Source: a virus. Taken from it: DNA of 64,000 nucleotides. Both the position numbers and the translations under genes were made by a program. Of this stretch, positions 1 through 64,000 are shown one piece after another. Location of the stretch: positions 1,400 to 65,399 of IMG/VR virus record IMGVR_UViG_2858635475_000003. One strand, written 5' to 3'. Under the pieces are notes generated by a model, which searched no databases, was not told the DNA's origin, and saw only the letters and a program-made list of their open reading frames with translations. The stretch's first letter is position 1. Each line of letters begins with the position of its first letter.

Positions 1-58
1 AATTGGAATCATTGGGAAATTTCGAATTCTTTCCGATATTTCCAACAGGATTCCAACA

Positions 59-814
59 TCATCGTTTTGCTTTGCTGGACTGGACTACGCCTTCGATATT
101 GGTGAAGTCCACGATCTCCGGAATCTCTTTGTTCCCGATGATAAGCCGATCCGCCGCAAATTCGCAATCGATTTCGGTGTACTCGCCGCGAACCTTACCT
201 TCATCGTTCATGATCGTTTCTGGCACGTTGAAGAAGCGGTAAACAGTAGGTGCGTCCGTTGGTATGACGATGATCGCGGCACCGACCGACAATGGCAGCG
301 AAACTCTAAAGGCGCCAGATGCAACACCGGGGCGAGCAGCCACGGTCTTTCTCCTGCCCTTCACGATCGTGTCCAGGTCGATCCCGACCCCTGCCTCATC
401 AGGAAAAGCGACGGACCCACCGGCCAGTTGGATTTGCGCAGCCACCATGTTGGCGGCCCCGCTTGCGAGAATGTTGCGCGACTTCTTTTCGCTGACTGTG
501 ATGTTGGGCGTCGAGCCGATCGCAAGCCACGCTTCGTCAACACCGAGAGCACGGGCCACGAGAGACATCATCTTGGGTTTTGGCTTGGCCTCGCCGGCAA
601 ACCACTTACGCACCGCTTCTCTGCTAACGGGTTCATTGAATTGCGCTTCGAGTTGGTTCTTCAGCCAAATTTGTCGACCGTGGGCGGCCGGCGCCTGCGG
701 TGAGTTTTCGCAGGCGATTCCGAGCCGTTTGGCAAAATCTTTGTGCCGGATCACCGCCTGAGATTGGGAGGAATTTGTCTTACCAGTGATGACTATCATT
801 CGCTGCGACCTCAT
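59..814 (-). CDS. HTH (XRE-family) transcriptional regulator, candidate phage repressor
   Basis: N-terminal helix-turn-helix segment (VSREAVRKWFAGE..MSLVARALGVDEAWL) typical of XRE/CI-like repressors. C-terminal domain unassigned. First gene of the minus-strand early operon, with a dyad motif just upstream (817-833). Confidence 0.5.
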   Translation of the reverse strand: MRSQRMIVITGKTNSSQSQAVIRHKDFAKRLGIACENSPQAPAAHGRQIWLKNQLEAQFNEPVSREAVRKWFAGEAKPKPKMMSLVARALGVDEAWLAIGSTPNITVSEKKSRNILASGAANMVAAQIQLAGGSVAFPDEAGVGIDLDTIVKGRRKTVAARPGVASGAFRVSLPLSVGAAIIVIPTDAPTVYRFFNVPETIMNDEGKVRGEYTEIDCEFAADRLIIGNKEIPEIVDFTNIEGVVQSSKAKR

Positions 815-908
815 TAATCAAGAACTGGTTGATAAATGAGCGCTTACCGCGAGAAAGTCAACAAACAGTCCCGCAATCAACTAAATGGTTGTATTTACTA
901 GTTAATAC

Positions 909-2507
909 CTAAACTTTTAATCGAACTCTAACTGCATCCATAATCTCGTCCTGAGTGATACCTTTCGTCCGCAAGGTCTCATATTGCACCTCATCCATAG
1001 TGTTTTTAGCCATGATAACGTGAATGAAAACAGAAGGATGAGGTTGGCCGGGGCGGGCCAGTCGCCGATTGAACTGATCCCACAATTCGAGCGACCAGGT
1101 GAGCCCGTACCAGACCTGAATGAAGCCACCGTACTGCAGGTTCAGACCATGCGCCATTGACGCCGGATGCGAAACACCCATCTGGATCTTGCCGGCGTTC
1201 CACTTCTTGACGAAATTCGGTTCCTCATCGAAGAAAACCGCCTTCGGAAACTTTTTGCGGATCCGCTCTTTGTCGAACTTGAAGCTGTATGCCACCAACA
1301 TGTTCTGACCGGCCGACTCTTCGACGATGCTCTCAAGCTCTTTGATTTTCGCATCATGCACATGGATCGTCTCGCGCACGGGCGGGTGGACATCCTCATC
1401 GGTACGGTAGAGTGAGCCATTGGCGAATTGGAGCAGTTTGTTTGTCAGCACCCCGCGGGAGACCGCTTCCACGTCGTAGCTCTCGGCGACCAGCGTCTTC
1501 TCAAAATCGCGGTACTGCTTCATGTGCTTCGGCGCCAGCGTAACGAAGCGCGGATTGAAAATCTGCGGCGGCAGATCGATATAATCCTGAGAGCGCAGGC
1601 TGATCATCACGTCTTTCATCAGCCCCATGATCTTGTCCTTCGCTCCCTCCTTCGGCGTTATCTTTTTTGAGAACGGGTTCTTGTCGAAGAATTTGTTCTC
1701 GAAACGGGTCTTGTTGATGCCAAGGCGCTCTCCCTGGTCCATTAGGTACGCCTGCCCTCCAAGGTCATGAACTCCGTTCGGCGATGGCGTCCCGCTTAGC
1801 TCGATCACGCGCTCCATCTTTTTGCGGGCTTGCGCGAGCACACCGAACTCCGTCAGGTTCGGTTTGACGCGGATTTTCTCACCGGTCTTGGGGTCTTTCT
1901 TTTTGCTTGGCGTGCGGAAGGTAAACCCCTTCAGTCGACTGGATTCGTCATAGACAAGGATCTGCCAGCGCCAGCCGGCATCGCCGCCGATCGTTTCCCA
2001 CAGCCATTGCAGGTTCTCACGATTGATGATCGTCAGGTCGGCGTCGACGGCCAGAGCGGCAATTCGTTGAGCAGCATCACCGACGACCACGGTGTAGGTC
2101 ATGTCCTGCAGGTGCTCCCACTCGCCGACTTCCGTGGGCCAGGTTTCCTCAGCCACTTTCAGAGGCGCGACAACCAGGCACCGCCAGTTCGTGTTCTTGC
2201 GCAAAAGACGGCGCACGCCGGTCAGCGTTGCACCGGTCTTGCCCAAGCTCATCTCGGCCGCGCCAAGAAGGTATTCGCGCTGCTCGATCTCGTCGGCCAG
2301 ATACCGCTGGTACGATCGAAGCATGGACTCAGGACGCAAACCCGATATCGGCTTACCGATATCGGCAACTACTTCCAAAATGGAAGGGGTTTCGATCAGG
2401 CCAAACGAGCGAAGATAGAGGTCGAGGGCGGCAGTCGTCTCGAATTTCCGGACAACTGGTATCGCGACGAACGATTGCCTGTAGATTTCAAATGGCGTCT
2501 GGATCAT
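909..2507 (-). CDS. SNF2-family DNA helicase
   Basis: SNF2 motifs in order: LRSYQ (Q-motif/I), SLGKTGATL (Walker A-like), VYDESSRLK (DExH-like box), and the C-terminal helicase block QMGVSHPASMAHGLNLQ. Confidence 0.8.
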   Translation of the reverse strand: MIQTPFEIYRQSFVAIPVVRKFETTAALDLYLRSFGLIETPSILEVVADIGKPISGLRPESMLRSYQRYLADEIEQREYLLGAAEMSLGKTGATLTGVRRLLRKNTNWRCLVVAPLKVAEETWPTEVGEWEHLQDMTYTVVVGDAAQRIAALAVDADLTIINRENLQWLWETIGGDAGWRWQILVYDESSRLKGFTFRTPSKKKDPKTGEKIRVKPNLTEFGVLAQARKKMERVIELSGTPSPNGVHDLGGQAYLMDQGERLGINKTRFENKFFDKNPFSKKITPKEGAKDKIMGLMKDVMISLRSQDYIDLPPQIFNPRFVTLAPKHMKQYRDFEKTLVAESYDVEAVSRGVLTNKLLQFANGSLYRTDEDVHPPVRETIHVHDAKIKELESIVEESAGQNMLVAYSFKFDKERIRKKFPKAVFFDEEPNFVKKWNAGKIQMGVSHPASMAHGLNLQYGGFIQVWYGLTWSLELWDQFNRRLARPGQPHPSVFIHVIMAKNTMDEVQYETLRTKGITQDEIMDAVRVRLKV

Positions 2508-2778
2508 ATCGGTCCAACAGAACTTTGCCGAGAGCGGCGTTGCTCACGACGAAAACCAACATCCCGGCTCGAAGCATCCGGGCATGTTCACGGTCCTGCA
2601 TGAGGGTGGTGTCCGAATCTTCATCCTTGAACTCGATCCAGATTGTCGGTGCACCTTTCTTGGAGAATACCGCGTCAGGCGCACCTACTCGCCCGATCCA
2701 CTGCACTCGACGAACGAACCATCCTGTCGATTTTGCATAGGCGATCACAGGGTTTTGGACGTGTGGTATCTCAGCCAA
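2488..2778 (-). CDS. VRR-NUC domain nuclease
   Basis: About 96 aa. PD-(D/E)xK core (GAPDAVF...IWIEFKDE). The small VRR-NUC gene next to an SNF2 helicase is the standard phage arrangement. Confidence 0.7.
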   Translation of the reverse strand: MAEIPHVQNPVIAYAKSTGWFVRRVQWIGRVGAPDAVFSKKGAPTIWIEFKDEDSDTTLMQDREHARMLRAGMLVFVVSNAALGKVLLDRYDPDAI

Positions 2779-3202
2779 GCGTCTTCACCTTGACGCCGGC
2801 TTCCGAGAACATTTCCCGCGAGGCGATGATGTCTGCTTCCCATCCTCCCGCAGCGCTCAGAAGGCCGCTCCCGATAGCCACGCATTTGATGCCGGCTTGA
2901 ATTATGGTGCGGGTGCACGCAGCGCACGGTGGATGGGTCACATAGAGCGTGCATCCCTCCGTCTGAATGCCGGCACGCGCAGCGAAGGCCAGAACGTTAG
3001 CTTCCGCATGTGATGCAAACAGGTATTTTGTGGGTCGCTCGCGGCGTTCGTCGGTCTCGTGGACTCCGATCGGCGGACCGTTGAAGCCCGTGAGCCGAAC
3101 CTCACGATTAGGCCCGACAAGCACAGCACCGACCTGAGTGCTGTCCTTAGACTTCTTGGCCGCGTGCTCGGCAAACCCTAGCAAATATTCATCCCATTTC
3201 AT
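2771..3202 (-). CDS. dCMP deaminase (cytidine/deoxycytidylate deaminase family)
   Basis: Zinc-binding deaminase motifs HAEANV ... PCAACTRTI. ATG at 3202 (MKWDEYLL) is preceded by the dyad motif plus a GGAG Shine-Dalgarno. Confidence 0.8.
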   Translation of the reverse strand: MKWDEYLLGFAEHAAKKSKDSTQVGAVLVGPNREVRLTGFNGPPIGVHETDERRERPTKYLFASHAEANVLAFAARAGIQTEGCTLYVTHPPCAACTRTIIQAGIKCVAIGSGLLSAAGGWEADIIASREMFSEAGVKVKTLG

Positions 3203-3224
3203 TGTTAACTCCACAAATGGTTGA

Positions 3225-3911
3225 TTATCCGAGAATGTCAGAAAAATCTAACTGGCTTGCGAGTTGGCTCGCGACATAACCACCCCATTGTTTTGCGATC
3301 GCCTTTGCATGGCCTGGATGTAACTTGGATCTAGCCATTCTACGAACTTCCGGATCGCTTGTCGGAGCATGTCGATGGACACTCTCTCTCGCTGTTTTTC
3401 CATCCAAAGTGCCGGTTCGCGTGAGCTTCGGCAAACCGCCTTCTGTCCACCAGCATGTCGCCTTCTTCTCGTTATCGGGACCATTTTCATCGTCACCGAA
3501 CCACCACGGTTGCACGGTCTGACATGGTAATTTTTCAACACCGCTCATGATCTGCGCATATCGCAACATCACGGGGTTTTCGTAAGCCACGTAACGTACA
3601 GGACAGCGTTCTCTCAGGTCATATAGATCCCATGCCGCTTGCCCCATTTTCACCCAACGGTCGATGTTCAGACCGCCCCGTTTATCCATTCCGTTGAAAA
3701 GGTGTTTTGAACTGGAATTTGCCATGAAAGTGCATGTTGGATGGAAAATTGCTAAATCCCAACCGTCGAACATCACGTCCCACCAGTTGCCCTGATAGTG
3801 TGGTCCCGGCACCTGCGTAGGAGACAGATCGCAGGACATCGCATCATAACCTTCGGCTATGAAGGCATCTCGTAACGTTCCCGAATATTCACCGCCGATT
3901 AAAACTCGCAT
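3225..3911 (-). CDS. putative DNA (cytosine-5) methyltransferase-like protein with C-terminal DFSDILG tail
   Basis: Start inferred at the internal Met (MRVLIGGEYSG, resembling C5-MTase motif I). PTCTF resembles motif IV (PCQ-F) and YENPV resembles motif VI (ENV). Ends ...QLDFSDILG*. Confidence 0.5.
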   Translation of the reverse strand: MRVLIGGEYSGTLRDAFIAEGYDAMSCDLSPTQVPGPHYQGNWWDVMFDGWDLAIFHPTCTFMANSSSKHLFNGMDKRGGLNIDRWVKMGQAAWDLYDLRERCPVRYVAYENPVMLRYAQIMSGVEKLPCQTVQPWWFGDDENGPDNEKKATCWWTEGGLPKLTRTGTLDGKTARESVHRHAPTSDPEVRRMARSKLHPGHAKAIAKQWGGYVASQLASQLDFSDILG

Positions 3912-3921
3912 AACACCATAT

Positions 3922-6039
3922 TCAACAATTTGTTGATTTTGTAAACGACGAAAGATAGAGATCGAGCGCTGTTTCCCGCTTTCCCCATCCCATGTTCCTG
4001 AGAATTTCGTAGGCTTCTTCGATGTAGCGCTCATGATCCACGTCCGCGGGCACAAACAGATCGTCCGGCAATGTCATGATTGGCCGGCAGCCGTCTGACC
4101 TCGAAACCTTGGCTCGGTTGCCGGTCTTGGCGTGCGGCTTGCCGCGCATGATCGGAGCACCGTCCTTCGCCCAATAGAACCGAACCGTTTTGCCGAGATA
4201 TTGACCGTTCCAGTCGCCGCCGCCCTTGGCCTTGATGACACGGACAAACCCGCGCACGTCAGGGTAATTCCGGATGAAATCCTCGATCGGAATGCCGTCA
4301 ACCAGAAATGCCAGGATCGCATCTCCGCACACCGTCATGTTCGGGTTCTTTTTCATTTGCTCGAACGACGGGCTGTATTCGGGAGAATCCTTCATCAGGA
4401 ATTTGCGCAAACCCTCGAGCTCGATCCCGGCCAGGAGCGGGTCGTCTTCCTTCAGTTTGTTCCGCCAGTGGTTCGCAATGTACCCCTTGCGCTTGGCCTT
4501 ACCATCGGGCTTGATCGCCAGGTAGAAGTTGACATCGCGGTTATAGATCGCCTTGTATTCAGCACCTTCGAGGATGAAACTTGTCGTGTTTTCCCACCAC
4601 TCGATAAGTTCTTTGAGGAAGCCGCCTGCCGGCCGGTCGCCCTTCATCCCTTCGTAAAGACGACGCGGTATCTTCATGACCACGCCGTCAGTGTTCGCCG
4701 AGACGATCCGGATACCGGCAAGTTCTGCGCGCTCGATCAGCATCAACAATGTTAGCTGACCGGTCAGCGTCGTAGCAATCATCAGGTGTGGAGCAAACAG
4801 AACGCTGTAACGGCTCCCGAGCTTGCCATATGGACCGTTCAGACCAACCTTTCGGCCATCCGACCGAACCTTGAAGAATAGTTCTTTCTCGCGGTCGCCG
4901 GCATCACGAGCGTCGTTCGAACGCTTCTTGTCTGCCATGCGCTCGGCTTTAATGCCGCCGTAGACAGGCTGGAATTTTGGGCCGACCGCTTTCGGGTAAA
5001 GGCCGAGCTTCAGGATGATAGAAGGGTACTGAGAGCCTACGTCGAAGTCGACAAGCTGCCAGTCGTCATCCGACTCCTCGACGCGGCATTTTTCCTGCGA
5101 ATGCAATCCGCCGATACCGAGCTTGTAGGTGGACTGCCCGATCTCGATCTTGAACTTTTTGAATTCGTCGGGGAACGGCACAGAGCCTGTGTCGGTGACC
5201 TCGATATCGGTCTCTCGAATGACCTTCAAAACGTTCTGTAGCAGCGGCGTTTTGAACTCTATGAAGTCGGGAACCTGGTATCGAAACTTGTAGCCGCCCT
5301 TGAACTTGGCTTTCTGAACCTGCTTTTTGATAAGACGCTCGACGCCGATCTTGATCATGCGCTCGCCCGTTTGCGCGTCAGACAGAGAGCGGGCATCGAT
5401 CCCGTAGATTTCGCCGATCGACTCGCGAAGTTCGAGCGCCTGTTTGCAATGTGAGTAAAGATTTGCGGTCGCGGGGCAGTCCGAATTTCGGCAATAGTCG
5501 TTCAGTACGTCCATCTCGTCGTGGGTGAGATCGGCATCGGGGTCTACGGGCAGGTCTTGGAGGCGCTTCGCGTGCAAGCGACCTGCAAGCGTCTTGAGGC
5601 TCGCACTACCAGAGGCGAAAACGTTCTCCTGCTCGTCGTCATCATCGGCACCGGTTCCAACGGAAGGGTTAGTGTCGAAAAGATCGATGTGATCCACGTA
5701 GGACGGAACGACGATCCCAAACTCGCGCTCGCAGTCCCACGGTTTTTTCCGCTTTTTGATAATCCAGTCAGAGAGTGCCTTCAGGTCCGCATTGCTCGCA
5801 CCGTTGAGCGCGTACAGCAGAACCATCATGTCGTAGTCCCGGCTATTGAAGCCGACCACAGTATACTTCTTGAGAATGCGCCTCACGCGCAGCGGATCGA
5901 AATCAGCGCGCTCGCTACGCTCGTAACCGATCGACCGGCCGTCCTCGGTCAGGAATGCTACATAGAAGTAATTCCGGTAGCATTCCAAGTCGAAGAAGGC
6001 GATCGGCCGCTCAGTTTTTGTCCTGACTTCTCTGGCCAT
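3922..6039 (-). CDS. DNA polymerase, family B-like, with 3'-5' exonuclease domain
   Basis: Exo I FFDLE near the N-terminus. Motif A-like DVGSQYPSIIL (cf. DxxSLYPSII) and motif C-like SANTDGV (cf. YGDTDS), in the canonical order. Confidence 0.75.
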   Translation of the reverse strand: MAREVRTKTERPIAFFDLECYRNYFYVAFLTEDGRSIGYERSERADFDPLRVRRILKKYTVVGFNSRDYDMMVLLYALNGASNADLKALSDWIIKKRKKPWDCEREFGIVVPSYVDHIDLFDTNPSVGTGADDDDEQENVFASGSASLKTLAGRLHAKRLQDLPVDPDADLTHDEMDVLNDYCRNSDCPATANLYSHCKQALELRESIGEIYGIDARSLSDAQTGERMIKIGVERLIKKQVQKAKFKGGYKFRYQVPDFIEFKTPLLQNVLKVIRETDIEVTDTGSVPFPDEFKKFKIEIGQSTYKLGIGGLHSQEKCRVEESDDDWQLVDFDVGSQYPSIILKLGLYPKAVGPKFQPVYGGIKAERMADKKRSNDARDAGDREKELFFKVRSDGRKVGLNGPYGKLGSRYSVLFAPHLMIATTLTGQLTLLMLIERAELAGIRIVSANTDGVVMKIPRRLYEGMKGDRPAGGFLKELIEWWENTTSFILEGAEYKAIYNRDVNFYLAIKPDGKAKRKGYIANHWRNKLKEDDPLLAGIELEGLRKFLMKDSPEYSPSFEQMKKNPNMTVCGDAILAFLVDGIPIEDFIRNYPDVRGFVRVIKAKGGGDWNGQYLGKTVRFYWAKDGAPIMRGKPHAKTGNRAKVSRSDGCRPIMTLPDDLFVPADVDHERYIEEAYEILRNMGWGKRETALDLYLSSFTKSTNC

Positions 6040-6452
6040 CAGATGTCGTCGAAGTCATTCGCGACTGTGACAGGCGCAGCAGAAATCCTTTGTAGGACTT
6101 CTGCTCTCACAACACTGTGGAACCTTACTCGGTCTTCTCGTGTCCGCATGTCGAAGCGAGAGTCGAAAAGCGCTTTCGCGCCGTATGCGATGGCGACTTC
6201 TGAAAGGAAAAAGGCACGGTCATTGACCGCGATTACATTGATGCTACCGCGGCGCCATGACTGCAGGGGTGACTCGTATTCAACTTCGATATCAGGTTGA
6301 AAACCCGCTCTAAGGAGAACCTCGTCGGAAGGAACGAGACACAGAAAATCAATGTCGTTACCCTTCCCGCAAATAAGGGTTGACCCAACCGTGCACACAT
6401 TTTCAACGGGCACCGATAACTCTTTCGCAATCTGCGTCTCTGTTGTCATCAC
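6039..6452 (-). CDS. nucleotidyltransferase-fold protein with DFDDI C-terminus
   Basis: GSTLICGKGNDIDFLCLV matches the minimal nucleotidyltransferase G[SG]...DxD signature. Ends ...VANDFDDI*. Start overlaps the polymerase stop. Confidence 0.5.
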   Translation of the reverse strand: MMTTETQIAKELSVPVENVCTVGSTLICGKGNDIDFLCLVPSDEVLLRAGFQPDIEVEYESPLQSWRRGSINVIAVNDRAFFLSEVAIAYGAKALFDSRFDMRTREDRVRFHSVVRAEVLQRISAAPVTVANDFDDI

Positions 6453-6483
6453 AGGACCCCAAAATCAACAAATGGTGGATTTA

Positions 6484-6505
6484 CAGGGCGCAGTTAAGCG
6501 CCCTG
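6484..6505 (-). terminator. perfect 8-bp stem hairpin (CAGGGCGC-agttaa-GCGCCCTG) between the SSB and nucleotidyltransferase genes
   Basis: Inverted repeat seen directly; no strong U-tract, so it may be an attenuator or processing site. Confidence 0.35.
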
Positions 6506-6515
6506 TAAACTGACA

Positions 6516-7193
6516 TCAAATTTCTTCGTCATCGTCGATAGAAGGTGCCTTCTTCTTGGCAGGCTTGCCGCCGAGATCATCATCGTCGTCATCGTCGCCG
6601 AGGTTTTCAATTTCGTCGTCGTCGATGCCGCCACCGGCAAATTCCTCGCCCTTCTTGAAGTACTGAAGCGCATCGAGAGTGGTGAAAATGCCGTTGCCGC
6701 CCTTGTCCTTGGCCTTGATGGCGTAAAGGTGGAAATAGGCGATCGCGTAGTAACCCGAGCGAAAAAGGTCTTCACCTTCGTCCTCGATGTCAATGTCCTC
6801 ACCGCGGCGGTTTTTGTACTTCGGCTTTCGGTCGTTGGTCAGGCGCAAATAGCGCATGCCCTCGTAACCGTCACGCACATCACCGTCATCGGTGACATAC
6901 TTGTCGCCATCGAACAGCGGCCAGCGGCCTTTCGGACCGTCGCCCATTGCTTCCTTGAGGTTCTTCAGTTCCTTGCCAGGCCACTCGGTGGAGCAAAGAT
7001 GACGAATGGCATCGTTGATCACCTTGATGCTGGCCTTACCGTCTTCGGTCGAAGGATCGATAAGACCATTGGTCCTGTATTTCAGAGCGCCGCTTTCAAA
7101 GGATTTCGTTTTCTCGAACCCTTTGAAGTAGCTTAGCCGCACCATAACTTTGATGGTGCCCTTCTCGGCGTTGAAAGATGGTTTGAATCCCAT
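6516..7193 (-). CDS. phage single-stranded DNA-binding protein, T7 gp2.5-like (DUF2815-type) with poly-acidic tail
   Basis: Size and composition resemble gp2.5-like SSBs. The C-terminus is extremely acidic (GDDDDDDDLGG...SIDDDEEI*). Sits next to a DUF2800-like nuclease, as in many phage replication modules. Confidence 0.5.
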   Translation of the reverse strand: MGFKPSFNAEKGTIKVMVRLSYFKGFEKTKSFESGALKYRTNGLIDPSTEDGKASIKVINDAIRHLCSTEWPGKELKNLKEAMGDGPKGRWPLFDGDKYVTDDGDVRDGYEGMRYLRLTNDRKPKYKNRRGEDIDIEDEGEDLFRSGYYAIAYFHLYAIKAKDKGGNGIFTTLDALQYFKKGEEFAGGGIDDDEIENLGDDDDDDDLGGKPAKKKAPSIDDDEEI

Positions 7194-7237
7194 TTGAACA
7201 TTTCCTTCTTACGTTTGAACAATGAAACGACTGCTAT

Positions 7238-8482
7238 TCAGTCGTCGAAATCTTCAAAATCCTCATCGAGATTTTCGAAGTCTGAGGTGACCAGAAGCGC
7301 TGGTCGCGCATCCTCGATCGAGACGATCGAAGGAGTTGGTTCGCCTCCGACGACAAAATCTCTTGGGAACTTCCCCTTCCCTACGATCTTGTCCAGCATT
7401 GCGGGCGTTTTCAACTTTTTGGTGATTATCTGGTCGTCCTTAAAGCCGTGCTTCTTGAGCCAGGCTTCCGACTGTTCTTCGTCAGCGTGCTTGCGGTTCG
7501 AGCGCCGGCCGGCGACGATCTTCAGCCCATACTTCTCACCATCACCGGTGCGCACGTCGGCAGCGACCGAAGCTTCCACGCGGGTGAGAAACTGCCGAGC
7601 GAGCGACAGGTGATCGTAGATCGCTTTCTTGCGGGCGGTCGTGAGACCTTCCACGTCAGGAAAGGTAATCTCGACGCCGAAGTCCTCGTACTCGTCAAGG
7701 TTCTCAAACTCGATACCAGCGAATTCGAGCGCCCAAGCTTCATATTCAGGACAGGCACCTTCCACCTTGGCGGCGGGGCACCAGGTGCACCCATCTTTCG
7801 AGGGAATGCATGGGGCGTTCGGATCGAACGTCAGCTTTGCACGTTCGCGGATCTCGGCAGCCTTCTTGCGAAGCTCGTCGATCGAGATCACCCACTCCCC
7901 GCCACCGCGACCATTTCTCGGCTGGTCAATGATGATTCGGACGCGCTTGATGTGGGGGTGGGTATCTTTGATCTGCTCCCACAGTGCATCGAAGTAGATG
8001 ATCTGTTGGGTGTTGCCGACTGCTTCGACAGGAATCCCCTTGCCGTATTTCAGGTCGGACTGAACCGCCTCGTCGCCCTGATCCGGAGCAGGAATGACCG
8101 CACAATCGAGCGTACCTTTCTGAGGTTCGCCGTGATCGTTCAGACCGGTAATGTGAGTGATGTCTACGCGACTTTCGATGATCATCTCACCGGGAAATTC
8201 GCGGATGCGGTCGATCCCCGGCTGCAGCGCATCGGCCATATCATCGTCACAGAGATAGATGACGCCGTTGACCTTCACCTCTGTTCCGACGAAATCGTGA
8301 GCATCGAGACCAACTGAGAGCGCCAGTTCTCGAATGAGGTGAGCGGCTGTGCCTTCATCGGCGGCAGGGTTGACCTTCCTGTCGTCCTTGTCGAGACCGA
8401 GCTTCTTGCACCGGTTCAGCGCACCGGGACATGTAGTCCATCTTTTCGCGTCGGAAGGCGCATTGCGAGCGTGTCCGGTCAT
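7238..8482 (-). CDS. Cas4/RecB-like PD-(D/E)xK exonuclease (DUF2800-type) with Fe-S cysteine cluster
   Basis: N-terminal Cys (TTCPGALNRC), nuclease core (D...DLKYGK) and C-terminal CTWCPAAKVEGAC: a 1+3 cysteine arrangement as in Cas4/AddB. Acidic C-terminus DEDFEDFDD*. Confidence 0.6.
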   Translation of the reverse strand: MTGHARNAPSDAKRWTTCPGALNRCKKLGLDKDDRKVNPAADEGTAAHLIRELALSVGLDAHDFVGTEVKVNGVIYLCDDDMADALQPGIDRIREFPGEMIIESRVDITHITGLNDHGEPQKGTLDCAVIPAPDQGDEAVQSDLKYGKGIPVEAVGNTQQIIYFDALWEQIKDTHPHIKRVRIIIDQPRNGRGGGEWVISIDELRKKAAEIRERAKLTFDPNAPCIPSKDGCTWCPAAKVEGACPEYEAWALEFAGIEFENLDEYEDFGVEITFPDVEGLTTARKKAIYDHLSLARQFLTRVEASVAADVRTGDGEKYGLKIVAGRRSNRKHADEEQSEAWLKKHGFKDDQIITKKLKTPAMLDKIVGKGKFPRDFVVGGEPTPSIVSIEDARPALLVTSDFENLDEDFEDFDD

Positions 8483-9030
8483 AGCACATGACCCTCGAAG
8501 GCTTTTCTCGCTTGAGCCGCCATTTCCTTCGTCGGAAAGTGCCCTAGACTACGAAATCTTCCTTTCTCATGACAGTATGCCTGCCACGGGTTCCTTCGAG
8601 TGGGTCTGTAACGAACTCCGAAAATTCCTGACGCAGCATTAGATTTATGGCGATTTCGGTTATTCTGAGAGCAGGTCAACCATCTGAGATTGGACAGACG
8701 ATTATCGTCCCTGACACCGTTCTTGTGGTCGGGAATGAGCGATGGGTCCTCTGGCGGTCCCAAAAACTGCAAAATCACTAAACGGTGGATTTTTCGGGTG
8801 TGCCTGATCCCATCTGCATCAAAAAGGTTAACCTGCAGGTAACCGTCTTTATCCGGAATGCCCTTCAAAATACGAACGGGTTTCACTCGTTTGTGAGACC
8901 CCTTCACGGCACTTTCAATATGCTGAACACGACCGAGGCTTCTGACACGGCCGAAATCACTGACTTGATACAGCCCTTCGTAACCAGAGATGTCTTTCCA
9001 GATTTCCTGCACAGTTTTTCCTCGGATCAT
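8479..9030 (-). CDS. HNH homing endonuclease (NUMOD4-HNH-AP2 architecture)
   Basis: From the internal Met: GYEGLYQVSDFGRVRSL (NUMOD4), DHKNGVRDDNRLSNLRWLTCSQNN (HNH), GVRYRP..WQAY...GHFPTKEMAA (AP2). Confidence 0.75.
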   Translation of the reverse strand: MIRGKTVQEIWKDISGYEGLYQVSDFGRVRSLGRVQHIESAVKGSHKRVKPVRILKGIPDKDGYLQVNLFDADGIRHTRKIHRLVILQFLGPPEDPSLIPDHKNGVRDDNRLSNLRWLTCSQNNRNRHKSNAASGIFGVRYRPTRRNPWQAYCHEKGRFRSLGHFPTKEMAAQARKAFEGHVL

Positions 9031-9162
9031 TTCAAAGGACGCTCGACGGTAGAGGCTGGGCCGTCTCAGCGGAGAAACTGAACACCGGGGGAATCGGTGG
9101 AGCGTCCTTTGAAATGATCCCGGCCCGAAGGCCGAGACCACTTTTCGCCTTGGGAGGCTTGA

Positions 9163-9750
9163 TCAGATTTCTTCGTCGTCGGAGCCGGCGTCGTCGGAAC
9201 CAGGAACAGCCGTGAGGCGACCCTTGCCGAAACCGTTGTCAGCTTCCTTCTGTTTGTTGACCCAATCGACGAGACGCTGAAGGTCTTTCGCGGGCACGTC
9301 AGCGACCGTCGCGCCTTCCTTGCCGACGAGCTTGGCCAGAGCGCCCTTGATCTTGGTCTTGCGGGCGTCGGTTTCCGGATCGCCTTCAACCTTGGCGAAT
9401 TCGCCGAGCCACGGTGCGACGATCTTCATCTTGACCGTCTCGTTGGTCAGCTTCGGCGCCGTGTCTTCTTCGCCCTCACCTTCGCCCTCGCCCGTTTCGG
9501 CGCCGGTCTCAGTCTTCGTATCTTCCTTCTTGGCGCGGGTGCGCTTGGGCTTGTCTTCGCCTTCACCGGCCGACGCCGACTTGCCGCCAGCAGCGAGCAC
9601 CGCATTCAGCTTTTCGGTATGGTCGTTCTGCGCTTCGGTGAGCGCCACGACGGCGCTGGTCAGAGCTTCGATCTTCGCTTCGAGAGACATTTCGTTCCTT
9701 TCAGGGTGACATTGAATGGTAAGATCGTGCGTTCGCCGCTTACGATGCAT
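9163..9750 (-). CDS. hypothetical acidic low-complexity protein ending DDEEI
   Basis: Start placed at the Met directly after the dyad motif (ATCAACtttttGTGGAaattgataATG); an alternative start at 9690 has an AAGGA SD. Contains GEGEGEGEE and ends GSDDEEI*. Confidence 0.5.
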   Translation of the reverse strand: MHRKRRTHDLTIQCHPERNEMSLEAKIEALTSAVVALTEAQNDHTEKLNAVLAAGGKSASAGEGEDKPKRTRAKKEDTKTETGAETGEGEGEGEEDTAPKLTNETVKMKIVAPWLGEFAKVEGDPETDARKTKIKGALAKLVGKEGATVADVPAKDLQRLVDWVNKQKEADNGFGKGRLTAVPGSDDAGSDDEEI

Positions 9751-9830
9751 TATCAATTTCCACAAAAAGTTGATTATGTCAACAAGCGATTGACTTCAAA
9801 ATCAACAAAAAGTACCTTTTCGGAAATCAC

Positions 9831-10163
9831 ATGTTCGAACAGGAAACGGGAATGACAGCCGAAACCAAACAGAAACGACGGAATTCCGGACCCTGCGGTC
9901 CTCTTTACGACCTTCTCGTGCAGAAGCTGCCAGATTACCACATGATCTATGGCGGGCACATCCGCCTCGACATCTACAAGCTCTCCGAGGCAATCGGCGT
10001 GAGCCCGCAGCACATTTATCAGGTTCTGCCGAGCGGCGACAAACCGGCTGCGGCAAAGAACCTCTCTGTCCGTCTGGCACGCAAGCTCATCGAATGTTCC
10101 GAGGAACACAAGACCATCGAGCCTCTGACCCTGCTCGACCTGGAACCCTTTCTTCCGTCCTGA
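9831..10163 (+). CDS. small HTH protein (Cro-like candidate)
   Basis: Predicted HTH (LSEAIGVSPQHIYQVL). Transcribed divergently from the early operon. Two dyad motifs lie in the 80-bp divergent intergenic region. Confidence 0.45.
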   Translation: MFEQETGMTAETKQKRRNSGPCGPLYDLLVQKLPDYHMIYGGHIRLDIYKLSEAIGVSPQHIYQVLPSGDKPAAAKNLSVRLARKLIECSEEHKTIEPLTLLDLEPFLPS

Positions 10164-10290
10164 TTCGTCCGCAGTTCTCCCTGATTTCTCTCTAACTGCG
10201 GACTGTCAGAAATGTTGAAACTGAAACTCGCTGGCCGTCCATCAGACGGATACACCTTCTGCCGTCTGCGCGAAGGGTTGGGGGCCGTAG

Positions 10291-12747
10291 ATGCTCCATG
10301 AAATTGAACCATTTGCGCGAGCAGGTTTTGCGATCCACTGGCTGCACCCGAAATCCAAGCGGCCGATCGGCAACGATTGGGCTTCGAAGCCAGTAAAGAC
10401 GCTGGACCAACTGCGCAGCAGCTACGAGGCCGGCGTATCCGGTAAAAACGTTGGCGTGAGACTCGGCAAGTGGTCGAAGGTCGGTTCCGATTTCCTGCTC
10501 GTCATCGATGTCGACATCCGCAAGCCGGAACTGGCGAAAGAAGCCTTTGCAGAACTAAAGCGCCTGTTTCCGGAATACGCGACGTATCCATCCGTGATCT
10601 CGGGATCGGGCGGCGCGAGCCGGCATTTCTACATCCTGACATCTCGTGAGTTCCCGTCGAAGCAGTTGGCTCACTCTGCACACCAATCCCTCGTTTGGGA
10701 TGAGAAGCAGCAGAAGGACGTGAAAAAGTGGGATTGGGAGATCGAGCTTTTCGGCACCGGCAAACAGGTTGCCATGCCGCCATCGATCCACCCGATCACC
10801 GGCAAACCCTATGTTTGGGAGCGCCCGTTCGACCTGGACGACCTCGATCTTGGCTTGGGTCCGTTCGTTGATTCGGATTACGTTGCCTCGCTAATCGACT
10901 ATGACGAGGAACGCGAGAACGCACCGGTCAATCCTGATGCCATTGAACCGCTCGGACTGACACCGGATCAGGTGCGCGAGATGTTGTCGAAGATCCCGAA
11001 TGAGGATTTCGACTACGAGGAATGGCTGAACGTCATGGCCTCTGTCCAGCATGAAGCGCAGGGACACCCTCTCTCGATCCGCAAGCAATTCTACGAGGTG
11101 TTTCGCGAGTGGTCAGCGAAATCATCCAAGCACGACGACGAGACGACCAAGGCCAAATACAAGAGCTTCAAGAACAGCCCGAACCGCAGGCAGCGCACGA
11201 TGCGCTCCATTCAGGCGCAGGTCCGCGAGATCGAGCTTGACGAGCAAATGGACGACCTCGGCGATGAGATTGATGATCTCGGGCCCGAGGAAGATGAGGA
11301 CGACGACGGCGAATTCGATGACGTGCTCGGCGGCGACCCCGACAAGCCGTCGAAACGAGAAATCAGACTGCGCAAGGCCGAGGTCGAGCACGCCTTCGGC
11401 ATTGTCCCGAAGCGCATCCAGCGCCTGAACGCAAAGCACGCCGTCACGTTTTTGAGCGGCAAGTGCGTGATTATCACCGAAAATTCTGACGGAACCACCT
11501 CTTACGGCACCCCCGGTGAGCTTCATAATTGGTACGAGAATGATCGCGTGGCGAGTGAGAAGGCCACGCAGCCTGTGTCAAAAGCCTGGATGCAGCATAA
11601 GGGGCGGCGCCAGTACCCGAACGGTGTCGTGTTCTCTCCTGGCAAGGAGCGGGACGGTTACTTCAACCACTGGAAAGGGTTCGATGTGGAGCCCGACCCC
11701 AAGGGTTCATGTCAAATGTGGCTGGACCACCTGCGCGAGATCATCTGTAACGGCAATGAAACGCACTACCGCTATGCGCTCGGCTGGTTCGCCCACATGA
11801 TCCAGAAGCCTTGGGAGAAACCAGGTGTCGCCATGGTGCTCCGCGGCAAAAAGCGGATCGGTAAGGATACGATCGCCGACTACTTCGCCGGCCTGATCAA
11901 GCGGTATCACGTCACGGTAGCAAATCAGGACCAGATGGTCGGCAAGTTCAATGCCCATCAGGAACGGTGCCTGCTTCTCCACGTGCAAGAAGGTTTTTGG
12001 GCCGGTAATAAGCAGGCCGAGGGTTCGCTGAAATACCTGATCACGTCCACCTCGGTGCTGATCGAGCCCAAGAGCGTCAACGCCTTTACGGTCGACAGTT
12101 ACCTGCGCCTTTTCATCTCGTCGAACGAAGATTGGGTGGTGCCAGCCACCGCGGACGAAGGCCGGTATTTTGTTCTCGACGTTTCCGACAAGCGAAAAGA
12201 CGACCACAAGTATTTCGGCGCGATGAAGCGCGAGATGATGAATGGCGGTCTGGAAGCCCTGCTCCACTACCTACAGAATTACGATCTCAGCAAGTTCGAG
12301 GTCCGCAAGGTGCCGGATACCAACGCGCTGGCCGATCAGAAAATCCAAGGCTTGAAGAACCTCGACAAATGGTGGTTCTCGATGCTCGAATCCGGCGAGC
12401 CCGAATTTGAATTCCAGAACATCAAGGGTATCGTTGCCGACTGGAATACGGAATCGATCGTTGTCGACCGAGACGATTTTCGCAATGTCTATTCAGCCTG
12501 GATGCGACACCAGCGTTATGACGGCAGTGAGCTTGTGAAATTCATGATCGGCAAGCGTCTGCGCGAACTGTGCCCGCAGATCGAGGACAGGCGGCGCCGG
12601 GACGGCGCGAAGCAGATTTGGACCTACGTGATTCCGAGCCTGCCGCAGTGCCGAGCGGAGTTCAGTAAATTCATGAATTCCGAGATCAAGTGGGAGACCA
12701 CTGATGTGCCTGAGATTATTCTGGAAGACGATTTCGACGATTTATAA
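10291..12747 (+). CDS. bifunctional primase-polymerase / D5-P4-type helicase
   Basis: PrimPol motifs (LLVIDVDIRKPE; SGSGGASRHFYIL). C-terminal P-loop NTPase (MVLRGKKRIGKDT). Ends EDDFDDL*. Confidence 0.8.
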   Translation: MLHEIEPFARAGFAIHWLHPKSKRPIGNDWASKPVKTLDQLRSSYEAGVSGKNVGVRLGKWSKVGSDFLLVIDVDIRKPELAKEAFAELKRLFPEYATYPSVISGSGGASRHFYILTSREFPSKQLAHSAHQSLVWDEKQQKDVKKWDWEIELFGTGKQVAMPPSIHPITGKPYVWERPFDLDDLDLGLGPFVDSDYVASLIDYDEERENAPVNPDAIEPLGLTPDQVREMLSKIPNEDFDYEEWLNVMASVQHEAQGHPLSIRKQFYEVFREWSAKSSKHDDETTKAKYKSFKNSPNRRQRTMRSIQAQVREIELDEQMDDLGDEIDDLGPEEDEDDDGEFDDVLGGDPDKPSKREIRLRKAEVEHAFGIVPKRIQRLNAKHAVTFLSGKCVIITENSDGTTSYGTPGELHNWYENDRVASEKATQPVSKAWMQHKGRRQYPNGVVFSPGKERDGYFNHWKGFDVEPDPKGSCQMWLDHLREIICNGNETHYRYALGWFAHMIQKPWEKPGVAMVLRGKKRIGKDTIADYFAGLIKRYHVTVANQDQMVGKFNAHQERCLLLHVQEGFWAGNKQAEGSLKYLITSTSVLIEPKSVNAFTVDSYLRLFISSNEDWVVPATADEGRYFVLDVSDKRKDDHKYFGAMKREMMNGGLEALLHYLQNYDLSKFEVRKVPDTNALADQKIQGLKNLDKWWFSMLESGEPEFEFQNIKGIVADWNTESIVVDRDDFRNVYSAWMRHQRYDGSELVKFMIGKRLRELCPQIEDRRRRDGAKQIWTYVIPSLPQCRAEFSKFMNSEIKWETTDVPEIILEDDFDDL

Positions 12748-12812
12748 TCAACTGTTTGTTGATTATGTAAACTGCTTGGGGTATGGTCATCGCAGTCACA
12801 AAGGAGATTGCG

Positions 12813-14219
12813 ATGACAGTTACTGGAAAAGATTTGATTGCGGCGGGCGCCGTGCCTGGAAAGTGGTTTCCGGAAGCTCTGCGTCTGATAAACGAAGAAG
12901 GTCTGACCATTCCGCAAGCGGTCGCGAGATGCGAACCCGCTCCTGCGTTGCCCCTGAGCCCCGCCCATTCGAAACCGATTTACGAAAACATCCGGTCCGA
13001 GAATGAGGCCGAAATGGCGAATGTTCTGGCCGTAAAACGCACTATGCAAGAAGTGATGCGCACGCCGGTCACGATCGCAGGCGCGATTATGCCAGATGCT
13101 TGCCCTGCCGGCCCGCTCGGAACGATTCCTGTCGGAGGCATCGTATCATCGACCGAAATCCATCCCGGTATGCATTCCGCCGACATCTGCTGCTCAATGG
13201 CAATCACTATCTTCGACGCCGCGGCGGATCCGAAAGAGCTTCTCGATGCTGTGAAAGAGGTTACCCACTTCGGACCAGGCGGTCGTCAGTTCGGCAACCA
13301 TGCGCTGAAAGCGGGAGAGTTTCGAGGCATCACTGACAGCGACAACCCCTTTCTTCAGGAGGCGAAAAAGTTGGCCTCGTCACATTTTGCCACACAAGGT
13401 GACGGAAACCATTTTGCCTATGTCGGGCGAATGAAGTCGGACGGTAAGGTTGCATTGGTGACCCACCACGGCTCTCGCGGTCCCGGCGCTATGCTCTACA
13501 AAGCAGGCATGCGGGTGGCCGAAAAGAACACTCGCGAAGTCTCACCTGAGACCCTGAAACAGAACGCCTGGATCAAGTCCGACAGCCGCGACGGCGAGCT
13601 TTATTGGGACGCCTTACAACATATCCGCAGGTGGACCAAAGCCAGCCATTTCCAAATCCATGACGATGCGGCGAAACTGTACCGTATGAACGTCAAGTCG
13701 GCCGGCTTCCGCACTCTGATGATCGAAGATCGATTTTGGAACGAGCACAACTTCGTTTTCAGGAAAAGCGATGGATTTTTCTATCACGCAAAGGGCGCGA
13801 CCCCTGCCTTCCTCAATTGGGCTGATGATGCCGGCGATCGAACCATCATTCCCTTGAACATGGGTGAGCCGATCTTGATTGTGCGCGGGCGCGATGCGCC
13901 CCATTCACTCGGGTTCTCGCCTCACGGCGCCGGCCGAAACTTCTCCCGCACTCAACACAAGCGTCTTATGGAGGGTCGCACCGACGAGGAAATCTTTGCC
14001 GAAGAAACCGCTCACATCGATGCACGCTTCTTCCTGGGCATCACCGATATTTCAGAGTTGCCGAGCGCATACAAAAACGCAGCGGCAGTGCGGGCGCAGA
14101 TCAACGAGTTCGGTCTGGCCGATATCGTTGATGAGGTGATCCCGTATGGCTGCATTATGGCCGGCGACTGGGAGCGGGATGCACCATGGAAGAAATCGCG
14201 GAAAGGCGGTGAAGCATGA
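12813..14219 (+). CDS. rtcB: RtcB-family RNA 3'-phosphate ligase
   Basis: RtcB signature blocks GDGNHF, HHGSRG and HGAGR. ATG at 12813 has an AAGGAG SD; an alternative upstream start at 12783 lies nearer the dyad motif. Confidence 0.85.
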   Translation: MTVTGKDLIAAGAVPGKWFPEALRLINEEGLTIPQAVARCEPAPALPLSPAHSKPIYENIRSENEAEMANVLAVKRTMQEVMRTPVTIAGAIMPDACPAGPLGTIPVGGIVSSTEIHPGMHSADICCSMAITIFDAAADPKELLDAVKEVTHFGPGGRQFGNHALKAGEFRGITDSDNPFLQEAKKLASSHFATQGDGNHFAYVGRMKSDGKVALVTHHGSRGPGAMLYKAGMRVAEKNTREVSPETLKQNAWIKSDSRDGELYWDALQHIRRWTKASHFQIHDDAAKLYRMNVKSAGFRTLMIEDRFWNEHNFVFRKSDGFFYHAKGATPAFLNWADDAGDRTIIPLNMGEPILIVRGRDAPHSLGFSPHGAGRNFSRTQHKRLMEGRTDEEIFAEETAHIDARFFLGITDISELPSAYKNAAAVRAQINEFGLADIVDEVIPYGCIMAGDWERDAPWKKSRKGGEA

Positions 14220-14413
14220 GTGCCGACTTCGTCACCGTCGCGCAGATTCGCGCCCAATTGGAGATCGCCCACGAACTGGCGAAATCCCATATCGGCTTCG
14301 TCGTTATGCCGGTGCTGAACAAGGACGCCTACCGCGTGCATCTGCTGAAACAGCAGGTCGCTTTGGAGGAAGTCGCGCAGGCCGCCGAACGAGCACAGGA
14401 GGGAGAGGTGTGA
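14216..14413 (+). CDS. hypothetical small protein
   Basis: ATGA overlap with the rtcB stop; 65 aa. Confidence 0.45.
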   Translation: MSADFVTVAQIRAQLEIAHELAKSHIGFVVMPVLNKDAYRVHLLKQQVALEEVAQAAERAQEGEV

Positions 14414-14922
14414 TGGATGATAACCAGATCAAACGCCTTGCCGCCGAAGCCTTCTGCCGATACCGAGGGATTGACCCGAATGCTCTTGAGCCAGGAGATG
14501 CCTATGGGATCGACGGCTATATGCGCAATGGCGATCCCGCACACTTCATCTGGCGGGAGTATGCCGATCATCGAGCAGTGGACGAGCTCGTTTACGGACT
14601 GAAGCAAATGTTCTCCCCGGCGAAACTCGCTCCGGATGAACTGAAACCGATCCGCCTCAGTTCCTTCCAGCGCGATGTGCTGCAACACCTGTTCGAGGAC
14701 GAGAAGCGCGAGTTTTATTCCTCGCTCAACAACATCGCGATCAACCTGCAGTGCGAAAAGAACAGGGTGCGGCTCGCCTGTCGAGCACTCAAACGGAAGG
14801 GTCTCGCCAAGCAGGTGCCGTTTCACGATGATGAGGGTTTCATCCGTGGCTCGGGTTACGGGATCACGCCGGACGGCATTACCTTTGCCGAGAAGCAGGG
14901 CTGGAAGGGAGCGGACGAATGA
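14413..14922 (+). CDS. hypothetical protein (possible winged-helix C-terminus)
   Basis: TGATG overlap with the upstream gene; 170 aa; ORF MDDNQIKRL... Confidence 0.5.
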   Translation: MDDNQIKRLAAEAFCRYRGIDPNALEPGDAYGIDGYMRNGDPAHFIWREYADHRAVDELVYGLKQMFSPAKLAPDELKPIRLSSFQRDVLQHLFEDEKREFYSSLNNIAINLQCEKNRVRLACRALKRKGLAKQVPFHDDEGFIRGSGYGITPDGITFAEKQGWKGADE

Positions 14923-15158
14923 AACTCCGCTGGGAGAAGCAGCCAAGTGTCCGCGGCGAGTCCTGGTTCGCCTACAGCGGCAAGCTGGTGATCGGCATGG
15001 TCGTCGAGCGTGATGATCGGACCATCGGCTACACCATGCATGCCGTCCATATGAAGTGGATTGGTAAGGGCTACGGAGAAGTCGCCTCGATCCAGTCTGG
15101 CAAGCGGGCGATCGAACGTGGGTGGCGCCAGTGGCTCACGGCAGCGGGATTGGTGTGA
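14919..15158 (+). CDS. hypothetical protein
   Basis: ATGA-coupled ORF; 79 aa. Confidence 0.45.
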   Translation: MKLRWEKQPSVRGESWFAYSGKLVIGMVVERDDRTIGYTMHAVHMKWIGKGYGEVASIQSGKRAIERGWRQWLTAAGLV

Positions 15159-15436
15159 TGGTCGCAAAACCAAAAACCCCATTGAGATGGTTCCCGGTCA
15201 TCCAAGAGCGCGCTGATTACAATGGGCGCTTTCCTGAAGACGACTTCCGCGCCTACCGAAAATTCTCGGTATGGCCGATCTCGTTTGCCACCCGCGCCGA
15301 ATGTGACGAGTTCATTTTCAGCACCTTCACGTTCGCCAACCTGCCACGCGCACGGAAGCGTTCGGTATCTTCGATGAACCAGGCGCAGCTTCGGAATGTG
15401 AACGTGCCAGGGCAGCCTTATCGGAGGTACGTGTGA
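15158..15436 (+). CDS. hypothetical protein
   Basis: TGATG-coupled; start at the internal Met (MVAKPKTPLRW). Confidence 0.45.
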   Translation: MVAKPKTPLRWFPVIQERADYNGRFPEDDFRAYRKFSVWPISFATRAECDEFIFSTFTFANLPRARKRSVSSMNQAQLRNVNVPGQPYRRYV

Positions 15437-15825
15437 TGCCGTTGACCAAACAGCAGATCGCCATCAAATGCTACTACGAGGGCCGGCGCAAACCGAAACG
15501 CCCGCCCCGTGACAAGATCGTGCTCGACGGCAAGGTCAAACTCACACCGCGGCGCCGTGAAATCCTGTTCCATATCGCTTTCACCGATGGCGTCCGGTGG
15601 CGGGAGGAACGCGATTGGAGCAATCGGTGGGAGAACCACCGCATCTTCGTTCCATATCTCGGTGAGACCTGCATCACGTCGATCGTCCAGTACCTGAAGC
15701 GGTGCCGGCTGATCGCTTGGCCCAAGGAAGGTGGTCATCCTTATCGACTGTCGTCCGTTCCGCCCATCTATCTCGTCATCCCTCGGGGTATGGATGCGCT
15801 TCTCGAATGCGTGGAGGGTTTGTGA
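15436..15825 (+). CDS. hypothetical protein
   Basis: Coupled ORF; 129 aa. Confidence 0.5.
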   Translation: MPLTKQQIAIKCYYEGRRKPKRPPRDKIVLDGKVKLTPRRREILFHIAFTDGVRWREERDWSNRWENHRIFVPYLGETCITSIVQYLKRCRLIAWPKEGGHPYRLSSVPPIYLVIPRGMDALLECVEGL

Positions 15826-15859
15826 TGAAGTGCTCATACTGCGGCAAGCCAGGGCACCC

Positions 15860-17002
15860 TTATTCGCCCGCTGGAACCGCAAGCTTGGCGCCGCCCATAT
15901 CCAGAGCAGGAAGTCCTTGATCCGTTTGCAACATCTTCGCCTTGGAGAGAGCAGTGACGCGGGGTCGAACGATTCTACGATATAGCCAATCTTCGGCTAT
16001 CCCGAAAAGGACACCTCCCGTGAGGCTGACCGTAATCATTATCGTAAATCGTTGAACCTCAGTGAGCGACGAGGTCATTTCTCCGACCAGAAAAATGATC
16101 GGGAAGTGGATTAGATATATCCCATACGACCAGCTACCCATCGAATTAATGTGTTTGGACACACGGTCGATCGGGTTCCTGATATTCGAAGCCGAATAGG
16201 TGATCCCAAGGCACGTGACAAGCAACAAGAATTGCCACAGAAACTGGTGCCGTTGTGCGAGTATGGTTACCACGCCCACCAAGGTCAGGAACACGCTCAG
16301 CGGGCCGTGCCTACCCTGTTTGGCAAGCGCCAGAAGCGCACCGCCGATGAAATACAAACCATAAGGGGACTGCCACACCATGGCCCCGAACAAACCATCA
16401 GGTGGCTCGGGAAAATTCGGGTACACGTAAAGAAGGGTTGCCGCCCACGCAACCATGAGCCAACCGTAAAACTGCCGCGGCATCAACATGATCAACGCGG
16501 TGATGAAGTAGAAATAGACCTCAAAATTCAACGTCCAGTACGGAACGCCGCTCCAACTGGCGTGTGATTTGCCCATCGGAAGCAAAAGAATGGAAGGGTC
16601 GAAAGAAATCTGTTCAGGTCGCACAGTCCCTCCCCCGACCATCATTGCGGTCCCGAGGACAAGAGCCACAAGATAACCGGGGTAAATGCGAGCAAGACGA
16701 AGGGTGATGAATGTGTTGACGCTAGAATGACGGGTCAGACACATAACGTAACCCGATATCACGAAGAAAATTAGCACTCCGACATTGCCAACATTCAGCG
16801 TCAGCCAATATTGATTGACAGGTTCCCACGGTCCATGTGGATTGGCCGGCGACGACCAGGCGAAAAGTGACGCGTGGAAGACAAGAACCAGGAGAGCGGT
16901 GCAAAATCTAAGACCTTGAATGCCGACGAGTTTACCGTCCCCCGCGCTCTTACCGTAATCCCCTATTGCCAAAGTCCCGCCTCCCGAGCCATTTATTAGC
17001 AT
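15860..17002 (-). CDS. acyltransferase family 3 membrane protein (candidate O-antigen/LPS acetyltransferase, lysogenic-conversion moron)
   Basis: Acyltransferase_3 N-terminal signature (GLRFCTALLVLVFHAS) and about 10 predicted TM helices. Oppositely oriented to the flanking phage genes. Confidence 0.75.
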   Translation of the reverse strand: MLINGSGGGTLAIGDYGKSAGDGKLVGIQGLRFCTALLVLVFHASLFAWSSPANPHGPWEPVNQYWLTLNVGNVGVLIFFVISGYVMCLTRHSSVNTFITLRLARIYPGYLVALVLGTAMMVGGGTVRPEQISFDPSILLLPMGKSHASWSGVPYWTLNFEVYFYFITALIMLMPRQFYGWLMVAWAATLLYVYPNFPEPPDGLFGAMVWQSPYGLYFIGGALLALAKQGRHGPLSVFLTLVGVVTILAQRHQFLWQFLLLVTCLGITYSASNIRNPIDRVSKHINSMGSWSYGIYLIHFPIIFLVGEMTSSLTEVQRFTIMITVSLTGGVLFGIAEDWLYRRIVRPRVTALSKAKMLQTDQGLPALDMGGAKLAVPAGE

Positions 17003-17138
17003 TTTGAAATGAAGTGCGCCTGATGATTGCGCCAGTCAAGAGCTTCTAACCTGAAGTGTGTACCTCGGTGATCACGAGGTCAGCAGGTGTTGTGAAGAAG
17101 CCGCAACATCCTTGCTTGCCTCGCAAGGTGCCGACAGT

Positions 17139-17696
17139 CTAAGCCCCAAGCACGTCCTCGAATTGAGCCATAGGGTTGGTGCGGCCATAAACTCTGAAAT
17201 TCACGTTACCGACCTTCCGTTCAAGACCGGTCGGCTGCCACCCGCCTTTTGTGAATGCCCGCTCAATCTTTCGGATTGGGCTCGCGTGCTCCCGCGACAA
17301 TCCGTTTGGGTCGACGCCAAAAAGGTTCTGCAAGACTGCCGCTGCGGTTATGGTGTGGCGCCGCGACTTTAGGAACTCGCGAACAAGCTTCTGATCCACA
17401 TTCCCAATGTCAAGCGGTTCTATGACCGATGCTTGATGGCCGGAAGGATAGTACATCCAATGTTGACGACCATCGATCCGTGCTCTGTCGCCACCCTTAA
17501 GCCATCCGCAATATGTCGACAGCACTATGCTCATTCGGTGCGCAACGTGCACGTCGTATTCGCTTGGGTCGCAACCAAGTGCTTCAACCCAAACCTGCTC
17601 GCAATAAGTTACGTCCTTGTCGCGCAGCCATTCTCGGATCTTATGAACCTGTTCGGATAGCTCCGACGTGTGATTAAGGGTCTTCATTTTTCTCAT
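17139..17696 (-). CDS. hypothetical protein ending QFEDVLGA
   Basis: 185 aa with no recognised domain. C-terminal F-E-D-V-L-G-A joins the recurrent tail-motif family. Lies next to the iteron region. Confidence 0.55.
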   Translation of the reverse strand: MRKMKTLNHTSELSEQVHKIREWLRDKDVTYCEQVWVEALGCDPSEYDVHVAHRMSIVLSTYCGWLKGGDRARIDGRQHWMYYPSGHQASVIEPLDIGNVDQKLVREFLKSRRHTITAAAVLQNLFGVDPNGLSREHASPIRKIERAFTKGGWQPTGLERKVGNVNFRVYGRTNPMAQFEDVLGA

Positions 17697-17784
17697 CTCG
17701 AACCTCTTTCGGTCAGGCAGTGAGATAAGTAAGGCAGAAATCCCGTGAAGTCAACTGTTTGTGGATTTTGGTTTGTTGAAAAGT

Positions 17785-18113
17785 CTCCTTATCTCACTTC
17801 CATGGTATCTTACACGTCCTTATCTCATTTTTTTCTCAGCAAGCTTCTGTAATTATTGAAGTTGTGACATTTTGAGATAGAGGAGATAAGGGAGATAAGG
17901 AGTTTTATTGCTCAGCAGAACAGACCGATTTTTTGCACACTTAGGTAGGTGCCTTTCCACTGGTTGGGTGGAGCATTCTTGTCGCCCTACACGGAAAACT
18001 CCTTATCTCATTTATCTACTCTATCTCAAAATGTCACTTATATAATAAAAACAATATGTTAAAAGAAAAAAAGTGAGATAAGGACGAGATAAGGAGGGGG
18101 TTTTGAGATAAGG
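17785..18113. repeat. AT-rich nested inverted iteron array, (T)GAGATAAGG / CCTTATCTC x >=11, plus 17-bp inverted repeat GTGACATTTTGAGATAG (17864-17880 / 18019-18035)
   Basis: Read directly. Copies point outward-inward symmetrically around a roughly 85-bp GC-richer core (17903-17985). Confidence 0.8.
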
Positions 18114-18293
18114 AGATTTTCGAAATCAGCGATTTTTTCCGAAAAACGGCAGTTTCGTAACGCTTAGAACCCTTCGGGCCAATTTCAGGGCCAAAATTTT
18201 TCCAAAAACTCTCGCAAGCCGGGGCTCGGCGCCCTCCGCACTGCGTTATTTCGATCGAGAGGGACCCGTAGCGCCTTGATAACGCTCATCTTT

Positions 18294-18500
18294 TCAAACG
18301 TAACGGTATGACGACAAGCCCGCGCTAACGCTATGTGAAGCTAACGCAATGAGGCCATCACATGTTACGTTCAGGTCGGTATGACAAGAATTGCATAAAC
18401 CCGTAACATGTGACGGTCTCGGTATGACAAGAAAGGTTTGCTTACCCACGGCGCATAAGTCCACAAACGGTTGACTATCTAACGCTATGACTGTATGAAA
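18294..18500. repeat. palindrome/direct-repeat cluster (CACATGTTACG..CGTAACATGTG inverted repeat; GGTATGACAAG x3; GCTAACGC x3)
   Basis: Read directly. Immediately upstream of the first plus-strand gene of the accessory cluster. Confidence 0.7.
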
Positions 18501-18525
18501 AGGATATGCGAAACGGATTGTCCAT

Positions 18526-19083
18526 ATGAACGGCGTAGGTACCAATCGAGCTATGGCGCTAAAGAAGGGGTTACCCTTCTATACCGGCAAGCAATGCTCT
18601 CAATGCCTGCAGCATAAGAAGCGGACGCACGATAAATGGTGTGCGGTATGCTACGATCTAGGGGACTTGAATTGGCAGTTAGCCCGCGCATGGGACCATG
18701 CCACACGCTCCCATATCAACGCCTTGGCACGCGCTCGATACCAGGCAAAGAAGGCGCATAACCCCGTCTTGTCTCTATATCTCAGAACATTCGAAACAGT
18801 CACCACAGTCACCACAAAGAAAGGAACTACCATGGCAACCGCATGCCCAAACAAAGCCAATGCCAGGAAGGCGGGCCGCAAGACTTACGGCACGGGAATA
18901 GCGTGTGAAGAATGCGACACTGATAGGCGCTATGTGGTGAGCGGCAATTGCGTGGAATGCGCCCGCGTATCAGCCAAGGCTTATCGCAAGACGCCTGCAG
19001 CACAAGAGGCGAACCGTGAACGGCAGGCCCGCTATAGGGCGCGCCAGTTGGCAAAGAAAATAGGTCTCCTTGATGATATTTAA
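18526..19083 (+). CDS. double zinc-ribbon protein (candidate regulator)
   Basis: Two C-x2-C-x12-C-x2-C units (CSQCLQHKKRTHDKWCAVC; CEECDTDRRYVVSGNCVEC) with a basic C-terminus. First gene after the repeat region, preceded by a dyad motif. Confidence 0.5.
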   Translation: MNGVGTNRAMALKKGLPFYTGKQCSQCLQHKKRTHDKWCAVCYDLGDLNWQLARAWDHATRSHINALARARYQAKKAHNPVLSLYLRTFETVTTVTTKKGTTMATACPNKANARKAGRKTYGTGIACEECDTDRRYVVSGNCVECARVSAKAYRKTPAAQEANRERQARYRARQLAKKIGLLDDI

Positions 19084-19163
19084 CCTGCCCCCATAATCAA
19101 CAAACAGTTGACTATTGCGTAACGCTGTGAGATAACAGACTCAACGAAACGGAGACGAGACAA

Positions 19164-19445
19164 ATGGAAACTACCCGTAAGAAAATCGGTCCTTTTTCCT
19201 TCACCTTTCGCGGGAACGTCGCATGGTGGAGTTATCGAAAAAAGCATTTCGGGACTTTGATTAAGGCAAGCGGGCGCGACAATATCTCAACAGTCGACAA
19301 GCTCAAAGCCTTCTTTGATCCAGCATGCCAAATCTATGGCGCAGACGGACTTGAGACGTTTGTACGCTGGAACATGAGCGATATTCCAGGGGCGCTTCAT
19401 TGGGCGGAGCATTACACGCGCTGCCGCTCCTCGGTCATTCGCTAA
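19164..19445 (+). CDS. hypothetical protein
   Basis: ORF with an upstream dyad motif (19093-19116). Confidence 0.4.
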   Translation: METTRKKIGPFSFTFRGNVAWWSYRKKHFGTLIKASGRDNISTVDKLKAFFDPACQIYGADGLETFVRWNMSDIPGALHWAEHYTRCRSSVIR

Positions 19446-19472
19446 AACTCAACCATTTGGGGATATATCACC

Positions 19473-19751
19473 ATGACAACTATCCGCACCATAGACCCCG
19501 CCATTCGGGAACATATCACGGGCACGGCACGCGGGTTTGCCGCTCTTGGATTGCTGGCAGGCGCCGGCTTGGCGGCAATGCTGCCGGTCGTTCTGCCGCT
19601 TGAACGCGATCGCACTTATGACCTTGTACAAGTGTCGCCAGACGGCGAGTCCGATATCGTCGATTATAATTTGAGTGCGACGGATTGCGGTTTTCTGAAA
19701 GAACGCCTGCAGGCTGCCGGTTATGAAATGCTGTGCGAACGCACGCGCTAA
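19473..19751 (+). CDS. hypothetical protein
   Basis: Dyad motif plus GGGGA directly upstream of the ATG. Confidence 0.4.
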   Translation: MTTIRTIDPAIREHITGTARGFAALGLLAGAGLAAMLPVVLPLERDRTYDLVQVSPDGESDIVDYNLSATDCGFLKERLQAAGYEMLCERTR

Positions 19752-19772
19752 CAATCAACCATTTGGGGATTA

Positions 19773-20237
19773 ATGATCATGACGAAACAATCCTTTCCAC
19801 ACTTCGATTCCTTCGTTTGCGACGGCGACACTGTATCGCTTGAAATTGAGGGTTTCACCCTTACAGCCACAATCTACCGTGACGACGATTGCAGCGCGCC
19901 CAATAAGCGGCAAGACGGTTTCTGGCCGTCTCTTGATCCAAGTAATGACGGCTATATTGGCGCAAAGTCCAAATCAACGCTTGCCCGTCATATGGCGCGA
20001 GCCCGCGAAGTTTTGCGGTCATGGTGCGCTGATGAATGGTTTTATGTCGGCGTGGCCGTGACTGTCGAAAAAGACGGCGTGCAACTCACTGGCGACTATG
20101 ACCATGCGCTGTGGGGTATCGAATGCAATTACCCGTTTGGCCGCAATCCTAACCACTATCTGAGTTCAGTTGCGGACGATTATATCGGCGAAGCTCTTGA
20201 CGCGGCACGGGCAAAGATTGCCAAGTTGGCGGCGTAA
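19773..20237 (+). CDS. hypothetical protein
   Basis: Dyad motif plus GGGGA directly upstream; 154 aa. Confidence 0.5.
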   Translation: MIMTKQSFPHFDSFVCDGDTVSLEIEGFTLTATIYRDDDCSAPNKRQDGFWPSLDPSNDGYIGAKSKSTLARHMARAREVLRSWCADEWFYVGVAVTVEKDGVQLTGDYDHALWGIECNYPFGRNPNHYLSSVADDYIGEALDAARAKIAKLAA

Positions 20238-20256
20238 ATTATGGGGATTAACGACT

Positions 20257-20565
20257 ATGGACAAGCATCTCACACGTAATGAAAAGAAGCTCAAGAAATT
20301 GATGGAAGCGGCCCACAATGAGGCGCTTGGAATTTACATTGATGAGGCGCGCCGCGTATTGTGTCGTTGTGCAACACTCTCCCATCTGGTTGCCGCAATG
20401 GGTTCAGCTTTTTGGGTTGATAGAGACGGCGACATAATCCACGAAGAAAGCGACTTACCGGCAATCGCACGGCATTTCATGATGAACATGGAAGACACTT
20501 ATTACAGTTATTTTCGCTCACCTGGAATCAAGATTTATCGCGACCGCATCATAACGGACTGGTGA
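20257..20565 (+). CDS. hypothetical protein
   Basis: ATG at 20257 after a GGGGATTAAC box. Confidence 0.45.
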   Translation: MDKHLTRNEKKLKKLMEAAHNEALGIYIDEARRVLCRCATLSHLVAAMGSAFWVDRDGDIIHEESDLPAIARHFMMNMEDTYYSYFRSPGIKIYRDRIITDW

Positions 20566-20686
20566 GTTGCTCACCTAAAATCGTCACTCAATAATCAACA
20601 AACGGTTGACTAATGCATAACACTGTGAGATAACCGGAACAACGAAACAAGAGCGCGCCGCGCTGCCACACTGAGGAGTCAAGGGA

Positions 20687-21352
20687 ATGAGCAAACACCC
20701 GCTAGAAGCTGCGATTGAGGCCCACGGCATTACCATTAAGGCCGAATTCGTGCCGTTCTCAAAGTCGCGCAATGCCACGCGTGCCGACATAGACGGCAAG
20801 CCTTGGCTTTCGCTCAACTGGAAAGTGACGCTGCAGCGCAACGGGCGCGATATCCTTACAACGGATTACGGCGCGGGAGTCGCACATTGCCCCGGCTATG
20901 CCGCCAAGGTCGCGCCAACGCATTTTCAGGCTCACAGTTACCGCAATGCAAGCGGCAAGCCTTACCCCGGCACGACAAGCATGTATCGCACGGCAACCCC
21001 TGCAGAACGGCTTAATCAGTATCGGGAAGCGATTGCAGCGGCGGAATGTGAGTCGGGTTTCCCTATGGAAATCGATCCATGGGGTCGCGGTCCTGAAAAC
21101 GTCTTCAAGCGCAAAGCAAAGGGTGAACCGATTGAGCCCAAAGTTACGGACGTTGTGCATTCCCTCATCATGGATGCAAGCGTTCTCGATAGCGGCGGCT
21201 TTGAAGATTGGGCGGCTGATTTAGGATATGACACGGACTCGCGCAAAGCAGAGTCCACCTATCGGGAATGCCTAGAAATCGCGTTGAAGCTTCGGGCGGG
21301 GTTGGGCGAGGCCATCCTGTCTGAATTGCGGGAAGCCGCGCAAGATTATTGA
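20687..21352 (+). CDS. hypothetical protein
   Basis: 221 aa; dyad motif at 20591-20614. Confidence 0.5.
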   Translation: MSKHPLEAAIEAHGITIKAEFVPFSKSRNATRADIDGKPWLSLNWKVTLQRNGRDILTTDYGAGVAHCPGYAAKVAPTHFQAHSYRNASGKPYPGTTSMYRTATPAERLNQYREAIAAAECESGFPMEIDPWGRGPENVFKRKAKGEPIEPKVTDVVHSLIMDASVLDSGGFEDWAADLGYDTDSRKAESTYRECLEIALKLRAGLGEAILSELREAAQDY

Positions 21353-21384
21353 CCTATAAGTCAACTATTTGGGGATTTATCAAC

Positions 21385-21600
21385 ATGAAAAGACTCGATT
21401 ATTGGCAGGCCCGCACGTTGGCGTCGACATTCGGTTTCAATCCGCTCGAAGATTTCCACGCTATGAGCACGGCCAGCAAAGAAGCCGTCATTCGTGCGGC
21501 CGACTCGGTGAAATACCGCCAGCCCAAAAACTCAAACGGGAGTCGTGGGCGATACTTCGCTGCCTACATCCGCCGCCTTATCGAAAAAGGGGACATCTGA
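21385..21600 (+). CDS. hypothetical protein
   Basis: Motif GTCAACtatttGGGGAtttatcaacATG. Confidence 0.4.
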   Translation: MKRLDYWQARTLASTFGFNPLEDFHAMSTASKEAVIRAADSVKYRQPKNSNGSRGRYFAAYIRRLIEKGDI

Positions 21601-21601
21601 C

Positions 21602-22057
21602 ATGACAACCACTCTTGAAGCAATGCGCGCCGATAGTCCGGTTTCCGGTCACAGCGCCGAATGGCACTTTTTCCGCTCCTATGTCGGCACTGCCTTTTGG
21701 GCAACAAATGCCAATCCGGATGATTGGGAACCAATGGATCGCAACTATGATATCAGCGATCTAGCGCCCGCCACGCTCGAATCCATGCTTGCAGATTGCG
21801 CACGTTTCTATGACGCAAACAAAGCGCATATCCATTGCGATGGTGCACCATGGGCTACTGACGGCGACTATGGAACACAAGCCGCACGTGAAGCCGCCAT
21901 GGCAGGTCACGATTTTTGGCTAACCCGTTGCGGCCACGGTGCGGGCTTTTGGGATGGTGACTGGCCGGAACCGGCAGCGAGCGCGCTCACTGAGGCAAGT
22001 AAGGAATTCGGCAACGTCGATTTGTATGTCGGCGATGACGGGCAGATTTACGCCTGA
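21602..22057 (+). CDS. hypothetical protein
   Basis: AAGGGGA SD; 151 aa. Confidence 0.5.
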   Translation: MTTTLEAMRADSPVSGHSAEWHFFRSYVGTAFWATNANPDDWEPMDRNYDISDLAPATLESMLADCARFYDANKAHIHCDGAPWATDGDYGTQAAREAAMAGHDFWLTRCGHGAGFWDGDWPEPAASALTEASKEFGNVDLYVGDDGQIYA

Positions 22058-22085
22058 ATAGTCAACCTTTTGTGGAGATGAAAAC

Positions 22086-22310
22086 ATGTCATTCGATCCA
22101 AGATTTGAAGCGTATGCGCAACACGGCAAGGCGGGCGAACCAATGCGGACAGAACGTGTTGACGTGCGTTTACGCCCTTCCCCTGCCGGTCACTATCAGG
22201 TCAAGCTTTTCGGCCGTTGGTTGCGCTTGCGGACAGATAAAAACGGCAAGGGATACGTGCTTACGCAAGACGGCGAAATAGCAATCAACCTTGTGCGGAA
22301 TGACGCCTGA
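22086..22310 (+). CDS. hypothetical protein
   Basis: Motif AGTCAACcttttGTGGAGatgaaaacATG. Confidence 0.4.
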   Translation: MSFDPRFEAYAQHGKAGEPMRTERVDVRLRPSPAGHYQVKLFGRWLRLRTDKNGKGYVLTQDGEIAINLVRNDA

Positions 22311-22327
22311 AGCGGTGACGTTTGGTT

Positions 22328-22350
22328 AGGCGCGTTCCACGGCGCGCCCT
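22328..22350 (+). terminator. GC-rich hairpin (GGCGCG-ttccac-GGCGCGCC) after gene 22086..22310
   Basis: Inverted repeat followed by a T-containing stretch. Confidence 0.3.
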
Positions 22351-22375
22351 TCCTAATTTCACACGGGAGTCAGTG

Positions 22376-22555
22376 ATGACGAAAATTGAAAAGTGGGCTG
22401 CGCGTGTTTTTGATGACGCTAACCGCCTTCTAGCTGAAAAGATTTGTGTAGGTGAAGTGGTCGCACGAATTGAGGGAGATCGTCTGTTGAGACGGCAAAA
22501 TCCTAAGGCAAATGCGCGACTTTTCATTGCCCCAACAGGGGAATTTTTCGAATGA
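22376..22555 (+). CDS. hypothetical small protein
   Basis: GGGAG SD with an ATG at 22376. Confidence 0.35.
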   Translation: MTKIEKWAARVFDDANRLLAEKICVGEVVARIEGDRLLRRQNPKANARLFIAPTGEFFE

Positions 22556-23841
22556 CACACGCCATGCTCAACACAAAAACCGGAATCCCGCTCAATAAGG
22601 CAAACCGGCATGGCCTCATAACCGGCCAAACCGGAACCGGCAAAACCGTCTCACTGCAACGCCTCACTGAGCAATTCAGCAAGGCAGGCGTGCCAGTCTT
22701 TATCAGTGACGTGAAAGGCGACATTGCCGCTCTTTCGCGATCCTGCCCTACTCAGTTTCTTGACGTTTTCGGGCAAACCGGAAAGCCGCTCAAAGCGGCC
22801 ATTTCCGCCATGGGTGCGGACTTAATGGCGCGTGCCCTGGAATTGACGGATACACAATCCGGCGTGCTCGAAATAGCGTTTGCTTATGCCCGCGATAGCG
22901 GCGCACCGCTGGCCACGATTGCCGATCTGCGGCAATTGCTTTCTGCCATTTCTGAGGACTCGGATTATGTGAATCGGCAGTATGGCCAGATATCGAAAGC
23001 AAGCGTTGGCGTGATTATGCGCGCCCTGTTGCGCCTGGAAACACAAGGCGGCAACGCCTTTTTCGGCAATCCGCAATTCGACGTGGCGGCATTGCTGGAA
23101 ACGATAGAAGAAAAAGTGCAGTTGCCCAACTTCGCTAACGCATTTCACGGTCGTCCACGTTCGCCGGATATCACCTTAGTAACAGACCGACGCGGTCAAG
23201 TTTCCATCCTGCAGGCCGAACGCCTCATTAACTCGCCACGGGTTTACGCGGCCTTCCTGCTATGGCTTCTAACGGAGCTATGGGAACGCCTGCCGGAAAT
23301 AGGCGACATGGATAAGCCGCGACTCGTCATGTTCTTTGATGAGGCACACTTGCTTTTCAGTGAGATCAACCCTGCCCTGTTGCGGCGGATTGAGCAAACC
23401 GTGCGCCTCATCCGCTCCAAAGGCGTTGGCGTCTATTTCGTCACGCAATCCCCCGACGACGTGCCGCACGCCATTCGGGAACAACTGGCATTCCAGATTG
23501 TGCATGATCGTGCCTATCGTATCGGGCAAGCGCACGTTTCCGGTCTCACACAAGACGGCAGGCCGGTTAATCATGGCCTTGTTCAAATCGACTTGCCGGA
23601 ATGCCCGCTAGGCGCGTTGACGGACGACGAGAAACCCGCCGCGCCGGTCACAGTTGAACCCATGGCCGAAAAGCCGCAATGGGCGCGCATGGGCAAGCCA
23701 GAGATTGCGCTGTTACTTGTGATCCTGGTAGCAGGCGGGTTTGTGTCATATGGGCTTGTATGGGCATGGGCGGCCGGTACAATCGGCAAGCTTGCAGCAA
23801 TCGGTTTTGCCGTGGCAATCGCTGGTGTTTTGAGGGGGTGA
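22552..23841 (+). CDS. P-loop NTPase (HerA/FtsK/TraD- or Zot-like) with C-terminal double-TM anchor
   Basis: Walker A ITGQTGTGKT and Walker B LVMFFDEAH. C-terminal hydrophobic segments IALLLVILVAGGFVSYGLVWAWAAGTIGKLAAIGFAVAIAGVL. Confidence 0.65.
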   Translation: MTHAMLNTKTGIPLNKANRHGLITGQTGTGKTVSLQRLTEQFSKAGVPVFISDVKGDIAALSRSCPTQFLDVFGQTGKPLKAAISAMGADLMARALELTDTQSGVLEIAFAYARDSGAPLATIADLRQLLSAISEDSDYVNRQYGQISKASVGVIMRALLRLETQGGNAFFGNPQFDVAALLETIEEKVQLPNFANAFHGRPRSPDITLVTDRRGQVSILQAERLINSPRVYAAFLLWLLTELWERLPEIGDMDKPRLVMFFDEAHLLFSEINPALLRRIEQTVRLIRSKGVGVYFVTQSPDDVPHAIREQLAFQIVHDRAYRIGQAHVSGLTQDGRPVNHGLVQIDLPECPLGALTDDEKPAAPVTVEPMAEKPQWARMGKPEIALLLVILVAGGFVSYGLVWAWAAGTIGKLAAIGFAVAIAGVLRG

Positions 23842-23846
23842 GGGAA

Positions 23847-24116
23847 ATGACCTATAGGGTTAGATTCATCAATCCCGACTTCACTAGACCGCCTGCAACG
23901 AACGTGTTTTGTGCACGCTGTGAAAGGGATATAAAGGAAGGCAAGCCGCGCCGATATATCTGCTATGAATTCGAAACCATGTCTGCAGTTCATCCGGACG
24001 ATTGGGAAAAGGCCAGATTTTCGAATCCTGTTGAATTCGCTTTTGCAGTTCTGCCCGTGGGCATGGATTGCGCAAAACGTATCGGGTTAGATTGGACGAA
24101 AGAGAGCGCGGAATGA
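23847..24116 (+). CDS. hypothetical protein
   Basis: GAGGGGGTGAGGG SD. Confidence 0.4.
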   Translation: MTYRVRFINPDFTRPPATNVFCARCERDIKEGKPRRYICYEFETMSAVHPDDWEKARFSNPVEFAFAVLPVGMDCAKRIGLDWTKESAE

Positions 24117-24298
24117 TTATCAACGGACAAGTGAAACACCCTGCCAGCGATGGAACGTACCACGACTCATGGTTTGCCGCGTGGCGTCGGTCACTGTCAT
24201 ATAGCATTTTCATGGGAACCTATGACGGCAGGCCGGAGTCGTGCGGTTATGGCTGGAACAAGGAAACGGGAAAGCCGATGGATCGTCATAAGGAGTGA
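24113..24298 (+). CDS. hypothetical small protein
   Basis: ATGA-coupled. Confidence 0.4.
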   Translation: MIINGQVKHPASDGTYHDSWFAAWRRSLSYSIFMGTYDGRPESCGYGWNKETGKPMDRHKE

Positions 24299-24489
24299 TG
24301 AATATGGATGATGCATGGATTGAGGGCGCGAATGCTGCCTATGACGGTAAATCTCGCAGCGCTAACCCTTACAGTTCCGCTCATAGTTTTTCTAGAAAAG
24401 ACCTTTGGAATGAAGGCTGGCTTTATGCTGCAAAACGAATAGCGATTCGCAAAATTGAAAAAGAGCGTGGTATATCAGACGACACTTGA
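24295..24489 (+). CDS. hypothetical small protein
   Basis: Coupled ORF. Confidence 0.4.
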   Translation: MMNMDDAWIEGANAAYDGKSRSANPYSSAHSFSRKDLWNEGWLYAAKRIAIRKIEKERGISDDT

Positions 24490-24512
24490 CCGCCAATAAC
24501 CTGCAGCACAAT

Positions 24513-24540
24513 GGCCCGCCTTAGAGCGGGCTTTTTGTTG
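24513..24540 (+). terminator. rho-independent terminator GGCCCGC-cttaga-GCGGGC-TTTTTGTTG
   Basis: Stem, loop and U-tract read directly. Confidence 0.6.
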
Positions 24541-24845
24541 TCCGTAGACCTGATTTTTATCTGCCCACGGTACAGCCTTTTCGGTTCCGTTTTCAGCCGG
24601 AATCCCCATATCTGCAAAACCCGCCGTAGAAGGCCGCACAGCGCGATTCCCGCATTTGCGCCATAACCGGACTCGCAACCCGTGAAAGCGTTTTCTTGGT
24701 GTTGCCAGCGACAGATATGAGGGGATTTTGACAGGACGGAGCCCGCCGTTTTGGCCGAAAATCACGGTTCGAGAGCGACGGCAACCATTCCCGATCGACG
24801 ACGTGGAGGCTTTGCGACCAGGCGGCCGGCCCGATTTCCCGTTTT

Positions 24846-24894
24846 GACCCTAAATCTCCAAAATGATCCGCGACCCTAAAATTCCAAATAGATC
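24846..24894. repeat. two 24-bp direct repeats GACCCTAAA(T/A)(C/T)TCCAAA(A/T)(T/A)GATCC inside a 420-bp non-coding spacer
   Basis: Read directly. The spacer (24541-25114) contains no convincing ORF. Confidence 0.6.
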
Positions 24895-25026
24895 CACGGC
24901 TCGGAAAACTCAAACGCCCCGTGCCGGCGAAAACCGAAACGAGGCGTTCTGAGGGGTCATGGTGATAGGAGGCGGGGACCTGCCTTCCGAGACACGAGCA
25001 ACATACCAGAAACCGGATCGAGCGCA

Positions 25027-25077
25027 ACAACTGTTTGTGGATTTTCGCATTGACTTTATCAACAAAATGTTGATTAT
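25027..25077 (+). promoter_or_regulatory. tandem pair of dyad motifs (CAACtgtttGTGGATttt ; ATCAACaaaatGTTGATtat) upstream of the BRCT gene
   Basis: Representative of the motif family found at more than 30 gene starts. Confidence 0.5.
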
Positions 25078-25114
25078 CGGATTAAAGATTGAACGCGAGC
25101 CCGAGGAGTCGGCG

Positions 25115-26467
25115 ATGAGTGAGTTGGGAATTTACGAGGGGTGTTACGTCCATCTCCGGAAGGGTGACGTGGTCGGGCCCCTTACGAAGGATGAAAACGC
25201 AGACCCTCTATACCAGTGGAGGGGCCCAAACGGTTTGTCCTGGTCGTCATCCGGCAAAGTTCTGCTTTCGGAATACGAGTTCCCGAATGACATCGTCCGC
25301 GTGATGCCGAAAGACGCAATCAAGTTGACGATGTCCAAGACATACGGCGACTTCTCCAAGCTCGGCGACTTCTCCAAGCTCGGCCAAGCCACCATCCCGC
25401 CCCACGTCACCAAGGCCGCAATGGACGCCGGCATCAAGGCCGACCCTGCCTACGAGCATTTCGTGAATGCGATACTGACGGCTGGCTTCAAGGCGCAGTA
25501 TGAGATCGAGTTCGTGCCGGTGGGTGAGATTATAGAACTCGCAAAGAACCTCATTGACGCCATTGATATGGAGCCGAGAGAGGCGTGGGGTTGCCGCAAC
25601 GTCGAGAGACCGAAATGGGAACGTCAAGTTTACGGGCCTGCGATCCGTGCGCTGAAATCGGCGTTTGAAAAAATTCCCAAAAACGAATCTGAAAAAAGGA
25701 TTCCGGATTCCGAAAAACCCAAAGGGGGTCTGAGCGGTCTACCACTCGAAGGCGTGACCATCTGCTTCACCGGCAGCATGAACATGCCCGTCGATACGCA
25801 CAAAGGGATTGCGGAAGCTCTCGGTGCCAAGGTTTCCGGCAGCGTCCATTCGAACACCACGCTGGTCGTCTTCGGAGCGGGCGCTCAATCGAAGCTCGAC
25901 AAGGCTATTGCGCATGATCTTCCCCGGATGAGCGAGAAAGCCTGGTTGTGGCTCGCCGGTCTGCTCGGATACGGCAAGCCGGAACATGTGAGCCCATACG
26001 GGAAGATCGGCGCACCCATTTCCAGGGCCGGCGAGAAGGTGCTTTTCGAAGTCCTGAAGCAGCGGTCGCGGGCAGATATCCCATCGGTGCAGACGATCGA
26101 CGAAGCTATCAGAGCAGCAGTTCGGGAATGGCGTGATAATAACCCCGTGGCCGTGATTCCACCGTCCCATTACATCGCCAAGAAGGTCCATGCGGCGATG
26201 GCGTGTGCATCCGGCGAGGATGTCGTCCATCTCGTGGCGCCGGAAGGTTGGTATCTCCACGAGTGCAAGCACGAGCACACCCCGCACCGGTTTGCAGGAC
26301 AGACGGTGGCCCCCTCAGACCATCCCGGTGGCGCGTGGTCCGTCGATTTCCAGCGCATTCAAAATGGTGGGATGCTAACTGGTGGCCGTGGAAAGACTCT
26401 TGTCGAAGCCTGGCAGAACGCGGTGGCGGCAATCAAACTCGCTGAAGAACACGGGCTTGACATTTAA
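25115..26467 (+). CDS. BRCT domain-containing protein with GDFSKL tandem repeat
   Basis: BRCT-like block GVTICFTGSMNMP...LVVFGAGAQSKLDKA. An 18-bp exact tandem duplication (25346-25381) encodes GDFSKLGDFSKLG. Confidence 0.6.
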   Translation: MSELGIYEGCYVHLRKGDVVGPLTKDENADPLYQWRGPNGLSWSSSGKVLLSEYEFPNDIVRVMPKDAIKLTMSKTYGDFSKLGDFSKLGQATIPPHVTKAAMDAGIKADPAYEHFVNAILTAGFKAQYEIEFVPVGEIIELAKNLIDAIDMEPREAWGCRNVERPKWERQVYGPAIRALKSAFEKIPKNESEKRIPDSEKPKGGLSGLPLEGVTICFTGSMNMPVDTHKGIAEALGAKVSGSVHSNTTLVVFGAGAQSKLDKAIAHDLPRMSEKAWLWLAGLLGYGKPEHVSPYGKIGAPISRAGEKVLFEVLKQRSRADIPSVQTIDEAIRAAVREWRDNNPVAVIPPSHYIAKKVHAAMACASGEDVVHLVAPEGWYLHECKHEHTPHRFAGQTVAPSDHPGGAWSVDFQRIQNGGMLTGGRGKTLVEAWQNAVAAIKLAEEHGLDI

Positions 26468-26488
26468 ATCAACAAAAGAGTGATTTCC

Positions 26489-26812
26489 ATGTCGAGACTG
26501 TGCCCGCACTGCCAGAGACCGCTCAATTCGAGCCTTCCGATGGAAGTGATCAACGAGCTAGATGCGCTCGAATTGCAGAGAAAGCAGCGTGCCGTGCTCG
26601 ATGCACTGGTCTCATCGTATCCGCGCTTTGTCACCGCAGCCGATCTGGAACAGTGGATGTGGGACGACGTGGGTGAGGCCATTCCAAAGAGTGATACTGC
26701 GATCTCATCGCATGTCTCGAAGCTGAGGAAAACGCTTCAGAAGCTCGGCTTTGGGATCGAGGCAAAACGGTTTGTCGGTTTGCGGCTGACCATAAAGTCA
26801 ACCAAGAGGTGA
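26489..26812 (+). CDS. zinc-ribbon + OmpR/PhoB-type winged-helix DNA-binding protein
   Basis: CPHCQRP zinc ribbon, then a trans_reg_C-like fold (RKQRAVLDALVSSYPRFVTAADLEQWMWDD...HVSKLRKTLQKLGFGIEAKRFVGLRL). Confidence 0.6.
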   Translation: MSRLCPHCQRPLNSSLPMEVINELDALELQRKQRAVLDALVSSYPRFVTAADLEQWMWDDVGEAIPKSDTAISSHVSKLRKTLQKLGFGIEAKRFVGLRLTIKSTKR

Positions 26813-26815
26813 TTT

Positions 26816-27004
26816 ATGCGCATCAAGGGCAATACCATCGAATGGAAGGGTTCGCACCTGCGGCTGAAACGGTCTTACCGCGAGTGGGTAGTATGGTGCG
26901 GGCAGAAATGCATCGCGACCGGAAGAACCAAAGCTGAAACTGTTGAAAACCTTAGGGCCTACCTCAGCGAAGTTGAGCGCGGCAACAAGGTTCTTGGCCA
27001 CTAA
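26816..27004 (+). CDS. hypothetical small protein
   Basis: Motif CAACcaagagGTGATTTATG. Confidence 0.4.
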   Translation: MRIKGNTIEWKGSHLRLKRSYREWVVWCGQKCIATGRTKAETVENLRAYLSEVERGNKVLGH

Positions 27005-27025
27005 ATCAACTAAAAGGTGATTTTC

Positions 27026-27292
27026 ATGATCCCCGATCATCAGGTGGTAGCCAGAGAACTCGACGAAGTGCCGGCCGGTTACCGTGGGCTCGGCCGGTGC
27101 CTCAACTCCACACATCGAGCCTACCTGTTCGAATATTACGGGCATGAGGTGTGGATTCCCAAGCGATCACTCGTGAAGGCCGAGGGCGGGTTTTGGGGGC
27201 CAGCGTGGGCGATCGAGAGCAGCAAGAAACATCAATCAGGATTTATGGTGGACTATGACAAACAGAGACGAGATCAAACAAAGCGTCGATGA
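27026..27292 (+). CDS. hypothetical protein
   Basis: Motif AAATCAACtaaaaGGTGATTTTCATG. Confidence 0.4.
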   Translation: MIPDHQVVARELDEVPAGYRGLGRCLNSTHRAYLFEYYGHEVWIPKRSLVKAEGGFWGPAWAIESSKKHQSGFMVDYDKQRRDQTKRR

Positions 27293-27896
27293 GATGCTGG
27301 CCGGCTGGTTCAACGGCGAGCGTTATGACGTGGACCGCAACGACATCATTGAACTGGTGATGAAGCATTGCGTGGGTGCTGCTCCTCCCGCGCCATCCGT
27401 GGCCGTGAAGGCTTTGGAGTGGCGCGAGAATTGGGGCGGCTTCGATGATAATATAGTGGAGTGGTCCGCCGATACTCCTTGGGGGCGGGTTCGCGTTTCT
27501 GTGGCTGGTCATCGTGATGTGGATGGGCAACCGTACGCGCGCCATGCTGACGTTCCTCATAAACTGCGTGACAGATTGCAAGCCGATGCTCAAGCCGACT
27601 ATGAGGCCCGCATTCGCTCCGCCCTGTCCGCACAGGTGCAGGACGTGGCGGGTTCCATCATAAAACTTGGCACCTACGGCAGAGCATACGACCGACCGGA
27701 GGAGCGCAGGGCTTACACGTATGAGCATCAGCCGGGGAATATCGAAGCTTACAAGCTTGGACGTGCTTGTTCAGATATTCACTCTGGCGGCGATTGGATA
27801 GATCGAGGTCTCAACCTTCTCAATTCTCTACAGCGGGAAGGGTTTGGCGTCTTCGAACTCCCCGCAGCACCCGCAAAGCAGGACAAGCCGGATTGA
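27255..27896 (+). CDS. hypothetical protein
   Basis: 213 aa ORF. Confidence 0.5.
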   Translation: MTNRDEIKQSVDEMLAGWFNGERYDVDRNDIIELVMKHCVGAAPPAPSVAVKALEWRENWGGFDDNIVEWSADTPWGRVRVSVAGHRDVDGQPYARHADVPHKLRDRLQADAQADYEARIRSALSAQVQDVAGSIIKLGTYGRAYDRPEERRAYTYEHQPGNIEAYKLGRACSDIHSGGDWIDRGLNLLNSLQREGFGVFELPAAPAKQDKPD

Positions 27897-28123
27897 GCGA
27901 TAAAGACCGCCAGATCCGCAGGAAGAACGCGATCTACCGCAAGGGGCTTCACGAGGGTTACCGGCTCGGCCTGGCAGCCGCAGAACGCGAAGCCCAACTC
28001 TGCCACATGGCGTGGGACGGTACTGCCAGGGTGGCTGCAAGCGCACTGGCAGATCAGATCGGCAAACTGGGAGTATCGGAAGACGATATCCAACGCATGG
28101 TCGTCAGCCGGCACGACGACTGA
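27893..28123 (+). CDS. hypothetical small protein (TTG start, tentative)
   Basis: Open frame coupled to the upstream stop; no ATG. Confidence 0.25.
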   Translation: MSDKDRQIRRKNAIYRKGLHEGYRLGLAAAEREAQLCHMAWDGTARVAASALADQIGKLGVSEDDIQRMVVSRHDD

Positions 28124-28127
28124 GCCG

Positions 28128-28466
28128 TCAGTCCCGAGCCAATTTCCCGATGATCCAGTTGTTGTTCCCTTTGTTGCCGCACTTCATGCATCGCAGTTTC
28201 TGCCGCAGGTGAGTGAGATAAATGCCCGATCCGAAGCGCCGCATTAGGTCATTGCGGTCGAGCCACCCTTCCCGTTCGCAACGTGAACACCGCCCGCCGA
28301 ACACGTACCACTCGGGATAGGAATCGAGAGTTGGATAGAGGTCGCGGCTGACCGTCCCTTCGTAGATGACGCGAAAGGAATCCGGAACAAGGTTTATGCT
28401 GCGGCGGTGTTTCATGTTCTTATTTTGTTCGCAAGGCCAGTAAAGAGTCAAGACAGTCCGCTCCAT
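28128..28466 (-). CDS. Cys-rich zinc-ribbon protein on the opposite strand (moron candidate)
   Basis: CSRCEREG and CMKCGNKG pairs. Lower GC than its neighbours. Antisense to the surrounding cluster. Confidence 0.45.
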   Translation of the reverse strand: MERTVLTLYWPCEQNKNMKHRRSINLVPDSFRVIYEGTVSRDLYPTLDSYPEWYVFGGRCSRCEREGWLDRNDLMRRFGSGIYLTHLRQKLRCMKCGNKGNNNWIIGKLARD

Positions 28467-28519
28467 CTTGACAATATCCACAAATAGTTGATTATCGAAA
28501 TCGAAGGTAAGGAAGAAAC

Positions 28520-29137
28520 ATGGGTACGCAGAACCGCATCAAATGGGATGATCGAAGTGTTGCCACGGCGAGCAGCCTGTGGGCCAGCGGCAAGTCCGTC
28601 ACCGATCTCGCGAGGCATTTCGATGTCAGCCGCAGCACCATCTCAGGCATGATCCTGCGCAACCGGGAAAAGTTCGAGAACCGGTCACGGGCTCCGGTTC
28701 AGCGAATTGAATGGAGCGAGCAGAGCATCGACAAGGCGGTTGCTCTCTGGAAGGAAGGCCGATCGGTCCGCGAGATTGCGGAAAACCTCAACGTTCCGAC
28801 CAGCCAGGCGAACGCCGTGATCTATCGCAACTATCGTGATCGGTTTCCGGTTAGATCGGGGAGCCGCAAACCGCCAAAGCCGGTCGGAGCGCCTGAGGTC
28901 GCCACGTCGTTCGTAAGCACCCAGGCGTCCGAGCGCTACGACTTCACGCAATACCAGATCGAGGGCACGGAACCGGTGCCATACTGGAAGCTCTCAGGCA
29001 GTCAGTGCCATTTTCCCCTCGAACGCTTTGAGGCTGTCAGCGGTCCCGAGACGCCGTGTTGCGGCCAGGGCAATCTCGAAGGGCGGTCCTACTGTAACAC
29101 CCACTGGAAGCTGATGCATGAGGTGAAGGTGCGATGA
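28520..29137 (+). CDS. GcrA-like cell-cycle regulator homologue with duplicated N-terminal DNA-binding domain
   Basis: Two GcrA-N-like repeats (W-DDRSV..LW.SGKSVTDLA..FDVSR.TI.G ; WSEQSI..ALWKEGRSVREIA..LNVP). C-terminal FCG/PYC-x-TH-like block (CCGQGNLEGRSYCNTHWKL). Confidence 0.7.
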   Translation: MGTQNRIKWDDRSVATASSLWASGKSVTDLARHFDVSRSTISGMILRNREKFENRSRAPVQRIEWSEQSIDKAVALWKEGRSVREIAENLNVPTSQANAVIYRNYRDRFPVRSGSRKPPKPVGAPEVATSFVSTQASERYDFTQYQIEGTEPVPYWKLSGSQCHFPLERFEAVSGPETPCCGQGNLEGRSYCNTHWKLMHEVKVR

Positions 29138-29520
29138 ACATCGTCGATTATATGCGCGATATGACCGATCAAATCGGCCGGTCCATGGGCATTCGTGAGG
29201 ACCTTTTGCGTTCCGAGGGGGTTCGCTCAACAGCCCGTGCCGTAGCAATCTCATTTGAGCAGCAACGAGCGCGGGTTTTTCGGCAGCGCAAGGAGTTGGA
29301 ACCGGTAGTGACGAGGATCTTCAATGACTTCCTCATAACGATCATCACGCCACGGCAACCACGCACTGCCGACATGCAGACGATGATCGATGACATCCAC
29401 CGCGTTGAACCTGTTCCACATCTGCGAACCGCAGAAAAAATCGAGGACGCAAAGCGCAAAGTGGCGAAGTCCTTTCGTGATGATTTCGACAGGATGCGAA
29501 CCGCGGGGTTGCTGCGATGA
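29134..29520 (+). CDS. hypothetical protein
   Basis: ATGA-coupled. Confidence 0.45.
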   Translation: MNIVDYMRDMTDQIGRSMGIREDLLRSEGVRSTARAVAISFEQQRARVFRQRKELEPVVTRIFNDFLITIITPRQPRTADMQTMIDDIHRVEPVPHLRTAEKIEDAKRKVAKSFRDDFDRMRTAGLLR

Positions 29521-29777
29521 ACCTCCCAATCACTAGCAAGTCCAAACATGCACTCGAACTGCAAGCCTATTACGTCTGGTGCGGCGCCAGTTCCGGCCGG
29601 CAGTTCGCCCGATCGGACGACCCTGACACCAGACTACGGGCTTGGGTCCGCTTGGACCCTCTCTCCCGCGTCAACAATGAGAAGTTCCCCTCGCTCACCC
29701 GCATCGCGCAAGACGCCGCACGGGATATTCGCCTGCAACTGGAAGCCTGGGAAGCTATGGAGCTATGGAGAACTTGA
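29517..29777 (+). CDS. hypothetical protein
   Basis: Coupled ORF. Confidence 0.4.
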   Translation: MNLPITSKSKHALELQAYYVWCGASSGRQFARSDDPDTRLRAWVRLDPLSRVNNEKFPSLTRIAQDAARDIRLQLEAWEAMELWRT

Positions 29778-29778
29778 G

Positions 29779-29943
29779 ATGAAGATCACCTATGAAGAAC
29801 GCGGAAGTAACGTGTTCACCAATGTCTCCTATGCCGACGAGAACGGCGTGCCCATGTACAGCCGGTTCGGGGAATACAAGAGCAAATCCCAGGTTGAGCA
29901 CTTTCTGGCTTGGGCGAGAAAGAACGATCGGAACGCCAAATGA
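29779..29943 (+). CDS. hypothetical small protein
   Basis: 54 aa; ATG 2 nt after the upstream stop. Confidence 0.35.
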   Translation: MKITYEERGSNVFTNVSYADENGVPMYSRFGEYKSKSQVEHFLAWARKNDRNAK

Positions 29944-30347
29944 TCGCCTGGATCGTCAAACTGCTCACCGGCTCCGTGCTCGACCGTCTGACCGGCTTGT
30001 ACGAAAAGAAACTGCAGGCCGATGGCGCCGCGCAGAAACTGGCCGCCGAGTTCGCCGTCAGGCAGATCGAAGCCGATCTCGAAGTGCGGCAGAACGCCAA
30101 GGAAATCCGACTGGCGACCGCAGGGTTTTGGGAAATGCGCACCATCACGTTCCTCATCGCCCTCCCCTTCGTGATCCACCTGTGGGCGGTCGGGCTCGAT
30201 ACCGTTTTTCGGTTCGGTTGGGGCGTACCGAAGTTCCCGAGTCCCATGGACGAATGGGAGGGGGCAATCCTGCTTTCGTTCTTCGGCGTGCAGGTAATTT
30301 CACGTGGATTCGACACGCTGGCGTTCATATTCAGGGGTAAGAAGTGA
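29940..30347 (+). CDS. hypothetical membrane protein
   Basis: Two or three hydrophobic helices (ITFLIALPFVIHLWAVGL; AILLSFFGVQVI). Confidence 0.45.
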   Translation: MIAWIVKLLTGSVLDRLTGLYEKKLQADGAAQKLAAEFAVRQIEADLEVRQNAKEIRLATAGFWEMRTITFLIALPFVIHLWAVGLDTVFRFGWGVPKFPSPMDEWEGAILLSFFGVQVISRGFDTLAFIFRGKK

Positions 30348-30640
30348 TGGAAAAGATCGTTGCTGCCGCTGTTTTCTATAAGCCAGAAAAACTTGATCCG
30401 AAGTGCCCCGATTATCGCGGTCTCATTTTCTCTGTTCCCGCACCTGGTCGGCACAGTGACGTGTTGATCCCGTTGAGCCAGATGCATGAAGACGCAGCGC
30501 TCGCATGTGAGCAAGGGTTTCTGACAGATCGAGGCCGTTTTGCCAACAGGGTAGCCGCCAAGGCACTCGTGCGCAGAAACAGGCAGCCGACCATCCGCGA
30601 CACACATCCAACGCAATTGTTTTCAGAGGATCTGTGGTGA
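30347..30640 (+). CDS. hypothetical protein
   Basis: Coupled ORF. Confidence 0.4.
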   Translation: MEKIVAAAVFYKPEKLDPKCPDYRGLIFSVPAPGRHSDVLIPLSQMHEDAALACEQGFLTDRGRFANRVAAKALVRRNRQPTIRDTHPTQLFSEDLW

Positions 30641-30993
30641 TGAAAGCCAAAAATCTGAAGGTCACTGCGGAATTTCTGTATGATCGTGCAATGCGATCTG
30701 TTCGCGCCGGCTATTCAATTCAACGGTGGGTGTGGTTCTGTGGAGAGATGTTGCAGCGTGGTTTCGATGTGCTGCTCTATGAGGCAAAGCACACCAACTC
30801 GAAATACGTGACGGTCATGGAAGGCGAGCGCAAATTTAAGGTCCGTTTCAGTGATCACAAACCAATTCCGGCTCGCGAAAAGAACAGTGATTGCGACTTC
30901 TTCGTCGGTAAAACCAACCTGACCGTGACGAACAATTCACAGGCGCTGGAAGCCACATTGAGGTTCTTCCGGACGGACAAAATATCTGCTTGA
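30640..30993 (+). CDS. hypothetical protein
   Basis: Coupled ORF; 117 aa. Confidence 0.45.
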   Translation: MKAKNLKVTAEFLYDRAMRSVRAGYSIQRWVWFCGEMLQRGFDVLLYEAKHTNSKYVTVMEGERKFKVRFSDHKPIPAREKNSDCDFFVGKTNLTVTNNSQALEATLRFFRTDKISA

Positions 30994-31053
30994 CCGCGTT
31001 TTTATAATCAACTATTTGTTGATTTAACCAATCAAACCCTGAAAGGAAACAGC

Positions 31054-31431
31054 ATGAACGTCTTCAACAAATTGGCAGGCGGTGATTTCGTCAGCACATT
31101 CCGCTTCGGCGCACCGCTCGGCGATGCCGCTGCGATCGATCGTCGCCTGACCACCATCGCGCAGATCACACGCGGCAAGGGTTTCCGCCTCTATCCCGGC
31201 AAGCCGGTGCGCACTGTCGGTGGCAAGACGCGGGCCGAGCGCAAGGCAGAACGGGTTGAGCGCGCAAATGAAGCAACCGCCACCTATCACGCCAATCTGC
31301 ACAAGGCTCGCGATCTTGGCCTGATCGGTATTGGCTACGTTTCGCCTGACCACGTGGCGAAGCTGCTGTCGGAGCATGCCGGCGTTCCCGCGAAGACGAA
31401 GAGGCCCCGCGCCAAAAAGGTTACCGCTTAA
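31054..31431 (+). CDS. hypothetical basic protein
   Basis: Dyad motif at 31006-31029; Lys/Arg-rich C-terminus. Confidence 0.45.
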   Translation: MNVFNKLAGGDFVSTFRFGAPLGDAAAIDRRLTTIAQITRGKGFRLYPGKPVRTVGGKTRAERKAERVERANEATATYHANLHKARDLGLIGIGYVSPDHVAKLLSEHAGVPAKTKRPRAKKVTA

Positions 31432-31461
31432 CCAACAAGTCACCTATTTGTGGATATCGAA

Positions 31462-31587
31462 ATGGCACTCAGGCTTATCGGCGCTTGTGTCGTCGTCACT
31501 CTGATCGCAATCGGCGCAACCTGGTTGCTCAACAATGTCCGCATCAAGCGGAATAACCGTCGCCCAAGGAGGGGCAAAACAGAATGA
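31462..31587 (+). CDS. 41-aa single-TM peptide coupled to the SPFH gene
   Basis: MALRLIGACVVVTLIAIGATWLLNN + basic tail. Preceded by the dyad motif; ATGA overlap with the next gene. Confidence 0.4.
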   Translation: MALRLIGACVVVTLIAIGATWLLNNVRIKRNNRRPRRGKTE

Positions 31588-32447
31588 ACCCTGCGTCTAT
31601 CGTCAAAACTGTTTTCTTTGGTCTGATAGCCATTGTCGCCGCTTCCGTCCTCGGCGGATCATTTTACACCGTCGATGAGGGCGAGCGCGCCGTTGTGGTC
31701 AGCCAAGGCAAGGTCTCCGGTGTATCGGCGCCTGGATTCCACTGGAAGGCTCCATTCATCACCGACGCGCATATCATCAGTGTTCGCACCCAGGCGATCG
31801 AGTTCAAGGACGAGCCGGTTTACACAGCAGACCGGCAGACTGCGACCGTAACGTTCTCGGTCAACTATGCGGCCACGCCCACAGATGCAGAGATCACCAC
31901 TCTATATCGTGAATTTCAGACTCTCGACGGCATCGAGACCCGCGCCCTGAAGCGTCAGGTTCGCGAGCAGATCAAAAACGTATTCGGCACATTCACGGCT
32001 GACACCGCTATCCGCGAGCGCGGCCGGCTGAATACTGAGGTTAGCGCGACCATTGCCACGCTCGGCGAACCTTTGATCAAGATTGAAGGCGTAAACATCG
32101 AGAATATCGACTTCTCCGACGCCGTCGAGCAGGCAGCCGAAGATCGCGCCAAAGCGGAAATGCTGGTGCAGACCGAAAAGCAGAAGCTTGCACGCGAAAA
32201 GGTGATCGCCGAGATCGCGGTCACACAGGCTCAAGCGCAGGCTGACAGCCAGGTCGCCACCGCCAAAGCAAATGCAGAAGCTGTACGATTGAACGGTGAA
32301 GCCGAGGCGGCCGCTATCAAGGCGAAATCTGACGCACTGGCATCGAGCCCCAACCTGGTCGAACTCACCAAAGCGGAAAAATGGAACGGCGCACTGCCCA
32401 CCACCATGGTTCCGGATGCCACCCTCCCCTTCATGCGCATGAACTGA
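31584..32447 (+). CDS. SPFH/band-7 (prohibitin/HflC-like) membrane protein
   Basis: N-terminal TM then an SPFH core (FYTVDEGERAVVVSQGKVSGVSAPGFHWKAPFI...), followed by an Ala/Glu/Gln-rich coiled coil. Confidence 0.75.
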   Translation: MNPASIVKTVFFGLIAIVAASVLGGSFYTVDEGERAVVVSQGKVSGVSAPGFHWKAPFITDAHIISVRTQAIEFKDEPVYTADRQTATVTFSVNYAATPTDAEITTLYREFQTLDGIETRALKRQVREQIKNVFGTFTADTAIRERGRLNTEVSATIATLGEPLIKIEGVNIENIDFSDAVEQAAEDRAKAEMLVQTEKQKLAREKVIAEIAVTQAQAQADSQVATAKANAEAVRLNGEAEAAAIKAKSDALASSPNLVELTKAEKWNGALPTTMVPDATLPFMRMN

Positions 32448-32515
32448 GTGACGGTTTCGGTCACCGGCAGGTCAGAGATGCCGGATTCCCAACCCGCCAC
32501 CAAGGAACCCTGACC

Positions 32516-33091
32516 ATGGATGAGCAACGAATTCAGATGATCATCGACAATAGCTTCAAGAACTTCCACGCGAAGGGGCTGGACTATATCTGCCTGAAAC
32601 GAACGCCGGAGCACACACGGAAGGCCTACTTCCTGAACGGTGATGTGACGAAGCTACCCGACGTGGTTAACCCGCACGATCATCGCTACCACTTCGATAC
32701 GACCGTTATTTGTGGGACGATGTCGAACTCGGAATACATCGAGAGTAGCTACGGCTCAGTTTACCAGCAGTTCGAGTGGCGCACCCCGCTCAACGGCGGC
32801 GACGGTTTCACCTGGAAACGAGAGACGAAACTTTTCGAGATCCAGCGCACCGGTTACCGTCCCGGCGAACAATACCGCATGAAGGCAGACGAATTTCACA
32901 CCATCCGTATGCACTCGGATCAGGTGATCATCATCCTCGATCAGTACGAAGACGTTGTGCCAGTCGACCAACCGACGCTCACCTTCATGCAATCGGACAA
33001 GGCTCCCGACCTCAACGGCCTGTATGAGCGCTTCACCGCGGACGACGTCTTAGATCGACTGACAGTTCTTCGGAATTTTGACGTCGAGTAA
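32516..33091 (+). CDS. hypothetical protein
   Basis: 191 aa ORF. Confidence 0.5.
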   Translation: MDEQRIQMIIDNSFKNFHAKGLDYICLKRTPEHTRKAYFLNGDVTKLPDVVNPHDHRYHFDTTVICGTMSNSEYIESSYGSVYQQFEWRTPLNGGDGFTWKRETKLFEIQRTGYRPGEQYRMKADEFHTIRMHSDQVIIILDQYEDVVPVDQPTLTFMQSDKAPDLNGLYERFTADDVLDRLTVLRNFDVE

Positions 33092-33122
33092 AAATCAACC
33101 ATTTGTAGAGAAAGCTCTGAAA

Positions 33123-33689
33123 ATGATCTCCAACATCCGAGAAATGCAGAAGCGCATCCATGCCCTGAACCACCGTTGGTGGCACGACGAGGCCGGCAAC
33201 CGGCTCGACCGTAACAAGGGTGAACTTATCTGCCTGTTTCATTCTGAGGTGTCCGAAGCAACCGAAGGTGCCCTCACCAACGCCATGGACGACAAGCTTC
33301 CGCATCGCCGGATGGACGAGGTGGAGATGGGTGACACCTACATCCGCGTTCTCGATTATGCGGAAGGTTTTGGGCACGACCTGGAATCGGCCGAGATTAC
33401 CGTATTTCCCGGCTGCCGCCGCTATTTCTACAATACCTCGGATGAAGGTAAGCTCGCGCAGCACGCCATCATCCACATGCATCTCAGCAAAGCAATGGAG
33501 TGCGAGCGGAAGGGAAATACTGCCAATGTCGCACGATGGCTCAATGGTGCACTTCATCTGATCGAGCAGTATTGCACACTTCACCGGTACGACTTGTTCG
33601 CCGCCATCGGCGAGAAGCTCGCCTATAACCAGCAGCGGCAAGACCACACCTACGAAGCCCGTGCGCAAGCCAACGGCAAGAAGTGGTGA
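33123..33689 (+). CDS. MazG-like nucleotide pyrophosphohydrolase
   Basis: EVEMGDTYIRVLDYAEGFGHDLESA resembles the MazG EExxE/D catalytic helix pair. Confidence 0.55.
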   Translation: MISNIREMQKRIHALNHRWWHDEAGNRLDRNKGELICLFHSEVSEATEGALTNAMDDKLPHRRMDEVEMGDTYIRVLDYAEGFGHDLESAEITVFPGCRRYFYNTSDEGKLAQHAIIHMHLSKAMECERKGNTANVARWLNGALHLIEQYCTLHRYDLFAAIGEKLAYNQQRQDHTYEARAQANGKKW

Positions 33690-33694
33690 TCGGT

Positions 33695-34027
33695 ATGGCG
33701 ATCCTCATATACCTCGTCGCCGCTCACTTCCTTTTTGACTACGCCCTGCAGGGCGACTGGATGAGCAGAGCGAAAAACCTGAAGCTCGATCTCGTGCTTG
33801 GCGAAACGATCTGGCCGCTGACATTGTTCGGGCACGCCCTCATTCACGCAACGGCTGTCCAACTCATCACCGGAAGCTGGATCTTGTTCACGGCCGAATT
33901 GGTCCTCCACACCTGGACTGATTACGAAAAGTGCCGCGGCAGTTTCGGATACAATACCGATCAGTTCATCCACATCGGCTGCAAAGTCGCATATGCTGCC
34001 GCACTGTTCTTTGAGGTGCTGGCATGA
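33695..34027 (+). CDS. hypothetical membrane protein
   Basis: Hydrophobic helices; ATG after the MazG stop. Confidence 0.4.
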   Translation: MAILIYLVAAHFLFDYALQGDWMSRAKNLKLDLVLGETIWPLTLFGHALIHATAVQLITGSWILFTAELVLHTWTDYEKCRGSFGYNTDQFIHIGCKVAYAAALFFEVLA

Positions 34028-34371
34028 ACATCGCCCTCGACTACGATTCCACCTACACGGCCGATCCGACCATGTGGGATGCATTCATCGAAATGGCGAC
34101 ACAGGTTTTTGGACATGACATCCGCATTGTGACCGCTCGTGATGACCGTCATGACCGAACCCCTGCTCTAATCGCTCTCGAAATGCGGCTGCCGGTCATC
34201 TACTGCCGTGGCGTTGCCAAGAGATGGTATCTGTCGCACCACGGCGAAGGGTTTGTCCCGCAGATTTGGATCGACGACAAGCCGGAGTCGATCTTGGAAA
34301 ACTCCACATTCGCTCCCGACAAGCTGGCGGAATGGCGTGCCAACCGCGTGGGCGAAGACGGCTGCGCGTAA
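34024..34371 (+). CDS. HAD-like phosphatase (candidate 5'-nucleotidase)
   Basis: N-terminal DxDxT (ALDYDST) HAD motif I. Confidence 0.45.
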   Translation: MNIALDYDSTYTADPTMWDAFIEMATQVFGHDIRIVTARDDRHDRTPALIALEMRLPVIYCRGVAKRWYLSHHGEGFVPQIWIDDKPESILENSTFAPDKLAEWRANRVGEDGCA

Positions 34372-34400
34372 AATCAACCATTTGTTGAAGGACAACCCTG

Positions 34401-35246
34401 ATGAATAACGTCGACAACCAGTACATCAGCACGCTGCGAAATCTCCTGGTCAACGGTATCTACCGAGAAGGCCGGAATGGTGGCACCTACGGTCTGTTCG
34501 GTCACCAGATGCGCTTCAATCTGGCCGAAGGATTTCCGCTGTTGACCACCAAGAAAGTTCACTTCCACTCGATCCTCGTTGAACTTTTATGGTTCCTGCG
34601 CGGCGACACGAACATCAAGTTCTTGCATGATCACGGCGTCACTATTTGGGATGAATGGGCTGACGAAAAAGGCGAACTCGGGCCGGTGTACGGGGCACAG
34701 TGGCGCAATTGGTACGGCGCGCATGTCATCGAAGGTACTAGCGATGACGGTGTGATCATTTCCCATAAGGACCAGATCACCGATCTCATCGACGGCATCA
34801 AGAATGACCCTCACGGTCGCCGGCATATCGTGACTGCATGGAATCCGGCCGAAATCGAAAACATGGCATTACCCCCATGCCACTGCCTGTTTCAGTTCCA
34901 TGTCGCCAAGGGTAAACTCTCTTGTCAACTTTATCAGAGATCCGCCGACTGGTTCTTGGGCGTACCCTTCAACATCGCCAGTTACGCACTGCTGACCCAT
35001 CTCGTGGCGCGAGAAACAGGGCTTGAGGTCGGTGACTTCATCCACACATTTGGCGATCTCCACCTCTACGCCAACCACGTAAATCAGGCATGGGAGCAGG
35101 TCGATAGAGAACCACGCCGGCTGCCAACCCTCAAGATCATGGACTTCGGCCAATCGATCCTGGTGAAGGACGACTATGGGGTTGATGACTTTGTGCTGGA
35201 AAACTACGACCCGCACCCTGTCATCCGGGCCGCAGTGTCGAAATGA
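34401..35246 (+). CDS. thyA: thymidylate synthase
   Basis: Full-length ThyA with conserved blocks ([34 protein letters not shown] active-site Cys, [16 protein letters not shown]). Confidence 0.9.
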
Positions 35247-35527
35247 CCTACGATCGCAACGCCACCCTGACCAATGCGCAGCCGGATGAACCATGGACGG
35301 CAGACCGGCTGCTCGACCTCATGGAGTCCATTCCACCGGTTTCGGACCCCCTCAATGGCGCCACCACGCTCTACGTGCATCCTTCTCGCGTCAGTGATGC
35401 AGATCGGATCAACGAGGCTGCCGGTGGTCGCCTCCACATTCAAACCAGCAAACTCGCATCGCCGAACGTCATTGCCGGATTCAAGGGCGACGACTGCGTG
35501 GTGATCATCAAAACGGAGAAGTCATGA
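35243..35527 (+). CDS. hypothetical protein
   Basis: Coupled ORF. Confidence 0.4.
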
Positions 35528-36075
35528 AGATTGTCTTTATCAATGGCAAGAAGCGAGCCGGCAAGGACACGTTCGTCGGATACCTGGAGTCTTCTGCTCG
35601 CTTCCACAAAATCCGTGTTCAGGCAGTTTCATCTATCGACCCTGTGCGCGAGGCGCTGGCCTCCATGGGTATCGACATCAACCAGAAGACACCTGAGTTG
35701 CGTGCCGCCATGTCGGAGATCGGAGATGTTCTGCAGAACAGGTTCCAGTTTCGATCGAAGTGGGTTTGCATGCGCGCCCTCGATGCGGACTTGGATTCCG
35801 CTCACATTTTCGTCGTCCATATGCGCGAACCCGAGATAATAGAGCAAACGATCGCTCTGCTGGCGCAATTCGATTTCCACGACGTGACGAAAATCTTCAT
35901 CGAATCTGATCGCGGTGACGTTGAGGAAAACAGTAACGCATCGGATCGGGATGTTTGGCGCGAGGGCTTCTATGACGAAGTCTATCCGAACAACGGCACC
36001 GTCCAGGAATTATCGCACAAGGCTGGCGCTTTTCTGAAAAAGCTGTTTCCGGGGCGCACTGGCGTCTTGCGCTAA
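35524..36075 (+). CDS. deoxynucleoside monophosphate kinase (T4 gp1-like)
   Basis: N-terminus [16 protein letters not shown] closely parallels T4 dNMP kinase MKLIFLSGVKRSGKDT. Confidence 0.65.
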   Translation: MKIVFINGKKRAGKDTFVGYLESSARFHKIRVQAVSSIDPVREALASMGIDINQKTPELRAAMSEIGDVLQNRFQFRSKWVCMRALDADLDSAHIFVVHMREPEIIEQTIALLAQFDFHDVTKIFIESDRGDVEENSNASDRDVWREGFYDEVYPNNGTVQELSHKAGAFLKKLFPGRTGVLR

Positions 36076-36125
36076 GCAAATAATCAACATATAGTTGACT
36101 AACACCACAAAAAGGAGTCGGGCGA

Positions 36126-36298
36126 TGGATCAGCCCATCTACCAGCGCATCGTGACGGAAAGTCATCTGGATGCGGAATGCCAGAAGTTCGTCGAGCGCG
36201 AGTTTCCGAAAGCCGTGCGCGCCGTGAACCGGTTCAGCGGCAAGGCCAATCCACCGGCTGCCGTCAAGTCCGCGGAGGGTCGTCCCGATGGTCGATAA
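36126..36298 (+). CDS. hypothetical small protein
   Basis: AAAGGAG SD. Confidence 0.35.
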
Positions 36299-36533
36299 CA
36301 GGGTTTTCGAGCGCATCAAGAACACGATGGTCAACTGCCAGCAGTTCCCGGCCGACCTGATCACGCCAGATGCGTCGATCGACAGTCTCGGCGGCGACAG
36401 CCTGGACGACATCGAGTTGGCGATCCTGCTCGAAGATGAATTCAACATCGAGATCAACGACGGTGCGTTCGACGTGAAGACGCCGATCTCGCAGATCGTA
36501 ACAGCAATCGAAGGGATCATGGCGGATGGCTAA
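36288..36533 (+). CDS. acyl carrier protein-like protein
   Basis: Phosphopantetheine-attachment signature [26 protein letters not shown] (cf. [20 protein letters not shown]). Confidence 0.65.
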
Positions 36534-36813
36534 GATCGGTCACAACAGCGGCGATGAAGACGACATCATGGGCACGACGGAGACGGTTGCTGCCGCCGAG
36601 CTTCGCCAGTTCGTCGAGCGGGTCGAAAGGCTGGAAGAAGAAAAGGCCGCCATCCAGGGCGACATCAAGGATGTGCTCGGAGAAGCCAAGGGTCGCGGCT
36701 ACGACACCAAGGCAATCCGCACCATCATCCGCCTGCGCAAGAAAGATGCGAACGAGCGGATCGAGGAAGAAACCATTCTGCAGACCTATATGGCTGCGCT
36801 CGGGATGGAGTGA
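36526..36813 (+). CDS. GapR-like nucleoid-associated protein (DUF2312/UPF0335)
   Basis: [70 protein letters not shown] matches the conserved GapR core. Confidence 0.75.
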
Positions 36814-36816
36814 CCG

Positions 36817-37029
36817 ATGACAATCCGTCTCTCCCAACCCCAAGCCGTTCTGCTCACCGAACTGCGCTCGGCCGGCAGCAAGGGCGTGTTCAAATCCACG
36901 GCTTACTCGCCGGCAGATCACCTCGTCGCCATGGGCTACGCCAAGTGGGCTCGCAGGTTCGACAATGGGCGTTCCGGCTGCCTGGTCATCACACCGAAGG
37001 GTGTGGCGTTTAAAGAGGGGCGCCTGTGA
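36817..37029 (+). CDS. hypothetical protein
   Basis: Coupled ORF. Confidence 0.4.
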   Translation: MTIRLSQPQAVLLTELRSAGSKGVFKSTAYSPADHLVAMGYAKWARRFDNGRSGCLVITPKGVAFKEGRL

Positions 37030-37241
37030 TGGCACAGCCGTTCTGGAAACGGGCACTTCTCGTCACAATCGATATCGGTGCGCTCGTGGCAGTAATCCTT
37101 TTGCTCTCGGCTTTGATCGCCGCGGTGCTGACCATCTCGCTACCAGTTCATGAGGATTATCTTTCTGTCTTGCGACGGGTCACGCTTCTGAACGCGGCTT
37201 TTGTTGCAGCGAAACTGTTCTTTGGTTGGGTGCAGAAATGA
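37026..37241 (+). CDS. hypothetical membrane protein
   Basis: Two hydrophobic helices. Confidence 0.4.
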   Translation: MMAQPFWKRALLVTIDIGALVAVILLLSALIAAVLTISLPVHEDYLSVLRRVTLLNAAFVAAKLFFGWVQK

Positions 37242-37444
37242 CCCCCTCTTTCGTCGAGCGTTTGAGAGACAGCGGGTTTACCCACATTTCGTTCGACCTG
37301 TCGAAGGCTGTCACGATCACGGCTTGGCGGAAGACGGAGCGGAAGACATACAGTGCCTACATGGCGCCTAGTCTGGCTGCCGCAGAAGCGCACATCCTCG
37401 CTCAACTGAAACCTGAACCAGATTTTTCGGATGTCCTCGGATGA
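37238..37444 (+). CDS. hypothetical small protein ending DFSDVLG
   Basis: C-terminal tail motif; ATGA-coupled. Confidence 0.4.
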   Translation: MTPSFVERLRDSGFTHISFDLSKAVTITAWRKTERKTYSAYMAPSLAAAEAHILAQLKPEPDFSDVLG

Positions 37445-37680
37445 GCGCTGATTTTCAAAAGTCCATCACGTTCTCGATCATGAGCGCCAAGGTCGAAGCG
37501 TTGGAAGACGCCATTCGTGCCATTCGCAATGCGCGGCAAGGCTTCCTTGAAGGAATACTCGGCGGCGAGGACATCGACGATTGCATTGACAGCGCGATCG
37601 AGTTGCTGCCGGAAAACGTGAAGCCAGACCGACGCAAGCAGCTAAAGCCCAAGGAGCCGTTCGATGACGTTCTCGGCTGA
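37441..37680 (+). CDS. hypothetical small protein ending PFDDVLG
   Basis: C-terminal tail motif. Confidence 0.45.
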   Translation: MSADFQKSITFSIMSAKVEALEDAIRAIRNARQGFLEGILGGEDIDDCIDSAIELLPENVKPDRRKQLKPKEPFDDVLG

Positions 37681-37948
37681 AGAACTGGTGTCCCTGCTGG
37701 ATGAGGCCATGACAAGCGGCGACTGGCACTCGGTTCGCATCTTCAATGGTGCGGCTGTCAGCAGCCCCGGCATTCTGGTGAGCATGGGTCGCGATCACAG
37801 TTCATTCACTGTCGACCAGCTTTCTGCCGAAGCGCGTCCATCCGAAAAGCTGCTTTGGCTGCTGAGAGACAATCTGCGCCGAGGAAGTGCGGGCGCACCT
37901 GAACTAACATCGAGCGATCCTATGGCTGATCTGCTCGAAGACATTTAG
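37664..37948 (+). CDS. hypothetical protein
   Basis: 94 aa; ends ADLLEDI. Confidence 0.4.
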   Translation: MTFSAEELVSLLDEAMTSGDWHSVRIFNGAAVSSPGILVSMGRDHSSFTVDQLSAEARPSEKLLWLLRDNLRRGSAGAPELTSSDPMADLLEDI

Positions 37949-37956
37949 GAATTTCG

Positions 37957-39555
37957 ATGACGACAATCACCCTGCACCCCGGCGATAACATTCTTTCAAT
38001 GAGAGGGATGGCGGAAAACAGCGTGCATAGCGTGGTGACAGACCCGCCGTATATGCTCACAAGCATCGTCAAGCGCTTTGGAAAAGAAGGTTCTGCGCCA
38101 GCCAAGACTTCTGGTAATGACGGTTCTTTTGCACGCCTTTCGGCTGGTTTCATGAACAAACAGTGGGACTCTCCAAGAGTGGAATTGCCGCCATTGAGTT
38201 CTGACTTCGGTCATTACATGGCAGGCTTGATTGACGGGGAAGGATGTTTTCATGTGCATCGGAAACTGGTAAACAACTGTGAGACCTACGACTGCCAATT
38301 TTCAATAACCCTCCGCTCTGATGACAAAGACATTCTCGTGGAGATGCAGCGCCAACTCGGCGGCATAGGCTCCTTGGCTCATCGGCCAGCGCGTGACAAC
38401 GCCAATAGCCAAGCGCGCTTCTGCATTAGCTCGAAAGCACATTGTCAGGTTCTACGGGCGGCTCTAAGCGTATTTCCATTGCGCGCAAAAAAGGCTCGTG
38501 ACTTTGAGATTTGGTGTCATGCACTTGATGCATGGGTCAATCACGAACCGAAATCCTCATGGGAAGACGTGTCTTTCTATCGTGACCAATTGATGATGGT
38601 GAAGCGTTTCGGAAGCCTCTATAAGCCCGAATTCCTTTTCCACTATCGTTGGGCCAAAGAAGCTTTCAGAGTTCTAAAACCAGGCGGCTGCATATTCGCC
38701 TTCTCCGGATCTCGCACTGGCCACTGGCAGGCAGCCGCCATGGAACTTGCAGGTTTTATCATGCATCCTATGCACGGTTGGTGTTTTGGATCTGGAATGC
38801 CGAAGCCTACCAATTTAAAAGGCGTTCCCGGTTACGAGGGGTGGGGTTATGGCACGCAAACACAGAAGCCTGCTCTGGAACCCATATACCTCGGTCAGAA
38901 GCCTTTCAGCGAAAAGACAGGTCCACTTAATGTTTTGAAGCACGGCGTGGGCGGTTTCAATCTTGAGGATTGTTCTGTCCCAAGTGCCAAGGGTGACCCC
39001 CGCCGACCCGCCAATCTGATCCTCGACGGCTCGCCGGAAGTGGTTGCGATGTTCCCTGACTCCAAAGGGCAGCAAGGCGCTGTGCGCGGCGATGAGCCTA
39101 GCGGTGTCACGAAGGATATCTACGGCAAGTTCAATGGCCGCGTTCCAGCGCCAGTCCGTGGTGACAGCGGTTCCGCAGCACGGTTCTTCCACCAGTTCGG
39201 ACCTGACGCCGACCCGCTGATCTATCACGGTAAAGCCGGCAAAACGGATCGCGCTGGCGGCAATCATCCCACGGTCAAGCCGATCGCCCTCATGAAGTAT
39301 CTCATCCGGCACATCACGCCACCTGGCGGCATTGTGCTCGACCCGTTCGCCGGCAGCGGCACCACAGGCGAAGCGGCGAAGCGTGAGGGCATGGACTGCA
39401 TTCTCATGGAAGCCGAGCCCGAATACATCGAATTTCTGGAAAAGCGGTTCGACATCGCAAAACCGGAGTTCGATTTCGACGACATCCTCGGCGAAGCTTT
39501 GCCGATCAAATCAACAAATAGTGGAGATACGTTTCATGACATTCTCGGTGCTTGA
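37957..39555 (+). CDS. beta-class (CcrM-type, DPPY) N6-adenine/N4-cytosine DNA methyltransferase with embedded LAGLIDADG domain and double DxxDILG tail
   Basis: Motif IV VVTDPPYML near the N-terminus and motif I LDPFAGSGTT near the C-terminus (beta order). Between them lies YMAGLIDGEGCF (LAGLIDADG). The C-terminus reads DFDDILGEALPIKSTNSGDTFHDILGA*. Confidence 0.8.
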   Translation: MTTITLHPGDNILSMRGMAENSVHSVVTDPPYMLTSIVKRFGKEGSAPAKTSGNDGSFARLSAGFMNKQWDSPRVELPPLSSDFGHYMAGLIDGEGCFHVHRKLVNNCETYDCQFSITLRSDDKDILVEMQRQLGGIGSLAHRPARDNANSQARFCISSKAHCQVLRAALSVFPLRAKKARDFEIWCHALDAWVNHEPKSSWEDVSFYRDQLMMVKRFGSLYKPEFLFHYRWAKEAFRVLKPGGCIFAFSGSRTGHWQAAAMELAGFIMHPMHGWCFGSGMPKPTNLKGVPGYEGWGYGTQTQKPALEPIYLGQKPFSEKTGPLNVLKHGVGGFNLEDCSVPSAKGDPRRPANLILDGSPEVVAMFPDSKGQQGAVRGDEPSGVTKDIYGKFNGRVPAPVRGDSGSAARFFHQFGPDADPLIYHGKAGKTDRAGGNHPTVKPIALMKYLIRHITPPGGIVLDPFAGSGTTGEAAKREGMDCILMEAEPEYIEFLEKRFDIAKPEFDFDDILGEALPIKSTNSGDTFHDILGA

Positions 39556-39832
39556 AGACGACAATAAGCTGAACCACATCGCCACAGACCTGTCGGCCCA
39601 ACTGAAGGCGTTGACGGACGCCCTGGTGGCGCAAGGCAAGCACGTGACCATCCTCGTCACCGAACAGGACGACCGAGGTGAATTCGAGTATGCTGTAGTC
39701 AGCACGATCGATGATCACGAGGAACTGATGACGATGGTCGACGACGTTTCCAGTGACCTGCTCGCGCCATATGTAGAGGTGGACGAGGACGACCAGCCGG
39801 AACTCCCGTTTAAGACCGAGACTATCCAATGA
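39536..39832 (+). CDS. hypothetical acidic protein
   Basis: ATG preceded by a dyad motif that lies inside the 3' end of the MTase gene. Confidence 0.5.
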   Translation: MTFSVLEDDNKLNHIATDLSAQLKALTDALVAQGKHVTILVTEQDDRGEFEYAVVSTIDDHEELMTMVDDVSSDLLAPYVEVDEDDQPELPFKTETIQ

Positions 39833-40065
39833 GGAAGATCGAGGTCACGCCGTCTGTCGACTGGCCGGTGGGCCGGAAAATCGTTCTGCTCGACGCCTAT
39901 CTGCAGAACCCTGTCACCGTGAAAATCACGCGACACCCTAATGCCGATCACCTGATCTGCGAGGATGACCGCGGTGTGGTCTATTACGCTCGCACCGACC
40001 GAGTTGAAGGTTTTGTGAACGAGCCTTTCGATTCAATTGATGACTTCTCCGACATTCTCGGTTAA
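39829..40065 (+). CDS. hypothetical small protein ending DDFSDILG
   Basis: C-terminal tail motif. Confidence 0.5.
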   Translation: MRKIEVTPSVDWPVGRKIVLLDAYLQNPVTVKITRHPNADHLICEDDRGVVYYARTDRVEGFVNEPFDSIDDFSDILG

Positions 40066-40149
40066 GGAAAACGAAACTTTTGTTCTTGCTCTGTTCTCCA
40101 TTTTATGAATATAATCCTAATTAGCAATTACGCAAAAAGGAGTGAGTGC

Positions 40150-40416
40150 ATGTATCGAGTAAAAATGACGCAAGCCCTTGATTTCGTGAAGGTTCGAAAC
40201 GGGGAGATCGACTATTGGCATGGGGATTGCGCCAAGACGGAATGGGGAGAAGGATGTGCTGAGGGCCGCAGGCGCGCAAGCGACCTTGTCGGTTTCATGC
40301 AGAACCAGAATGACCCTTCCCTCATGAATCGCGTCGGTAAGGCCATTGTCGGTTCCGGAAAATACGGAGCAGTCGAAACAGGGTTTTTTCAGGAGATCGG
40401 GAACAACCTGATCTAG
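40150..40416 (+). CDS. hypothetical protein in AT-rich convergent junction (moron candidate)
   Basis: AAAAAGGAG SD; low-GC leader; last plus-strand gene before the late module. Confidence 0.4.
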   Translation: MYRVKMTQALDFVKVRNGEIDYWHGDCAKTEWGEGCAEGRRRASDLVGFMQNQNDPSLMNRVGKAIVGSGKYGAVETGFFQEIGNNLI

Positions 40417-40432
40417 CCAGCGTCGGCCGGCG

Positions 40433-40942
40433 TCACAGTCCCGATAGCGATAGCGTGATCATGACGCCGGCAGCAAACGATCCGAGTCCCACGGACGTAA
40501 GAAGCCAGAAAATGTTACCTTTCGGGACGATCCCGCGCTCCGTGCCTGGGGCAAGAACAACGAGAGATCCTGCGATCATAAGGCACCAGACGACAAACGC
40601 TGTTACCGGCGAGTCGACAGCCCACGTCGGACGAATGACCTTGACGCCGTCATAGGTGGAACTCCACCGGATGATGTTCGTCCACAGCCGCCAAAACGCC
40701 GTGCAGGCACCAATTCCAAAGATCGCCACAGACAGAAAGTTCGGGCCCGCCTGCCCGCCGTCCTTGATGGCATCGTATGCCGGTACTGTCCACCGAACCA
40801 TAATGGCGAAGAAGACCCCAAGCATGAGGTTTGAGGCGATTTCGAGCATTATCGCCGGCCCGAACAGCGGCAGGATGATCCAGAAGCTCAAGACGCCGAT
40901 CAGAGCGACCATGGCCGCGGTATTGTTGGTGATGCGCTTCAC
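40433..40942 (-). CDS. 4-TM membrane protein (holin-like candidate)
   Basis: Four hydrophobic helices; terminal gene of the late operon. Confidence 0.45.
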   Translation of the reverse strand: MKRITNNTAAMVALIGVLSFWIILPLFGPAIMLEIASNLMLGVFFAIMVRWTVPAYDAIKDGGQAGPNFLSVAIFGIGACTAFWRLWTNIIRWSSTYDGVKVIRPTWAVDSPVTAFVVWCLMIAGSLVVLAPGTERGIVPKGNIFWLLTSVGLGSFAAGVMITLSLSGL

Positions 40943-41190
40943 GAGCGGCCTCCATTGAAGTTTTTGAGTGTGAGTTCGGCCAGGGTCGTGTTGAGGTGTG
41001 CAGCCTTGCGTTCCATGTTCAGGATCGCCTGGATGAAGTTGGTTTGCTCGCGCTTGCTTTCCGCCGCTAGGGATTTGTTGGGAAGCTCGGCTGCCGGCAC
41101 CTCGCTCACGATCACAACGTCCCGCGTCCTCGGCCGGCTGCGCGGTTTAGGGGCAGATTTCCTCTTGAACCAGTCACACAGTGCCATCAT
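40939..41190 (-). CDS. hypothetical protein
   Basis: 83 aa coupled ORF. Confidence 0.4.
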   Translation of the reverse strand: MMALCDWFKRKSAPKPRSRPRTRDVVIVSEVPAAELPNKSLAAESKREQTNFIQAILNMERKAAHLNTTLAELTLKNFNGGRS

Positions 41191-41543
41191 TTGAGGTTCC
41201 TCTGCACGATCGCCAGCGTGGTGTTCACAGCGTCGGTCGCGTTCTGGATGGTTACGGTGACCTTCTGGATCGCCTCCATGGCGCTCCGCGTTTCCAGAAG
41301 GCGGGTTTCCTGCAGTTCGGCATTCAGCTTGCGTTCTGCGGCAATCTCGATGGCGTGGCGCGTGCGCTCTGCGACCATATCCTCATCGAACTCGTCTCGT
41401 TGCGCCTCAATCTTGGTCTGAAGCTCCGACACCTTCCGCCAAAGCATGATTGCCGAGCCGACCAGGAACAGAACAAGCACGATCGTGGCGACGTGCACCC
41501 CCTGTTTGTCGGCCAGGTCAATAAGCTTGTCGGCGCTTTCCAT
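41187..41543 (-). CDS. N-terminal TM + coiled-coil protein (spanin/holin-like candidate)
   Basis: VATIVLVLFLVGSAIMLW then a long coiled coil. Confidence 0.45.
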   Translation of the reverse strand: MESADKLIDLADKQGVHVATIVLVLFLVGSAIMLWRKVSELQTKIEAQRDEFDEDMVAERTRHAIEIAAERKLNAELQETRLLETRSAMEAIQKVTVTIQNATDAVNTTLAIVQRNLK

Positions 41544-41573
41544 CCAAAAATCCCCAATTAGTTGATTTTGACG

Positions 41574-43268
41574 TCAAACAACGTTGTTGGGAGATACGAC
41601 CAGTGACGTGGAGCCAACCGAAATCCCGCCCGCTTGCGCATAGTTGCTACAAACGTTGTTGGAGATGATCCCCCGGCCGATGCTTCCGGACTCGCGGATA
41701 GCCCAACCCACGTTGAACGCTGCGCCGCCGATAGTGTTTCCTGACACAACGAAGTCGCCGCAACCAGTAAGATCGATGCCGTGCGAACCGGAATTGTTCT
41801 TATTTACATCGCGGACAACATTGTTATCGACATGAAGGTCTCTGACACCATTGAATATGGTGCCGAAATTCCCGCAGGAATAAACCTCCACCCCTTGCAG
41901 ACGAACGTCGTTGGCAGCAGTTTGCCAATTGATGCCGTGGGATTTCAGAAGCTTGATGGCCCCACCCTTGAACTCAATGCCACGCACTGTACGACCGGTC
42001 GCGCCGCCCGCTTGAATACCGATGTTCCCACCAAACGAACCATCGAAATACGTATTGAGAAAGTGCACGTTCTGAATGTTGTGCCCCGGCGTTGCCACCG
42101 GAGTAATGGAAAGCTGCGTATTGTCGGCAAAACCGATATGACCGCCGTTGAACCATACGCCGTCGACCCCTTCGATCAAGACAGCGTTATCAAGCATATA
42201 GTTGTTGCCTGCGTAAGACGCGCCTTTGATGTTGAAGTCGCTGAAGAAGATTTCAGAGAGTTCCTGGGGGGAGCCGTTGTGCGAAGACGACCGGAGCTTC
42301 AACAGGAAGCTACCGACCTTCTTGGATGTCCAACTATATCCCCCACCCAAAAACAGGCCGGGAAACTGGTGACCAAACCCACCCTCGATGTCGAGTGCCG
42401 CGAAGGCATGTACTGCGGCAACTTTGTCGAACACCGGATTGACGAGTTTCTGCAGGAAAAACGCCCGACCTGATGTCGGACCACCTGGACCGAAGTCATG
42501 CTCGATACCGATCCTCGATACGGACACATCGTAGAGGAATTCGGTCGCGGGATTGTTAGGCTTGAAAACCAGTGTATCGCGGTTGCCCTGCTGAGCAAAG
42601 ACCGTTGCGGTGCGGTTAGCACCCTTAATCGTTGAGCCGTTCTTTGTGAACGTCAGGGTGTCATTAAGGAGATAGCGACCGTTCTCAATGGTGATCTCTC
42701 TTTTTTCGCCCGCGTTCATCCATTCTTCCATGTCCTTCAGCTTGAGGGTGTCATCGGTTGAACTGTCACCTTTGGCACCAAAACTGTTCTTCAGGCTGAG
42801 TTGGGAAGCGAATATGGTCCTGAGGACGGCCGGCATTTTCCACCCCGGCACAGCATGGGCAATGTCGGCAATATAATCGCCTGCACCGCCACCCAGGTTC
42901 GCCAGTTTGTCCAGAGTGACGCTACCGGTTGCGGGGAAACCCGTCGACGCAGCTTCAGCGTAGTCTTGCGCCTGATCGCGTGCGGCTTCGGAAGCGTTTT
43001 TGGCAAGGACAGATTCGTCACGGGCAAGCTCGGAGCCTTCTTTCGCATCTACGGCGGCATCGCGGGCGGCCTCGCTTTGAGAAAGAATGTTGCCGGCCGC
43101 GACATTTATTTCGGTATCTTTGTCTTTCAGAAACTTCCGGATAGTTGGAACATTCTGACCGCCGCTCGTGACAAATGTCTGCGTGTCTGAGCCGTTAACA
43201 AAACGGTCAGTGCGATCTTCGTTCTGCTTGAAGCGATCGATGCCTTGCGCAAGAGGTAGTTCGGCCAT
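41574..43268 (-). CDS. tail fibre/tailspike with right-handed beta-helix (pectate-lyase-like) repeats
   Basis: Repetitive N/G-rich beta-helix rungs (NNVVRDVNKNNSGSHGIDLTGCGDFVVSGNTIGG...); N-terminal coiled-coil anchor. Confidence 0.6.
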   Translation of the reverse strand: MAELPLAQGIDRFKQNEDRTDRFVNGSDTQTFVTSGGQNVPTIRKFLKDKDTEINVAAGNILSQSEAARDAAVDAKEGSELARDESVLAKNASEAARDQAQDYAEAASTGFPATGSVTLDKLANLGGGAGDYIADIAHAVPGWKMPAVLRTIFASQLSLKNSFGAKGDSSTDDTLKLKDMEEWMNAGEKREITIENGRYLLNDTLTFTKNGSTIKGANRTATVFAQQGNRDTLVFKPNNPATEFLYDVSVSRIGIEHDFGPGGPTSGRAFFLQKLVNPVFDKVAAVHAFAALDIEGGFGHQFPGLFLGGGYSWTSKKVGSFLLKLRSSSHNGSPQELSEIFFSDFNIKGASYAGNNYMLDNAVLIEGVDGVWFNGGHIGFADNTQLSITPVATPGHNIQNVHFLNTYFDGSFGGNIGIQAGGATGRTVRGIEFKGGAIKLLKSHGINWQTAANDVRLQGVEVYSCGNFGTIFNGVRDLHVDNNVVRDVNKNNSGSHGIDLTGCGDFVVSGNTIGGAAFNVGWAIRESGSIGRGIISNNVCSNYAQAGGISVGSTSLVVSPNNVV

Positions 43269-43280
43269 GGACGCAAACCT

Positions 43281-44201
43281 TTATGGGTAGGTGATGACCT
43301 GGCCGTAATCGGCGTCAGGCATGAAAGTGTTGATGATCTCGTCAAGGCGATCTTCCCAATACGGGAATTCTTCGAGGGTCATCTGACCTCGATCGATGAT
43401 TGCTCGTTCATCGTCAGTGAGCAGCGGGCCAGCCAAACGCTTGACGTACACGAAGTTGGTAAGAGCATTCAGCTTGCGAATATCCAGGTCGAACGAGAGT
43501 TCCTGCCAGCCGTCGCCTTTGAGATCGACTTGAGAGGCTGGCTTCAGACGGACATACGGAAAGAAGTAGCTGACCACCGGCCCGACCGGATTTTTGGAAA
43601 TGTAGCGGAGCGCACCAACAACTTCCTTGGCACTGTCCACGACATCCACAGTGGCGGACTGGCGCCACTGGAATGTGACCGAAAGGTCGTCACCATCAGC
43701 AATCGTCTCCGACTCGTCCATGACGTAGAACCGACCTTCAGTGCGATCCACGATCAGGTTGCTTTCGACATCAAAGGGATTACCGTTACGCAGAAAGGCA
43801 ATGTCTGGCTCAACGTGTCGGATACCAAACGGCTCAACCGTGGTGCCTAGTTGATACCAGCGACCCTTTTTGACTTTGATGACCTCGGTGATGTCGCCGA
43901 TCGCAATCTGTCCGGTTTTGTCCGGTTCTGAGCCGAACCAGAGTGCAATATTGTCCATCGACATGTTGTCGGTGGTTATGTCCGCGCTATGCACCTCGCG
44001 AGTGACCAGACTGTCGATTTGGATCTGCTGACCGCCGTATGACGTGAAGCGTTCAACTTCCTCAACCGTTCTCGATATAGTGAAACCGGGGGTGTTGCCG
44101 AGATAGAGTTCCCCTTCCCCCTTCAACGTGCCCGCAGCGAAACGATCGAAGTAAAGCTCACCTCGACCAATCACCAGCGTTGCATTCGACGTGGTTGTCA
44201 C
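43281..44201 (-). CDS. paralogue of the major tail (tube-like) protein
   Basis: N-terminus LVIGRGELYFDRFAAGTLKGEGELYLGNTPGF aligns with the 56101..56892 product (TLGRGELHFSRFKPGTQIGEGYRYLGNSPEF). C-terminal KGDGWQE block also shared. Confidence 0.55.
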   Translation of the reverse strand: MTTTSNATLVIGRGELYFDRFAAGTLKGEGELYLGNTPGFTISRTVEEVERFTSYGGQQIQIDSLVTREVHSADITTDNMSMDNIALWFGSEPDKTGQIAIGDITEVIKVKKGRWYQLGTTVEPFGIRHVEPDIAFLRNGNPFDVESNLIVDRTEGRFYVMDESETIADGDDLSVTFQWRQSATVDVVDSAKEVVGALRYISKNPVGPVVSYFFPYVRLKPASQVDLKGDGWQELSFDLDIRKLNALTNFVYVKRLAGPLLTDDERAIIDRGQMTLEEFPYWEDRLDEIINTFMPDADYGQVITYP

Positions 44202-45421
44202 AGGGCCCGACCCTCACGGTAAGCCTCGACATACTTGTGAACGGCTCGGCGGCCGAAATAGAAAACGCCTGCGCCGGCAGCGGCCATCAGGAGCCACGGC
44301 AAGAACGGCTGGATCGTTTCGAAGATTGTTCGGACCTGCGTGACACCGTTGGAGATGTCTTCGAGACTGGCAGTACCATCTGTCACGCCGCCGAACAGGG
44401 CGCCGCCGAAAATGGTCATACCGATCTTCTTGAGCCACGAGGCTTCCTTGACGACCGGTTCTGCCTTCAGGTCTTTTTCGGTGGCGTTCTGGCGCGCTGG
44501 CGCCATCTCGCGCTTGGGTGCCTTCACCAATTGCGCAAGAAGCTCATCGGTGATCTCACCGGTCAGCGGCAGATTATTGTCGGCTTGGAACGCCAAGATG
44601 GCGTTGCGCGTGCGCCGTTCGTACTTGTTGTCGGACTCACCAACTTCGGGGTATCCTTTGTCCCACAGAAGATCCTGAACGCGCTCGATCAATTTGGTGT
44701 CTTGCGCGACCGGCTTGGGTTCAGGGACCGGCACATTAACAGGAACGGCAACAGCGTTGTTGGTTTCCGGCGACCAGGGGGTATCCTTGATAGAGCGCCA
44801 CTTGTTATGGGCCGCTGCCATCTTGATGTGATACCGATTTTTCTTGTAACCAGGGCCATTGTAGACACTGACGATCTTTTCGCAGTCCGCTGCAGTCGTC
44901 TTGCGTTTCAATGCAGCGAGCTTGCGGAGTTCGCCATCAATTTTCGCTGAAACCAGAAAATCCACCATAGCCTCAAGGTGGACTGCCTCATCTTCCATGA
45001 AGGCTCGAACCATACCTTGGACGGTTGAGAAACCAACCATTTCGTGGTTCTCGCCGAGGATTTGCCCTAATCCCCAAGAGGTTGATTTTAGCGCCGCAGT
45101 TTCGTTGATCGCCATCGCCTTTTTCAGGCGCGGGTAACTGTCAGCCGGGTAAGGTTTCTCGCCCCATTTTGCATAAGCAAGCCCCTGCTTGACAGCATCA
45201 TCTCGCTGCTTTCCTGTCAGGTTTCTGTAGAATACGTGGGGCTCGAAAAGGATCTTGGGACGCTTTTGCGCGTCGAAACCCGAGCCGCTTGTCTCGACAT
45301 CCATAAATGCGTGAAGTTCGTCCTCACCAACCCTGATCTTGTGGGCGATGCGCGGAATATCGATATCGGTTATGCGCTTGGCTGCGCCTTTGAAGTTGTT
45401 CCAAGCGGACGAGGTGGCCAC
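44198..45421 (-). CDS. peptidoglycan hydrolase (DUF3380-type muramidase-like) with PG-binding domain and C-terminal TM
   Basis: N-terminal muramidase-like domain; PG_binding_1-like block (RNAILAFQADNNLPLTGEITDELLAQL); C-terminal hydrophobic helix. GTG start with an AGGAG SD. Confidence 0.6.
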   Translation of the reverse strand: MATSSAWNNFKGAAKRITDIDIPRIAHKIRVGEDELHAFMDVETSGSGFDAQKRPKILFEPHVFYRNLTGKQRDDAVKQGLAYAKWGEKPYPADSYPRLKKAMAINETAALKSTSWGLGQILGENHEMVGFSTVQGMVRAFMEDEAVHLEAMVDFLVSAKIDGELRKLAALKRKTTAADCEKIVSVYNGPGYKKNRYHIKMAAAHNKWRSIKDTPWSPETNNAVAVPVNVPVPEPKPVAQDTKLIERVQDLLWDKGYPEVGESDNKYERRTRNAILAFQADNNLPLTGEITDELLAQLVKAPKREMAPARQNATEKDLKAEPVVKEASWLKKIGMTIFGGALFGGVTDGTASLEDISNGVTQVRTIFETIQPFLPWLLMAAAGAGVFYFGRRAVHKYVEAYREGRAL

Positions 45422-45474
45422 GGCAAACTCCTATGGTTTGCACATCAATACCACAATTTGTTGATTAATCCACT

Positions 45475-47682
45475 TCAAAGTGTGCGCGACATTGGGAACC
45501 GATACTTTTGGAATGATGTCAAGCCGCCTCGAACTGCTTCAAGTTCGACAAACATGGAACCGGTAAGGGTATTGTCCGACGAGGTGAATGTGCGGAAGTT
45601 CGTAGTGATGCCGGCGATCGTTCGGATCAAAGCGTTGCTCGAACTGTAGAATCTCAGGGTGTAGGTCGTATCCGGTTCAGGGCCTACGCTCGCATCCCAA
45701 TGGCTCACAATCTGGTCCGACTGCATCTTGCGGTCACGATGCGCCCAATCAATCCGAAAACTTGATCCGGCCGCAACATTGTTGAAAGCCGGCGTCGAGT
45801 TGACCGTGACCCCGCCAGGAACGTATGGACGCCCCTGCCGCCCGACAATCGAGAGGGTGTCCGTTGGCGCGAGAGTCGGATCGAGGGTTGCCGACGAGCT
45901 ATTCGATAGCAACTTCGCTTCCACCACATCGCTCGACACGTATTCACGAGAATCGGTTCCGACATACTCGCCGAGGAAGATGATCTGAGCATTGTCAGAG
46001 TGCGGTGCTGGCACCGTATCAACACAGCCCCGCTTCACCGTGAATGTTCCCGCGATCCCCGTTCCATCGAGCGCGATATCCACGACTTGGAGGATTTCCG
46101 TGTCGATCTGCAGCAAGCTACCGGCTACCATCAAGCCCACATCAACACCGCCGTCAAAGGGAACCGTGGTGTCGTAGTAACCGATCGCCCCGTTGCATAA
46201 GGCACCTGGAGCAAACGCCTCGCTTCCTCTGATCGTGAAATCCTCGGCACCGACGCGGGTTGAGATCGAATAATTCAACAGCATCTGTGCCGGTCGAACG
46301 GCGGCTGTCACCAGAGCGGATGAGTTTACGTCAAGGATTGCGAGATCGGCCGGCGTCAACTGTCCAATCAGTTCTTGGTAAGTTGCCTCCCTGACGATAC
46401 GAACCGGGACAACTTGCGGAGTGGAAATCGGCGGAACCCAAGCTGGATTTTCCGGTGAGACGAAAGCAGTTGACGAAAGGCCAAACACATCCAGCGCCGC
46501 CTCAACGGTAATCGTTCCATCCTTCAAGGTGCCATCGTTGATCTTCCCGGCACGTAGCACAAGGTTCTGGATGCCCATGTCCGGATCGGAGATGCGAAAG
46601 ACCTTGCCGGGGTGAATGCGCCATGCTCGCCGGTCCAACTTCACCGTATAGCGGTTCGTGCTTGCAGAAAGGGTTCTCAGGTCCCGTTGCGCGACACGAG
46701 CCGCGAGAGACAGGATTGGAATTCCATCGTAAGTGTTGGTCTTGGAACTCGTGCCTTCATTCGATTGAATGGCTGCCAGATTTTGGGCACGCACCTCTTT
46801 CGAACCGTTGAGAATTACGTCTTTGTATCTGATAATAACCTCGCTTATGGCGTCGGCCTGCGTTGCAGCTTCCGACTGGTCGACTGACAACAAACCCGTG
46901 TTGCGGTCAAACAGGGGAATCTCGTCGACATCATAGTCATCGCGGATCAGGTCTAGGTCCAGAAGGCCGGTCTCACGATTCACGTAAAGCGTTCCGCCAA
47001 TGTGGTCCAACACCTCTTGAATAAAGCTTTCGAGAGAATCCTGGCGGGACCAGCGCATGCAGAGCCCGAAACCCTCATTGAAAAGCGTTGTGGCTGTCTT
47101 GAACCATGTCGCATCACCGATGCGCGATCTGTCGTATCCGCGTCCCCACTCTCTATTGGTCACGCATTCGTACAAGATATGCGCGGCGTTCATGGCGCGA
47201 ATCTGGCCACCTGCGAGCCAAATGGTTGCTAGTTCCGGATGCCAGACAGGACCGTCCCATCCCGCCGTGGTTCGTCGCAAGCGAAAAGACCACTTCTTGG
47301 GGTAAGGGTTCAGCGCGCATATCATGCCGTCAAAGACAACGGTTGCTACGCCGCGAAAATCCGGAACGTCGCCACCGAGAAGCCCTTTGAACCAACTTGG
47401 ATAAAACTGCGAGGCACTACCCATCAGTGCGGTCAGCGAGCCTTGGATACCGCCTTCCGCCTTCTCCCCGCCGAACAAATCTGGCGCGTTAATTGAGGTG
47501 ACCCTGTCCCCTGTTATGGTTGAATCGTAATTGCCCTGCCCCTCCCGATAGGGCCAGGCGGATTTATCCCCCACCTTTATCTGCACGATCTCGTCTACCG
47601 GACCGCGGCAAAGCCCGTATTGGACTGTCATGAAATATCGATAGCCAATGGTTTGGCTTTTACCTTTACCGCCCACGCTCAA
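45475..47682 (-). CDS. host-specificity/central tail fibre protein (GTA g15 / Phage-tail_3-like)
   Basis: Size, position after the distal-tail genes and N-terminal conserved block typical of gpJ/g15-like proteins. Confidence 0.65.
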   Translation of the reverse strand: MSVGGKGKSQTIGYRYFMTVQYGLCRGPVDEIVQIKVGDKSAWPYREGQGNYDSTITGDRVTSINAPDLFGGEKAEGGIQGSLTALMGSASQFYPSWFKGLLGGDVPDFRGVATVVFDGMICALNPYPKKWSFRLRRTTAGWDGPVWHPELATIWLAGGQIRAMNAAHILYECVTNREWGRGYDRSRIGDATWFKTATTLFNEGFGLCMRWSRQDSLESFIQEVLDHIGGTLYVNRETGLLDLDLIRDDYDVDEIPLFDRNTGLLSVDQSEAATQADAISEVIIRYKDVILNGSKEVRAQNLAAIQSNEGTSSKTNTYDGIPILSLAARVAQRDLRTLSASTNRYTVKLDRRAWRIHPGKVFRISDPDMGIQNLVLRAGKINDGTLKDGTITVEAALDVFGLSSTAFVSPENPAWVPPISTPQVVPVRIVREATYQELIGQLTPADLAILDVNSSALVTAAVRPAQMLLNYSISTRVGAEDFTIRGSEAFAPGALCNGAIGYYDTTVPFDGGVDVGLMVAGSLLQIDTEILQVVDIALDGTGIAGTFTVKRGCVDTVPAPHSDNAQIIFLGEYVGTDSREYVSSDVVEAKLLSNSSSATLDPTLAPTDTLSIVGRQGRPYVPGGVTVNSTPAFNNVAAGSSFRIDWAHRDRKMQSDQIVSHWDASVGPEPDTTYTLRFYSSSNALIRTIAGITTNFRTFTSSDNTLTGSMFVELEAVRGGLTSFQKYRFPMSRTL

Positions 47683-47878
47683 ACTCCTTCCGAGCCTGTG
47701 CCGTGACCCTCAGTGCAAGGGGATCGCCCGTGGCTTCCATTTTCTCGATGGGAATTCCGTTGGCGATGAAATCGGACCAGTCGAAACCATGTCGAGAGAA
47801 CCATTCTCTTGTCCCGCCCGCACAAAGATTGGCTGCTCTGATGTGACGCATGAAAACGGTGATGGATTGGTTCGCCAT
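47666..47878 (-). CDS. hypothetical small tail-module protein
   Basis: 70 aa coupled ORF. Confidence 0.4.
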   Translation of the reverse strand: MANQSITVFMRHIRAANLCAGGTREWFSRHGFDWSDFIANGIPIEKMEATGDPLALRVTAQARKEFERGR

Positions 47879-47879
47879 G

Positions 47880-48185
47880 TTACTTCTTTCCGCCGCCAGA
47901 TTTTATTGCTGATGTACGCAGATTGCCGTACCAGAGGACAAACTGGTCCTCAGTCCAAACGTCACCGAAAACAACGGGCTGGGGCGTTCCCTCGTCGAAT
48001 TGAGGGAAGTCGAATTCTTCGAGAGAAGCAGGCTTCTGAGCCTCTGTTTTGGGTGTCAGAAGAACCTGGATAGCGTAGGATGCGATCAGCATCCCCAAGC
48101 CCCAAAGGAAGTTGATGAATGCGTAGACCGGCTTGATCTCGCCACTTGCAATCATCTCGACGCTCAATGTTTTCAAATCACTCAT
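47880..48185 (-). CDS. hypothetical tail-module membrane protein
   Basis: Start at the internal Met (MSDLKTLSVEM) overlapping the upstream stop (ATGA); one TM. Confidence 0.45.
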   Translation of the reverse strand: MSDLKTLSVEMIASGEIKPVYAFINFLWGLGMLIASYAIQVLLTPKTEAQKPASLEEFDFPQFDEGTPQPVVFGDVWTEDQFVLWYGNLRTSAIKSGGGKK

Positions 48186-49000
48186 CAGAACACCGGATCG
48201 CCTTGGAACGGTGATTTTCCAGGCATGTGCGGAATGCCACCGAAGTTCGGAAGGTTGTTGAATTTGTTCTTGCAGTCTTCGCGAGTGCGGGAACACCCTG
48301 GATAGGCAGTGATCATGTCACCCGCTTTCAGACCGGCGCCCGTTCCGAAAATGTTGAAGGTCGTGCCAGAATGGTTCTCGATCCCGCGGCGTTCAATCGC
48401 ACCGGCAAACCGAGGCCACTCGATAAAACCATTGGAGAAATGTGCGGCCGGAAAGCCCGCAAGGTCTGACGAGGTTATGACGTTCCCGCTGATTGCGTCG
48501 ATTTCAAACGTCACCCCGTATGAAGCCTTTGGAACTCTGCAACTGATGTCATAGAGGGCGTGCGGGCATTGCCGACCCCAACTCAACCGCAACCCGTTTC
48601 GATTGAAACCGGATGTCAGCATCTTGAGCGAGATTTCGACAGATACTGTGTCGATCTGTTTGCAACTAACCGCGTACCCTACCCACACGATCGGAGCAGA
48701 TGTTTCCCCACGGTGATGGCGCCGGATCAACAGCCAGACTTTTTCGCTTGGTGGCTGCCCGTTGAGCATGATTGCGACCGGGAGTGACTTAGGTAACGTG
48801 ACCTTCATTTCATCCGAGGACGCATCGCCTGATTGTTCGACGCCAGAATCCGTAATGGGTATCGCGATGTAGGTGGTGTCACCAAGCACGGTGTCTTCGT
48901 CGTCAGTTGAGTATTCCCACTTGGCAGTCCCGAACGTAAACTCGTAAAGGGCAATCGGTTCACCAAGGTTGTTCGAGATTTCGATTGCGTCGTGACTCAT
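48185..49000 (-). CDS. distal tail protein (BR0599/DUF2163-like, GTA g13 analogue)
   Basis: Conserved-phage-protein pattern and position between g12-like and g15-like genes. Confidence 0.6.
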   Translation of the reverse strand: MSHDAIEISNNLGEPIALYEFTFGTAKWEYSTDDEDTVLGDTTYIAIPITDSGVEQSGDASSDEMKVTLPKSLPVAIMLNGQPPSEKVWLLIRRHHRGETSAPIVWVGYAVSCKQIDTVSVEISLKMLTSGFNRNGLRLSWGRQCPHALYDISCRVPKASYGVTFEIDAISGNVITSSDLAGFPAAHFSNGFIEWPRFAGAIERRGIENHSGTTFNIFGTGAGLKAGDMITAYPGCSRTREDCKNKFNNLPNFGGIPHMPGKSPFQGDPVF

Positions 49001-49001
49001 C

Positions 49002-50234
49002 TTAGAACCCCGCCAGTGCAGTTCGGAGCGGTGGCGCCGACTTGAAGGTTGCAGCGCAACGAGAGACCCCTTGAGTGTCAGTCACGTGCACGATCTCGAT
49101 CCGGTCTTGGTCCAGGCGGGACAACCTCATGAAGCTGACACGCATCACATCTTCCGGAAGCAAACCTTCCTCAAAAGGCTGATCAACGCCGATAACCTCC
49201 ACGTCGTCATTCAAAACCGTGCTGCTCGTTACGCGGCGGTATTCTCGCCGCCCATCGCAGAAGAAGATTGCAAGATGATCGTGTCCAACTTGAAGTCCGC
49301 CCGACAAGGTGAAGCCGAAGTTCTCGACAAGTAGATACTGGTCGCCGGCCGGCGTCGGATCGGCGAGGCGCATATCGTCAGTGAACGAAGGGAGCCAGAC
49401 ACTCCCCCATCGCCCACGCAGCCCGAACAGTAGTGATTTCAGCTTCCTATAGTCTTGTCTGCCGGAAGAAACCCAATTGTGCTTCTGCGTCGGAAACGGG
49501 ATGCCCGCGATGTCAAAGAATTGCGGGATCGAGGTGTCGTTATCAAGTTCATCCATAATCCGGCTGAACGTGAAATCAGTGTTGTCGCTCTCGTCTGGCG
49601 GTGTGTTGAGAACGTTAAGCCCTCCGTAAACATCCAGATGTGAGACGATTACGGTGTCAGTCACTACATCGTCATTTCGTTCCATTATCCGGAAGTTGAT
49701 CGAGAACGACATCGCGCTGTCGCTGACCTTCCGGAGTGTCGGCTGATCATCCAATCGCGCCTTGCGCACCGGATGGATTTTCGAAAAGGCTTCCCATCCG
49801 CTTTCCAGCGGCGCGGCCAAGGTGATGGTGGTTGACGACACTGCGGAGACTTCCGCGAGTTCGAACTGACGGGCCTTGGCTCCCCCGATGAAGATTACGT
49901 CACCGACGCGGATACCGCCATTGTCCGCAAACGGAATCGGTATTGATGTTGCACCCGCCAGAACGCCGGCACCCGATCGGTAAGACTCATGCCATTGTGG
50001 CAGATAGAAGTTGCGACCACTGTGCGCTTCAAGGAACTGCCGGAACACCTGCCTGTCGTTGTTGCCGACTGCGGAGGTGAACTCGATCGTCTTGCGAGGA
50101 TAGAGGCGCAGCGATCGACGCTGTTCCGCACCTTTCGGCGAGGTTAGAACATCCGTCAGCCACTCAAGGGCTTCCGTATATGTTCCAGCCCAATTCGGCT
50201 CGAAGGTCCAGGTGGGTAAAATCTCAATCGCCAT
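49002..50234 (-). CDS. distal tail protein (DUF2460-like, GTA g12 analogue)
   Basis: Directly downstream of the tape measure; start at the in-frame ATG. Confidence 0.55.
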   Translation of the reverse strand: MAIEILPTWTFEPNWAGTYTEALEWLTDVLTSPKGAEQRRSLRLYPRKTIEFTSAVGNNDRQVFRQFLEAHSGRNFYLPQWHESYRSGAGVLAGATSIPIPFADNGGIRVGDVIFIGGAKARQFELAEVSAVSSTTITLAAPLESGWEAFSKIHPVRKARLDDQPTLRKVSDSAMSFSINFRIMERNDDVVTDTVIVSHLDVYGGLNVLNTPPDESDNTDFTFSRIMDELDNDTSIPQFFDIAGIPFPTQKHNWVSSGRQDYRKLKSLLFGLRGRWGSVWLPSFTDDMRLADPTPAGDQYLLVENFGFTLSGGLQVGHDHLAIFFCDGRREYRRVTSSTVLNDDVEVIGVDQPFEEGLLPEDVMRVSFMRLSRLDQDRIEIVHVTDTQGVSRCAATFKSAPPLRTALAGF

Positions 50235-50285
50235 TGCGCAGCACCATGTCAACCATTTCAGGGTTAGTCAACAAACAGTTGATTG

Positions 50286-53200
50286 TCAACCTAACAAGCT
50301 TCTAAGTTTTCCCTTGTTGCGACCGAGCACACCCATGATGACCTTTTCACCGGAGGCACTGTCCATCCAATTGGAGGCACTGGCTTCATCGAGAACGACA
50401 ATGTTCCTGATAGCACTCGGGCCGCTATTGGACGAACCACGCTCTGCGGCAGCCATCCGCTCCGTCAGAGCGCTCTCCTGCGCTTCCGTCCGGATCGTCT
50501 CCCCACGTTCGAGAATGGTCGGCACCTCGTTAGACTTCAGACCTGCAACGCCGCCGCTGTGATAATAGGACGCGACACTGAAGACGCCGGGGTCAACCCT
50601 GCGAGAGCGCGTGGTCGAGCCAATGGTCCCGCCACCGTGGGCAACCGCTCCACCGAGCGCCGACGCCGCCTTCCCGATTGGTCCGCCGAACCCTGCCAGT
50701 GCGTTGAGGATCGTCTGTTTCAAGATCATCATGGCGATCTCGCGCAGGAAGTTTGCAGCGAATTGCAGGAACGCTTTACCGAGAGCCTGAAACGCATTCT
50801 CACCGTTGGCAACCGCTTGGGCAAACGAGTCAAATACGCCAACCAGTCCGTCCACAAACGAGCCGACAAGCTGCTGTGTTTGCTGCGAGGTGAGACCAAG
50901 CGTATTGATTGCTCGCCCTACGTTCGAAATCGTGACCGCCGCAGTCTGAGTCTTCGTGATCAGCGCATCGATGACAGGCAACTTCGCAGCCGCTTCCGGC
51001 CCGCCGATCGCCTCCCACATGGCGCGAGCATTCTCGGCTGCTGTGACGATCTGGCTGTTCAGCCCGAGGATCTGCTGTTGAAGCGTTTCGGTTTGACTGG
51101 TATCGCCGCTCTGCACAGCCTGCTTGTACTGCTGCATGAGGGCATTACGCTGCTGCTCAAGAGCCTGTGCCTGTTGAAGTGCGGTGTTGGCTTCCTGAAT
51201 TGACGCCTTCTGGTCACGCTTTTCCTGGCTGATCTTGTATTCTTCTGTCGCCAGAGCCTTAATCTTCGCGATCTGTTCATCTGTGAGGACGACACCAGCT
51301 TCCTTGGCCTTCTTCTGTTCCTCGGCCAGTTTTTTCTGGACGAACGCTTCCTCGGTCAGCCGGCCGGCATTACCGTTCTCGGCCTCCTGCAATGTCAGGC
51401 GCTGCGCGAGCTCGTCATTGTATTCCTTCTGCGTCTGTAACCGTTTCCGCTCAGTCTCGAACTGCTTCTCGGTGAAATCGCCTCCGCCCTGGAAAAGCGT
51501 GGCTTCCTGGTTGCGACGACTGGTGTTGATACCACCGTTATGGGACGCGAGGCTACGGATGGCTTCGGCGATCTGCTCGACAGTGCCCTGCTGGATCGTC
51601 TCAAGGATGCCCGTGCTTTTCAGATCACCGTAGTTGTATGCGATCGATGTCAGGACACCCTGCTGCTGTGGCGAGAAGGCATCAAAGCGAGTTGCGCCGA
51701 CCTGATCGCGGGCAATCTTGCCAAACTCGTCCACGCGGCGCGTCAGATCGCGCACAGCGTCAGAGATAGGGACAGTCATCCCCTGAACGACTTTCTGGAT
51801 CGATCCGTCCGACAGGGTGACGGTGTCCGAACCATAGCCGGCACGATAAGCGTTCACATCCCAATACGGGGTGGAACGGTAGCCCTCGAACTGCTTGATG
51901 ATGTTGAAAGCCGCCGAGCCGCCGTCGCTACCAAGGTTGCCGAAATTGACGGCAGTCATGCCAGCCTGATAGCGTTCCTGCGCCTTCACGAGGTCATCGA
52001 ACGAACGGGCGAACTTGATCGCCTGATTGTACTGTTCTTCGAGCCCCTTGATCGTTTCCAGCTTTTTCAGTTCTTCGGCGACAGACGGAATGAGCTTCCC
52101 CATCTCATCCATCGCTTCGTTGAACTTTTTCGCTTTTTCCTCGGCCAGCTTGGTCGAGTCACCGTAGTTGTCTGTTGCCGCCTTTGTCCCGATAAGCGCC
52201 TTGTCCGCTTCCGTGGCAGTGCCGCTGAATGCCTTCACGACCGCGTCGGCCTGCTGCATGGCGTCATATAGTTCGAGCAGGCTCTTGGCCGTGCCGTCAC
52301 CAGTGTTTACGAGGTTGAGCAGTTCGAGCGCAATTTCCTTAAACTGCTCATCGGCAGGATTAAGCGCTATGTCGTTCAGCACCTTCTCCAAATCGCGCAG
52401 CGTCTTGGTGCCATCACGAACACCATTGATCGCTTCCTCGATCTGGCGAAACTGCTTGATCTGCGGCGAGTTGGACGGCAGATCGGCGTTGCCCGCATAG
52501 AGCACACGAGACAACCGCTCGGCGTCCTTGAGGCTCGACTGGAATGTGCTGCGCAGCTTTTCCGCACTCGACAATGCTTGCGCGAGCGTGGCGCCCTTGA
52601 TGTTGTCAGCAACCTTCTTCGTGGTGCCTTCGATTGAGTCGTATGCCGTCTGAACGGCCTGCAGGATTCGTTCGTGCTCGCTGACAGCGGTAACCGTCTT
52701 GTCGACTTCCGTTGCCCACGAACTCACAGCCAGTGTCACACCGGTCAGGATGATGCCGGGAAGGCCACCGACCGCCGACCAAAGCAGGCGGAAAGCGCCG
52801 GCCGCGATTCCTGCCAGTCTCGTGAGCCCGCCAACAGCAACCTGCAATGCGAGAAAGCGTGAACCGGCAGTGCCGCCGACGACGGTTGCCACCCGCAACT
52901 GCGCATTCATCGCCGCGATGATACCGGTGCCACGGGTCAGCGATCCAGTCAGCGCATTCCATTTCGCCTGGGTGGCGGTGACAGTGCCAGCCCACGTGAA
53001 CATTTCACGGTTCAGCGTTCCGGTGGCAACCGCGTTAGCCTTGATGGCGGAAAGCCAGTTGCCAAGGCTGCCTGCCACCTTCAGCGCAACCAGCACGCCG
53101 GCAATACGGGCGAAGTCGTCCATGTATGGCAGCAGCGCCACAAGACCGCGTGTGACATTACCGAGTGCCGCGCCGAGCGACAGGAAGAACTCACGGCCTT

Positions 53201-55316
53201 CCGTGCTCTGGAAGTAGGTGTTGAGCGTCCGCAACCCATCTGTAAAGGCATCAATGAACCCACCCTCACCGACGCGGAGTTGGGCCTGGAATATGTTGTT
53301 TTGGAAGCGACCGAGTTCAGCCGTGGTCGAAGCTAGAGCCGTACCAAGCTGTGGGCCGAAACGCCGTTTCAGTTCATCTGCGAATTTGAGAAGCGTGGTC
53401 TGGTCAGCCAGAACCTCACCCTTCTTCATCATCTCGCCGAGTTCTGCAGCGCTGACGCCGATCGCCTCTGCGAAGATATTGAACGCGCCGGCAAGACGGT
53501 CACCCAACTGGCGCCGCAGTTCTTCCGACGAGACCTTACCCTTGGAGATCATCTGTTCGAGGGCGAGGAACACGCCGTTCAACTGATCGATCGACAGCTT
53601 GTTGACACGACCAGCCTCGGCAACCGACAGGAAAATATCTCGGGTGGCACCGGCAGAGAAGTTCGCGGCGTTGGCTGCCACGGCGAATTTCGAATATTGA
53701 TCTGCGAGGACACCGAACTCGATACCGAGCCGAGCGGCGTTGCGCTCCAGGAAATCGAGTTCCTTGCTGACCTTACCCGTGTCCTGATTGAAGACCACGC
53801 CGAGTCGGCTTTGGGCTGCTTCGAGCGTCTGATACGCCTTTAGCACGCCGCCGATCTGCGCGATCGCGGCATTCAGACCAATGTAGCTTGCGGTGAGCGA
53901 AAGGATCTCACCACGGATGCGCTGAAAGAGCGATAGGGCGTCCCGGCCACCGCGAGTGCTGCTACGGAGAGCACTGTCGAGGTTCTTCGCACCGGATGCG
54001 CCCGATTCCATTGCCGAGCCAGCAGTCTGAGCCGCCTGCCCCATAGCGCGGATTGGCGGGAGCGAGGCGTTTGCACTATTGCCAAGCTGGCGATTTGCCG
54101 CGGCACTCGATGTAGCTGCCTGCGCAATGCGGGCCAACCCCGATACAGGCAAGCCGGCAGCGGCGCGCAGCTTGTCGAGGGCGTCAACCTGAGAGAAGTA
54201 TTCCGTCTTGGCACGGCGAGCGGCTTCCGTAATGCGTTTGAACGCATCCACCTGTTGCGTGGCATTGCCGCTGACCGACTGTAAACCGGTGGCAAGACGC
54301 TTGGCCTCACCTTCCAGTGCTTTCCAGTCGTCGCGCAGAGTGTTGATGGCCGCAATCTGCTTTTGGAGGGCAGCAGCCTGTTTCGGATCAACGACCTCCG
54401 CGCCACCGCTGCTGAACTTGTTGAGTGCTTCGATAGCTCGACGAGTCCGATCAATCTCAGCGGCGTTTTTCGCGGCAGCCGCAGCGACCTCATTCTGGCG
54501 AAGCGCGAGCCCGCCCATGGCGGTGCTGGCCTGATCGGCAACAGCTTTAACCTTGGACTGTTCGGCAGTCACCGTCACCAGCGCCGCTTCATTGCGCTTC
54601 ATCTCGGCAGTGGCTTTTGCCGTCTCGCGGGCAAGGTCTCTCTCATATTTGGCAGCCGCATCGAGCTTGGGGTTGAGCCGTGCCAGTTCGGCTTCCGTTG
54701 CGGCTATGGTGCGGTTCTGGTCGGCAAGCTGCTGTTGAACCTGCGCCTGAAGACCGCGGGCGGCCTGCGCATCACGGAAGACGGACGTGTCGCCGGAAGG
54801 TGCTACCGGTCCCGGCGCCTTGCGCGGCGTGCGAGCGAGTTCCTTGTTGTATTGATTTTGAGCCCGTTCGGTTTCCTTGACTAGGCGGTTTACCTCGGCC
54901 AGATCCTTCTTATAGGCGTCTCGCGCTGTCTTGGCGCGATTGAGAACATCGTTCTGCGCCTGAACTTCGTCGCGAAATTTCTTGGCGTTTTGAGCAGCTT
55001 CCGCCTGAAGTTGAGACCAGTCCTTGGTTTCCTGCGAACTCTTTTTCAGCGCAGTCGCGGCTTCACTGGCTGCCTTATCGACGCGATCCAGATTGTCGGC
55101 GATCGTGCCGAGCGCAGAAAGACCCTTGGCCTGCTGCAAGAGCGTGCCAAGGGCATTGCCGAGTTGTCCGAGAGTGTTTGTCGCCTTGGAGGCTTCGCCG
55201 CCACCGTCCTTGAGCGAAGCCTTTAGTTCTTTCCACGACTCCGTGATGACATCGAGGTTCTTTGAGGCTTCGTTTCTGGCTTTTACGACCAGGTCGACGA
55301 CATTTTCCTTGGCCAT
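50286..55316 (-). CDS. tail tape-measure protein with internal lysozyme-like (GH24-type) domain
   Basis: 1676 aa, Ala/Gln-rich coiled coil. Internal block AFNIIKQFEGYRSTPYWDVNAYRAGYGSDT matches the T4-lysozyme-family catalytic region. Confidence 0.8.
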   Translation of the reverse strand: MAKENVVDLVVKARNEASKNLDVITESWKELKASLKDGGGEASKATNTLGQLGNALGTLLQQAKGLSALGTIADNLDRVDKAASEAATALKKSSQETKDWSQLQAEAAQNAKKFRDEVQAQNDVLNRAKTARDAYKKDLAEVNRLVKETERAQNQYNKELARTPRKAPGPVAPSGDTSVFRDAQAARGLQAQVQQQLADQNRTIAATEAELARLNPKLDAAAKYERDLARETAKATAEMKRNEAALVTVTAEQSKVKAVADQASTAMGGLALRQNEVAAAAAKNAAEIDRTRRAIEALNKFSSGGAEVVDPKQAAALQKQIAAINTLRDDWKALEGEAKRLATGLQSVSGNATQQVDAFKRITEAARRAKTEYFSQVDALDKLRAAAGLPVSGLARIAQAATSSAAANRQLGNSANASLPPIRAMGQAAQTAGSAMESGASGAKNLDSALRSSTRGGRDALSLFQRIRGEILSLTASYIGLNAAIAQIGGVLKAYQTLEAAQSRLGVVFNQDTGKVSKELDFLERNAARLGIEFGVLADQYSKFAVAANAANFSAGATRDIFLSVAEAGRVNKLSIDQLNGVFLALEQMISKGKVSSEELRRQLGDRLAGAFNIFAEAIGVSAAELGEMMKKGEVLADQTTLLKFADELKRRFGPQLGTALASTTAELGRFQNNIFQAQLRVGEGGFIDAFTDGLRTLNTYFQSTEGREFFLSLGAALGNVTRGLVALLPYMDDFARIAGVLVALKVAGSLGNWLSAIKANAVATGTLNREMFTWAGTVTATQAKWNALTGSLTRGTGIIAAMNAQLRVATVVGGTAGSRFLALQVAVGGLTRLAGIAAGAFRLLWSAVGGLPGIILTGVTLAVSSWATEVDKTVTAVSEHERILQAVQTAYDSIEGTTKKVADNIKGATLAQALSSAEKLRSTFQSSLKDAERLSRVLYAGNADLPSNSPQIKQFRQIEEAINGVRDGTKTLRDLEKVLNDIALNPADEQFKEIALELLNLVNTGDGTAKSLLELYDAMQQADAVVKAFSGTATEADKALIGTKAATDNYGDSTKLAEEKAKKFNEAMDEMGKLIPSVAEELKKLETIKGLEEQYNQAIKFARSFDDLVKAQERYQAGMTAVNFGNLGSDGGSAAFNIIKQFEGYRSTPYWDVNAYRAGYGSDTVTLSDGSIQKVVQGMTVPISDAVRDLTRRVDEFGKIARDQVGATRFDAFSPQQQGVLTSIAYNYGDLKSTGILETIQQGTVEQIAEAIRSLASHNGGINTSRRNQEATLFQGGGDFTEKQFETERKRLQTQKEYNDELAQRLTLQEAENGNAGRLTEEAFVQKKLAEEQKKAKEAGVVLTDEQIAKIKALATEEYKISQEKRDQKASIQEANTALQQAQALEQQRNALMQQYKQAVQSGDTSQTETLQQQILGLNSQIVTAAENARAMWEAIGGPEAAAKLPVIDALITKTQTAAVTISNVGRAINTLGLTSQQTQQLVGSFVDGLVGVFDSFAQAVANGENAFQALGKAFLQFAANFLREIAMMILKQTILNALAGFGGPIGKAASALGGAVAHGGGTIGSTTRSRRVDPGVFSVASYYHSGGVAGLKSNEVPTILERGETIRTEAQESALTERMAAAERGSSNSGPSAIRNIVVLDEASASNWMDSASGEKVIMGVLGRNKGKLRSLLG

Positions 55317-55609
55317 CAGCCCTTCCTTTTAAGCAACTCGCTTATGTCTTTGGTCGGTTTGGCGCTGGTCGATTCATCATCTCGGTCGTTCGATCCGTTC
55401 AGGTTCTCGATCAGTTCCTTCAGGGCTTCACCGGCCTTCTCGGCGTCTTTCTTTTTGCCGAACGCAGCCACGGCGGATGTCATGACTGCACTCAGGATCG
55501 TGGCGGTAGTTGCGTGATGGCGGTTGACGCGATCCACAACTAGTTGATTTTCTTCCCAAACCTTGCCGATTGTGTAGTGCTCGGCGTTTACGTGACCTGC
55601 TGCCAGCAA
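55316..55609 (-). CDS. tail assembly chaperone frameshift-extension-like ORF (gpT analogue)
   Basis: Frame stays open upstream across the end of the gpG-like gene in the -1 frame; no ATG; TTG annotated. Confidence 0.35.
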   Translation of the reverse strand: MLAAGHVNAEHYTIGKVWEENQLVVDRVNRHHATTATILSAVMTSAVAAFGKKKDAEKAGEALKELIENLNGSNDRDDESTSAKPTKDISELLKRKG

Positions 55610-55647
55610 CTGGCTGAGTTGTCCTCGTAGACCCCAAATCCACTCGT

Positions 55648-56085
55648 CTAGGCTTGGGGCTTTCTGAGTTCTTTGCTGAGACCGCCCGCGTTCGCCACGA
55701 GTCGCACGACGGTCTCGACGAAGTTTTTTACGCCACCCTGCATCGCGAATGTCAGTGCGGCGATCTTTTCGAGAGCGGCCACCTGCACGTCGATCGGAAG
55801 GCTGGCGTAGGGTTCAACGGTCGTATCGGGCTCGCGGTCTGCGTCACAGAGATAGAGCAGGTGGGCGATAGCCGAGGGGAATTTGCCGAGGATTTCGAGG
55901 GCAACGGATTCTACGGTCTGCTCGCTAAGAGCTTCCGCATTCTTGCCACTGAATTTCTCATAGATTGCAACCGCACTGTCCTGGTGGACTTCGACAAGCT
56001 GCGTAAGATCAGGGACGGTAAGACCGCGGACTACGATCTCACCGCCCTCGAAATGAACTGCTTCAGTTTTCAGGGTGTATTTCAA
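55648..56085 (-). CDS. tail assembly chaperone (gpG-like)
   Basis: Position between the tail tube and tape-measure genes; acidic 145-aa protein. Confidence 0.5.
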   Translation of the reverse strand: MKYTLKTEAVHFEGGEIVVRGLTVPDLTQLVEVHQDSAVAIYEKFSGKNAEALSEQTVESVALEILGKFPSAIAHLLYLCDADREPDTTVEPYASLPIDVQVAALEKIAALTFAMQGGVKNFVETVVRLVANAGGLSKELRKPQA

Positions 56086-56100
56086 AGCACGGGCTCCGCG

Positions 56101-56892
56101 TTAAGCTGCCTTGGGCATGCTGGTGATGTAGATGGATTCGGTCGCGCCCTTACGCAGCAACTCAAGTGTGAACGGGATCTGCTGCCAGTCGTCACCCTTG
56201 AGATTGTAGTCACCGTTCGGAGCGAGCGTGACGTAAGGCATAAGAATCTTGCGATCCGGACCTGATGCGTTGCGCGTAATGAACAGAAGCTGGCCTTCCA
56301 CCTTCTCCGAACCAGAAATGACGCGGTCGTAACTGGACGCGAGGGTAGTGTAGTCGACCGTCAGATCATCACCCTCAACGATGGCCCCCCCTTCGACGAT
56401 CGTAAGCAGGCCGCGCTCGTAATCGATCAGGTAATCATCCAAGATCGTGAACGTGGTTGCACCCTTCTTGACGGTAAGACCAGTGGTGCTGATCTTCACG
56501 TCACCGACCGGATCAGTAAGCGTTTCGCCAAGCTGATACGAACGGCCGGGGATGGCGTCGGCGATTGCGTAGCCGGTCACAGTGCCACCGGCTTCCGTGA
56601 TCGTTTCCTTGCCGGCCGCAGAGAAGAAGTAATAGGCCAGGTTGTCTTCGTTGATCTCGTCGAGAACGAGTGAACCGGATCGCGTCACTTCGAGGGTGAT
56701 CGACTTGTCCTTTTCGCGGATGCCTCGGTCGCTGTTGAAATGGGCGAGTTCTTCGGTTTCCAGCGTCAGAGAAAACTCGGGCGAATTGCCGAGATAACGA
56801 TAGCCTTCGCCGATCTGTGTGCCAGGCTTGAAACGCGAGAAGTGAAGTTCCCCGCGACCAAGTGTATAGTTTTCACTTCCCATTATTGTCAC
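56101..56892 (-). CDS. major tail (tube) protein
   Basis: Position; AAGGAG SD and dyad motif upstream; paralogous to 43281..44201. Confidence 0.55.
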   Translation of the reverse strand: MTIMGSENYTLGRGELHFSRFKPGTQIGEGYRYLGNSPEFSLTLETEELAHFNSDRGIREKDKSITLEVTRSGSLVLDEINEDNLAYYFFSAAGKETITEAGGTVTGYAIADAIPGRSYQLGETLTDPVGDVKISTTGLTVKKGATTFTILDDYLIDYERGLLTIVEGGAIVEGDDLTVDYTTLASSYDRVISGSEKVEGQLLFITRNASGPDRKILMPYVTLAPNGDYNLKGDDWQQIPFTLELLRKGATESIYITSMPKAA

Positions 56893-56930
56893 TCCTTTGT
56901 TGCCAAATCGACAAACGGTTGATTTTTCTT

Positions 56931-57470
56931 TTAGCCGAAAGGATCGCTGTTGTCCTCAACGATTTTCAGCTTCAGGGTGAGCCAGAAATACGCCTTCGTG
57001 GATACGGCTTCTTCCGGAGGGCGTACAACCCCGGCGCCGATCTTGAATTGCTCGATCCGGTTCTTACGAGGCGTCCCGTCGTTATTGAAATTGACGCCGA
57101 ACGGATCAGGTTGACGGAAAGCTGATCCCGGTCCTTTGCGGTCGTTTTCCTTCGCCAGCCGCTTCTTCACGTCAGCCATTGCGACGTGAGCAGGATCGGT
57201 CGGGTTGTTGCGGTCATCACGCACGAAACCCTGCACGATTATGTCCCACCAGCCGTCTTCAGTCGTTGAAAGGAAAGGTGACGGACGCATTTCGTTCGGC
57301 AGCGGAGGCTCGATGATGCTGACCATGGGGATGGGATCGCCCTCGCCGAAAATCAGCCGGCCACGGAAAACCTTGCCCGTAAAATCGAGACTGTAACCCG
57401 TAGCGACACTGATCTCATCGATAGCGGCAGCAATCTCTTTTTGGGTTTTCAGGCGGAAAGGATCGCTCAT
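56931..57470 (-). CDS. head-tail/tail completion protein (hypothetical)
   Basis: Position in the connector module. Confidence 0.45.
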   Translation of the reverse strand: MSDPFRLKTQKEIAAAIDEISVATGYSLDFTGKVFRGRLIFGEGDPIPMVSIIEPPLPNEMRPSPFLSTTEDGWWDIIVQGFVRDDRNNPTDPAHVAMADVKKRLAKENDRKGPGSAFRQPDPFGVNFNNDGTPRKNRIEQFKIGAGVVRPPEEAVSTKAYFWLTLKLKIVEDNSDPFG

Positions 57471-58045
57471 GTCTGTGCCTCAAGTAGCCGCTCGAATTTG
57501 TCGCGCAGCAAGTCTTCCAGTTCGGGTTTAAGTTCTTCGCGGGTTTCGTCGAACACCTGATCGACCGCGGGCCCATACAAAAGCCAGAGACCCTTACCAA
57601 GCTGCTTCGCACCGCGGCTCGGCGCTTTGCCGTTCTTCGTGCGGTAGGCCAGTCCGATGTTATTGTTGCGGAGTTTGATGAGAAACGCGCTCGGCATGAA
57701 CTCGGACTTGCCGGGATCAACCGTCACGCTCACACCCTTGGCACCGACTTTCGGACTGCCCTGAACGAAACGAGCGAGCGAGGTGGGACGATCGCGACCG
57801 CGGACGATACCTGTCAGATCACCCTTGGTCGCGTACTTCGCAATTCCCAATCGGCCGGCCTGCCCCGTCAGGTATCCACGTGGAAAGTTGACCTGCTTTT
57901 CCATCGAGCGCGCTGCGCGCCGCCGACCTTCTTGCGTGGTCTCATTGACAGCTTGACGAAGAATGCTTGCAATTTTCGGATCGAGAGTTTCGATCTCATC
58001 GAACGAAGTAATGCCCTGAATGACGATATCGACAGCGCGGACCAT
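57467..58045 (-). CDS. head-tail connector module protein (hypothetical)
   Basis: Start at Met6, overlapping the upstream stop. Confidence 0.45.
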   Translation of the reverse strand: MVRAVDIVIQGITSFDEIETLDPKIASILRQAVNETTQEGRRRAARSMEKQVNFPRGYLTGQAGRLGIAKYATKGDLTGIVRGRDRPTSLARFVQGSPKVGAKGVSVTVDPGKSEFMPSAFLIKLRNNNIGLAYRTKNGKAPSRGAKQLGKGLWLLYGPAVDQVFDETREELKPELEDLLRDKFERLLEAQT

Positions 58046-58362
58046 CAGCCGCTCTCCCAATCGGGAATGTCGACCGTTTTGCCGGCGAGCGCATGAGTGC
58101 AGTCAGACAGAAACTGGATCCGGCCATCAGTCACGAACGAATGACAGATCGCTGGTGGAGCGCCGTCCTTGCCGGCGTCGGGGCCATTATACGTGACCAA
58201 TACTGACGGCGTGAATGTCGGCGCCTCCGGATTCCCGTTGTAACCCCACCGTGGTCCGGAGCCTTCACCAACACTGACCTGATGCGCCCCGTCACAACCG
58301 GGACACCAGAACATCAGTCGACCACCTTCGAGGCTGCGGAGCTTGGGAGAAATGAGCGCCAT
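58045..58362 (-). CDS. hypothetical protein with CxxC pair
   Basis: FWCPGCDG motif. Confidence 0.4.
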   Translation of the reverse strand: MALISPKLRSLEGGRLMFWCPGCDGAHQVSVGEGSGPRWGYNGNPEAPTFTPSVLVTYNGPDAGKDGAPPAICHSFVTDGRIQFLSDCTHALAGKTVDIPDWESG

Positions 58363-58763
58363 CACGGAGACTCCGGTGGAGCGTATGTTGCCGGGATTGG
58401 CAGAAGCGCCAGCTTCTCATCGTCTGCGTCCAACTGAAGCACCATGGCGGTGATCGTCAGATCGTCAGGCGGCTGAATGTTGTCGAGATAATAGGCTTCA
58501 CCCGCTTCCACGGAGATGATCGCATTGCGTACCGGCTGCGGGATTTCTTCGCGCCAGATGATAATGCGAGGGGTGATGTCTTCACGCTCTGCGTAATTGA
58601 AATTCGTGCCCTTCATATCCCCAAGGGCTTGGAACTTGGTGTGCACGCGCACGAAGCACGGGACCGGCTCAGCGTCGATTGACGCGAGATAGAGCGCGGG
58701 CACGCGCAAATGGAGTTGCACGGCCCGCCTCGCATTCCGCTTAATGTCGCGGAAAGATGCCAT
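58362..58763 (-). CDS. head completion/adaptor-like protein (hypothetical)
   Basis: Position. Confidence 0.45.
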   Translation of the reverse strand: MASFRDIKRNARRAVQLHLRVPALYLASIDAEPVPCFVRVHTKFQALGDMKGTNFNYAEREDITPRIIIWREEIPQPVRNAIISVEAGEAYYLDNIQPPDDLTITAMVLQLDADDEKLALLPIPATYAPPESP

Positions 58764-59095
58764 CAGATTTCTTCGTCCTTGGAAGCAGCCTTTGCGGCGC
58801 CTTTCGGTTTTCCCTGGGGGTCACCTTCCGCGCCGGAAGCAGGTTTCGCTTCTTCAGCAGCAAGCTGCTTTTCGACGTTGGTTGGTGCATTTTCCTCACC
58901 CGACTGAACCTTGGCGATAGCGACTTCTTCCTTCGTGGCCTTGCGGGCCGCGCCGAGAGCGATCAGCTTTTCCAGTTCTTCGTCGGTGGCATCGAACACC
59001 GAAACTCGGGTTTTCGTGGAAGCCGGCACGACGTTCTTTTCGCCGTCAACGCGGCGATGGATGGTGGTGATTGCATAACCTTTTACAGCGGCCAT
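58763..59095 (-). CDS. small Ala/Lys/Glu-rich head-module protein ending KDEEI
   Basis: Dyad motif and SD upstream; C-terminal DEEI. Confidence 0.5.
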   Translation of the reverse strand: MAAVKGYAITTIHRRVDGEKNVVPASTKTRVSVFDATDEELEKLIALGAARKATKEEVAIAKVQSGEENAPTNVEKQLAAEEAKPASGAEGDPQGKPKGAAKAASKDEEI

Positions 59096-59141
59096 TTCTC
59101 TGTTCCTTATCAGGGGTTAACTTATCCACAAACAGTTGACA

Positions 59142-59165
59142 TTGGCGGTATGACGTTACCGCCAA
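59142..59165 (-). terminator. perfect 9-bp stem hairpin TTGGCGGTA-tgacg-TACCGCCAA immediately downstream of the major capsid gene
   Basis: Read directly. The stem contains GGTATGAC, which also recurs in the 18300-18440 repeats. Confidence 0.4.
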
Positions 59166-59176
59166 TGTCAGTTCGG

Positions 59177-60271
59177 TTACGCCAGAACGCGAGCCTTGAG
59201 GGTGCGGTTCGGGTAGAGCGGGATCGGCAGCGGCGAAGACTGCGAGAGAACGAACTTCTCGCCGGGATCGTCGGTCTCGAACATCTTCTGGAAGATGTCG
59301 CTGTTCTGCAGGCCGGCTTCGATCGCCTTGGTGTCGTAGATCGCACCGTAGCAACGGACGCCGGTTGCGCCGGGAGCAATGAGCATGATGTCCTTTTCGT
59401 TGAAAAGGTCGATCTTGGTCTTGCCACCGGAACCGTTCGGGATATCGACCGTATCCTTGTACATCCAGACTTCGATGTTGTTCGAAAGCTGGCCGATACG
59501 GGTCATCGGCTGTTCGCGGATCTGGATGCCGCGATCGAAGGTCACGCTCTCGCCGCCACGGTAGCGGGTATCGAGCATATCCTTGATGCCGGCGTTGTTG
59601 CGGAAATAAGGGGCAACCTGTGCACCAACCAGCAGAATGGTCGGAGCGCCGCCGCGCAGAGCGCGAACCATGGTGTTCGCCCAAGCTTCCACATCGCCGA
59701 TGATGTCGGTGGCGGGATCGGACCAGAAGTCGTCGGTCTTCACGATCGTCTGACCGGGGTCGCGGCCGAAGTCGAGAAGGACGGACGGATTGGCGGCGCC
59801 CTGATCACGGTCGTAATCGACCTGAACCTTCGCGTCGATGAAGGCACGTGCCGCCATCCAGATTTCGCGAACGCGGATGGCACGCAGATGCCGTTCGACG
59901 ATCTCGGCCACGCGCATGTCGAAACGCTGTGCCAGTGTGGGACGCTGGCCGCCGTTGCGGAAAATTTCGGACGGCTTCAGGTTGCGCGCATCTTCCGGAC
60001 GAACGGCATTTTTCAGCTTGATGTACGGAGGTGCGAACGCACTGATCGATTCGCCGTGACGAATGTCGAGCGGCTTGCCCTGCTCGTAAGGCAGGACGAA
60101 CATCGCCATGAAGCGGTCGGCTTCAGGCAGATCGGCGAAGCGGATTTCGTCGTCTTCGGAGTAGAAGGTCTCACCGAAGTACGTGTCGAGAATCCACGAC
60201 GGCAACGCGTCCATGCGCGGGTCATTCCGCAGCATGAACAGATCGTTGGGGGTCCACAATTCAATAGCCAT
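59177..60271 (-). CDS. major capsid protein (lambda gpE family)
   Basis: Size (364 aa), position after the decoration and protease genes, and overall Phage_cap_E-like sequence. Confidence 0.75.
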   Translation of the reverse strand: MAIELWTPNDLFMLRNDPRMDALPSWILDTYFGETFYSEDDEIRFADLPEADRFMAMFVLPYEQGKPLDIRHGESISAFAPPYIKLKNAVRPEDARNLKPSEIFRNGGQRPTLAQRFDMRVAEIVERHLRAIRVREIWMAARAFIDAKVQVDYDRDQGAANPSVLLDFGRDPGQTIVKTDDFWSDPATDIIGDVEAWANTMVRALRGGAPTILLVGAQVAPYFRNNAGIKDMLDTRYRGGESVTFDRGIQIREQPMTRIGQLSNNIEVWMYKDTVDIPNGSGGKTKIDLFNEKDIMLIAPGATGVRCYGAIYDTKAIEAGLQNSDIFQKMFETDDPGEKFVLSQSSPLPIPLYPNRTLKARVLA

Positions 60272-60310
60272 GGTCTTGGTTCCTTTCTTTGGAGAGCGCT
60301 AGGCCACGGC

Positions 60311-60748
60311 TTATGGCTGTGCGACGATGGAGCCAGCGCGGACTTTGCGGACCACGATGGAGGATGGGGTCGGAGCGCCGCGGAAGGCTTCCAGCTTCTT
60401 CTCTTCGGTGTCGTAGGAAGCCGGCCATGCGATCATGTCCATGTTCACGCAGCCCTGACGGAGAACCGGCTGCCCCTGGATGGGAGACGCCGGCGTGGTG
60501 ATGGGGCGAAGCAGAATACCGATAGCCTGCGTCGTGCCGGAAACGGCAGGAACAAGGTTGCCCGAGCCGTCAAAACCGACCGGAACGTAGACGCCGGTAA
60601 TGGTCTGGCTTGCAGCAATGGTCATATCTTCGGTCACGACGGCCGGCGTCTCGCCGACGATCAGACCTTCAGCGACGGGATTGATGGAGTCGGTCCACTG
60701 GCGCGGAACACCGGCCATGTGGGCGTCATAGGGAGCATTGATTGCCAT
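60311..60748 (-). CDS. head decoration protein (gpD-like)
   Basis: 145 aa between the protease and MCP genes. Confidence 0.5.
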   Translation of the reverse strand: MAINAPYDAHMAGVPRQWTDSINPVAEGLIVGETPAVVTEDMTIAASQTITGVYVPVGFDGSGNLVPAVSGTTQAIGILLRPITTPASPIQGQPVLRQGCVNMDMIAWPASYDTEEKKLEAFRGAPTPSSIVVRKVRAGSIVAQP

Positions 60749-60812
60749 TTTCGGTGTCCTTTCACCAATTCGTTGGCCTCAAATCAACATTCAGTTGACT
60801 TTCGGCGCGAGA

Positions 60813-62147
60813 TTAAGCGGCAGCGGCGTCCCGCGGTCCTTTGGTCAGACCGAGTACCCGTTCGTGACGCGGAACTTCAGCCTGTTCGCCTTCACCAGGA
60901 ACGCCGACATCGGCCTTCTTGGTCTCGTCCATGGCTTCCTTGAAGTTCTTGCCGGTGGCATTGGTCTTCGTGTCAGCCGCAGCGGCTTTTTCTTCCGGCA
61001 TGTCCGCCAGCATCTCGGTGACCGTTTCAGCATCGAGCGATGCGAACTTGTCGCCGGTTGCCATCTTGAGGGCGATTACGGGGCGCTTCTTGCCTTCCTC
61101 GGAATTGACGATCGCCGAGATGCGAGCGCGTTCCGCGGTAGCACCTTCCTTGGCGCCCTCGATCTTGCCAACCTTCACACCTTCAGCGTGGCCTTCGGCG
61201 CGAGCGGTATCAACAGCAGCCTGATCGACTGCCGCGTCATTTTTCGTCTGTCCAGACATGGTTTCGTCTCCTTCATCTGAGGACAGTTCTGCCGCAAATG
61301 CGGCGACGGAGTCGTCAAGCGTACCGATCGCATCGGCCAGCCCGTTCGACGTTGCTTGCGAGGCAGTGAATGTGAGGGCTTCGGTGTCCCGAACAGCCTT
61401 TTCATCCATGCCTCTATTCCGCGCCACGGTGGACACGAAAACTGCGCCAAGCTCATCGATGCGAGCCTGGATGCGTTCTTTGACTTCGGGTTTCAGCGCC
61501 TCATAGGGATTGCCATCGACCTTGTGGGCGCCGAAGTGAATGAAGGTGACCTTGTAGCCGCGCTGCTCCATGGCGGCCGAGATATCGATGTGCGCCGTGA
61601 CCACGCCGATCGAGCCCACGCCGCCAGTGCGCGAGACCGTGATGGAGTCTGCGACGGACGCGATCGAATAGGCTGCTGAATAGGCGCTCTCCATCGCGTA
61701 AGCACGAACCGGCTTCGTCCCGCGAGCCGCGAACATCTTGTCCACGAGATCGAAGTTGCCGGCGACCTCGCCACCGGGGGAGTCGATGATCAGCGCAATG
61801 CCGCGGACACTGCCGTCCTCCAAGCCGCGTTCGAACGCCTTTTGGATATAAGCGTAGCCGGTTGCCCAAGATCCGAAAGCATAAGGGAAGTCGTGCAGAA
61901 GCACGCCTTTGACCGGGATCATCAGCACGCCGTCTTTGACGACATACGGTCGCAGCATCGAGCGGAACGAACCAGGCTCACCCCACCAGTTCTCGTCGAC
62001 AGACGCCATCTCGGCCTTGAATTCCGCCGAGTTCATCTGCGCGGCAACCTGATGCAGCGAGGCTTCGAAGATACCCTGCATTTCCGGTGCGACGATGGAA
62101 GGCTTCTGATCGAAACGGGCGAGAAGCGGGTTCATGTTATTCGGCAT
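60813..62147 (-). CDS. prohead protease (S49/SppA-ClpP fold) fused to scaffold-like C-terminal domain
   Basis: S49 peptidase core (IALIIDSPGGEVAG...SAAYSIASVAD...). Ala/Glu-rich C-terminal region. Start at the ATG 5 nt before the portal stop. Confidence 0.75.
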   Translation of the reverse strand: MPNNMNPLLARFDQKPSIVAPEMQGIFEASLHQVAAQMNSAEFKAEMASVDENWWGEPGSFRSMLRPYVVKDGVLMIPVKGVLLHDFPYAFGSWATGYAYIQKAFERGLEDGSVRGIALIIDSPGGEVAGNFDLVDKMFAARGTKPVRAYAMESAYSAAYSIASVADSITVSRTGGVGSIGVVTAHIDISAAMEQRGYKVTFIHFGAHKVDGNPYEALKPEVKERIQARIDELGAVFVSTVARNRGMDEKAVRDTEALTFTASQATSNGLADAIGTLDDSVAAFAAELSSDEGDETMSGQTKNDAAVDQAAVDTARAEGHAEGVKVGKIEGAKEGATAERARISAIVNSEEGKKRPVIALKMATGDKFASLDAETVTEMLADMPEEKAAAADTKTNATGKNFKEAMDETKKADVGVPGEGEQAEVPRHERVLGLTKGPRDAAAA

Positions 62148-63954
62148 CGCGGCCTCGCTTGTCTGGATCTGGATGAACGGCATCCATGAAGTCGTTCGCG
62201 AGCGTTCCATTCTCGCTGCCAAGGATGTCTGAGAAATCGTGCTTCGCGGCTTCGCTGACGTTCTTTTCACCGGAAGCGGCGTTTACGGTGTTGTCCTGCA
62301 CATCATCGATGTAGGTGAGATCGTAGTGTTCGAACTCTTTCTTCTCACGTGCGACCTGACGCAATTCGCGGCGCCAGTCGCTACCGTGGATGCGGGCAAG
62401 CTCGCGCTCGTAGGTTGAGAGCTTGTGCTTGATGAGAAGAACGGAGGACTGAGTTTCCTTGAGCGGATCAATCTGACCACGGGCCGCGCCGATCCACTCG
62501 CAAGCCGTGATCGCTTCCATGGCGAGCGGCGCGTAAAGCCATGCGCTGTCAGCACCCATGCGCTTCGGCAGAGACTTGATGACGCCCTTGTTGATCGCTT
62601 CTTCAAGCCACAGGCGGTAGACGATGTTGGCGAACCGATCGGCGACAACCTTTTTGCGGCCGACCATGAACTTCCAAGTCTCGGTCATCGCAGCGCGGGC
62701 CGAAGAATAGTTCGTCTCGGTGTAATCCTTCGAAAGCTGTTCGTAGGATACGCCGAGCAGCGCTGCGATGTTGCGCAGAATGGATTGCTCGAACTCCATG
62801 CCAAGCGGCGCACCCTGACCGGGAGACTGCATCTTGAGTTTGGAGCCGAGCGGCAGTGCCGGAATACGGACGCCGTTGAGCTTCAACTGATCTGCGGCAG
62901 CCATAAAGTCCGACATGACCTCAAGGTGCTGGCCGAGACCCTGCTTGATCGCCGTGTCGGCATCTGTATCAGACGCCATCAGGCGAGCGAAGATATCCTG
63001 CGCAGGCAGATCGGATTCCACGACAGCGGCATATGTCGCCTGAACCACGGCGTTCTGAAGCGCCACGTCGCGGAACTGGCGAGCCATGTGCGTTTCGCGA
63101 ATGCCGGCAGCCATGTCGGACATGCCTCGGGTCTGGTTCGGACGCATCTGCTCGAACAAATGGATGAACTGAGGACGACCCCACCAGAGTTTCGCCGGCA
63201 GGCGCTCCCACTGATAGGCTTGCGCCAAATAGACATCGCGAGGATTCGCCTTGCGAATATGGTAGTGGGTCGGAACGTGATCCTGATTGACCTCAACACC
63301 GCCAATGATGAAAGCGTTCGAGAGCTTGTCCATCGGGGTGGAGAGCCGATCCACGTCGATCATTCGGATTGAGGTGCTGAACGGGCGATCGGATTTTGAA
63401 GACCGGTCCCAATCGACAGCGGCAAGCACTTCACCGCACATCAGGTAGGTGCCGACAGCCTGGCGAACCAACATCGTGAAGGAGTTGCGTCGGGTGGAGT
63501 CGATGTAATTCGCATCGGACTCAGCCCAAAGGCCGAACTTTTCTTCGACTTCTTCCTGAAACTCTTCTTCCCACTTCTCGTCAAGCTTGCCCATCAGCAC
63601 TTGGCTGTTCGGCTTGGCGTTCAGAAGGAACTGGCTGCCAACGATGTTGTCCTGATGAAGGCGCTGGCCGTTCTGCGCGTAGGCGTCGTTCTGCAGGATG
63701 TTGCGAATACGAGCGTCGGAAAGGCGTTTCGCGGGCAGGATGTCCTGATCGGCGGTGCGGTTTCCCGGCTGCCAGAGCGCCAGTTCACGCGAAAACCGGC
63801 TTGCGCCCTCGTAGGCTTCGCCCGCAATGGCTGTTTCTTTACCCGCGCCTGACGCCACCCTGATAACGTCAGGCGCGGGAGTGCTCGAAACACCTTGGGA
63901 GGAGTCAGGACCGAGCACATCTGTGAAATCTTTTGAAGATGCCATCAAAACCAT
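62137..63954 (-). CDS. portal protein (lambda gpB-like) carrying two copies of the DF[ST]D[IV]LG motif
   Basis: 605 aa upstream of the S49 protease, the lambda B-C order. KDFTDVLG at residues 8-15 and HDFSDILG 27 residues before the C-terminus. Confidence 0.7.
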   Translation of the reverse strand: MVLMASSKDFTDVLGPDSSQGVSSTPAPDVIRVASGAGKETAIAGEAYEGASRFSRELALWQPGNRTADQDILPAKRLSDARIRNILQNDAYAQNGQRLHQDNIVGSQFLLNAKPNSQVLMGKLDEKWEEEFQEEVEEKFGLWAESDANYIDSTRRNSFTMLVRQAVGTYLMCGEVLAAVDWDRSSKSDRPFSTSIRMIDVDRLSTPMDKLSNAFIIGGVEVNQDHVPTHYHIRKANPRDVYLAQAYQWERLPAKLWWGRPQFIHLFEQMRPNQTRGMSDMAAGIRETHMARQFRDVALQNAVVQATYAAVVESDLPAQDIFARLMASDTDADTAIKQGLGQHLEVMSDFMAAADQLKLNGVRIPALPLGSKLKMQSPGQGAPLGMEFEQSILRNIAALLGVSYEQLSKDYTETNYSSARAAMTETWKFMVGRKKVVADRFANIVYRLWLEEAINKGVIKSLPKRMGADSAWLYAPLAMEAITACEWIGAARGQIDPLKETQSSVLLIKHKLSTYERELARIHGSDWRRELRQVAREKKEFEHYDLTYIDDVQDNTVNAASGEKNVSEAAKHDFSDILGSENGTLANDFMDAVHPDPDKRGRDAE

Positions 63955-64000
63955 GGGCGCATCGCCCCAACGGCTTTGGTTCCTGTGGAAAGCTCTGCTT

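What the first reader, a model, noticed from the sequence alone, without database searches (positions are those of the whole stretch)
18294..18500. Second repeat cluster: 11-bp perfect inverted repeat CACATGTTACG / CGTAACATGTG, GGTATGACAAG x3 and GCTAACGC x3, upstream of the double-zinc-ribbon gene
Several distinct operator-like elements are packed into 200 bp at the head of the 22-kb plus-strand accessory operon. GGTATGAC also forms the stem of the hairpin downstream of the major capsid gene (59142-59165). A single factor may therefore bind both loci, for example a late-gene or antitermination regulator. The adjacent gene 18526..19083 encodes a double C-x2-C-x12-C-x2-C protein with a basic tail, a plausible candidate.
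Basis: seen in the sequence. Interest (0 to 1): 0.55.

Follow-up and report, generated by a model that had tools for sequence, protein, structure and literature searches.

The report
Binding-site array between cos and early promoter
The repeats are real, conserved protein-binding sites filling the fixed 300-bp gap between this rhizobial phage's cohesive-end (cos) site and its first early promoter, but the proposed link to the capsid-gene hairpin does not hold and the binding protein is unproven.

Summary
The repeats are real and non-random, with corrected counts: the inverted repeat is 12 nt perfect, GGTATGACAAG occurs twice exactly, and GCTAACGC occurs twice exactly.

They are not several distinct elements. 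The GCTAACGC repeats and both inverted-repeat arms are copies of one TAACG-core site. TAACG[CG] occurs 7 times in 350 bp against about 0.1 expected. The GGTATGAC repeat is a separate pair of identical 15-mers 43 bp apart.

The cluster starts about 45 bp right of the probable cos cleavage site (about 18215-18250). Two related deposited phage genomes, RHph_X2_30 and RcPutin, have their ends there.

In nine relatives the cos-to-ATG distance is 299-301 bp. TAACG cores are kept at fixed positions while flanks diverge. One more copy lies left of cos, and one sits in the -35/-10 spacer of each of promoters P1-P3.

The 15-mer pair changes in concert. Its type tracks the N-terminal domain of the adjacent two-domain zinc-ribbon protein.

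The inverted repeat shows no covariation, so it is not a hairpin. The capsid-hairpin link is unsupported.

Best reading: an operator array for the early promoters, possibly autoregulated by the zinc-ribbon protein. Main rival: a cosB-like terminase site.

The parts
18156..18170 (+). TAACG-core site (CGTAACGCTTAGAAC) on the left side of cos, 69 bp before the CGGCGCCC anchor at 18227
   Evidence: The copy is present in window, L001 and L005 at -69/-70. In RHph_X2_30 it is flipped, at -53, together with all other copies. In the alignment it is displaced in L138 and not evident in L140.
18195..18275 (.). Conserved cos block. The probable cleavage site (cosN) lies at about 18215-18250.
   Evidence: The record ends of RHph_X2_30 and the read-determined ends of RcPutin (PMC8601537) align here. 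The block is conserved in all relatives.
18278..18292 (+). TAACG-core site GATAACGCTCATCTT
18299..18313 (+). TAACG-core site CGTAACGGTATGACG.
   Evidence: The TAAC core is kept in most relatives.
18324..18338 (+). TAACG-core site GCTAACGCTATGTGA (offset +99)
   Evidence: Same offset in window and L001. The core is kept in 8 of the 9 aligned sequences (all but L005).
18340..18354 (+). TAACG-core site GCTAACGCAATGAGG (offset +115)
   Evidence: TAACGC is invariant in the 9-sequence alignment A4. The offset is the same in window and L001.
18356..18370 (-).
   Evidence: GTTAC is invariant, and the flanking arm positions are not kept.
18376..18390 (+). Direct repeat copy 1, TCGGTATGACAAGAA (type A lineage-specific site)
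   Evidence: Unique in the window. It changes in concert with copy 2 across relatives.
18401..18415 (+). TAACG-core site CCGTAACATGTGACG; this is right arm of the inverted repeat (offset +177)
   Evidence: GTAAC is invariant in 9 sequences.
18419..18433 (+). Direct repeat copy 2, TCGGTATGACAAGAA, 43 bp after copy 1
18460..18474 (.). Palindromic operator TCCACAAACGGTTGA overlapping the -35 of P1
   Evidence: It is one of 20 sites of TC[AC]AC-N5-GTTGA in the window, against 0.24 expected.
18471..18499 (+). Inferred promoter P1: TTGACT, 17 nt, TATGAA. A TAACG-core site (TCTAACGCTATGACT, 18478-18492) lies in the spacer.
   Evidence: Conserved in all relatives. The promoter is inferred from sequence and no start site has been mapped. 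The consensus scan did not flag it because the -10 lacks a final T.
18526..19083 (+). Two-domain zinc-ribbon protein with a basic tail; candidate binder
   Evidence: It has no Pfam, NCBIfam or PDB family. Only PHROGs of unknown function match.
19097..19136 (+). P2: palindrome, TTGACT, then spacer site GCGTAACGCTGTGA and GATAAC
   Evidence: The 18-bp module RTAACRCTGTGAGATAAC occurs only at P2 and P3 in the window. It is conserved in all relatives.
20595..20634 (+). P3: same module (ATAACACTGTGAGATAAC)

Best explanation
The cluster is a non-coding array of protein-binding sites. It fills a length-constrained gap of about 300 bp between the phage's cohesive-end site and the start codon of the first gene of the rightward early operon.

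It has three layers:
1. A short TAACG-core site. Seven copies lie to the right of cos, including both arms of the inverted repeat and one in the P1 spacer. One more lies to the left of cos, and one sits in the -35/-10 spacer of each of P2 and P3.
2. A pair of identical 15-mers about four helical turns apart. This pair is specific to each lineage.
3. Promoter P1, which carries the genome-wide palindromic operator.

Most likely mechanism (inferred, not shown): a sequence-specific DNA-binding protein made early occupies the spacer sites and the upstream array. This sets, and probably represses, transcription from P1-P3. The best candidate is the two-domain zinc-ribbon protein encoded immediately downstream. 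Its conserved C-terminal domain would read the TAACG sites and its variable N-terminal domain would read the 15-mer pair.

Shown here: the sites are real, selected, fixed in position and shared between the array and the promoter spacers. Inferred: who binds them, and the sign of the regulation.
For: - Enrichment: TAACG[CG] occurs 7 times in 350 bp, the densest spot in the window. The direct and inverted repeats exceed shuffled controls.
- Footprint: in nine relatives the cos-to-ATG distance is 299-301 bp. TAAC/GTAAC cores are kept in all or nearly all sequences while the flanks diverge.
- Same binder at array and promoters: every relative has a copy in the P1, P2 and P3 spacers.
- The site is not an RNA-polymerase element: in RHph_X2_30 the 11-mer GTAACGCTGTG is inverted in the array, in the copy left of cos and in both promoter spacers, and those promoters have their own good -10 hexamers.
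- The 15-mer pair is unique in each genome and both copies change together. Type A is CGGTATGAC. Type B is TTGCGCACGC. L005 has TGTGCGCAGAAA.
- Its type follows the N-terminal domain of the zinc-ribbon protein. Identity is 58-96% within type A and 44-84% within type B, but 29-43% between types. The C-terminal domain does not follow that split (window to P0005 77%, window to P0003 65%).
- L007 is a more distant relative with the same layout. It has a different array motif (TGAATAAGGGA), also with a copy in its first promoter's spacer, and a different first gene.
Against: - No binding data exist.
- The 15-mer pair and the N-terminal domain are about 100 bp apart (the whole module spans about 400 bp), so their co-variation could be plain linkage.
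- RHph_X2_30 has a 39-bp triple repeat at the same place but no N-terminal-type zinc-ribbon domain. Its zinc-ribbon ORF is the third gene.
- The zinc-ribbon protein matches no known DNA-binding family. Its model is of modest confidence (mean pLDDT 66) and has no Foldseek match in the PDB.
- The array lies 45-200 bp from cos, with a copy on the other side of cos. That layout is what a terminase recognition site looks like.
- Rhodobacter RcD phages have repeats on this side of cos with no outward promoter.
- P1-P3 are inferred from consensus only.
Confidence: 0.45

Rival explanations
1. The array is a cosB-like packaging site. The TAACG array, and perhaps the 15-mer pair, would be the recognition site for the small terminase subunit. 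It would position the terminase to nick cosN about 50-200 bp away. The promoter-spacer copies would be secondary, for example shutting off early promoters late in infection.
For: - cos maps to about 18215-18250 from the ends of RHph_X2_30 and RcPutin.
- Sites lie at +53 to +177 and at -69 from the cos anchor, with no length change across relatives. From my own knowledge, this is the same scale as the lambda R sites.
- L008 has 8 tandem 16-bp TGTAACGCTTAGATAC units right of cos.
- RcD phages carry repeats on the same side of cos without a promoter (PMC8601537).
Against: - Copies sit in the P2 and P3 spacers, 0.9 and 2.4 kb from cos, in every relative.
- All copies are inverted relative to cos in RHph_X2_30. 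That is hard to square with a polar packaging signal.
- The strongly conserved cos block itself (18127-18275) could supply the terminase contacts.
- In RcPutin the cos-proximal repeat block is duplicated 1.46 kb inward.
- The small terminase gene is not in the window, so co-variation could not be tested.
Confidence: 0.27
2. The inverted repeat forms a functional hairpin, acting as an RNA terminator or attenuator, or as a DNA cruciform.
For: The window sequence folds well: -33.4 kcal/mol, z = -4.0.
Against: - Across 9 relatives only the innermost GTTAC(G)/(C)GTAAC pairs are kept.
- The covariation score is 0.099 against 0.088 in shuffles, reached by 121 of 500 shuffles.
- The loop is 32 nt and there is no T run.
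- There is no upstream plus-strand gene to terminate.
Confidence: 0.03
3. The cluster is an auxiliary part of the replication origin and belongs with the GAGATAAGG iterons at 17700-18120.
For: It lies next to an iteron cluster whose type co-varies with the last 100 residues of the primase-polymerase.
Against: - The two clusters assort independently. The window and L135 share the second cluster almost base for base. Yet their iterons differ (GAGATAAGG against GTCGGAAC), and their primase C-terminal regions are only 35% identical.
- cos separates the two clusters.
Confidence: 0.07
4. The spacer sites are loading sites for a promoter-bound antiterminator, working like lambda Q at its binding element. 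The zinc-ribbon protein would bind DNA between -35 and -10 and ride with RNA polymerase through the 22-kb operon.
For: - The sites lie between -35 and -10 of P1-P3.
- The candidate is a zinc-binding small protein.
- A conserved AACGAAAC follows P2 and P3.
Against: - The protein has no match to any Pfam family, which would include the Q families.
- Terminator-like sites in the operon are fewer than expected, 14 against 22, with only one convincing plus-strand terminator.
- The conserved AACGAAAC overlaps the ribosome-binding region.
Confidence: 0.06

Closest known systems
Lambda cosB (R1-R3 sites for the small terminase gpNu1) and the P1 pac hexamer repeats
   Same: Several short repeated sites lie within about 200 bp of the terminase cut site, some inverted. 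In P1 they lie on both sides of the cut. (From my own knowledge of these systems.)
   Different: - Copies also lie inside promoter spacers 0.9 and 2.4 kb away.
- All copies are inverted in one relative.
- The terminase genes are about 20 kb away, judged from RHph_X2_30.
- Binding by terminase is untested.
Repeat-array operators that double as cis sites: ParR on parC of plasmid R1, and the omega repressor heptad arrays of pSM19035
   Same: Arrays of short repeats in direct and inverted orientation flank or overlap a promoter. They are bound by the product of the adjacent operon, which autoregulates. (From my own knowledge.)
   Different: - The sites here are spaced 16-40 bp apart, not contiguous.
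- No partition genes are present.
- The candidate binder is a zinc-ribbon protein, not a ribbon-helix-helix protein.
Small phage zinc-finger transcription factors: P2 Ogr / P4 Delta and lambda Q
   Same: These are small Cys4 zinc proteins encoded by the phage. Lambda Q binds DNA between -35 and -10. (From my own knowledge.)
   Different: - There is no sequence or fold match.
- Ogr sites lie near -55, not in the spacer.
- There is no evidence here for late-gene activation or antitermination.
Origin iterons bound by the C-terminal domain of the phage P4 alpha primase-helicase
   Same: The neighbouring first cluster (17700-18120) behaves this way: iteron type co-varies with the primase C-terminus.
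   Different: This applies to the first cluster, not to the finding. The second cluster assorts independently.

Membership tests
Lambda-type cosB (small terminase binding sites) | Lies within about 200 bp of the cos nick site | tested here: met
   cos was placed at about 18215-18250 by aligning the ends of RHph_X2_30 and RcPutin. The sites lie at +53 to +177. The cos position itself is inferred by homology.
Lambda-type cosB (small terminase binding sites) | Sites confined to the cos region | tested here: not met
   Copies lie in the P2 and P3 spacers at +893 and about +2390, in all relatives.
Lambda-type cosB (small terminase binding sites) | Bound by the small terminase subunit, with specificity co-varying with its DNA-binding domain | not testable with these tools
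   The small terminase gene lies outside the window. No contig carrying a type-A pair also reaches that gene.
Immunity operators of a CI-type repressor | Sites also present at the repressor gene's own promoter | tested here: not met
   There is no TAACGC near 814-909. That region carries TCAAC-N5-GTTGA-type palindromes instead.
Intrinsic terminator or structured RNA | Stem kept by compensatory changes, followed by a T run | tested here: not met
   Covariation is at shuffle level. There is no T run, no Rfam match above chance level (two hits at E 0.44 and 0.91, both outside the cluster), and the region was not flagged as terminator-like.
Origin iterons | Repeat type co-varies with the initiator protein | tested here: not met
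   The window and L135 share this cluster, but their primase C-terminal regions are 35% identical and their iterons differ.
Lambda Q binding element | Binding site between -35 and -10 of the regulated promoter | tested here: met
   P1-P3 spacer copies. The promoters are inferred, not mapped.
Lambda Q binding element | Partner protein is a member of a Q antiterminator family | tested here: not met
   No Pfam match, no NCBIfam match, no PDB match by sequence and no PDB match by fold.
attP arm-type sites | Adjacent to the integrase gene and the core crossover site | tested here: not met
   In RHph_X2_30 the integrase is at 51238-52443 and the array is at 1-560. No integrase gene lies near 18 kb in the window.

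The most novel reading that the evidence does not exclude
One early two-domain zinc-ribbon protein reads two site classes. The first is the conserved TAACG sites that bracket the cos cut site and sit in the spacers of P1-P3. The second is a lineage-specific 15-mer pair.

In this way it would couple the genome ends to early transcription. For example, it could bridge or protect the two cos ends after injection while throttling the first promoters. Alternatively, it could hand the same nucleoprotein complex to terminase late in infection.

The fixed 299-301 bp between cos and the ATG would reflect the geometry of that complex.
Probability: 0.12. Interest if true: 0.7.

Novelty: new variant of a known kind. 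Interest (0 to 1): 0.45.

Why it matters
The phage belongs to a poorly studied group of temperate rhizobial phages in the family Casjensviridae. In this group cos lies about 20 kb from the terminase genes, and neither the regulatory DNA nor the zinc-ribbon protein has a described function.

The comparative data give a precise and cheap set of experiments:
- a 300-bp fragment;
- two natural types of the 15-mer pair;
- a protein whose two domains can be tested separately.

If the array serves both early transcription and cos recognition, it would be an unusual coupling of two steps that are separate in lambda. If it is only an operator array or only a cosB, it is an ordinary new example of a known kind.

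Tried and rejected
- Nucleotide searches with 17000-20000 against deposited phages and plasmids found nothing. The 181-bp cos block alone gave only chance hits.
- tblastn of the zinc-ribbon protein against deposited phages found nothing.
- Two scans of genome contigs found no prophage copy.
- A GC-rich cos pattern scan of viral contigs returned 120 loci, none of them new relatives. A more specific pattern recovered only known relatives, plus one metagenome contig identical to L001.
- There is no Rfam match above chance level in 17000-21000, and no tRNA anywhere in the window.
- Coding on the minus strand is rejected, because the ORF is not kept in relatives.
- The hairpin reading of the inverted repeat is rejected.
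- The capsid-hairpin link is rejected.
- The antitermination lead is weakened.
- The zinc-ribbon protein has no Pfam, NCBIfam or PDB sequence match. Its AlphaFold model has mean pLDDT 66 and no Foldseek match in the PDB.
- The first genes of L007 and RHph_X2_30 have no family match.
- L006 is a different context, a prophage end with a recombinase, and was not used.
- Testing co-variation of the 15-mer pair with the small terminase was not possible. That gene lies outside the window and outside the type-A contigs.
- Literature searches for RHph_X2_30, and for Casjensviridae together with 'cohesive ends', found nothing.

Full report
**Context**

The window is most of a temperate siphophage genome.
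- It encodes an HTH_3 repressor (59..814), a helicase, a family-A DNA polymerase, a Gp2.5-like single-strand binding protein, an exonuclease, a primase-polymerase (10291..12747) and RtcB.
- It also encodes a long rightward block of small genes and a leftward structural module.
- The closest deposited genome is Rhizobium phage RHph_X2_30 (Casjensviridae, host Sinorhizobium americanum; polymerase 80% identical). Next are the Rhodobacter capsulatus RcD phages at 46%.
- The finding lies in an 830-bp non-coding stretch between gene 17139..17696 (minus strand) and the zinc-ribbon gene 18526..19083.

**The observation**

The elements exist, but the counts need correcting.
- The inverted repeat is 12 nt perfect and extends to 19 nt at 89%.
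- GGTATGACAAG is exact twice, inside a perfect 15-mer TCGGTATGACAAGAA at 18376 and 18419. The third copy shares only GGTATGAC.
- GCTAACGC is exact twice. The third copy is TCTAACGC.
- Shuffles never give a 15-nt direct repeat, and give a 12-nt inverted repeat in 3 of 2000 trials.
- TAACG[CG] is 7 of its 26 window-wide occurrences within 18150-18500, the densest spot in 64 kb.

**What the relatives show**

I recovered the homologous region from these sources:
- two IMG/VR contigs (L001/L004 and L005);
- RHph_X2_30;
- eight contigs carrying homologues of the zinc-ribbon protein (L135-L145);
- more distant relatives L007, L008 and RcPutin.

Four results follow.

*1. The region borders cos.*
- A block at 18127-18275 is conserved in every relative.
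- The deposited ends of RHph_X2_30 fall inside it...AAAACTCTCGCG | CGGCGCCCCC....
- So do the ends of RcPutin.
- For the RcD phages the ends were determined from read pile-ups as 12-base 5' overhangs. Their small terminase is gene 23, far from the ends, and repeats were noted at the right end (PMC8601537).
- Two independent records ending within about 20 bp of each other in this block make it the cos site. I place cosN at about 18215-18250.
- The finding therefore starts about 45 bp to the right of cos.

*2. One site family, not several.*
- Measured from the CGGCGCCC anchor (18227), TAAC cores sit at -69, +53, +74, +99, +115, +136 (inverted), +177 and +253 (in the P1 spacer).
- Another sits at +893, in the P2 spacer.
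- In L001, six of these copies (+99, +115, +136, +177, +253 and the one left of cos at -69/-70) are at the same offsets. Offsets in L005 are nearly the same.
The two arms of the inverted repeat are the +136 and +177 sites.
- In the nine-sequence alignment the TAAC/GTAAC cores are kept in all or nearly all sequences while the flanks are largely randomised.
- The distance from cos to the ATG is 299-301 bp in all nine.
- CGTWACG is itself palindromic, so one central base change flips a site. At the +136 column L005 has GTAACG where the others have GTTACG.
- The extended stem shows no covariation: score 0.099 against 0.088 in shuffles, reached by 121 of 500. It is not a conserved hairpin, although it folds well in this one sequence.

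*3. The array and the promoter spacers share a binder.*
- P1, P2 and P3 of every relative read: palindrome, TTGACT, a TAACG site, then a weak -10.
- At P2 and P3 there is an 18-bp module, RTAACRCTGTGAGATAAC, found nowhere else in the window.
- In RHph_X2_30 the same 11-mer GTAACGCTGTG is inverted everywhere at once. This covers 11 array copies, the copy left of cos and both promoter spacers. Those promoters have their own TATGCT and TATAGT hexamers.
- The 11-mer is therefore a protein site lying between -35 and -10, not a polymerase element.
- L008 (primase 55% identical) has 8 tandem 16-bp TGTAACGCTTAGATAC units right of cos. Its two zinc-ribbon domains are separate genes.
- L007 (primase 45%) keeps the layout but has a different motif, TGAATAAGGGA. 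That motif is again present in the first promoter's spacer, and the first gene is different.

*4. The 15-mer pair is a separate, fast-evolving element.*
- It is unique in each genome, 39-45 bp apart, and both copies change together:

| Type | Sequence | Found in |
|---|---|---|
| A | CGGTATGAC + AAGAA or GGGAAA | window, L135, L136/L137, L138 |
| B | GGGTTGCGCACGC or ACTTTGCGCACGC | L001/L139, L140, L143, L145 |
| other | TGTGCGCAGAAA | L005 |
| other | 39-bp unit, three copies | RHph_X2_30 |

- The type follows the N-terminal zinc-ribbon domain. Identity is 58-96% within A and 44-84% within B, but 29-43% between types.
- The C-terminal domain does not follow the split (window to P0005 77%, window to P0003 65%).
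- The iteron type to the left of cos assorts independently of both.

**Interpretation**

The data establish a selected, geometry-constrained array of binding sites with at least two specificities. It is tied both to cos and to the first three early promoters.

I favour an operator array for P1-P3, occupied by an early protein. The adjacent zinc-ribbon protein is the best candidate for four reasons:
- the spacer copies are universal;
- the wholesale inversion in RHph_X2_30 argues against a polar packaging signal;
- L007 changes its motif together with its first gene;
- the 15-mer type tracks the N-terminal domain.

The main rival is a cosB-like terminase site. It is favoured by the position, by the copy on the far side of cos, and by the RcD repeats that lie beside cos without a promoter. 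The two readings are not exclusive.

Neither reading can be settled without binding data. The zinc-ribbon protein has no recognisable family or solved-fold match. Co-variation over about 250 bp could also be simple linkage.

**The capsid hairpin**

The capsid gene is 59177..60271 on the minus strand.
- The hairpin at 59138-59169 lies just downstream of it and is terminator-like.
- Only GGTA of the 8-mer GGTATGAC is in the stem.
- The 15-mer has no match there within 3 mismatches.
- RHph_X2_30 has a hairpin of unrelated sequence at the same place.
- GGTATGAC occurs 3 times outside the cluster, against 0.77 expected for the whole window.

A shared factor is therefore not supported.

**Verdict**

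This is a real and conserved regulatory or packaging array. It is a new variant of known kinds of phage cis-acting site clusters. Interest is moderate.

Noticed in passing
window 18195-18275: This is the probable cos site, with the cut at about 18215-18250. It lies about 20 kb from where the terminase genes should be, as in the Rhodobacter RcD phages. The ends of RHph_X2_30 and RcPutin both map here. The RHph_X2_30 junction lacks about 10 nt (AGCCGGGGCT) that the relatives have.
   Followed up: yes
window 17700-18120 and 12450-12747: The GAGATAAGG iteron cluster co-varies with the last ~100 residues of the primase-polymerase. Identity there is 93% to L004, which has the same iterons. It is only 35-38% to L005, L135 and RHph_X2_30, which have different iterons, although the first 700 residues of L005 are 86% identical. 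This looks like an origin read by the primase C-terminal domain, as in phage P4.
   Followed up: partly
window, 20 sites: 3210, 3922, 6465, 9759, 12748, 17751, 18460, 19097, 20595, 22062, 25059, 28477, 31008, 34374, 36084, 39511, 50268, 55533, 59125, 60784: The 15-bp palindrome TC[AC]AC-N5-GTTGA gives 30 strand matches against 0.24 expected. The sites I examined lie between genes, overlapping the -35 or lying in the spacer of promoter-like sites. Degenerate copies lie upstream of the repressor gene at 815-900. It is probably the immunity operator.
   Followed up: partly
window 17930-17995: The centre of the iteron cluster holds a segment conserved in window, L001, RHph_X2_30, L005, L008 and RcPutin (CCAC..GGTGGG ... 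ACACGGAAAACTCC), including a small hairpin. It could be the replication start or priming site.
   Followed up: no
window 59121-59129 and 28476-28484; L001 5915-5925: The left half of some palindrome copies reads (T)TATCCACA, a near-consensus DnaA box. The two copies flanking the origin/cos region (17751 and 18460) are both of the TCCAC type.
   Followed up: no
L002 (RHph_X2_30) 1262-1525 and 159-758: An unannotated single zinc-ribbon ORF, homologous to the C-terminal domain, lies just before P2. The annotated CDS 159..758 overlaps the TAACG repeat array and the 39-bp triple repeat, so its 5' part is probably not coding.
   Followed up: partly
L011 (RcPutin) 10930-11110 and 12386-12575: The repeat block beside the RcPutin cos site (CATGGC[AG]GGGCAG and others) is duplicated 1.46 kb inward, in an intergenic gap.
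   Followed up: no
window 59138-59169: A strong hairpin (-26.9 kcal/mol, z = -4.6) lies 8 nt after the capsid gene stop on the minus strand, followed by a palindrome copy. It is terminator-like. RHph_X2_30 has a hairpin of different sequence at the same position.
   Followed up: yes
window 12783-14219, 15860-17002, 24959-26467: The phage carries an RtcB RNA ligase, an O-antigen-type acyltransferase (absent from the L001 relative at this position) and a protein with a ligase-like domain.
   Followed up: no

What the first reader, a model, noticed from the sequence alone, without database searches (positions are those of the whole stretch)
22552..23841. P-loop NTPase with C-terminal double transmembrane anchor, flanked by hairpin terminators and tiny ORFs
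Walker A/B ATPase of the FtsK/HerA/TraD or Zot-like kind, with the hydrophobic anchor confined to the last 45 residues. This is unusual for a tailed-phage accessory gene. Candidate roles include superinfection exclusion by blocking DNA entry at the membrane, a defence or anti-defence ATPase, or DNA translocation. It is bracketed by a GC hairpin (22328-22350) and a strong terminator (24513-24540), suggesting an independently regulated cassette together with three downstream micro-ORFs.
Basis: partly seen in the sequence, partly recalled or inferred. Interest (0 to 1): 0.55.

Follow-up and report, generated by a model that had tools for sequence, protein, structure and literature searches.

The report
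Membrane-anchored YjgR-type ATPase of a phage
The gene encodes a phage copy of the widespread but uncharacterised YjgR/DUF853 HerA-like ATPase. Its usual C-terminal tail is replaced by a membrane anchor, so the family is known and the architecture and function are the open points.

Summary
The ORF at 22552-23841 (+, 429 aa) is real. Walker A/B are intact and the only strongly hydrophobic stretch lies in the last 45 residues. It belongs to a known family: Pfam PF05872 (HerA_C, formerly DUF853/YjgR) at 372.7 bits, about 50% identical over residues 17-318 to cellular YjgR, whose structure is solved (PDB 11kk).

The window is a Casjensviridae-like temperate siphophage of Agrobacterium. Its closest isolate, Rhizobium phage RHph_X2_30, carries a 63%-identical gene annotated DUF853 with the same hydrophobic C-terminus.

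- The gene is not rare in tailed phages: 31 GenBank phage records and 63 IMG/VR loci have relatives.
- It is not the packaging motor: the window has a portal and the relative has its own terminase.
- It has no conserved partner gene.
- The three downstream micro-ORFs are lineage-specific insertions between the ATPase and its conserved terminator.
- Family-wide, C-termini are either basic amphipathic helices or TM anchors, and the two have interchanged at least 7 times. This suggests the whole family works at the membrane.

Most likely it is a hexameric ATP-driven translocase tethered to the inner membrane and made during lytic growth. Its substrate and biological role are untested.

The parts
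22552..23841 (+). CDS, 429 aa: YjgR/DUF853 (PF05872) HerA-like P-loop ATPase with a C-terminal membrane anchor
   Evidence: ORF list. Pfam PF05872 E=3.6e-111, 372.7 bits. PDB 11kk YjgR E=8.4e-78. AF2 pLDDT 91.5. Fold matches to HerA, TrwB and VirB4.
22624..22647 (+). Walker A, GQTGTGKT (residues 25-32)
   Evidence: Motif search. G25, T27, G28, G30 and K31 are invariant in 86 homologues.
23326..23343 (+). Walker B, VMFFDE (residues 259-264)
   Evidence: Motif search. D263, E264 and H266 are invariant.
23704..23766 (+). TM1, residues 385-405 (IALLLVILVAGGFVSYGLVWA)
   Evidence: Hessa-scale sum -1.1 to -1.6 kcal/mol. Kyte-Doolittle segment. AF2 helix 382-407. Present in nearly all of the short homologues P0001-P0090.
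23776..23832 (+). TM2 or second helix of the hairpin, residues 409-427 (GTIGKLAAIGFAVAIAGVL). Ala/Gly-rich and only marginally hydrophobic.
   Evidence: Hessa-scale sum +1.6 to +3.1 kcal/mol. AF2 helix 410-428. A G-x-x-G-K turn and a basic C-terminal end recur in the closer members of the clade.
22376..22555 (+). 59-aa ORF whose stop overlaps the ATPase start (ATGA). No family match; replaced by non-homologous small ORFs in relatives.
   Evidence: Gene call on an identical contig. No Pfam or PHROG hit. Comparison of upstream ORFs.
22086..22310 (+). 74-aa ORF, preceded at exactly -24 nt by the recurrent TCAACyWTTTGkGGA motif
   Evidence: No family match.
22329..22348 (+). GC-rich hairpin (8-bp stem, 4-nt loop) without a T-run, upstream of the unit that contains the ATPase
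   Evidence: Fold dG -15.5, z -1.7. Single copy in the window. Same sequence in L005 and L006; a different GC stem at the equivalent place in L001 and L007 and at -54 to -100 nt in L008, L009 and L034.
23847..24116 (+). 89-aa micro-ORF, no family match, not conserved next to the ATPase in relatives
24113..24298 (+). 61-aa micro-ORF, no family match, not conserved next to the ATPase in relatives
24304..24489 (+). 61-aa micro-ORF with weak, sub-threshold similarity to ribosome modulation factor
   Evidence: Pfam PF04957 23.3 bits, below the 27.9 cut-off.
24513..24542 (+). Intrinsic terminator that ends the transcription unit
   Evidence: Terminator scan. Fold dG -19.8, z -2.9. A terminator-like hairpin with a T-run (shown in full for L006, L007, L009 and L064) lies 16-32 nt after the ATPase stop in L006, L007, L009, L034 and L064, and at +200 nt in L005.
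25027..25073 (+). Two copies of the recurrent 15-nt motif plus a promoter-like TTGACT-16-GATTAT: the probable start of the next unit (BRCT-domain gene)

Best explanation
The gene encodes a phage-borne member of the YjgR/DUF853 branch of the HerA-FtsK superfamily of ring ATPases.

**Shown**
- The ATPase core (residues about 1-345) is about 50% identical to cellular YjgR over residues 17-318, and all nucleotide-binding motifs are intact.
- About 23 residues after position 64 are absent relative to canonical YjgR, and the region after residue 318 no longer aligns: the canonical proteins' longer C-terminal region and basic amphipathic tail are not present.
- In place of that tail are a short disordered linker and a hydrophobic helical hairpin (residues 385-427).
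- The gene is a conserved single gene in the early/accessory block of about 65-70 kb siphophages and prophages of Rhizobiales. It usually lies directly upstream of an intrinsic terminator and has no conserved partner gene.

**Inferred**
- The protein assembles, like HerA, TrwB and YjgR (six chains in PDB 11kk), into a hexameric ring.
- The C-terminal hairpin is inserted post-translationally, N-in/C-in, and tethers the ring to the cytoplasmic face of the inner membrane.
- There the protein uses ATP to translocate a polymer, most probably double-stranded DNA, during the lytic programme.
- Candidate tasks are handling phage DNA at the membrane, namely completion of genome entry or anchoring of replicating DNA, and less probably keeping out competing DNA.

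It is not the packaging motor, and it is not a self-contained moron cassette.
For: **Family and fold**
- PF05872 at 372.7 bits against a cut-off of 22.
- PDB 11kk 'HerA like helicase YjgR' at E=8.4e-78.
- 50% identity to a 507-aa canonical member over residues 17-318.
- The AF2 model has pLDDT 91.5. Its best fold matches are the HerA hexameric DNA translocase 4d2i, the coupling protein TrwB, VirB4 and DndH.

**Membrane anchor**
- TM1 has a negative insertion dG.
- The anchor is present in nearly all of the ~90 short homologues and in phage RHph_X2_30.
- Of 131 diverse family representatives with enough sequence to judge, 37 end in a TM segment and 53 end in a basic amphipathic helix of the form xxRGxLGxLxRRR.
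- The canonical tail has a helical hydrophobic moment of 0.63, the same as the FtsA membrane-targeting helix at 0.62.
- On a tree of the ATPase core the two tail types interchanged at least 7 times, against 29.5 expected from shuffled labels. This argues that they are functionally equivalent membrane-binding devices.

**Phage context**
- The window encodes DNA polymerase, helicase, primase, portal, protease, tape measure and tail proteins.
- The relative RHph_X2_30 has its own large and small terminase subunits and an integrase.
- The same position, downstream of the primase and amid small early genes, is seen in Sinorhizobium, Mesorhizobium and metagenomic relatives.
- The terminator after the gene is conserved.
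- E. coli YjgR binds ATP in lysate (bioRxiv 10.1101/2025.04.28.650974).
Against: - No experiment exists for any member of the family. As of 2025 YjgR is still described as uncharacterised.
- Hexamer formation, membrane insertion, substrate and timing of expression are all inferred.
- TM2 is only marginally hydrophobic, so the topology could be a single-pass tail anchor.
- The amphipathic-tail argument rests on crude hydrophobicity and hydrophobic-moment thresholds and a neighbour-joining tree.
- Members of this superfamily also move proteins (VirB4, and EssC-type ATPases from general knowledge), so DNA is not the only possible substrate.
- No DNA-binding domain or nuclease partner was found.
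Confidence: 0.55

Rival explanations
1. Superinfection-exclusion or defence ATPase. Expressed from the prophage, the membrane-anchored ring blocks or reverses entry of incoming phage DNA, or it acts as the motor of an abortive-infection system.
For: - The protein has a membrane anchor and a DNA-translocase fold.
- The identical protein also occurs on a 2.97-Mb contig, consistent with a prophage in an Agrobacterium chromosome.
- There are weak PADLOC hits to mad8 (E=7e-14) and to defence-type HerA models.
- The unit is bounded by a conserved hairpin and a terminator.
Against: - Known HerA defence systems pair the ATPase with an effector, as in the Sir2-HerA and HerA-DUF4297 complexes seen in the fold search. 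No conserved neighbour exists here.
- The gene is co-oriented with the early block and translationally coupled to it. It lies about 22 kb from the putative regulator at the window's left end.
- The obvious lysogenic-conversion gene of this window is elsewhere and on the opposite strand: the acyltransferase at 15860-17002.
- Relatives sit in phage genomes of 240-309 kb.
- The PADLOC scores are far below the PF05872 score.
Confidence: 0.15
2. Soluble or only peripherally attached DNA helicase/translocase for phage replication or repair, like HerA-NurA. The hydrophobic C-terminus would be an oligomerisation or partner-binding element rather than a membrane anchor.
For: - The best fold matches are HerA.
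- Canonical YjgR was solved as a soluble protein and was detected in lysate.
- TM2 is marginal.
- The gene sits among replication and nucleotide-metabolism genes.
Against: - TM1 is a 21-residue segment with a negative predicted insertion energy, and it is conserved across the clade.
- No NurA-like nuclease or HerA N-terminal barrel (HAS) domain was detected. The ATPase P-loop starts at residue 25, and NCBIfam HerA scored 16.6 bits against a cut-off of 800.
Confidence: 0.15
3. Virion assembly or genome-packaging ATPase, of the Zot/pI type of filamentous phages or the A32/P9 type of membrane-containing phages.
For: - Architecture resembles Zot: an N-terminal P-loop domain followed by a membrane segment.
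- There are weak hits to Pfam Zot (E=0.0083) and to PHROG 'Zot-like toxin' and 'terminase large subunit'.
Against: - Zot scores 16.0 bits, below its 20.3 cut-off.
- The terminase PHROG hit covers only the P-loop, residues 13-62.
- The phage is a tailed siphovirus with portal, protease and tape measure, and its relative has its own large and small terminase subunits.
- The gene lies in the early block, not the structural module.
Confidence: 0.03
4. Protein-translocating or secretion-type ATPase (VirB4/EssC-like) that exports a phage protein or remodels a membrane complex. Alternatively, a dominant-negative mimic that poisons the host's own YjgR hexamer.
For: - VirB4 and coupling proteins are among the fold matches, with sub-threshold NCBIfam VirB4/TrbE hits.
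- A host-type YjgR copy exists in Rhizobiales (P0112, Mesorhizobium), at about 44% identity to the phage protein.
Against: - There are no secretion-system genes nearby.
- All NCBIfam scores are far below their cut-offs.
- No evidence bears on mixed hexamers.
Confidence: 0.07

Closest known systems
YjgR / DUF853 (Pfam PF05872 HerA_C; E. coli YjgR, PDB 11kk)
   Same: The ATPase core is about 50% identical over residues 17-318 and shares the invariant motifs: ANRHG, Walker A, DVKGD, Walker B DEAH and RLIRSKG. The beta-hairpin 'GxA.VS.L...G.P' after the core is also retained.
   Different: - Phage-borne.
- Lacks a 23-aa insert after residue 64, the helical segment after H318 (about 30 aa), and the C-terminal region with its basic amphipathic tail.
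- Carries a TM hairpin instead, and a variable 25-aa insertion at residues 185-209.
- The family itself has no known function.
Rhizobium phage RHph_X2_30 protein QXV73545.1 (annotated 'protein of unknown function DUF853')
   Same: 63% identity over 96% of the length, the same C-terminal hydrophobic hairpin, the same genome type (Casjensviridae, 69.7 kb, temperate), an upstream small ORF overlapping by ATGA, and a terminator downstream.
   Different: The upstream small ORF is not homologous, and there are no micro-ORFs between the ATPase and the terminator.
Type IV coupling proteins (TrwB/VirD4/TraD)
   Same: HerA-FtsK-type fold. From general knowledge of TrwB: a hexameric ring held at the inner membrane by two TM helices per subunit.
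   Different: The TM helices of coupling proteins are N-terminal; here they are C-terminal. There is no relaxase or T4SS context. NCBIfam TraD scores are far below their cut-offs. The Pfam TrwB_AAD_bind hit covers only the P-loop region 12-57.
HerA of HerA-NurA repair and of Sir2-HerA / DUF4297-HerA defence systems
   Same: Best structural matches (4d2i, 9x1m, 8wiv, 8ziq). These are ring translocases acting on dsDNA.
   Different: No N-terminal HAS barrel, no nuclease or Sir2 partner gene, only 13-17% identity, and a membrane anchor.
Zot / pI assembly ATPase of filamentous phages
   Same: An N-terminal P-loop domain followed by a membrane-spanning segment, encoded by a phage.
   Different: The Pfam Zot score is below its cut-off (16.0 against 20.3). 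Zot has a single TM followed by a periplasmic domain and works with a secretin in extrusion; this phage is tailed and uses portal-type packaging, with a terminase annotated in its relative.

Membership tests
YjgR/DUF853 (Pfam PF05872 HerA_C) | Profile score above the curated gathering threshold over the ATPase core | tested here: met
   372.7 bits against a cut-off of 22, E=3.6e-111. Solved YjgR 11kk at E=8.4e-78.
YjgR/DUF853 (Pfam PF05872 HerA_C) | Intact Walker A, Walker B (DEAH) and family-invariant residues | tested here: met
   GQTGTGKT 25-32 and VMFFDEAH 259-266. 40 columns are invariant across 86 sequences and all are present in this protein.
YjgR/DUF853 (Pfam PF05872 HerA_C) | Full-length canonical architecture: about 500 aa with a C-terminal helical region and a basic amphipathic tail (xxRGxLGxLxRRR) | tested here: not met
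   429 aa. The alignment to canonical members stops at residue about 319. The tail is replaced by a TM hairpin. It is therefore a variant, not a typical member.
YjgR/DUF853 (Pfam PF05872 HerA_C) | Hexameric ring; ATP binding and hydrolysis | not testable with these tools
   PDB 11kk holds six chains, and E. coli YjgR is stabilised by ATP. Neither property was tested for this protein.
HerA (HerA-NurA repair or HerA defence modules) | Family-specific profile score, N-terminal HAS domain, adjacent NurA/Sir2/DUF4297 partner | tested here: not met
   NCBIfam HerA_Thermprot 16.6 bits against a cut-off of 800. PADLOC HerA E values of 4e-8 or weaker. The P-loop starts at residue 25. No conserved neighbour.
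Type IV coupling protein (TrwB/VirD4/TraD) | N-terminal TM helices, all-alpha domain, T4SS/relaxase neighbourhood, family profile | tested here: not met
   The TM helices are C-terminal. TraD models score 13.6-17 bits against cut-offs above 360. The PF10412 hit is restricted to residues 12-57. The neighbours are phage genes.
Zot / pI (Pfam PF05707) | Profile score above threshold; filamentous-phage assembly context | tested here: not met
   16.0 bits against a cut-off of 20.3. The genome is a tailed phage with a portal, and its relative has a terminase.
Terminase large subunit / packaging ATPase | Full-length match to a terminase family; position in the structural module | tested here: not met
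   The phrog_2666 match covers only residues 13-62. The relative carries separate large and small terminase subunits next to the portal. The gene is in the early block.
FtsK/SpoIIIE | Pfam PF01580 above threshold; N-terminal TM domain | tested here: not met
   PF01580 14.8 bits against a cut-off of 24, over residues 13-38 only.

The most novel reading that the evidence does not exclude
Six subunits contribute twelve C-terminal helices. The second helix has a face of small residues (A415/A419/A423 and G417/A421/G424). Together the helices could form a membrane pore continuous with the central channel of the ATPase ring. That would make a one-gene DNA pump across the inner membrane, an inverted-topology analogue of TrwB or SpoIIIE. 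The phage might use it to finish pulling in its own genome or to expel rival DNA. By extension, the whole uncharacterised YjgR/DUF853 family would be a membrane-associated translocase whose C-terminal amphipathic helix is its membrane-targeting sequence.
Probability: 0.12. Interest if true: 0.75.

Novelty: new variant of a known kind. Interest (0 to 1): 0.36.

Why it matters
YjgR/DUF853 is a widespread ATPase family: 562 cluster representatives at E<=1e-30. It has a solved structure but, in the literature searched here, no known function. The phage clade found here replaces the family's conserved basic amphipathic tail with an integral membrane anchor, and the two tail types have interchanged repeatedly. 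This gives a concrete, testable hypothesis that the family acts at the cytoplasmic membrane. The family's presence in phages from Rhizobiales prophages to jumbo phages points to a general phage need for it. For phage biology, it is a candidate for membrane steps that are poorly understood in siphophages: completion of DNA entry, membrane anchoring of replication, or exclusion. The gene itself is already annotated in databases, and nothing here demonstrates a function.

Tried and rejected
1. **Conserved partner genes.** I compared all ORFs within 2.5 kb of the ATPase in 43 loci all-against-all by BLAST, and inspected gene calls in five further contexts. No neighbour family is shared beyond close relatives. 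The upstream ORF that overlaps by ATGA differs in each lineage.

2. **Three micro-ORFs as part of a cassette.** Rejected. They are absent or different in L001, L005, L006 and L007, where the terminator is close to the ATPase stop.

3. **Packaging ATPase or Zot.** Rejected.

4. **Defence-system membership.** PADLOC gave only weak mad8 and HerA hits and there is no partner gene.

5. **RNA element in the flanks.** Rfam at relaxed threshold gave only a sub-threshold Trp-leader hit over the terminator. The 0.6-kb region after the terminator aligns poorly among relatives, apart from the terminator and the promoter-like motif. There are no tRNAs in the window.

6. **Plasmid origin.** No plasmid match.

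7. **Literature.** Searches for YjgR, DUF853, HerA-like, PF05872, and superinfection exclusion with FtsK found no functional study of the family or of the phage variant. Iyer et al. 2004 is not held.

8. **Upstream hairpin as a repeated element.** It is single-copy in the window.

9. **Tail of E. coli YjgR.** An attempt to read it from the PDB alignment failed because the alignment stops at residue 441.
Full report
**1. Observation**

The ORF is present exactly as described: 22552..23841, + strand, ATG start, 429 aa.
- Walker A (GQTGTGKT, residues 25-32) and Walker B (VMFFDE-AH, 259-266) are intact.
- Both lie in columns invariant across 86 homologues.
- The only strongly hydrophobic stretch is at the C-terminus.
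- Residues 385-405 have a summed Hessa-scale insertion energy of about -1.1 to -1.6 kcal/mol.
- Residues 409-427 are Ala/Gly-rich and marginal, at +1.6 to +3.1 kcal/mol.
- An AlphaFold2 model built on the family alignment is confident (mean pLDDT 91.5). It places two helices, 382-407 and 410-428, after a disordered linker around residues 374-377.

The flanking elements are also real.
- The downstream terminator at 24513-24540 has a 7-bp stem with 6 GC pairs followed by a T-run, at dG -19.8 kcal/mol and z -2.9.
- The upstream hairpin at 22329-22348 has an 8-bp GC stem, dG -15.5 and z -1.7. It lacks a T-run and is not called a terminator.
- The small ORFs are called as genes on an identical public contig: 74 aa and 59 aa upstream, and 89, 61 and 61 aa downstream.

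**2. What the protein is**

The protein is not an orphan.
- It scores 372.7 bits (E=3.6e-111) against Pfam PF05872, HerA_C, the former DUF853/YjgR family.
- It scores E=8.4e-78 against PDB 11kk, 'HerA like helicase YjgR'.
- It is 50% identical to a canonical 507-aa member over residues 17-318.
- Every other profile hit is weak, partial or below its curated cut-off. This covers AAA_22, DUF87, TrwB_AAD_bind, Zot, FtsK, NCBIfam CedD/VirB4/TraD/HerA, PHROG terminase and Zot-like, and PADLOC mad8/HerA.
- The model's best structural matches are the HerA hexameric DNA translocase (4d2i), HerA-NurA, DndH, the coupling protein TrwB, VirB4, and the HerA subunits of Sir2-HerA and DUF4297-HerA defence complexes.
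- Among predicted viral structures the top match is the HerA_C protein of Klebsiella phage YMC16/01/N133.
- The exact sequence is already in NCBI as 'helicase HerA-like domain-containing protein [Agrobacterium radiobacter]'.

**3. Genomic setting**

The window is almost a whole tailed-phage genome.
- Replication genes: SNF2-type helicase, DNA polymerase, exonuclease, Prim-Pol primase and an RtcB ligase.
- Other non-structural genes: thymidylate synthase and a methyltransferase.
- Structural genes, on the minus strand: endolysin, tail proteins, tape measure, major tail protein, protease and portal.
- The identical ATPase is found on a 69.5-kb contig and on a 2.97-Mb contig, which fits a prophage.
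- The nearest isolate is Rhizobium phage RHph_X2_30 (Casjensviridae, 69.7 kb). It carries a 63%-identical gene annotated 'protein of unknown function DUF853'.
- That phage has its own large and small terminase subunits, a portal and an integrase. The DUF853 protein is therefore not the packaging motor, and the phage group is temperate.
- The ATPase sits in the long + strand block of small early or accessory genes downstream of the primase. The same position is seen in Sinorhizobium, Mesorhizobium and metagenomic relatives.

**4. How common it is**

- tblastn finds relatives in 31 GenBank phage records. These include Rhodobacter phages, a Klebsiella phage, the 309-kb Xanthomonas phage Xoo-sp13 and 240-kb Acinetobacter phage contigs.
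- A pattern scan finds 63 IMG/VR loci.
- An exhaustive HMMER search of 1.84 billion cluster representatives gives 562 at E<=1e-30 and 2263 at E<=1e-10.

**5. The C-terminus is the interesting part**

- Among the 120 best database hits, the ~90 short proteins (about 280-437 aa; Agrobacterium, Rhizobium, Sinorhizobium, Mesorhizobium, Bosea, Roseibium and many phage-sized contigs) almost all end in one or two hydrophobic helices.
- The roughly 500-aa canonical proteins end in a conserved basic amphipathic motif such as GREIVRGVLGSILGGRRR.
- Of the 63 viral loci, 31 end in a TM segment and 12 in a basic amphipathic helix. Several of the rest have hydrophobic tails just under my thresholds.
- Of 150 diverse family representatives, 131 had enough sequence after Walker B to judge. 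Of these, 37 end in a TM segment, 53 in a basic amphipathic tail and 41 in neither; several of the 41 look truncated or narrowly miss the thresholds.
- The canonical tail has a helical hydrophobic moment of 0.63, the same as the FtsA membrane-targeting helix at 0.62.
- On a neighbour-joining tree of the ATPase core (89 sequences, 289 columns), the tail type is phylogenetically structured but has switched at least 7 times by parsimony. Shuffled labels give 29.5.
- My inference is that amphipathic tail and TM anchor are interchangeable ways of attaching this ATPase to the membrane. The window's protein belongs to a large TM-anchored clade.
- This is an inference from crude predictors, not a demonstration.

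**6. The 'cassette'**

No neighbour gene is conserved with the ATPase beyond close relatives.
- In the window, L001, L007 and L064 (and possibly L006), a small ORF ends in ATGA overlapping the ATPase start. The sequences of these ORFs are unrelated to one another.
- Downstream, the three micro-ORFs have no family match, except a sub-threshold RMF-like hit for the third.
- The micro-ORFs are missing in relatives. A terminator-like hairpin lies 16-32 nt after the ATPase stop in L006, L007, L009, L034 and L064. It lies at +200 nt in L005, after a different small ORF, and at +661 nt in the window.
- The micro-ORFs therefore appear to be insertions between the ATPase and its terminator.

Upstream, a GC-rich hairpin is positionally conserved.
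- The stem sequence is the same in L005 and L006. It is different in L001 and L007, and in L008, L009 and L034.
However, the upstream element is not a canonical terminator.
- The gene is co-oriented with the early block and translationally coupled to the ORF immediately upstream.
- A 15-nt motif, TCAACyWTTTGkGGA, occurs 31 times in the window against 0.7 expected. It lies at 22062 and 22285 upstream of the unit and at 25027 and 25059 downstream of it.
- The unit is therefore one of many similarly punctuated segments rather than a special cassette.

**7. Mechanism**

Shown:
- Family membership, an intact active site and a HerA/TrwB-like fold.
- A C-terminal hydrophobic hairpin conserved in the clade.
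- Position in the early block, absence of a partner gene, and presence of a separate terminase in the relative.

Inferred:
- Hexameric ring, by analogy with HerA, TrwB and the six chains of 11kk.
- Post-translational N-in/C-in insertion of the hairpin.
- Action at the cytoplasmic face of the inner membrane as an ATP-driven translocase, most probably of dsDNA, during lytic growth.

Which task it performs cannot be decided here. The candidates are completion of genome entry, membrane anchoring of replicating DNA, and exclusion of other DNA. I rank 'lytic-cycle DNA handling at the membrane' above 'prophage-expressed exclusion or defence' for four reasons:
- Its position and translational coupling.
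- The lack of an effector partner.
- Its distance from the putative regulator at the window's left end.
- Its presence in jumbo-sized phage genomes.

**8. Comparison and novelty**

- The protein is a member of PF05872 by sequence but not by architecture.
- It lacks about 23 aa after residue 64, about 30 aa after H318 and the canonical C-terminal region and tail. It has a TM hairpin instead.
- In working principle it most resembles a type IV coupling protein with inverted topology. It fails every membership test for coupling proteins, FtsK, Zot, HerA-NurA, defence HerA and terminase (see the membership table).
- The literature held here contains no functional study of YjgR/DUF853 or of the phage variant.
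- I therefore class it as a new variant of a known kind, of moderate interest. The gene is already annotated and common. The membrane-anchor pattern does give a testable hypothesis for an uncharacterised, widespread ATPase family.

Noticed in passing
window, 31 sites on both strands, e.g. 19449, 19755, 21361, 22062, 25027, 25059, 28477, 31008, 34374, 50268: A 15-nt motif TCAACyWTTTGkGGA (in its perfect form the palindrome TCAAC-N5-GTTGA) occurs 31 times with up to 2 mismatches, against 0.7 expected. The strict palindrome occurs 10 times against 0.3 expected. The sites checked lie just upstream of ORF starts. It is probably the binding site of a phage or host regulator, or a phage-specific promoter or operator.
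   Followed up: partly
window 19449-19475, 19755-19781, 21361-21387, 22062-22088: In four copies the motif starts exactly 24 nt upstream of the ATG of a called gene, so its GGGGA/GTGGA end sits where a Shine-Dalgarno sequence is expected. This suggests control at, or overlapping, translation initiation.
   Followed up: partly
window 18455-18478, 19092-19150, 20590-20648, 25050-25079, 36079-36102: Longer repeats combine the palindrome with TTGACT and a -10-like hexamer about 17 nt downstream. Two 58-nt copies are 86% identical, at 19093 and 20591. These look like operator-bearing early promoters. The one at 20590 may drive the operon that ends at the terminator after the ATPase.
   Followed up: no
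window 25115-26467 (+); called from 24959 on the public contig: The next gene encodes a roughly 450-aa protein with a BRCT domain (Pfam PF00533, E=6e-8) and no ligase catalytic domain. It is conserved downstream of the ATPase unit in the window, L001, L005 and L007. It contains a tandem 18-nt repeat (25348-25386, GDFSKL GDFSKL).
   Followed up: partly
window 12783-14219 (+): An RtcB-type RNA ligase (PHROG 'tRNA splicing ligase', E=3e-90) sits next to the primase. RtcB enzymes rejoin cleaved RNA, so it might serve RNA repair; this was not examined.
   Followed up: no
window 15860-17002 (-) and 17139-17696 (-): An Acyl_transf_3 / O-antigen acetylase-like gene lies on the strand opposite to the early block. 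It is the most moron-like, lysogenic-conversion-type gene in the window, in contrast to the ATPase.
   Followed up: no
window 37957-39555 (+): A 532-aa ORF has DNA methyltransferase matches at residues 3-36 and 226-508, interrupted by an HNH endonuclease match at residues 86-191. This may be an HNH insertion or fusion within a methyltransferase gene.
   Followed up: no
window 24304-24489 (+): A 61-aa ORF has sub-threshold similarity to ribosome modulation factor (PF04957, 23.3 bits against a cut-off of 27.9).
   Followed up: partly
L007 7822-7911 (-) and L068 9822-9911 (-): In the Sinorhizobium meliloti prophage relative, a tRNA-Ser(GCT) lies on the opposite strand in the variable region just after the ATPase terminator. 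The window has no tRNA at all.
   Followed up: partly
proteins P0092-P0120 and P0129-P0265 (canonical YjgR relatives): Many canonical members of about 450-750 aa end in a conserved basic amphipathic motif (xxGRxIxRGxLGxLxGxRRR) with a hydrophobic moment like known membrane-targeting helices. I found no description of this in the literature held here.
   Followed up: partly
window residues 185-209 of the ATPase (nt 23104-23178): A 25-aa insertion relative to canonical YjgR, modelled as part of a beta-hairpin with lower confidence (pLDDT 75-80). Close relatives at 83-90% identity range from 398 to 437 aa in length.
   Followed up: no

Follow-up and report, generated by a model that had tools for sequence, protein, structure and literature searches.

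On balance, we favor reading positions 24541-26467 of the window (the whole 64,000-nt stretch of DNA analyzed here) as an empty cargo slot, a bidirectional control block with a probable leftward RNA, and a mosaic BRCT-family gene carrying a slippage duplication. A two-way control region combined with a one-off slip in a floppy linker makes this finding mostly ordinary. If the anatomy holds, it offers a testable map of early transcription in the poorly studied phages of Agrobacterium, Rhizobium, and Sinorhizobium, comprising a 28-copy palindromic site, a promoter region working in both directions, a small RNA transcribed leftward, and an insulated slot for the turnover of lysogenic-conversion genes. 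Such a map would be useful for annotating and engineering these prophages, and it touches no long-standing open question. The duplication of the peptide GDFSKL and the idea of a BRCT hub carry no special weight; the one possible surprise for specialists is the nucleotide-level conservation of a GANTC-rich coding stretch in a phage with a GcrA-like regulator and a DNA methyltransferase.

The window comes from a rhizobial phage whose relatives include a prophage in an Agrobacterium tumefaciens chromosome and the isolated Sinorhizobium phage RHph_X2_30. We compared the locus across 12 related phage and prophage loci (11 Agrobacterium-type loci plus RHph_X2_30, which has a comparable layout), surveyed the duplication in the 22 relatives covering the region, and scored BRCT presence in 25 family members. 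Genome-collection scans returned no confirmed relatives with the 450-aa protein as query and no exact matches with the 30-mer of the rightward promoter PR, and in searches of plasmid and phage DNA the HerA-like gene was the only match. A tRNA/tmRNA scan of the window was negative, and a literature search retrieved no report on RHph_X2_30 or on Agrobacterium prophages with BRCT. Among the gene products of the window phage are a GcrA-like protein and a DNA methyltransferase of the N6/N4 type.

Composition of the spacer

The spacer upstream of the BRCT-family gene (24541-25114) measures 574 bp rather than the 420 bp given in the initial annotation, and it is more than one unit, consisting of a distal spacer and a proximal control block. 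Its features, with the terminator that precedes it, are as follows.

24513-24541, plus strand: intrinsic terminator that closes the HerA-like (DUF853) operon upstream and marks the left edge of the cargo slot
24542-24789, no strand: distal spacer, a variable cargo slot in its empty state; non-coding in the window
24790-24845, no strand: left part of the control block, with a CGATCGACGA box and GGCCGGCC...CCCGATTT; conserved in 10 aligned loci, including divergent clades
24846-24895, plus strand: two imperfect 24-bp direct repeats, period 26
24901-24948, minus strand: intrinsic terminator (hairpin 24913-24948, U-tract 24901-24912)
24904-24993, minus strand: predicted small RNA of ~90 nt, its 5' end placed from the -10 box and its 3' end from the U-tract
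25000-25027, minus strand: candidate leftward promoter PL, with -35 TTGCGC (25022-25027), a 16-nt spacer, and an extended -10 TGGTATGTT (25000-25008)
25028-25041, minus strand: palindromic motif copy TCMACAAANNGTTG, abutting the PL -35
25050-25077, plus strand: rightward promoter PR (TTGACT, 16 nt, GATTAT), serving the BRCT-family gene
25059-25072, plus strand: palindromic motif copy between the PR hexamers

The upstream terminator (stem GGCCCGC/GCGGGCT followed by TTTTTGTTG) is common to loci L002, L005, and L011 and shows 90-98% identity across relatives. Beyond it, the slot of relatives holds 0, 1, or 3 leftward ORFs, most of which have signal-peptide or lipobox-like N-termini when their translations are read by eye. 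From position 24601, the distal spacer is 91% identical to that of locus L012, which is also empty, whereas identity to L014 is ~66% with non-triplet indels; its ORFs are not kept in L012. RNA folding of the distal spacer shows no excess structure (z = -1.3 and -0.5), and Rfam gives no match to it. We interpret the slot as insulated and empty in this phage, with relatives using it for leftward genes that would encode small exported proteins or lipoproteins. Since the slot is empty in the window, only its frame is present here.

The proximal ~330 bp (24790-25114) form a non-coding control block that is conserved among the 12 related loci, in two alleles and in divergent clades. The 24-bp direct repeats described previously are both present (GACCCTAAATCTCCAAAATGATCC at 24846-24869 and GACCCTAAAATTCCAAATAGATCC at 24872-24895), with 0 such matches expected from shuffles (TRF: period 26, 83% matches, score 72). 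A repeat pair with the core RAAAWnRATCC occurs in every clade, its spacing ranging from 26 bp (window and L014) to ~33 bp (L013 and L016), and RHph_X2_30 carries an analogous pair ending in GATCC. These repeats are probably protein-binding sites. An adjacent OmpR-type wHTH gene (26480-26812) was considered as their partner and rejected, as it is absent from L002, whose repeats are identical. The similarity of the repeats to the linker DNA inside the gene, described below, does not exceed the window background.

Promoters and the predicted leftward RNA

PR matches 9 of 12 consensus positions in a promoter scan that calls sigma-70-type promoters from hexamers at 16-18 nt spacing with at least 9/12 consensus matches. 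Its 29-mer is almost invariant in all relatives, and a promoter of the same type, at 28467-28496, precedes the GcrA-like gene (28520-29137), also in relatives. From a predicted start near 25084, PR would drive the BRCT-family gene together with the genes downstream of it. PL was left uncalled by this simple scanner because its score (8/12) falls below the threshold; its -10 is TATGTT with TG upstream. Across 11 loci, the boxes TTGCG and TGGTATG are invariant or nearly so while the intervening spacer varies, and it is from this conservation of the boxes, not from the scan, that we infer a promoter.

The two dyad motifs reported earlier in this region are real and belong to a phage-wide set: they are the copies of the palindrome TCAAC-N5-GTTGA listed above. 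The motif occurs at 28 distinct sites across the phage, against 0.6 expected, with 24 of them in intergenic gaps or at the edges of genes. Both orientations are found within single operons, with no bias relative to transcription. Relatives are rich in the motif too and keep its back-to-back pair. A single dimeric regulator most likely binds the motif and would control many transcription units together. Candidate DNA-binding proteins of the phage are the product of ORF 17139-17696 (minus strand), the wHTH protein, and the GcrA-like protein.

On the minus strand, a GC-rich hairpin followed by a U-tract (AACGCCUCGUUUCGGUUUUCGCCGGCACGGGGCGUU then UGAGUUUUCC in the RNA, dG -22.6) lies at 24901-24948. 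Hairpin and U-tract are present on this strand in all 11 Agrobacterium-type loci (dG -18.5 to -29.7) with 7 distinct, covarying stem sequences, whereas no plus-strand terminator of dG -18 or better occurs at this site in any of the 11; among random 200-nt windows, 2.7% reach -18. A terminator scanner flagged the minus-strand structure independently in L002, L005, and L011. In RHph_X2_30, the twelfth locus, the hairpin is kept and the U-tract is weak to absent.

Together, the promoter, the motif copies, and the minus-strand terminator imply a short leftward RNA. The initial annotation had suggested that the spacer may encode a small RNA or act as a regulatory hub; the promoter, palindromic motifs, and terminator within the conserved block bear this out, although not in the form then pictured. 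The direct repeats fall outside the predicted RNA, just beyond its terminator. The ~90-nt RNA is probably made from PL, and as it would stop at the strong terminator, leftward transcription would be kept out of the cargo slot. For the minus strand of the predicted RNA region, the folding energy is -41.4 kcal/mol (z = -3.7; matched by 0 of 200 shuffles), compared with z = -2.0 for the plus strand. Conservation between clades does not extend to the 5' body of the RNA. With the minus-strand RNAs aligned by MAFFT, RNAalifold was uninformative because the hairpins of different clades are out of register, and per-sequence folding with a background control was used in its place.

The Rfam search that had been proposed for the spacer gave no match (Rfam 15, permissive E-values, both strands, 24300-25300); the best score within the spacer was 15 bits against a gathering score of 75, and other weak matches overlap the upstream terminator. 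A trans-target duplex search over all start regions in the window gave a best non-self duplex of -39 kcal/mol, no better than shuffled seeds (-43 +/- 3), so no target was found.

PL could instead serve the leftward cargo genes as their promoter; the hairpin would then be a terminator or attenuator under regulation, and the short RNA only the terminated leader, a logic comparable to that of the lambda pR'-tR' 6S RNA. In 7 of the 11 Agrobacterium-type loci, same-strand leftward ORFs do lie directly downstream of the terminator and repeats, and the scanner finds no consensus promoter between the repeats and these ORFs. We nevertheless consider this arrangement unlikely: promoter, terminator, and repeats persist in the window, L012, and L014, where no cargo gene follows, the terminators are strong throughout the range given above, and no antiterminator was identified.

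Less probable still is a replication origin in the control block, with the 24-bp repeats as iterons, TTATCAACA and TGTGGATTT as DnaA-box-like sequences, and the leftward RNA activating or priming replication. The repeats do adjoin a short predicted transcript, and the palindromic motif core ATC[CA]ACA appears to resemble the DnaA box, TTATCCACA. Yet this DnaA-like sequence is part of the 28-copy genome-wide motif, and there are two repeats only, with a spacing that differs among relatives. An iteron origin would be expected to combine at least three phased iterons, an AT-rich unwinding region, and an initiator gene, a set that the control block does not offer. A much better iteron field exists at 17.7-18.1 kb, in an AT-rich gap with 8 exact GAGATAAGG copies at 17787-18113 (9 when a one-mismatch copy at 17722 is counted), and the Prim-Pol/D5-like gene is 12 kb away from the control block.

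The initial annotation also called the spacer ORF-free. Mechanically, two ORFs overlap it, one of 145 aa on the minus strand (24593-25030) and one that prolongs the BRCT gene upstream by 52 in-frame codons, from ATG 24959, so the statement fails in the literal sense and holds in the sense that neither behaves as coding when relatives are compared. Protein coding through either ORF, the second giving a 502-aa form of the BRCT gene, is very improbable even though gene callers extended several homologues upstream (P0001, P0003-P0006, P0023): the extension is broken by a stop in L012 and by a 1-nt deletion in the type-B relatives while its DNA is highly conserved, the minus-strand ORF is split in L012, a Pfam search of both ORFs gave no match, and a good RBS precedes ATG 25115.

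The mosaic gene and its duplication

Downstream of the control block, which we continue to read as bidirectional, lie the following features.

25115-26467, plus strand: gene for a 450-aa mosaic protein, start ATG 25115, RBS GAGGAG at 25103-25108
25346-25381, plus strand: exact 18-bp tandem duplication (GDFSKL twice), followed by a partial GGC and flanked by GGC microhomology
25676-25736, plus strand: 61-bp AT-rich linker element encoding PKNESEKRIPDSEKPKGGLS, with GANTC at 25685, 25699, and 25706
25739-25985 (about aa 209-290), plus strand: single BRCT module of the LigA/RFC1 type, with Pfam, NCBIfam, and PDB matches

The protein is composed of an N-terminal beta domain, an IPPHV helical block, a linker, the BRCT module, a further helical block, and a C-terminal alpha/beta module. 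Its family is rare (33 clusters in 1.84 billion representative proteins). The BRCT assignment made from the sequence at the outset is confirmed by Pfam PF00533 at aa 209-273 (E=6e-8; 33.3 bits, cutoff 21.3), by the NCBIfam model of the LigA C-terminal region (E=4.8e-12), and by the best PDB matches, namely LigA (1l7b, E=4e-12; 1dgs and 2owo) and RFC1 (7tfh and 2k6g). In the AlphaFold model, the module has strands at 215-219 and 250-253 and helices at 226-235, 261-266, and 274-283 (pLDDT ~51-78); Foldseek with the whole 450-aa model returned no significant BRCT match. BRCT is present in 17 of the 25 family members and missing from 8.

Two other identities for the protein were rejected. A tandem-BRCT phosphopeptide reader of the BRCA1/TopBP1 type does not fit, as there is one BRCT only and PTCB-BRCT scores 20.0 bits, under its cutoff of 22. 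Nor is the protein LigA itself: only the last ~75 model positions align, with a score of 45 bits (cutoff 369), and no other Pfam domain is present. The gene product would be a mosaic early protein with BRCT as an optional module, which, by analogy with the BRCTs of LigA and RFC1, most plausibly tethers it to nicked DNA or DNA ends, or to the machinery of replication and repair.

The 61-bp linker element is conserved at the nucleotide level among phages whose proteins are only 40-50% identical. Just 6.6% of its same-amino-acid codon pairs differ, compared with 32% and 47% in the two most strongly conserved coding blocks, and its GC content is 0.41 against 0.57 for the gene. Nowhere else in the window do three GANTC sites fall within 40 bp, and GANTC is depleted overall (129 observed vs 243 +/- 15 expected). 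Each gene carries one or two copies of the element, without exception at module junctions, and a plasmid search with the 61-mer gave no match. We tentatively suggest that 25676-25736 might be a translated functional DNA or RNA element, either a methylation-sensed regulatory site of the CcrM/GcrA type or a recombination joint for module shuffling. If so, the locus, with its linker, leftward RNA, and 28-copy motif, would belong to a control circuit that spans the phage and has yet to be reported from rhizobial phages.

The exact 18-bp tandem duplication noted at the outset is present, with GGCGACTTCTCCAAGCTC at 25346-25363 and again at 25364-25381, encoding GDFSKLGDFSKL (TRF: 25345-25384, period 18, 2.2 copies, 100%). 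A check for polymorphism among relatives had been proposed; the duplication is absent from all 22 relatives covering the region and is private to the window genome. The peptide GDF[ST]K[LF] occurs as a single copy in 8 of the 22 and is absent from the others. In the window protein, GDFSKL occupies aa 78-89 of 450, in a linker segment with pLDDT 32-40. We interpret the duplication as a recent replication slippage between GGC microhomologies in a disordered linker.

The initial annotation had gone further, proposing that the BRCT protein could be the hub or decoy of a network of proteins with DFSDILG tails, with the duplicated GDFSKL as a functional mimic of the tail motif. The window does have three occurrences of DFSDILG, two of them C-terminal and one in the portal protein, 27 residues short of its end, and GDFSKLG has D-F-S and L-G in common with it, but GDFSKL is internal rather than a C-terminal DFSDILG-like peptide, its duplication is private, and the peptide itself is confined to the minority of relatives given above and to a disordered linker. 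With a single LigA/RFC1-like BRCT that 8 of 25 family members lack, and no link found between DFSDILG and the BRCT gene, we give this proposal almost no credence and retain slippage as the preferred origin of the repeat.

Comparison with known systems

Like the C-terminal BRCT of LigA and the BRCT of RFC1, the window module is single and carries a T-G dipeptide and SKLxKA in its sequence. Unlike LigA and RFC1, the surrounding protein has no ligase, adenylation, OB, or clamp-loader domain, and the BRCT, which is dispensable within the family, sits in a mosaic protein that is unknown in its other parts.

The linker element resembles the linker joints of mosaic phage genes in its position at module junctions, its sharp conservation boundaries, and flanking modules that differ by phage. 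The origin of lambda lies inside the linker-coding part of gene O. What sets the window element apart is its place inside a coding region, its AT-rich composition and rare codons, the near absence of synonymous change across deep divergence, and a unique GANTC cluster.

The slot of relatives, with 1-3 small genes in opposite orientation for exported proteins or lipoproteins and with terminators facing inward from both sides, is organized like morons or lysogenic-conversion cassettes, although in the window it is empty. The predicted RNA is comparable to lambda oop, P22 sar, and lambda 6S, in which a promoter is followed by a strong terminator within ~90 nt in a phage regulatory region. It differs from them in a 5' body that varies between clades, in having no Rfam match, and in having no predicted target; as it overlaps no opposite-strand gene, it is not an obvious antisense RNA.

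The promoter pair recalls lambda PRM/PR with OR, where back-to-back promoters also lie ~20-30 bp apart; palindrome copies in the window are likewise placed where a bound dimer would block PR (in the -35/-10 gap) and touch the PL -35. The leftward unit is a repressor gene in lambda and a predicted short terminated RNA in the window, and OR is a local operator triplet, whereas the window site is found 28 times genome-wide.

A closer parallel for such dispersal is offered by the stoperators of cluster A mycobacteriophages. Stoperators are asymmetric, oriented with transcription, and bound by the immunity repressor, whereas the window motif is palindromic, lacks orientation bias, and comes from an unrelated host and phage lineage. 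What the two have in common is a distributed site: many copies, in stoperators as in the window motif, sit mostly in short intergenic gaps of early and late regions, dozens in all, with one copy overlapping an early promoter. The repressor sites of cluster A phages are described as 'distributed across the phage genome' (PMC9283540).

Phage background and the two parts of the spacer

The window is a phage genome, with RtcB and tail proteins among its encoded products together with the following genes.

10291–12747, Prim-Pol/D5-like primase
22552–23841, HerA-like DUF853 ATPase
28520–29137, GcrA-like protein
37957–39555, plus strand, DNA methyltransferase (PF01555) with a LAGLIDADG endonuclease domain at residues 88–189, before or within the methylase region
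62137–63954, minus strand, lambda-type portal

The methyltransferase gene may represent a homing-endonuclease fusion or insertion.

The spacer at 24541–25114 lies upstream of a BRCT-family gene (25115–26467, plus strand, 450 aa) whose product has about 25 homologues, all from Agrobacterium/Rhizobium genomes or metagenomes. The closest is 56–57% identical, and because one is located in an A. tumefaciens chromosome, the group is temperate; RHph_X2_30, an isolated Sinorhizobium phage of the family Casjensviridae, is a distant relative. Gene order is conserved: the HerA-like gene, one or two small ORFs, a terminator, a variable slot, and a conserved non-coding block precede the BRCT-family gene, which is usually followed by an OmpR-type winged-helix gene and, a few genes on, by the GcrA-like gene. 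The 64-aa ORF directly upstream of the spacer (24295–24489, plus strand) gives a sub-threshold match to the PF04957 ribosome modulation factor (E = 4.8e-5, 23.8 bits, cutoff 27.9) and a weak match to a CrpP-related family. Divergent from the promoter of the GcrA-like gene is a conserved leftward gene (28128–28481, minus strand, 108–117 aa) with CxxC...CxxC motifs and 84–91% identity in relatives.

The spacer, described in the initial annotation as 420 bp long and ORF-free, measures 574 bp and mechanically holds two reading frames: an ORF of 145 aa on the minus strand and, from ATG 24959, an extension of the BRCT-family gene by 52 in-frame codons. This extension, which several gene callers add to homologues, was rejected as coding: it is interrupted by a stop in the related locus L012 and by a 1-nt deletion in type-B loci, and its DNA is still highly conserved. 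The gene start is therefore ATG 25115, with GAGGAG upstream.

The spacer consists of two distinct parts, distal (24542–24789) and proximal (24790–25114). The distal part is a slot of variable content among related phage and prophage loci: both the window and L012 leave it empty, L002, L004, L005, L009, and L016 each carry one leftward ORF, and L011 has three. Slot genes in four of these loci are positioned as follows.

L002, 7408–7734, minus strand
L005, 7243–7653, minus strand
L011, 1929–3334, minus strand
L016, 2028–2354, minus strand

Judged by their translated sequences, most slot products begin with a signal peptide-like or lipobox-like stretch (e.g. MNRILMMVAVGLLAGCQSG); one product resembles Rha. 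They are typical cargo ("moron") genes, likely serving lysogenic conversion or exclusion. The window's own distal spacer shares 91% identity with L012 from 24601 onward and about 66% with L014, from which it differs by indels that are not multiples of three; searches of it yielded no preserved ORF, no Pfam or Rfam match, and no excess folding.

Minus-strand terminator and predicted RNA in the conserved block

The proximal part is a conserved non-coding block present in every relative, in two alleles and more divergent versions. It contains the following features.

24846–24869 and 24872–24895, 24-bp repeats GACCCTAAATCTCCAAAATGATCC and GACCCTAAAATTCCAAATAGATCC
24901–24948, minus strand, intrinsic terminator, a strong hairpin then a U-tract (dG −22.6), about 45–55 nt downstream of PL
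25000–25008 and 25022–25027, minus strand, PL, candidate leftward promoter with extended −10 TGGTATGTT and TTGCGC, adjoining the inverted motif copy
25028–25041, inverted copy of a palindromic motif
25050–25077, plus strand, PR, rightward promoter TTGACT-16-GATTAT, almost invariant across all relatives
Between the PR hexamers, motif copy TCAACAAAATGTTGA

Among the new features, the minus-strand terminator has the strongest support. The 11 Agrobacterium-type loci all carry such an element here, with seven different stem sequences among them (dG −18.5 to −29.7, against a background in which 2.7% of random 200-nt windows reach dG −18), and no comparable plus-strand element was found in these loci. 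An independent scanner also calls it in L002, L005, and L011. PL is a candidate leftward promoter judged from sequence: its boxes are conserved in 11 loci with a variable spacer between them, have only 8 of 12 consensus bases, and were missed by a promoter scanner.

Taken together, PL and the terminator predict a ∼90-nt RNA on the minus strand (about 24993 to 24904). Its folding is stronger than that of shuffled sequences (z = −3.7), its 5′ body differs between clades, and it has no matching Rfam family and no trans target in a crude duplex scan. The RNA may itself be a regulator, or it may be only the insulated by-product or attenuated leader of a leftward promoter; the leader/attenuator reading seems unlikely. 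The terminators at 24513 (plus strand) and 24901–24948 (minus strand) point inward and would shield the slot against phage transcription from either side, an arrangement that fits the build-up of autonomous cargo genes there. The earlier suggestion of a small RNA or regulatory hub is partly right: the predicted RNA belongs to the opposite strand, and the features are not those originally named. A phage control region, a short terminated RNA such as the one predicted, and a moron slot are all of known kinds.

The 24-bp repeats reported initially were confirmed, with no chance matches in shuffles (Tandem Repeats Finder: period 26, 83% matches). They sit just past the minus-strand terminator, and a pair with core RAAAWnRATCC, spaced 26 to about 33 bp, occurs in every clade. 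The adjacent winged-helix protein was rejected as their partner, its gene being missing from L002, whose repeats are identical. RHph_X2_30 has the same layout in an ORF-free gap of ∼800 bp 3′ of its DUF853 gene (MW980061.1, 5487–6290), comprising a terminator, a repeat pair ending GATCC, a hairpin with a weak U-tract, TTGCGG, and TTGACT with a TCAAC-N5-GTTGA palindrome. The 294-aa product of the gene that follows is homologous to the N-terminal part (39% identical) and has no BRCT.

The BRCT-family gene, its duplication and its linker

The BRCT protein belongs to a rare, mosaic family: clustering at 50% identity gives 33 clusters in a set of 1.84 billion representative proteins. Family-wide parts are an N-terminal beta domain (pLDDT 81–92), an ATIPPHV...FKAQY block, a NESENRIPDSEKPKGGLS linker, and a helical IPS...W block. 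The BRCT itself, found in 17 of 25 members, is nearest to the C-terminal BRCT of LigA and the BRCT of RFC1; as a single module of this type, it was rejected as a tandem phosphopeptide reader.

The exact 18-bp tandem duplication was verified (GGCGACTTCTCCAAGCTC at 25346–25363 and 25364–25381, then a partial GGC; encoding GDFSKLGDFSKL, pLDDT 32–40 for the GDFSKL segment). It is a slippage duplication, a known kind: single-copy relatives flank the unit with GGC...GGC, the microhomology expected for slippage. The proposal that BRCT and GDFSKL act as hub or decoy for a network of DFSDILG tail motifs is not supported: GDF[ST]K[LF] occurs in 8 of 22 relatives, one copy in each, and gives way to unrelated sequence in the remainder; none of the 22 carries the duplication; and the BRCT is optional and not tandem. 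DFSDILG has three copies in the window (40042, plus; 3248 and 62238, minus), two at the very C-terminus of ORFs (an ORF on the plus strand that ends near 40065, and ORF 3225–4055 on the minus strand) and one in the portal protein, 27 residues short of its C-terminus; no connection of these to the BRCT-family gene was found.

The 61-bp linker at 25676–25736 is conserved as DNA, beyond its peptide. In a comparison of eight loci spanning the family, 6.6% of the linker's same-amino-acid codon pairs differ, against 32% and 47% for the two coding blocks that are best conserved. Because the pairs are non-independent, the size of the effect carries more weight than the p-value. Changes of amino acid are more numerous in the linker than synonymous changes. 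The linker is AT-rich (GC 0.41 versus 0.57 for the gene), is present in one or two copies in each gene, every time at a junction between modules and with differing modules after it, and was not found beyond this gene family. It is also the sole place in the 64-kb window with three GANTC in 40 bp; GANTC, the CcrM-type methylation site, is strongly depleted across the window (129 observed versus 243 ± 15 in shuffles). A GcrA-like protein and an N6/N4 methyltransferase are among the phage's products. The simplest reading is a recombination joint homogenised by exchange, and the linker may alternatively be a methylation-sensed or otherwise functional DNA site.

A phage-wide palindromic motif

The two dyad motifs noted earlier in the spacer are real and belong to a phage-wide family. 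The palindrome TCMACAAANNGTTG(AyTAT) has 28 distinct sites in the window versus 0.6 expected (one mismatch allowed), nearly all in intergenic gaps, in both orientations, 4–45 nt from start codons (e.g. 3210, 9759, 12749, 17752, 18460, 19097, 20595, 22063, 25028, 25059, 28477, 31009, 34375, 50268, and 59125). It is also abundant in relatives, which keep the back-to-back pair. The PR promoter type recurs upstream of the GcrA-like gene, in the window (28467–28496) and in relatives. Most economically, one dimeric DNA-binding protein would act at many sites. As PR is one of many transcription/translation start regions with the palindrome, a common regulator probably controls it, and the inverted motif copy next to the PL −35 points to reciprocal control of PR and PL.

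A replication origin in the proximal block is very improbable, because a far better iteron field exists at 17.7–18.1 kb.

17787–18113, both orientations, iteron field, eight exact copies of GAGATAAGG (nine including a one-mismatch copy at 17722)

The surrounding AT-rich gap (17700–18130), between leftward ORF 17139–17696 and the rightward early genes, holds another AACTGTTTGTGGATTTT copy and is a candidate origin or immunity region.

The interest of the region is modest, raised slightly by the phage-wide motif and the nucleotide-conserved, GANTC-rich linker. The 28 sites form a candidate distributed operator or stoperator-like system. Cluster A mycobacteriophages carry distributed "stoperator" sites (PMC9283540); the motif described here is likewise distributed over the genome but, unlike stoperators, is palindromic and not oriented.
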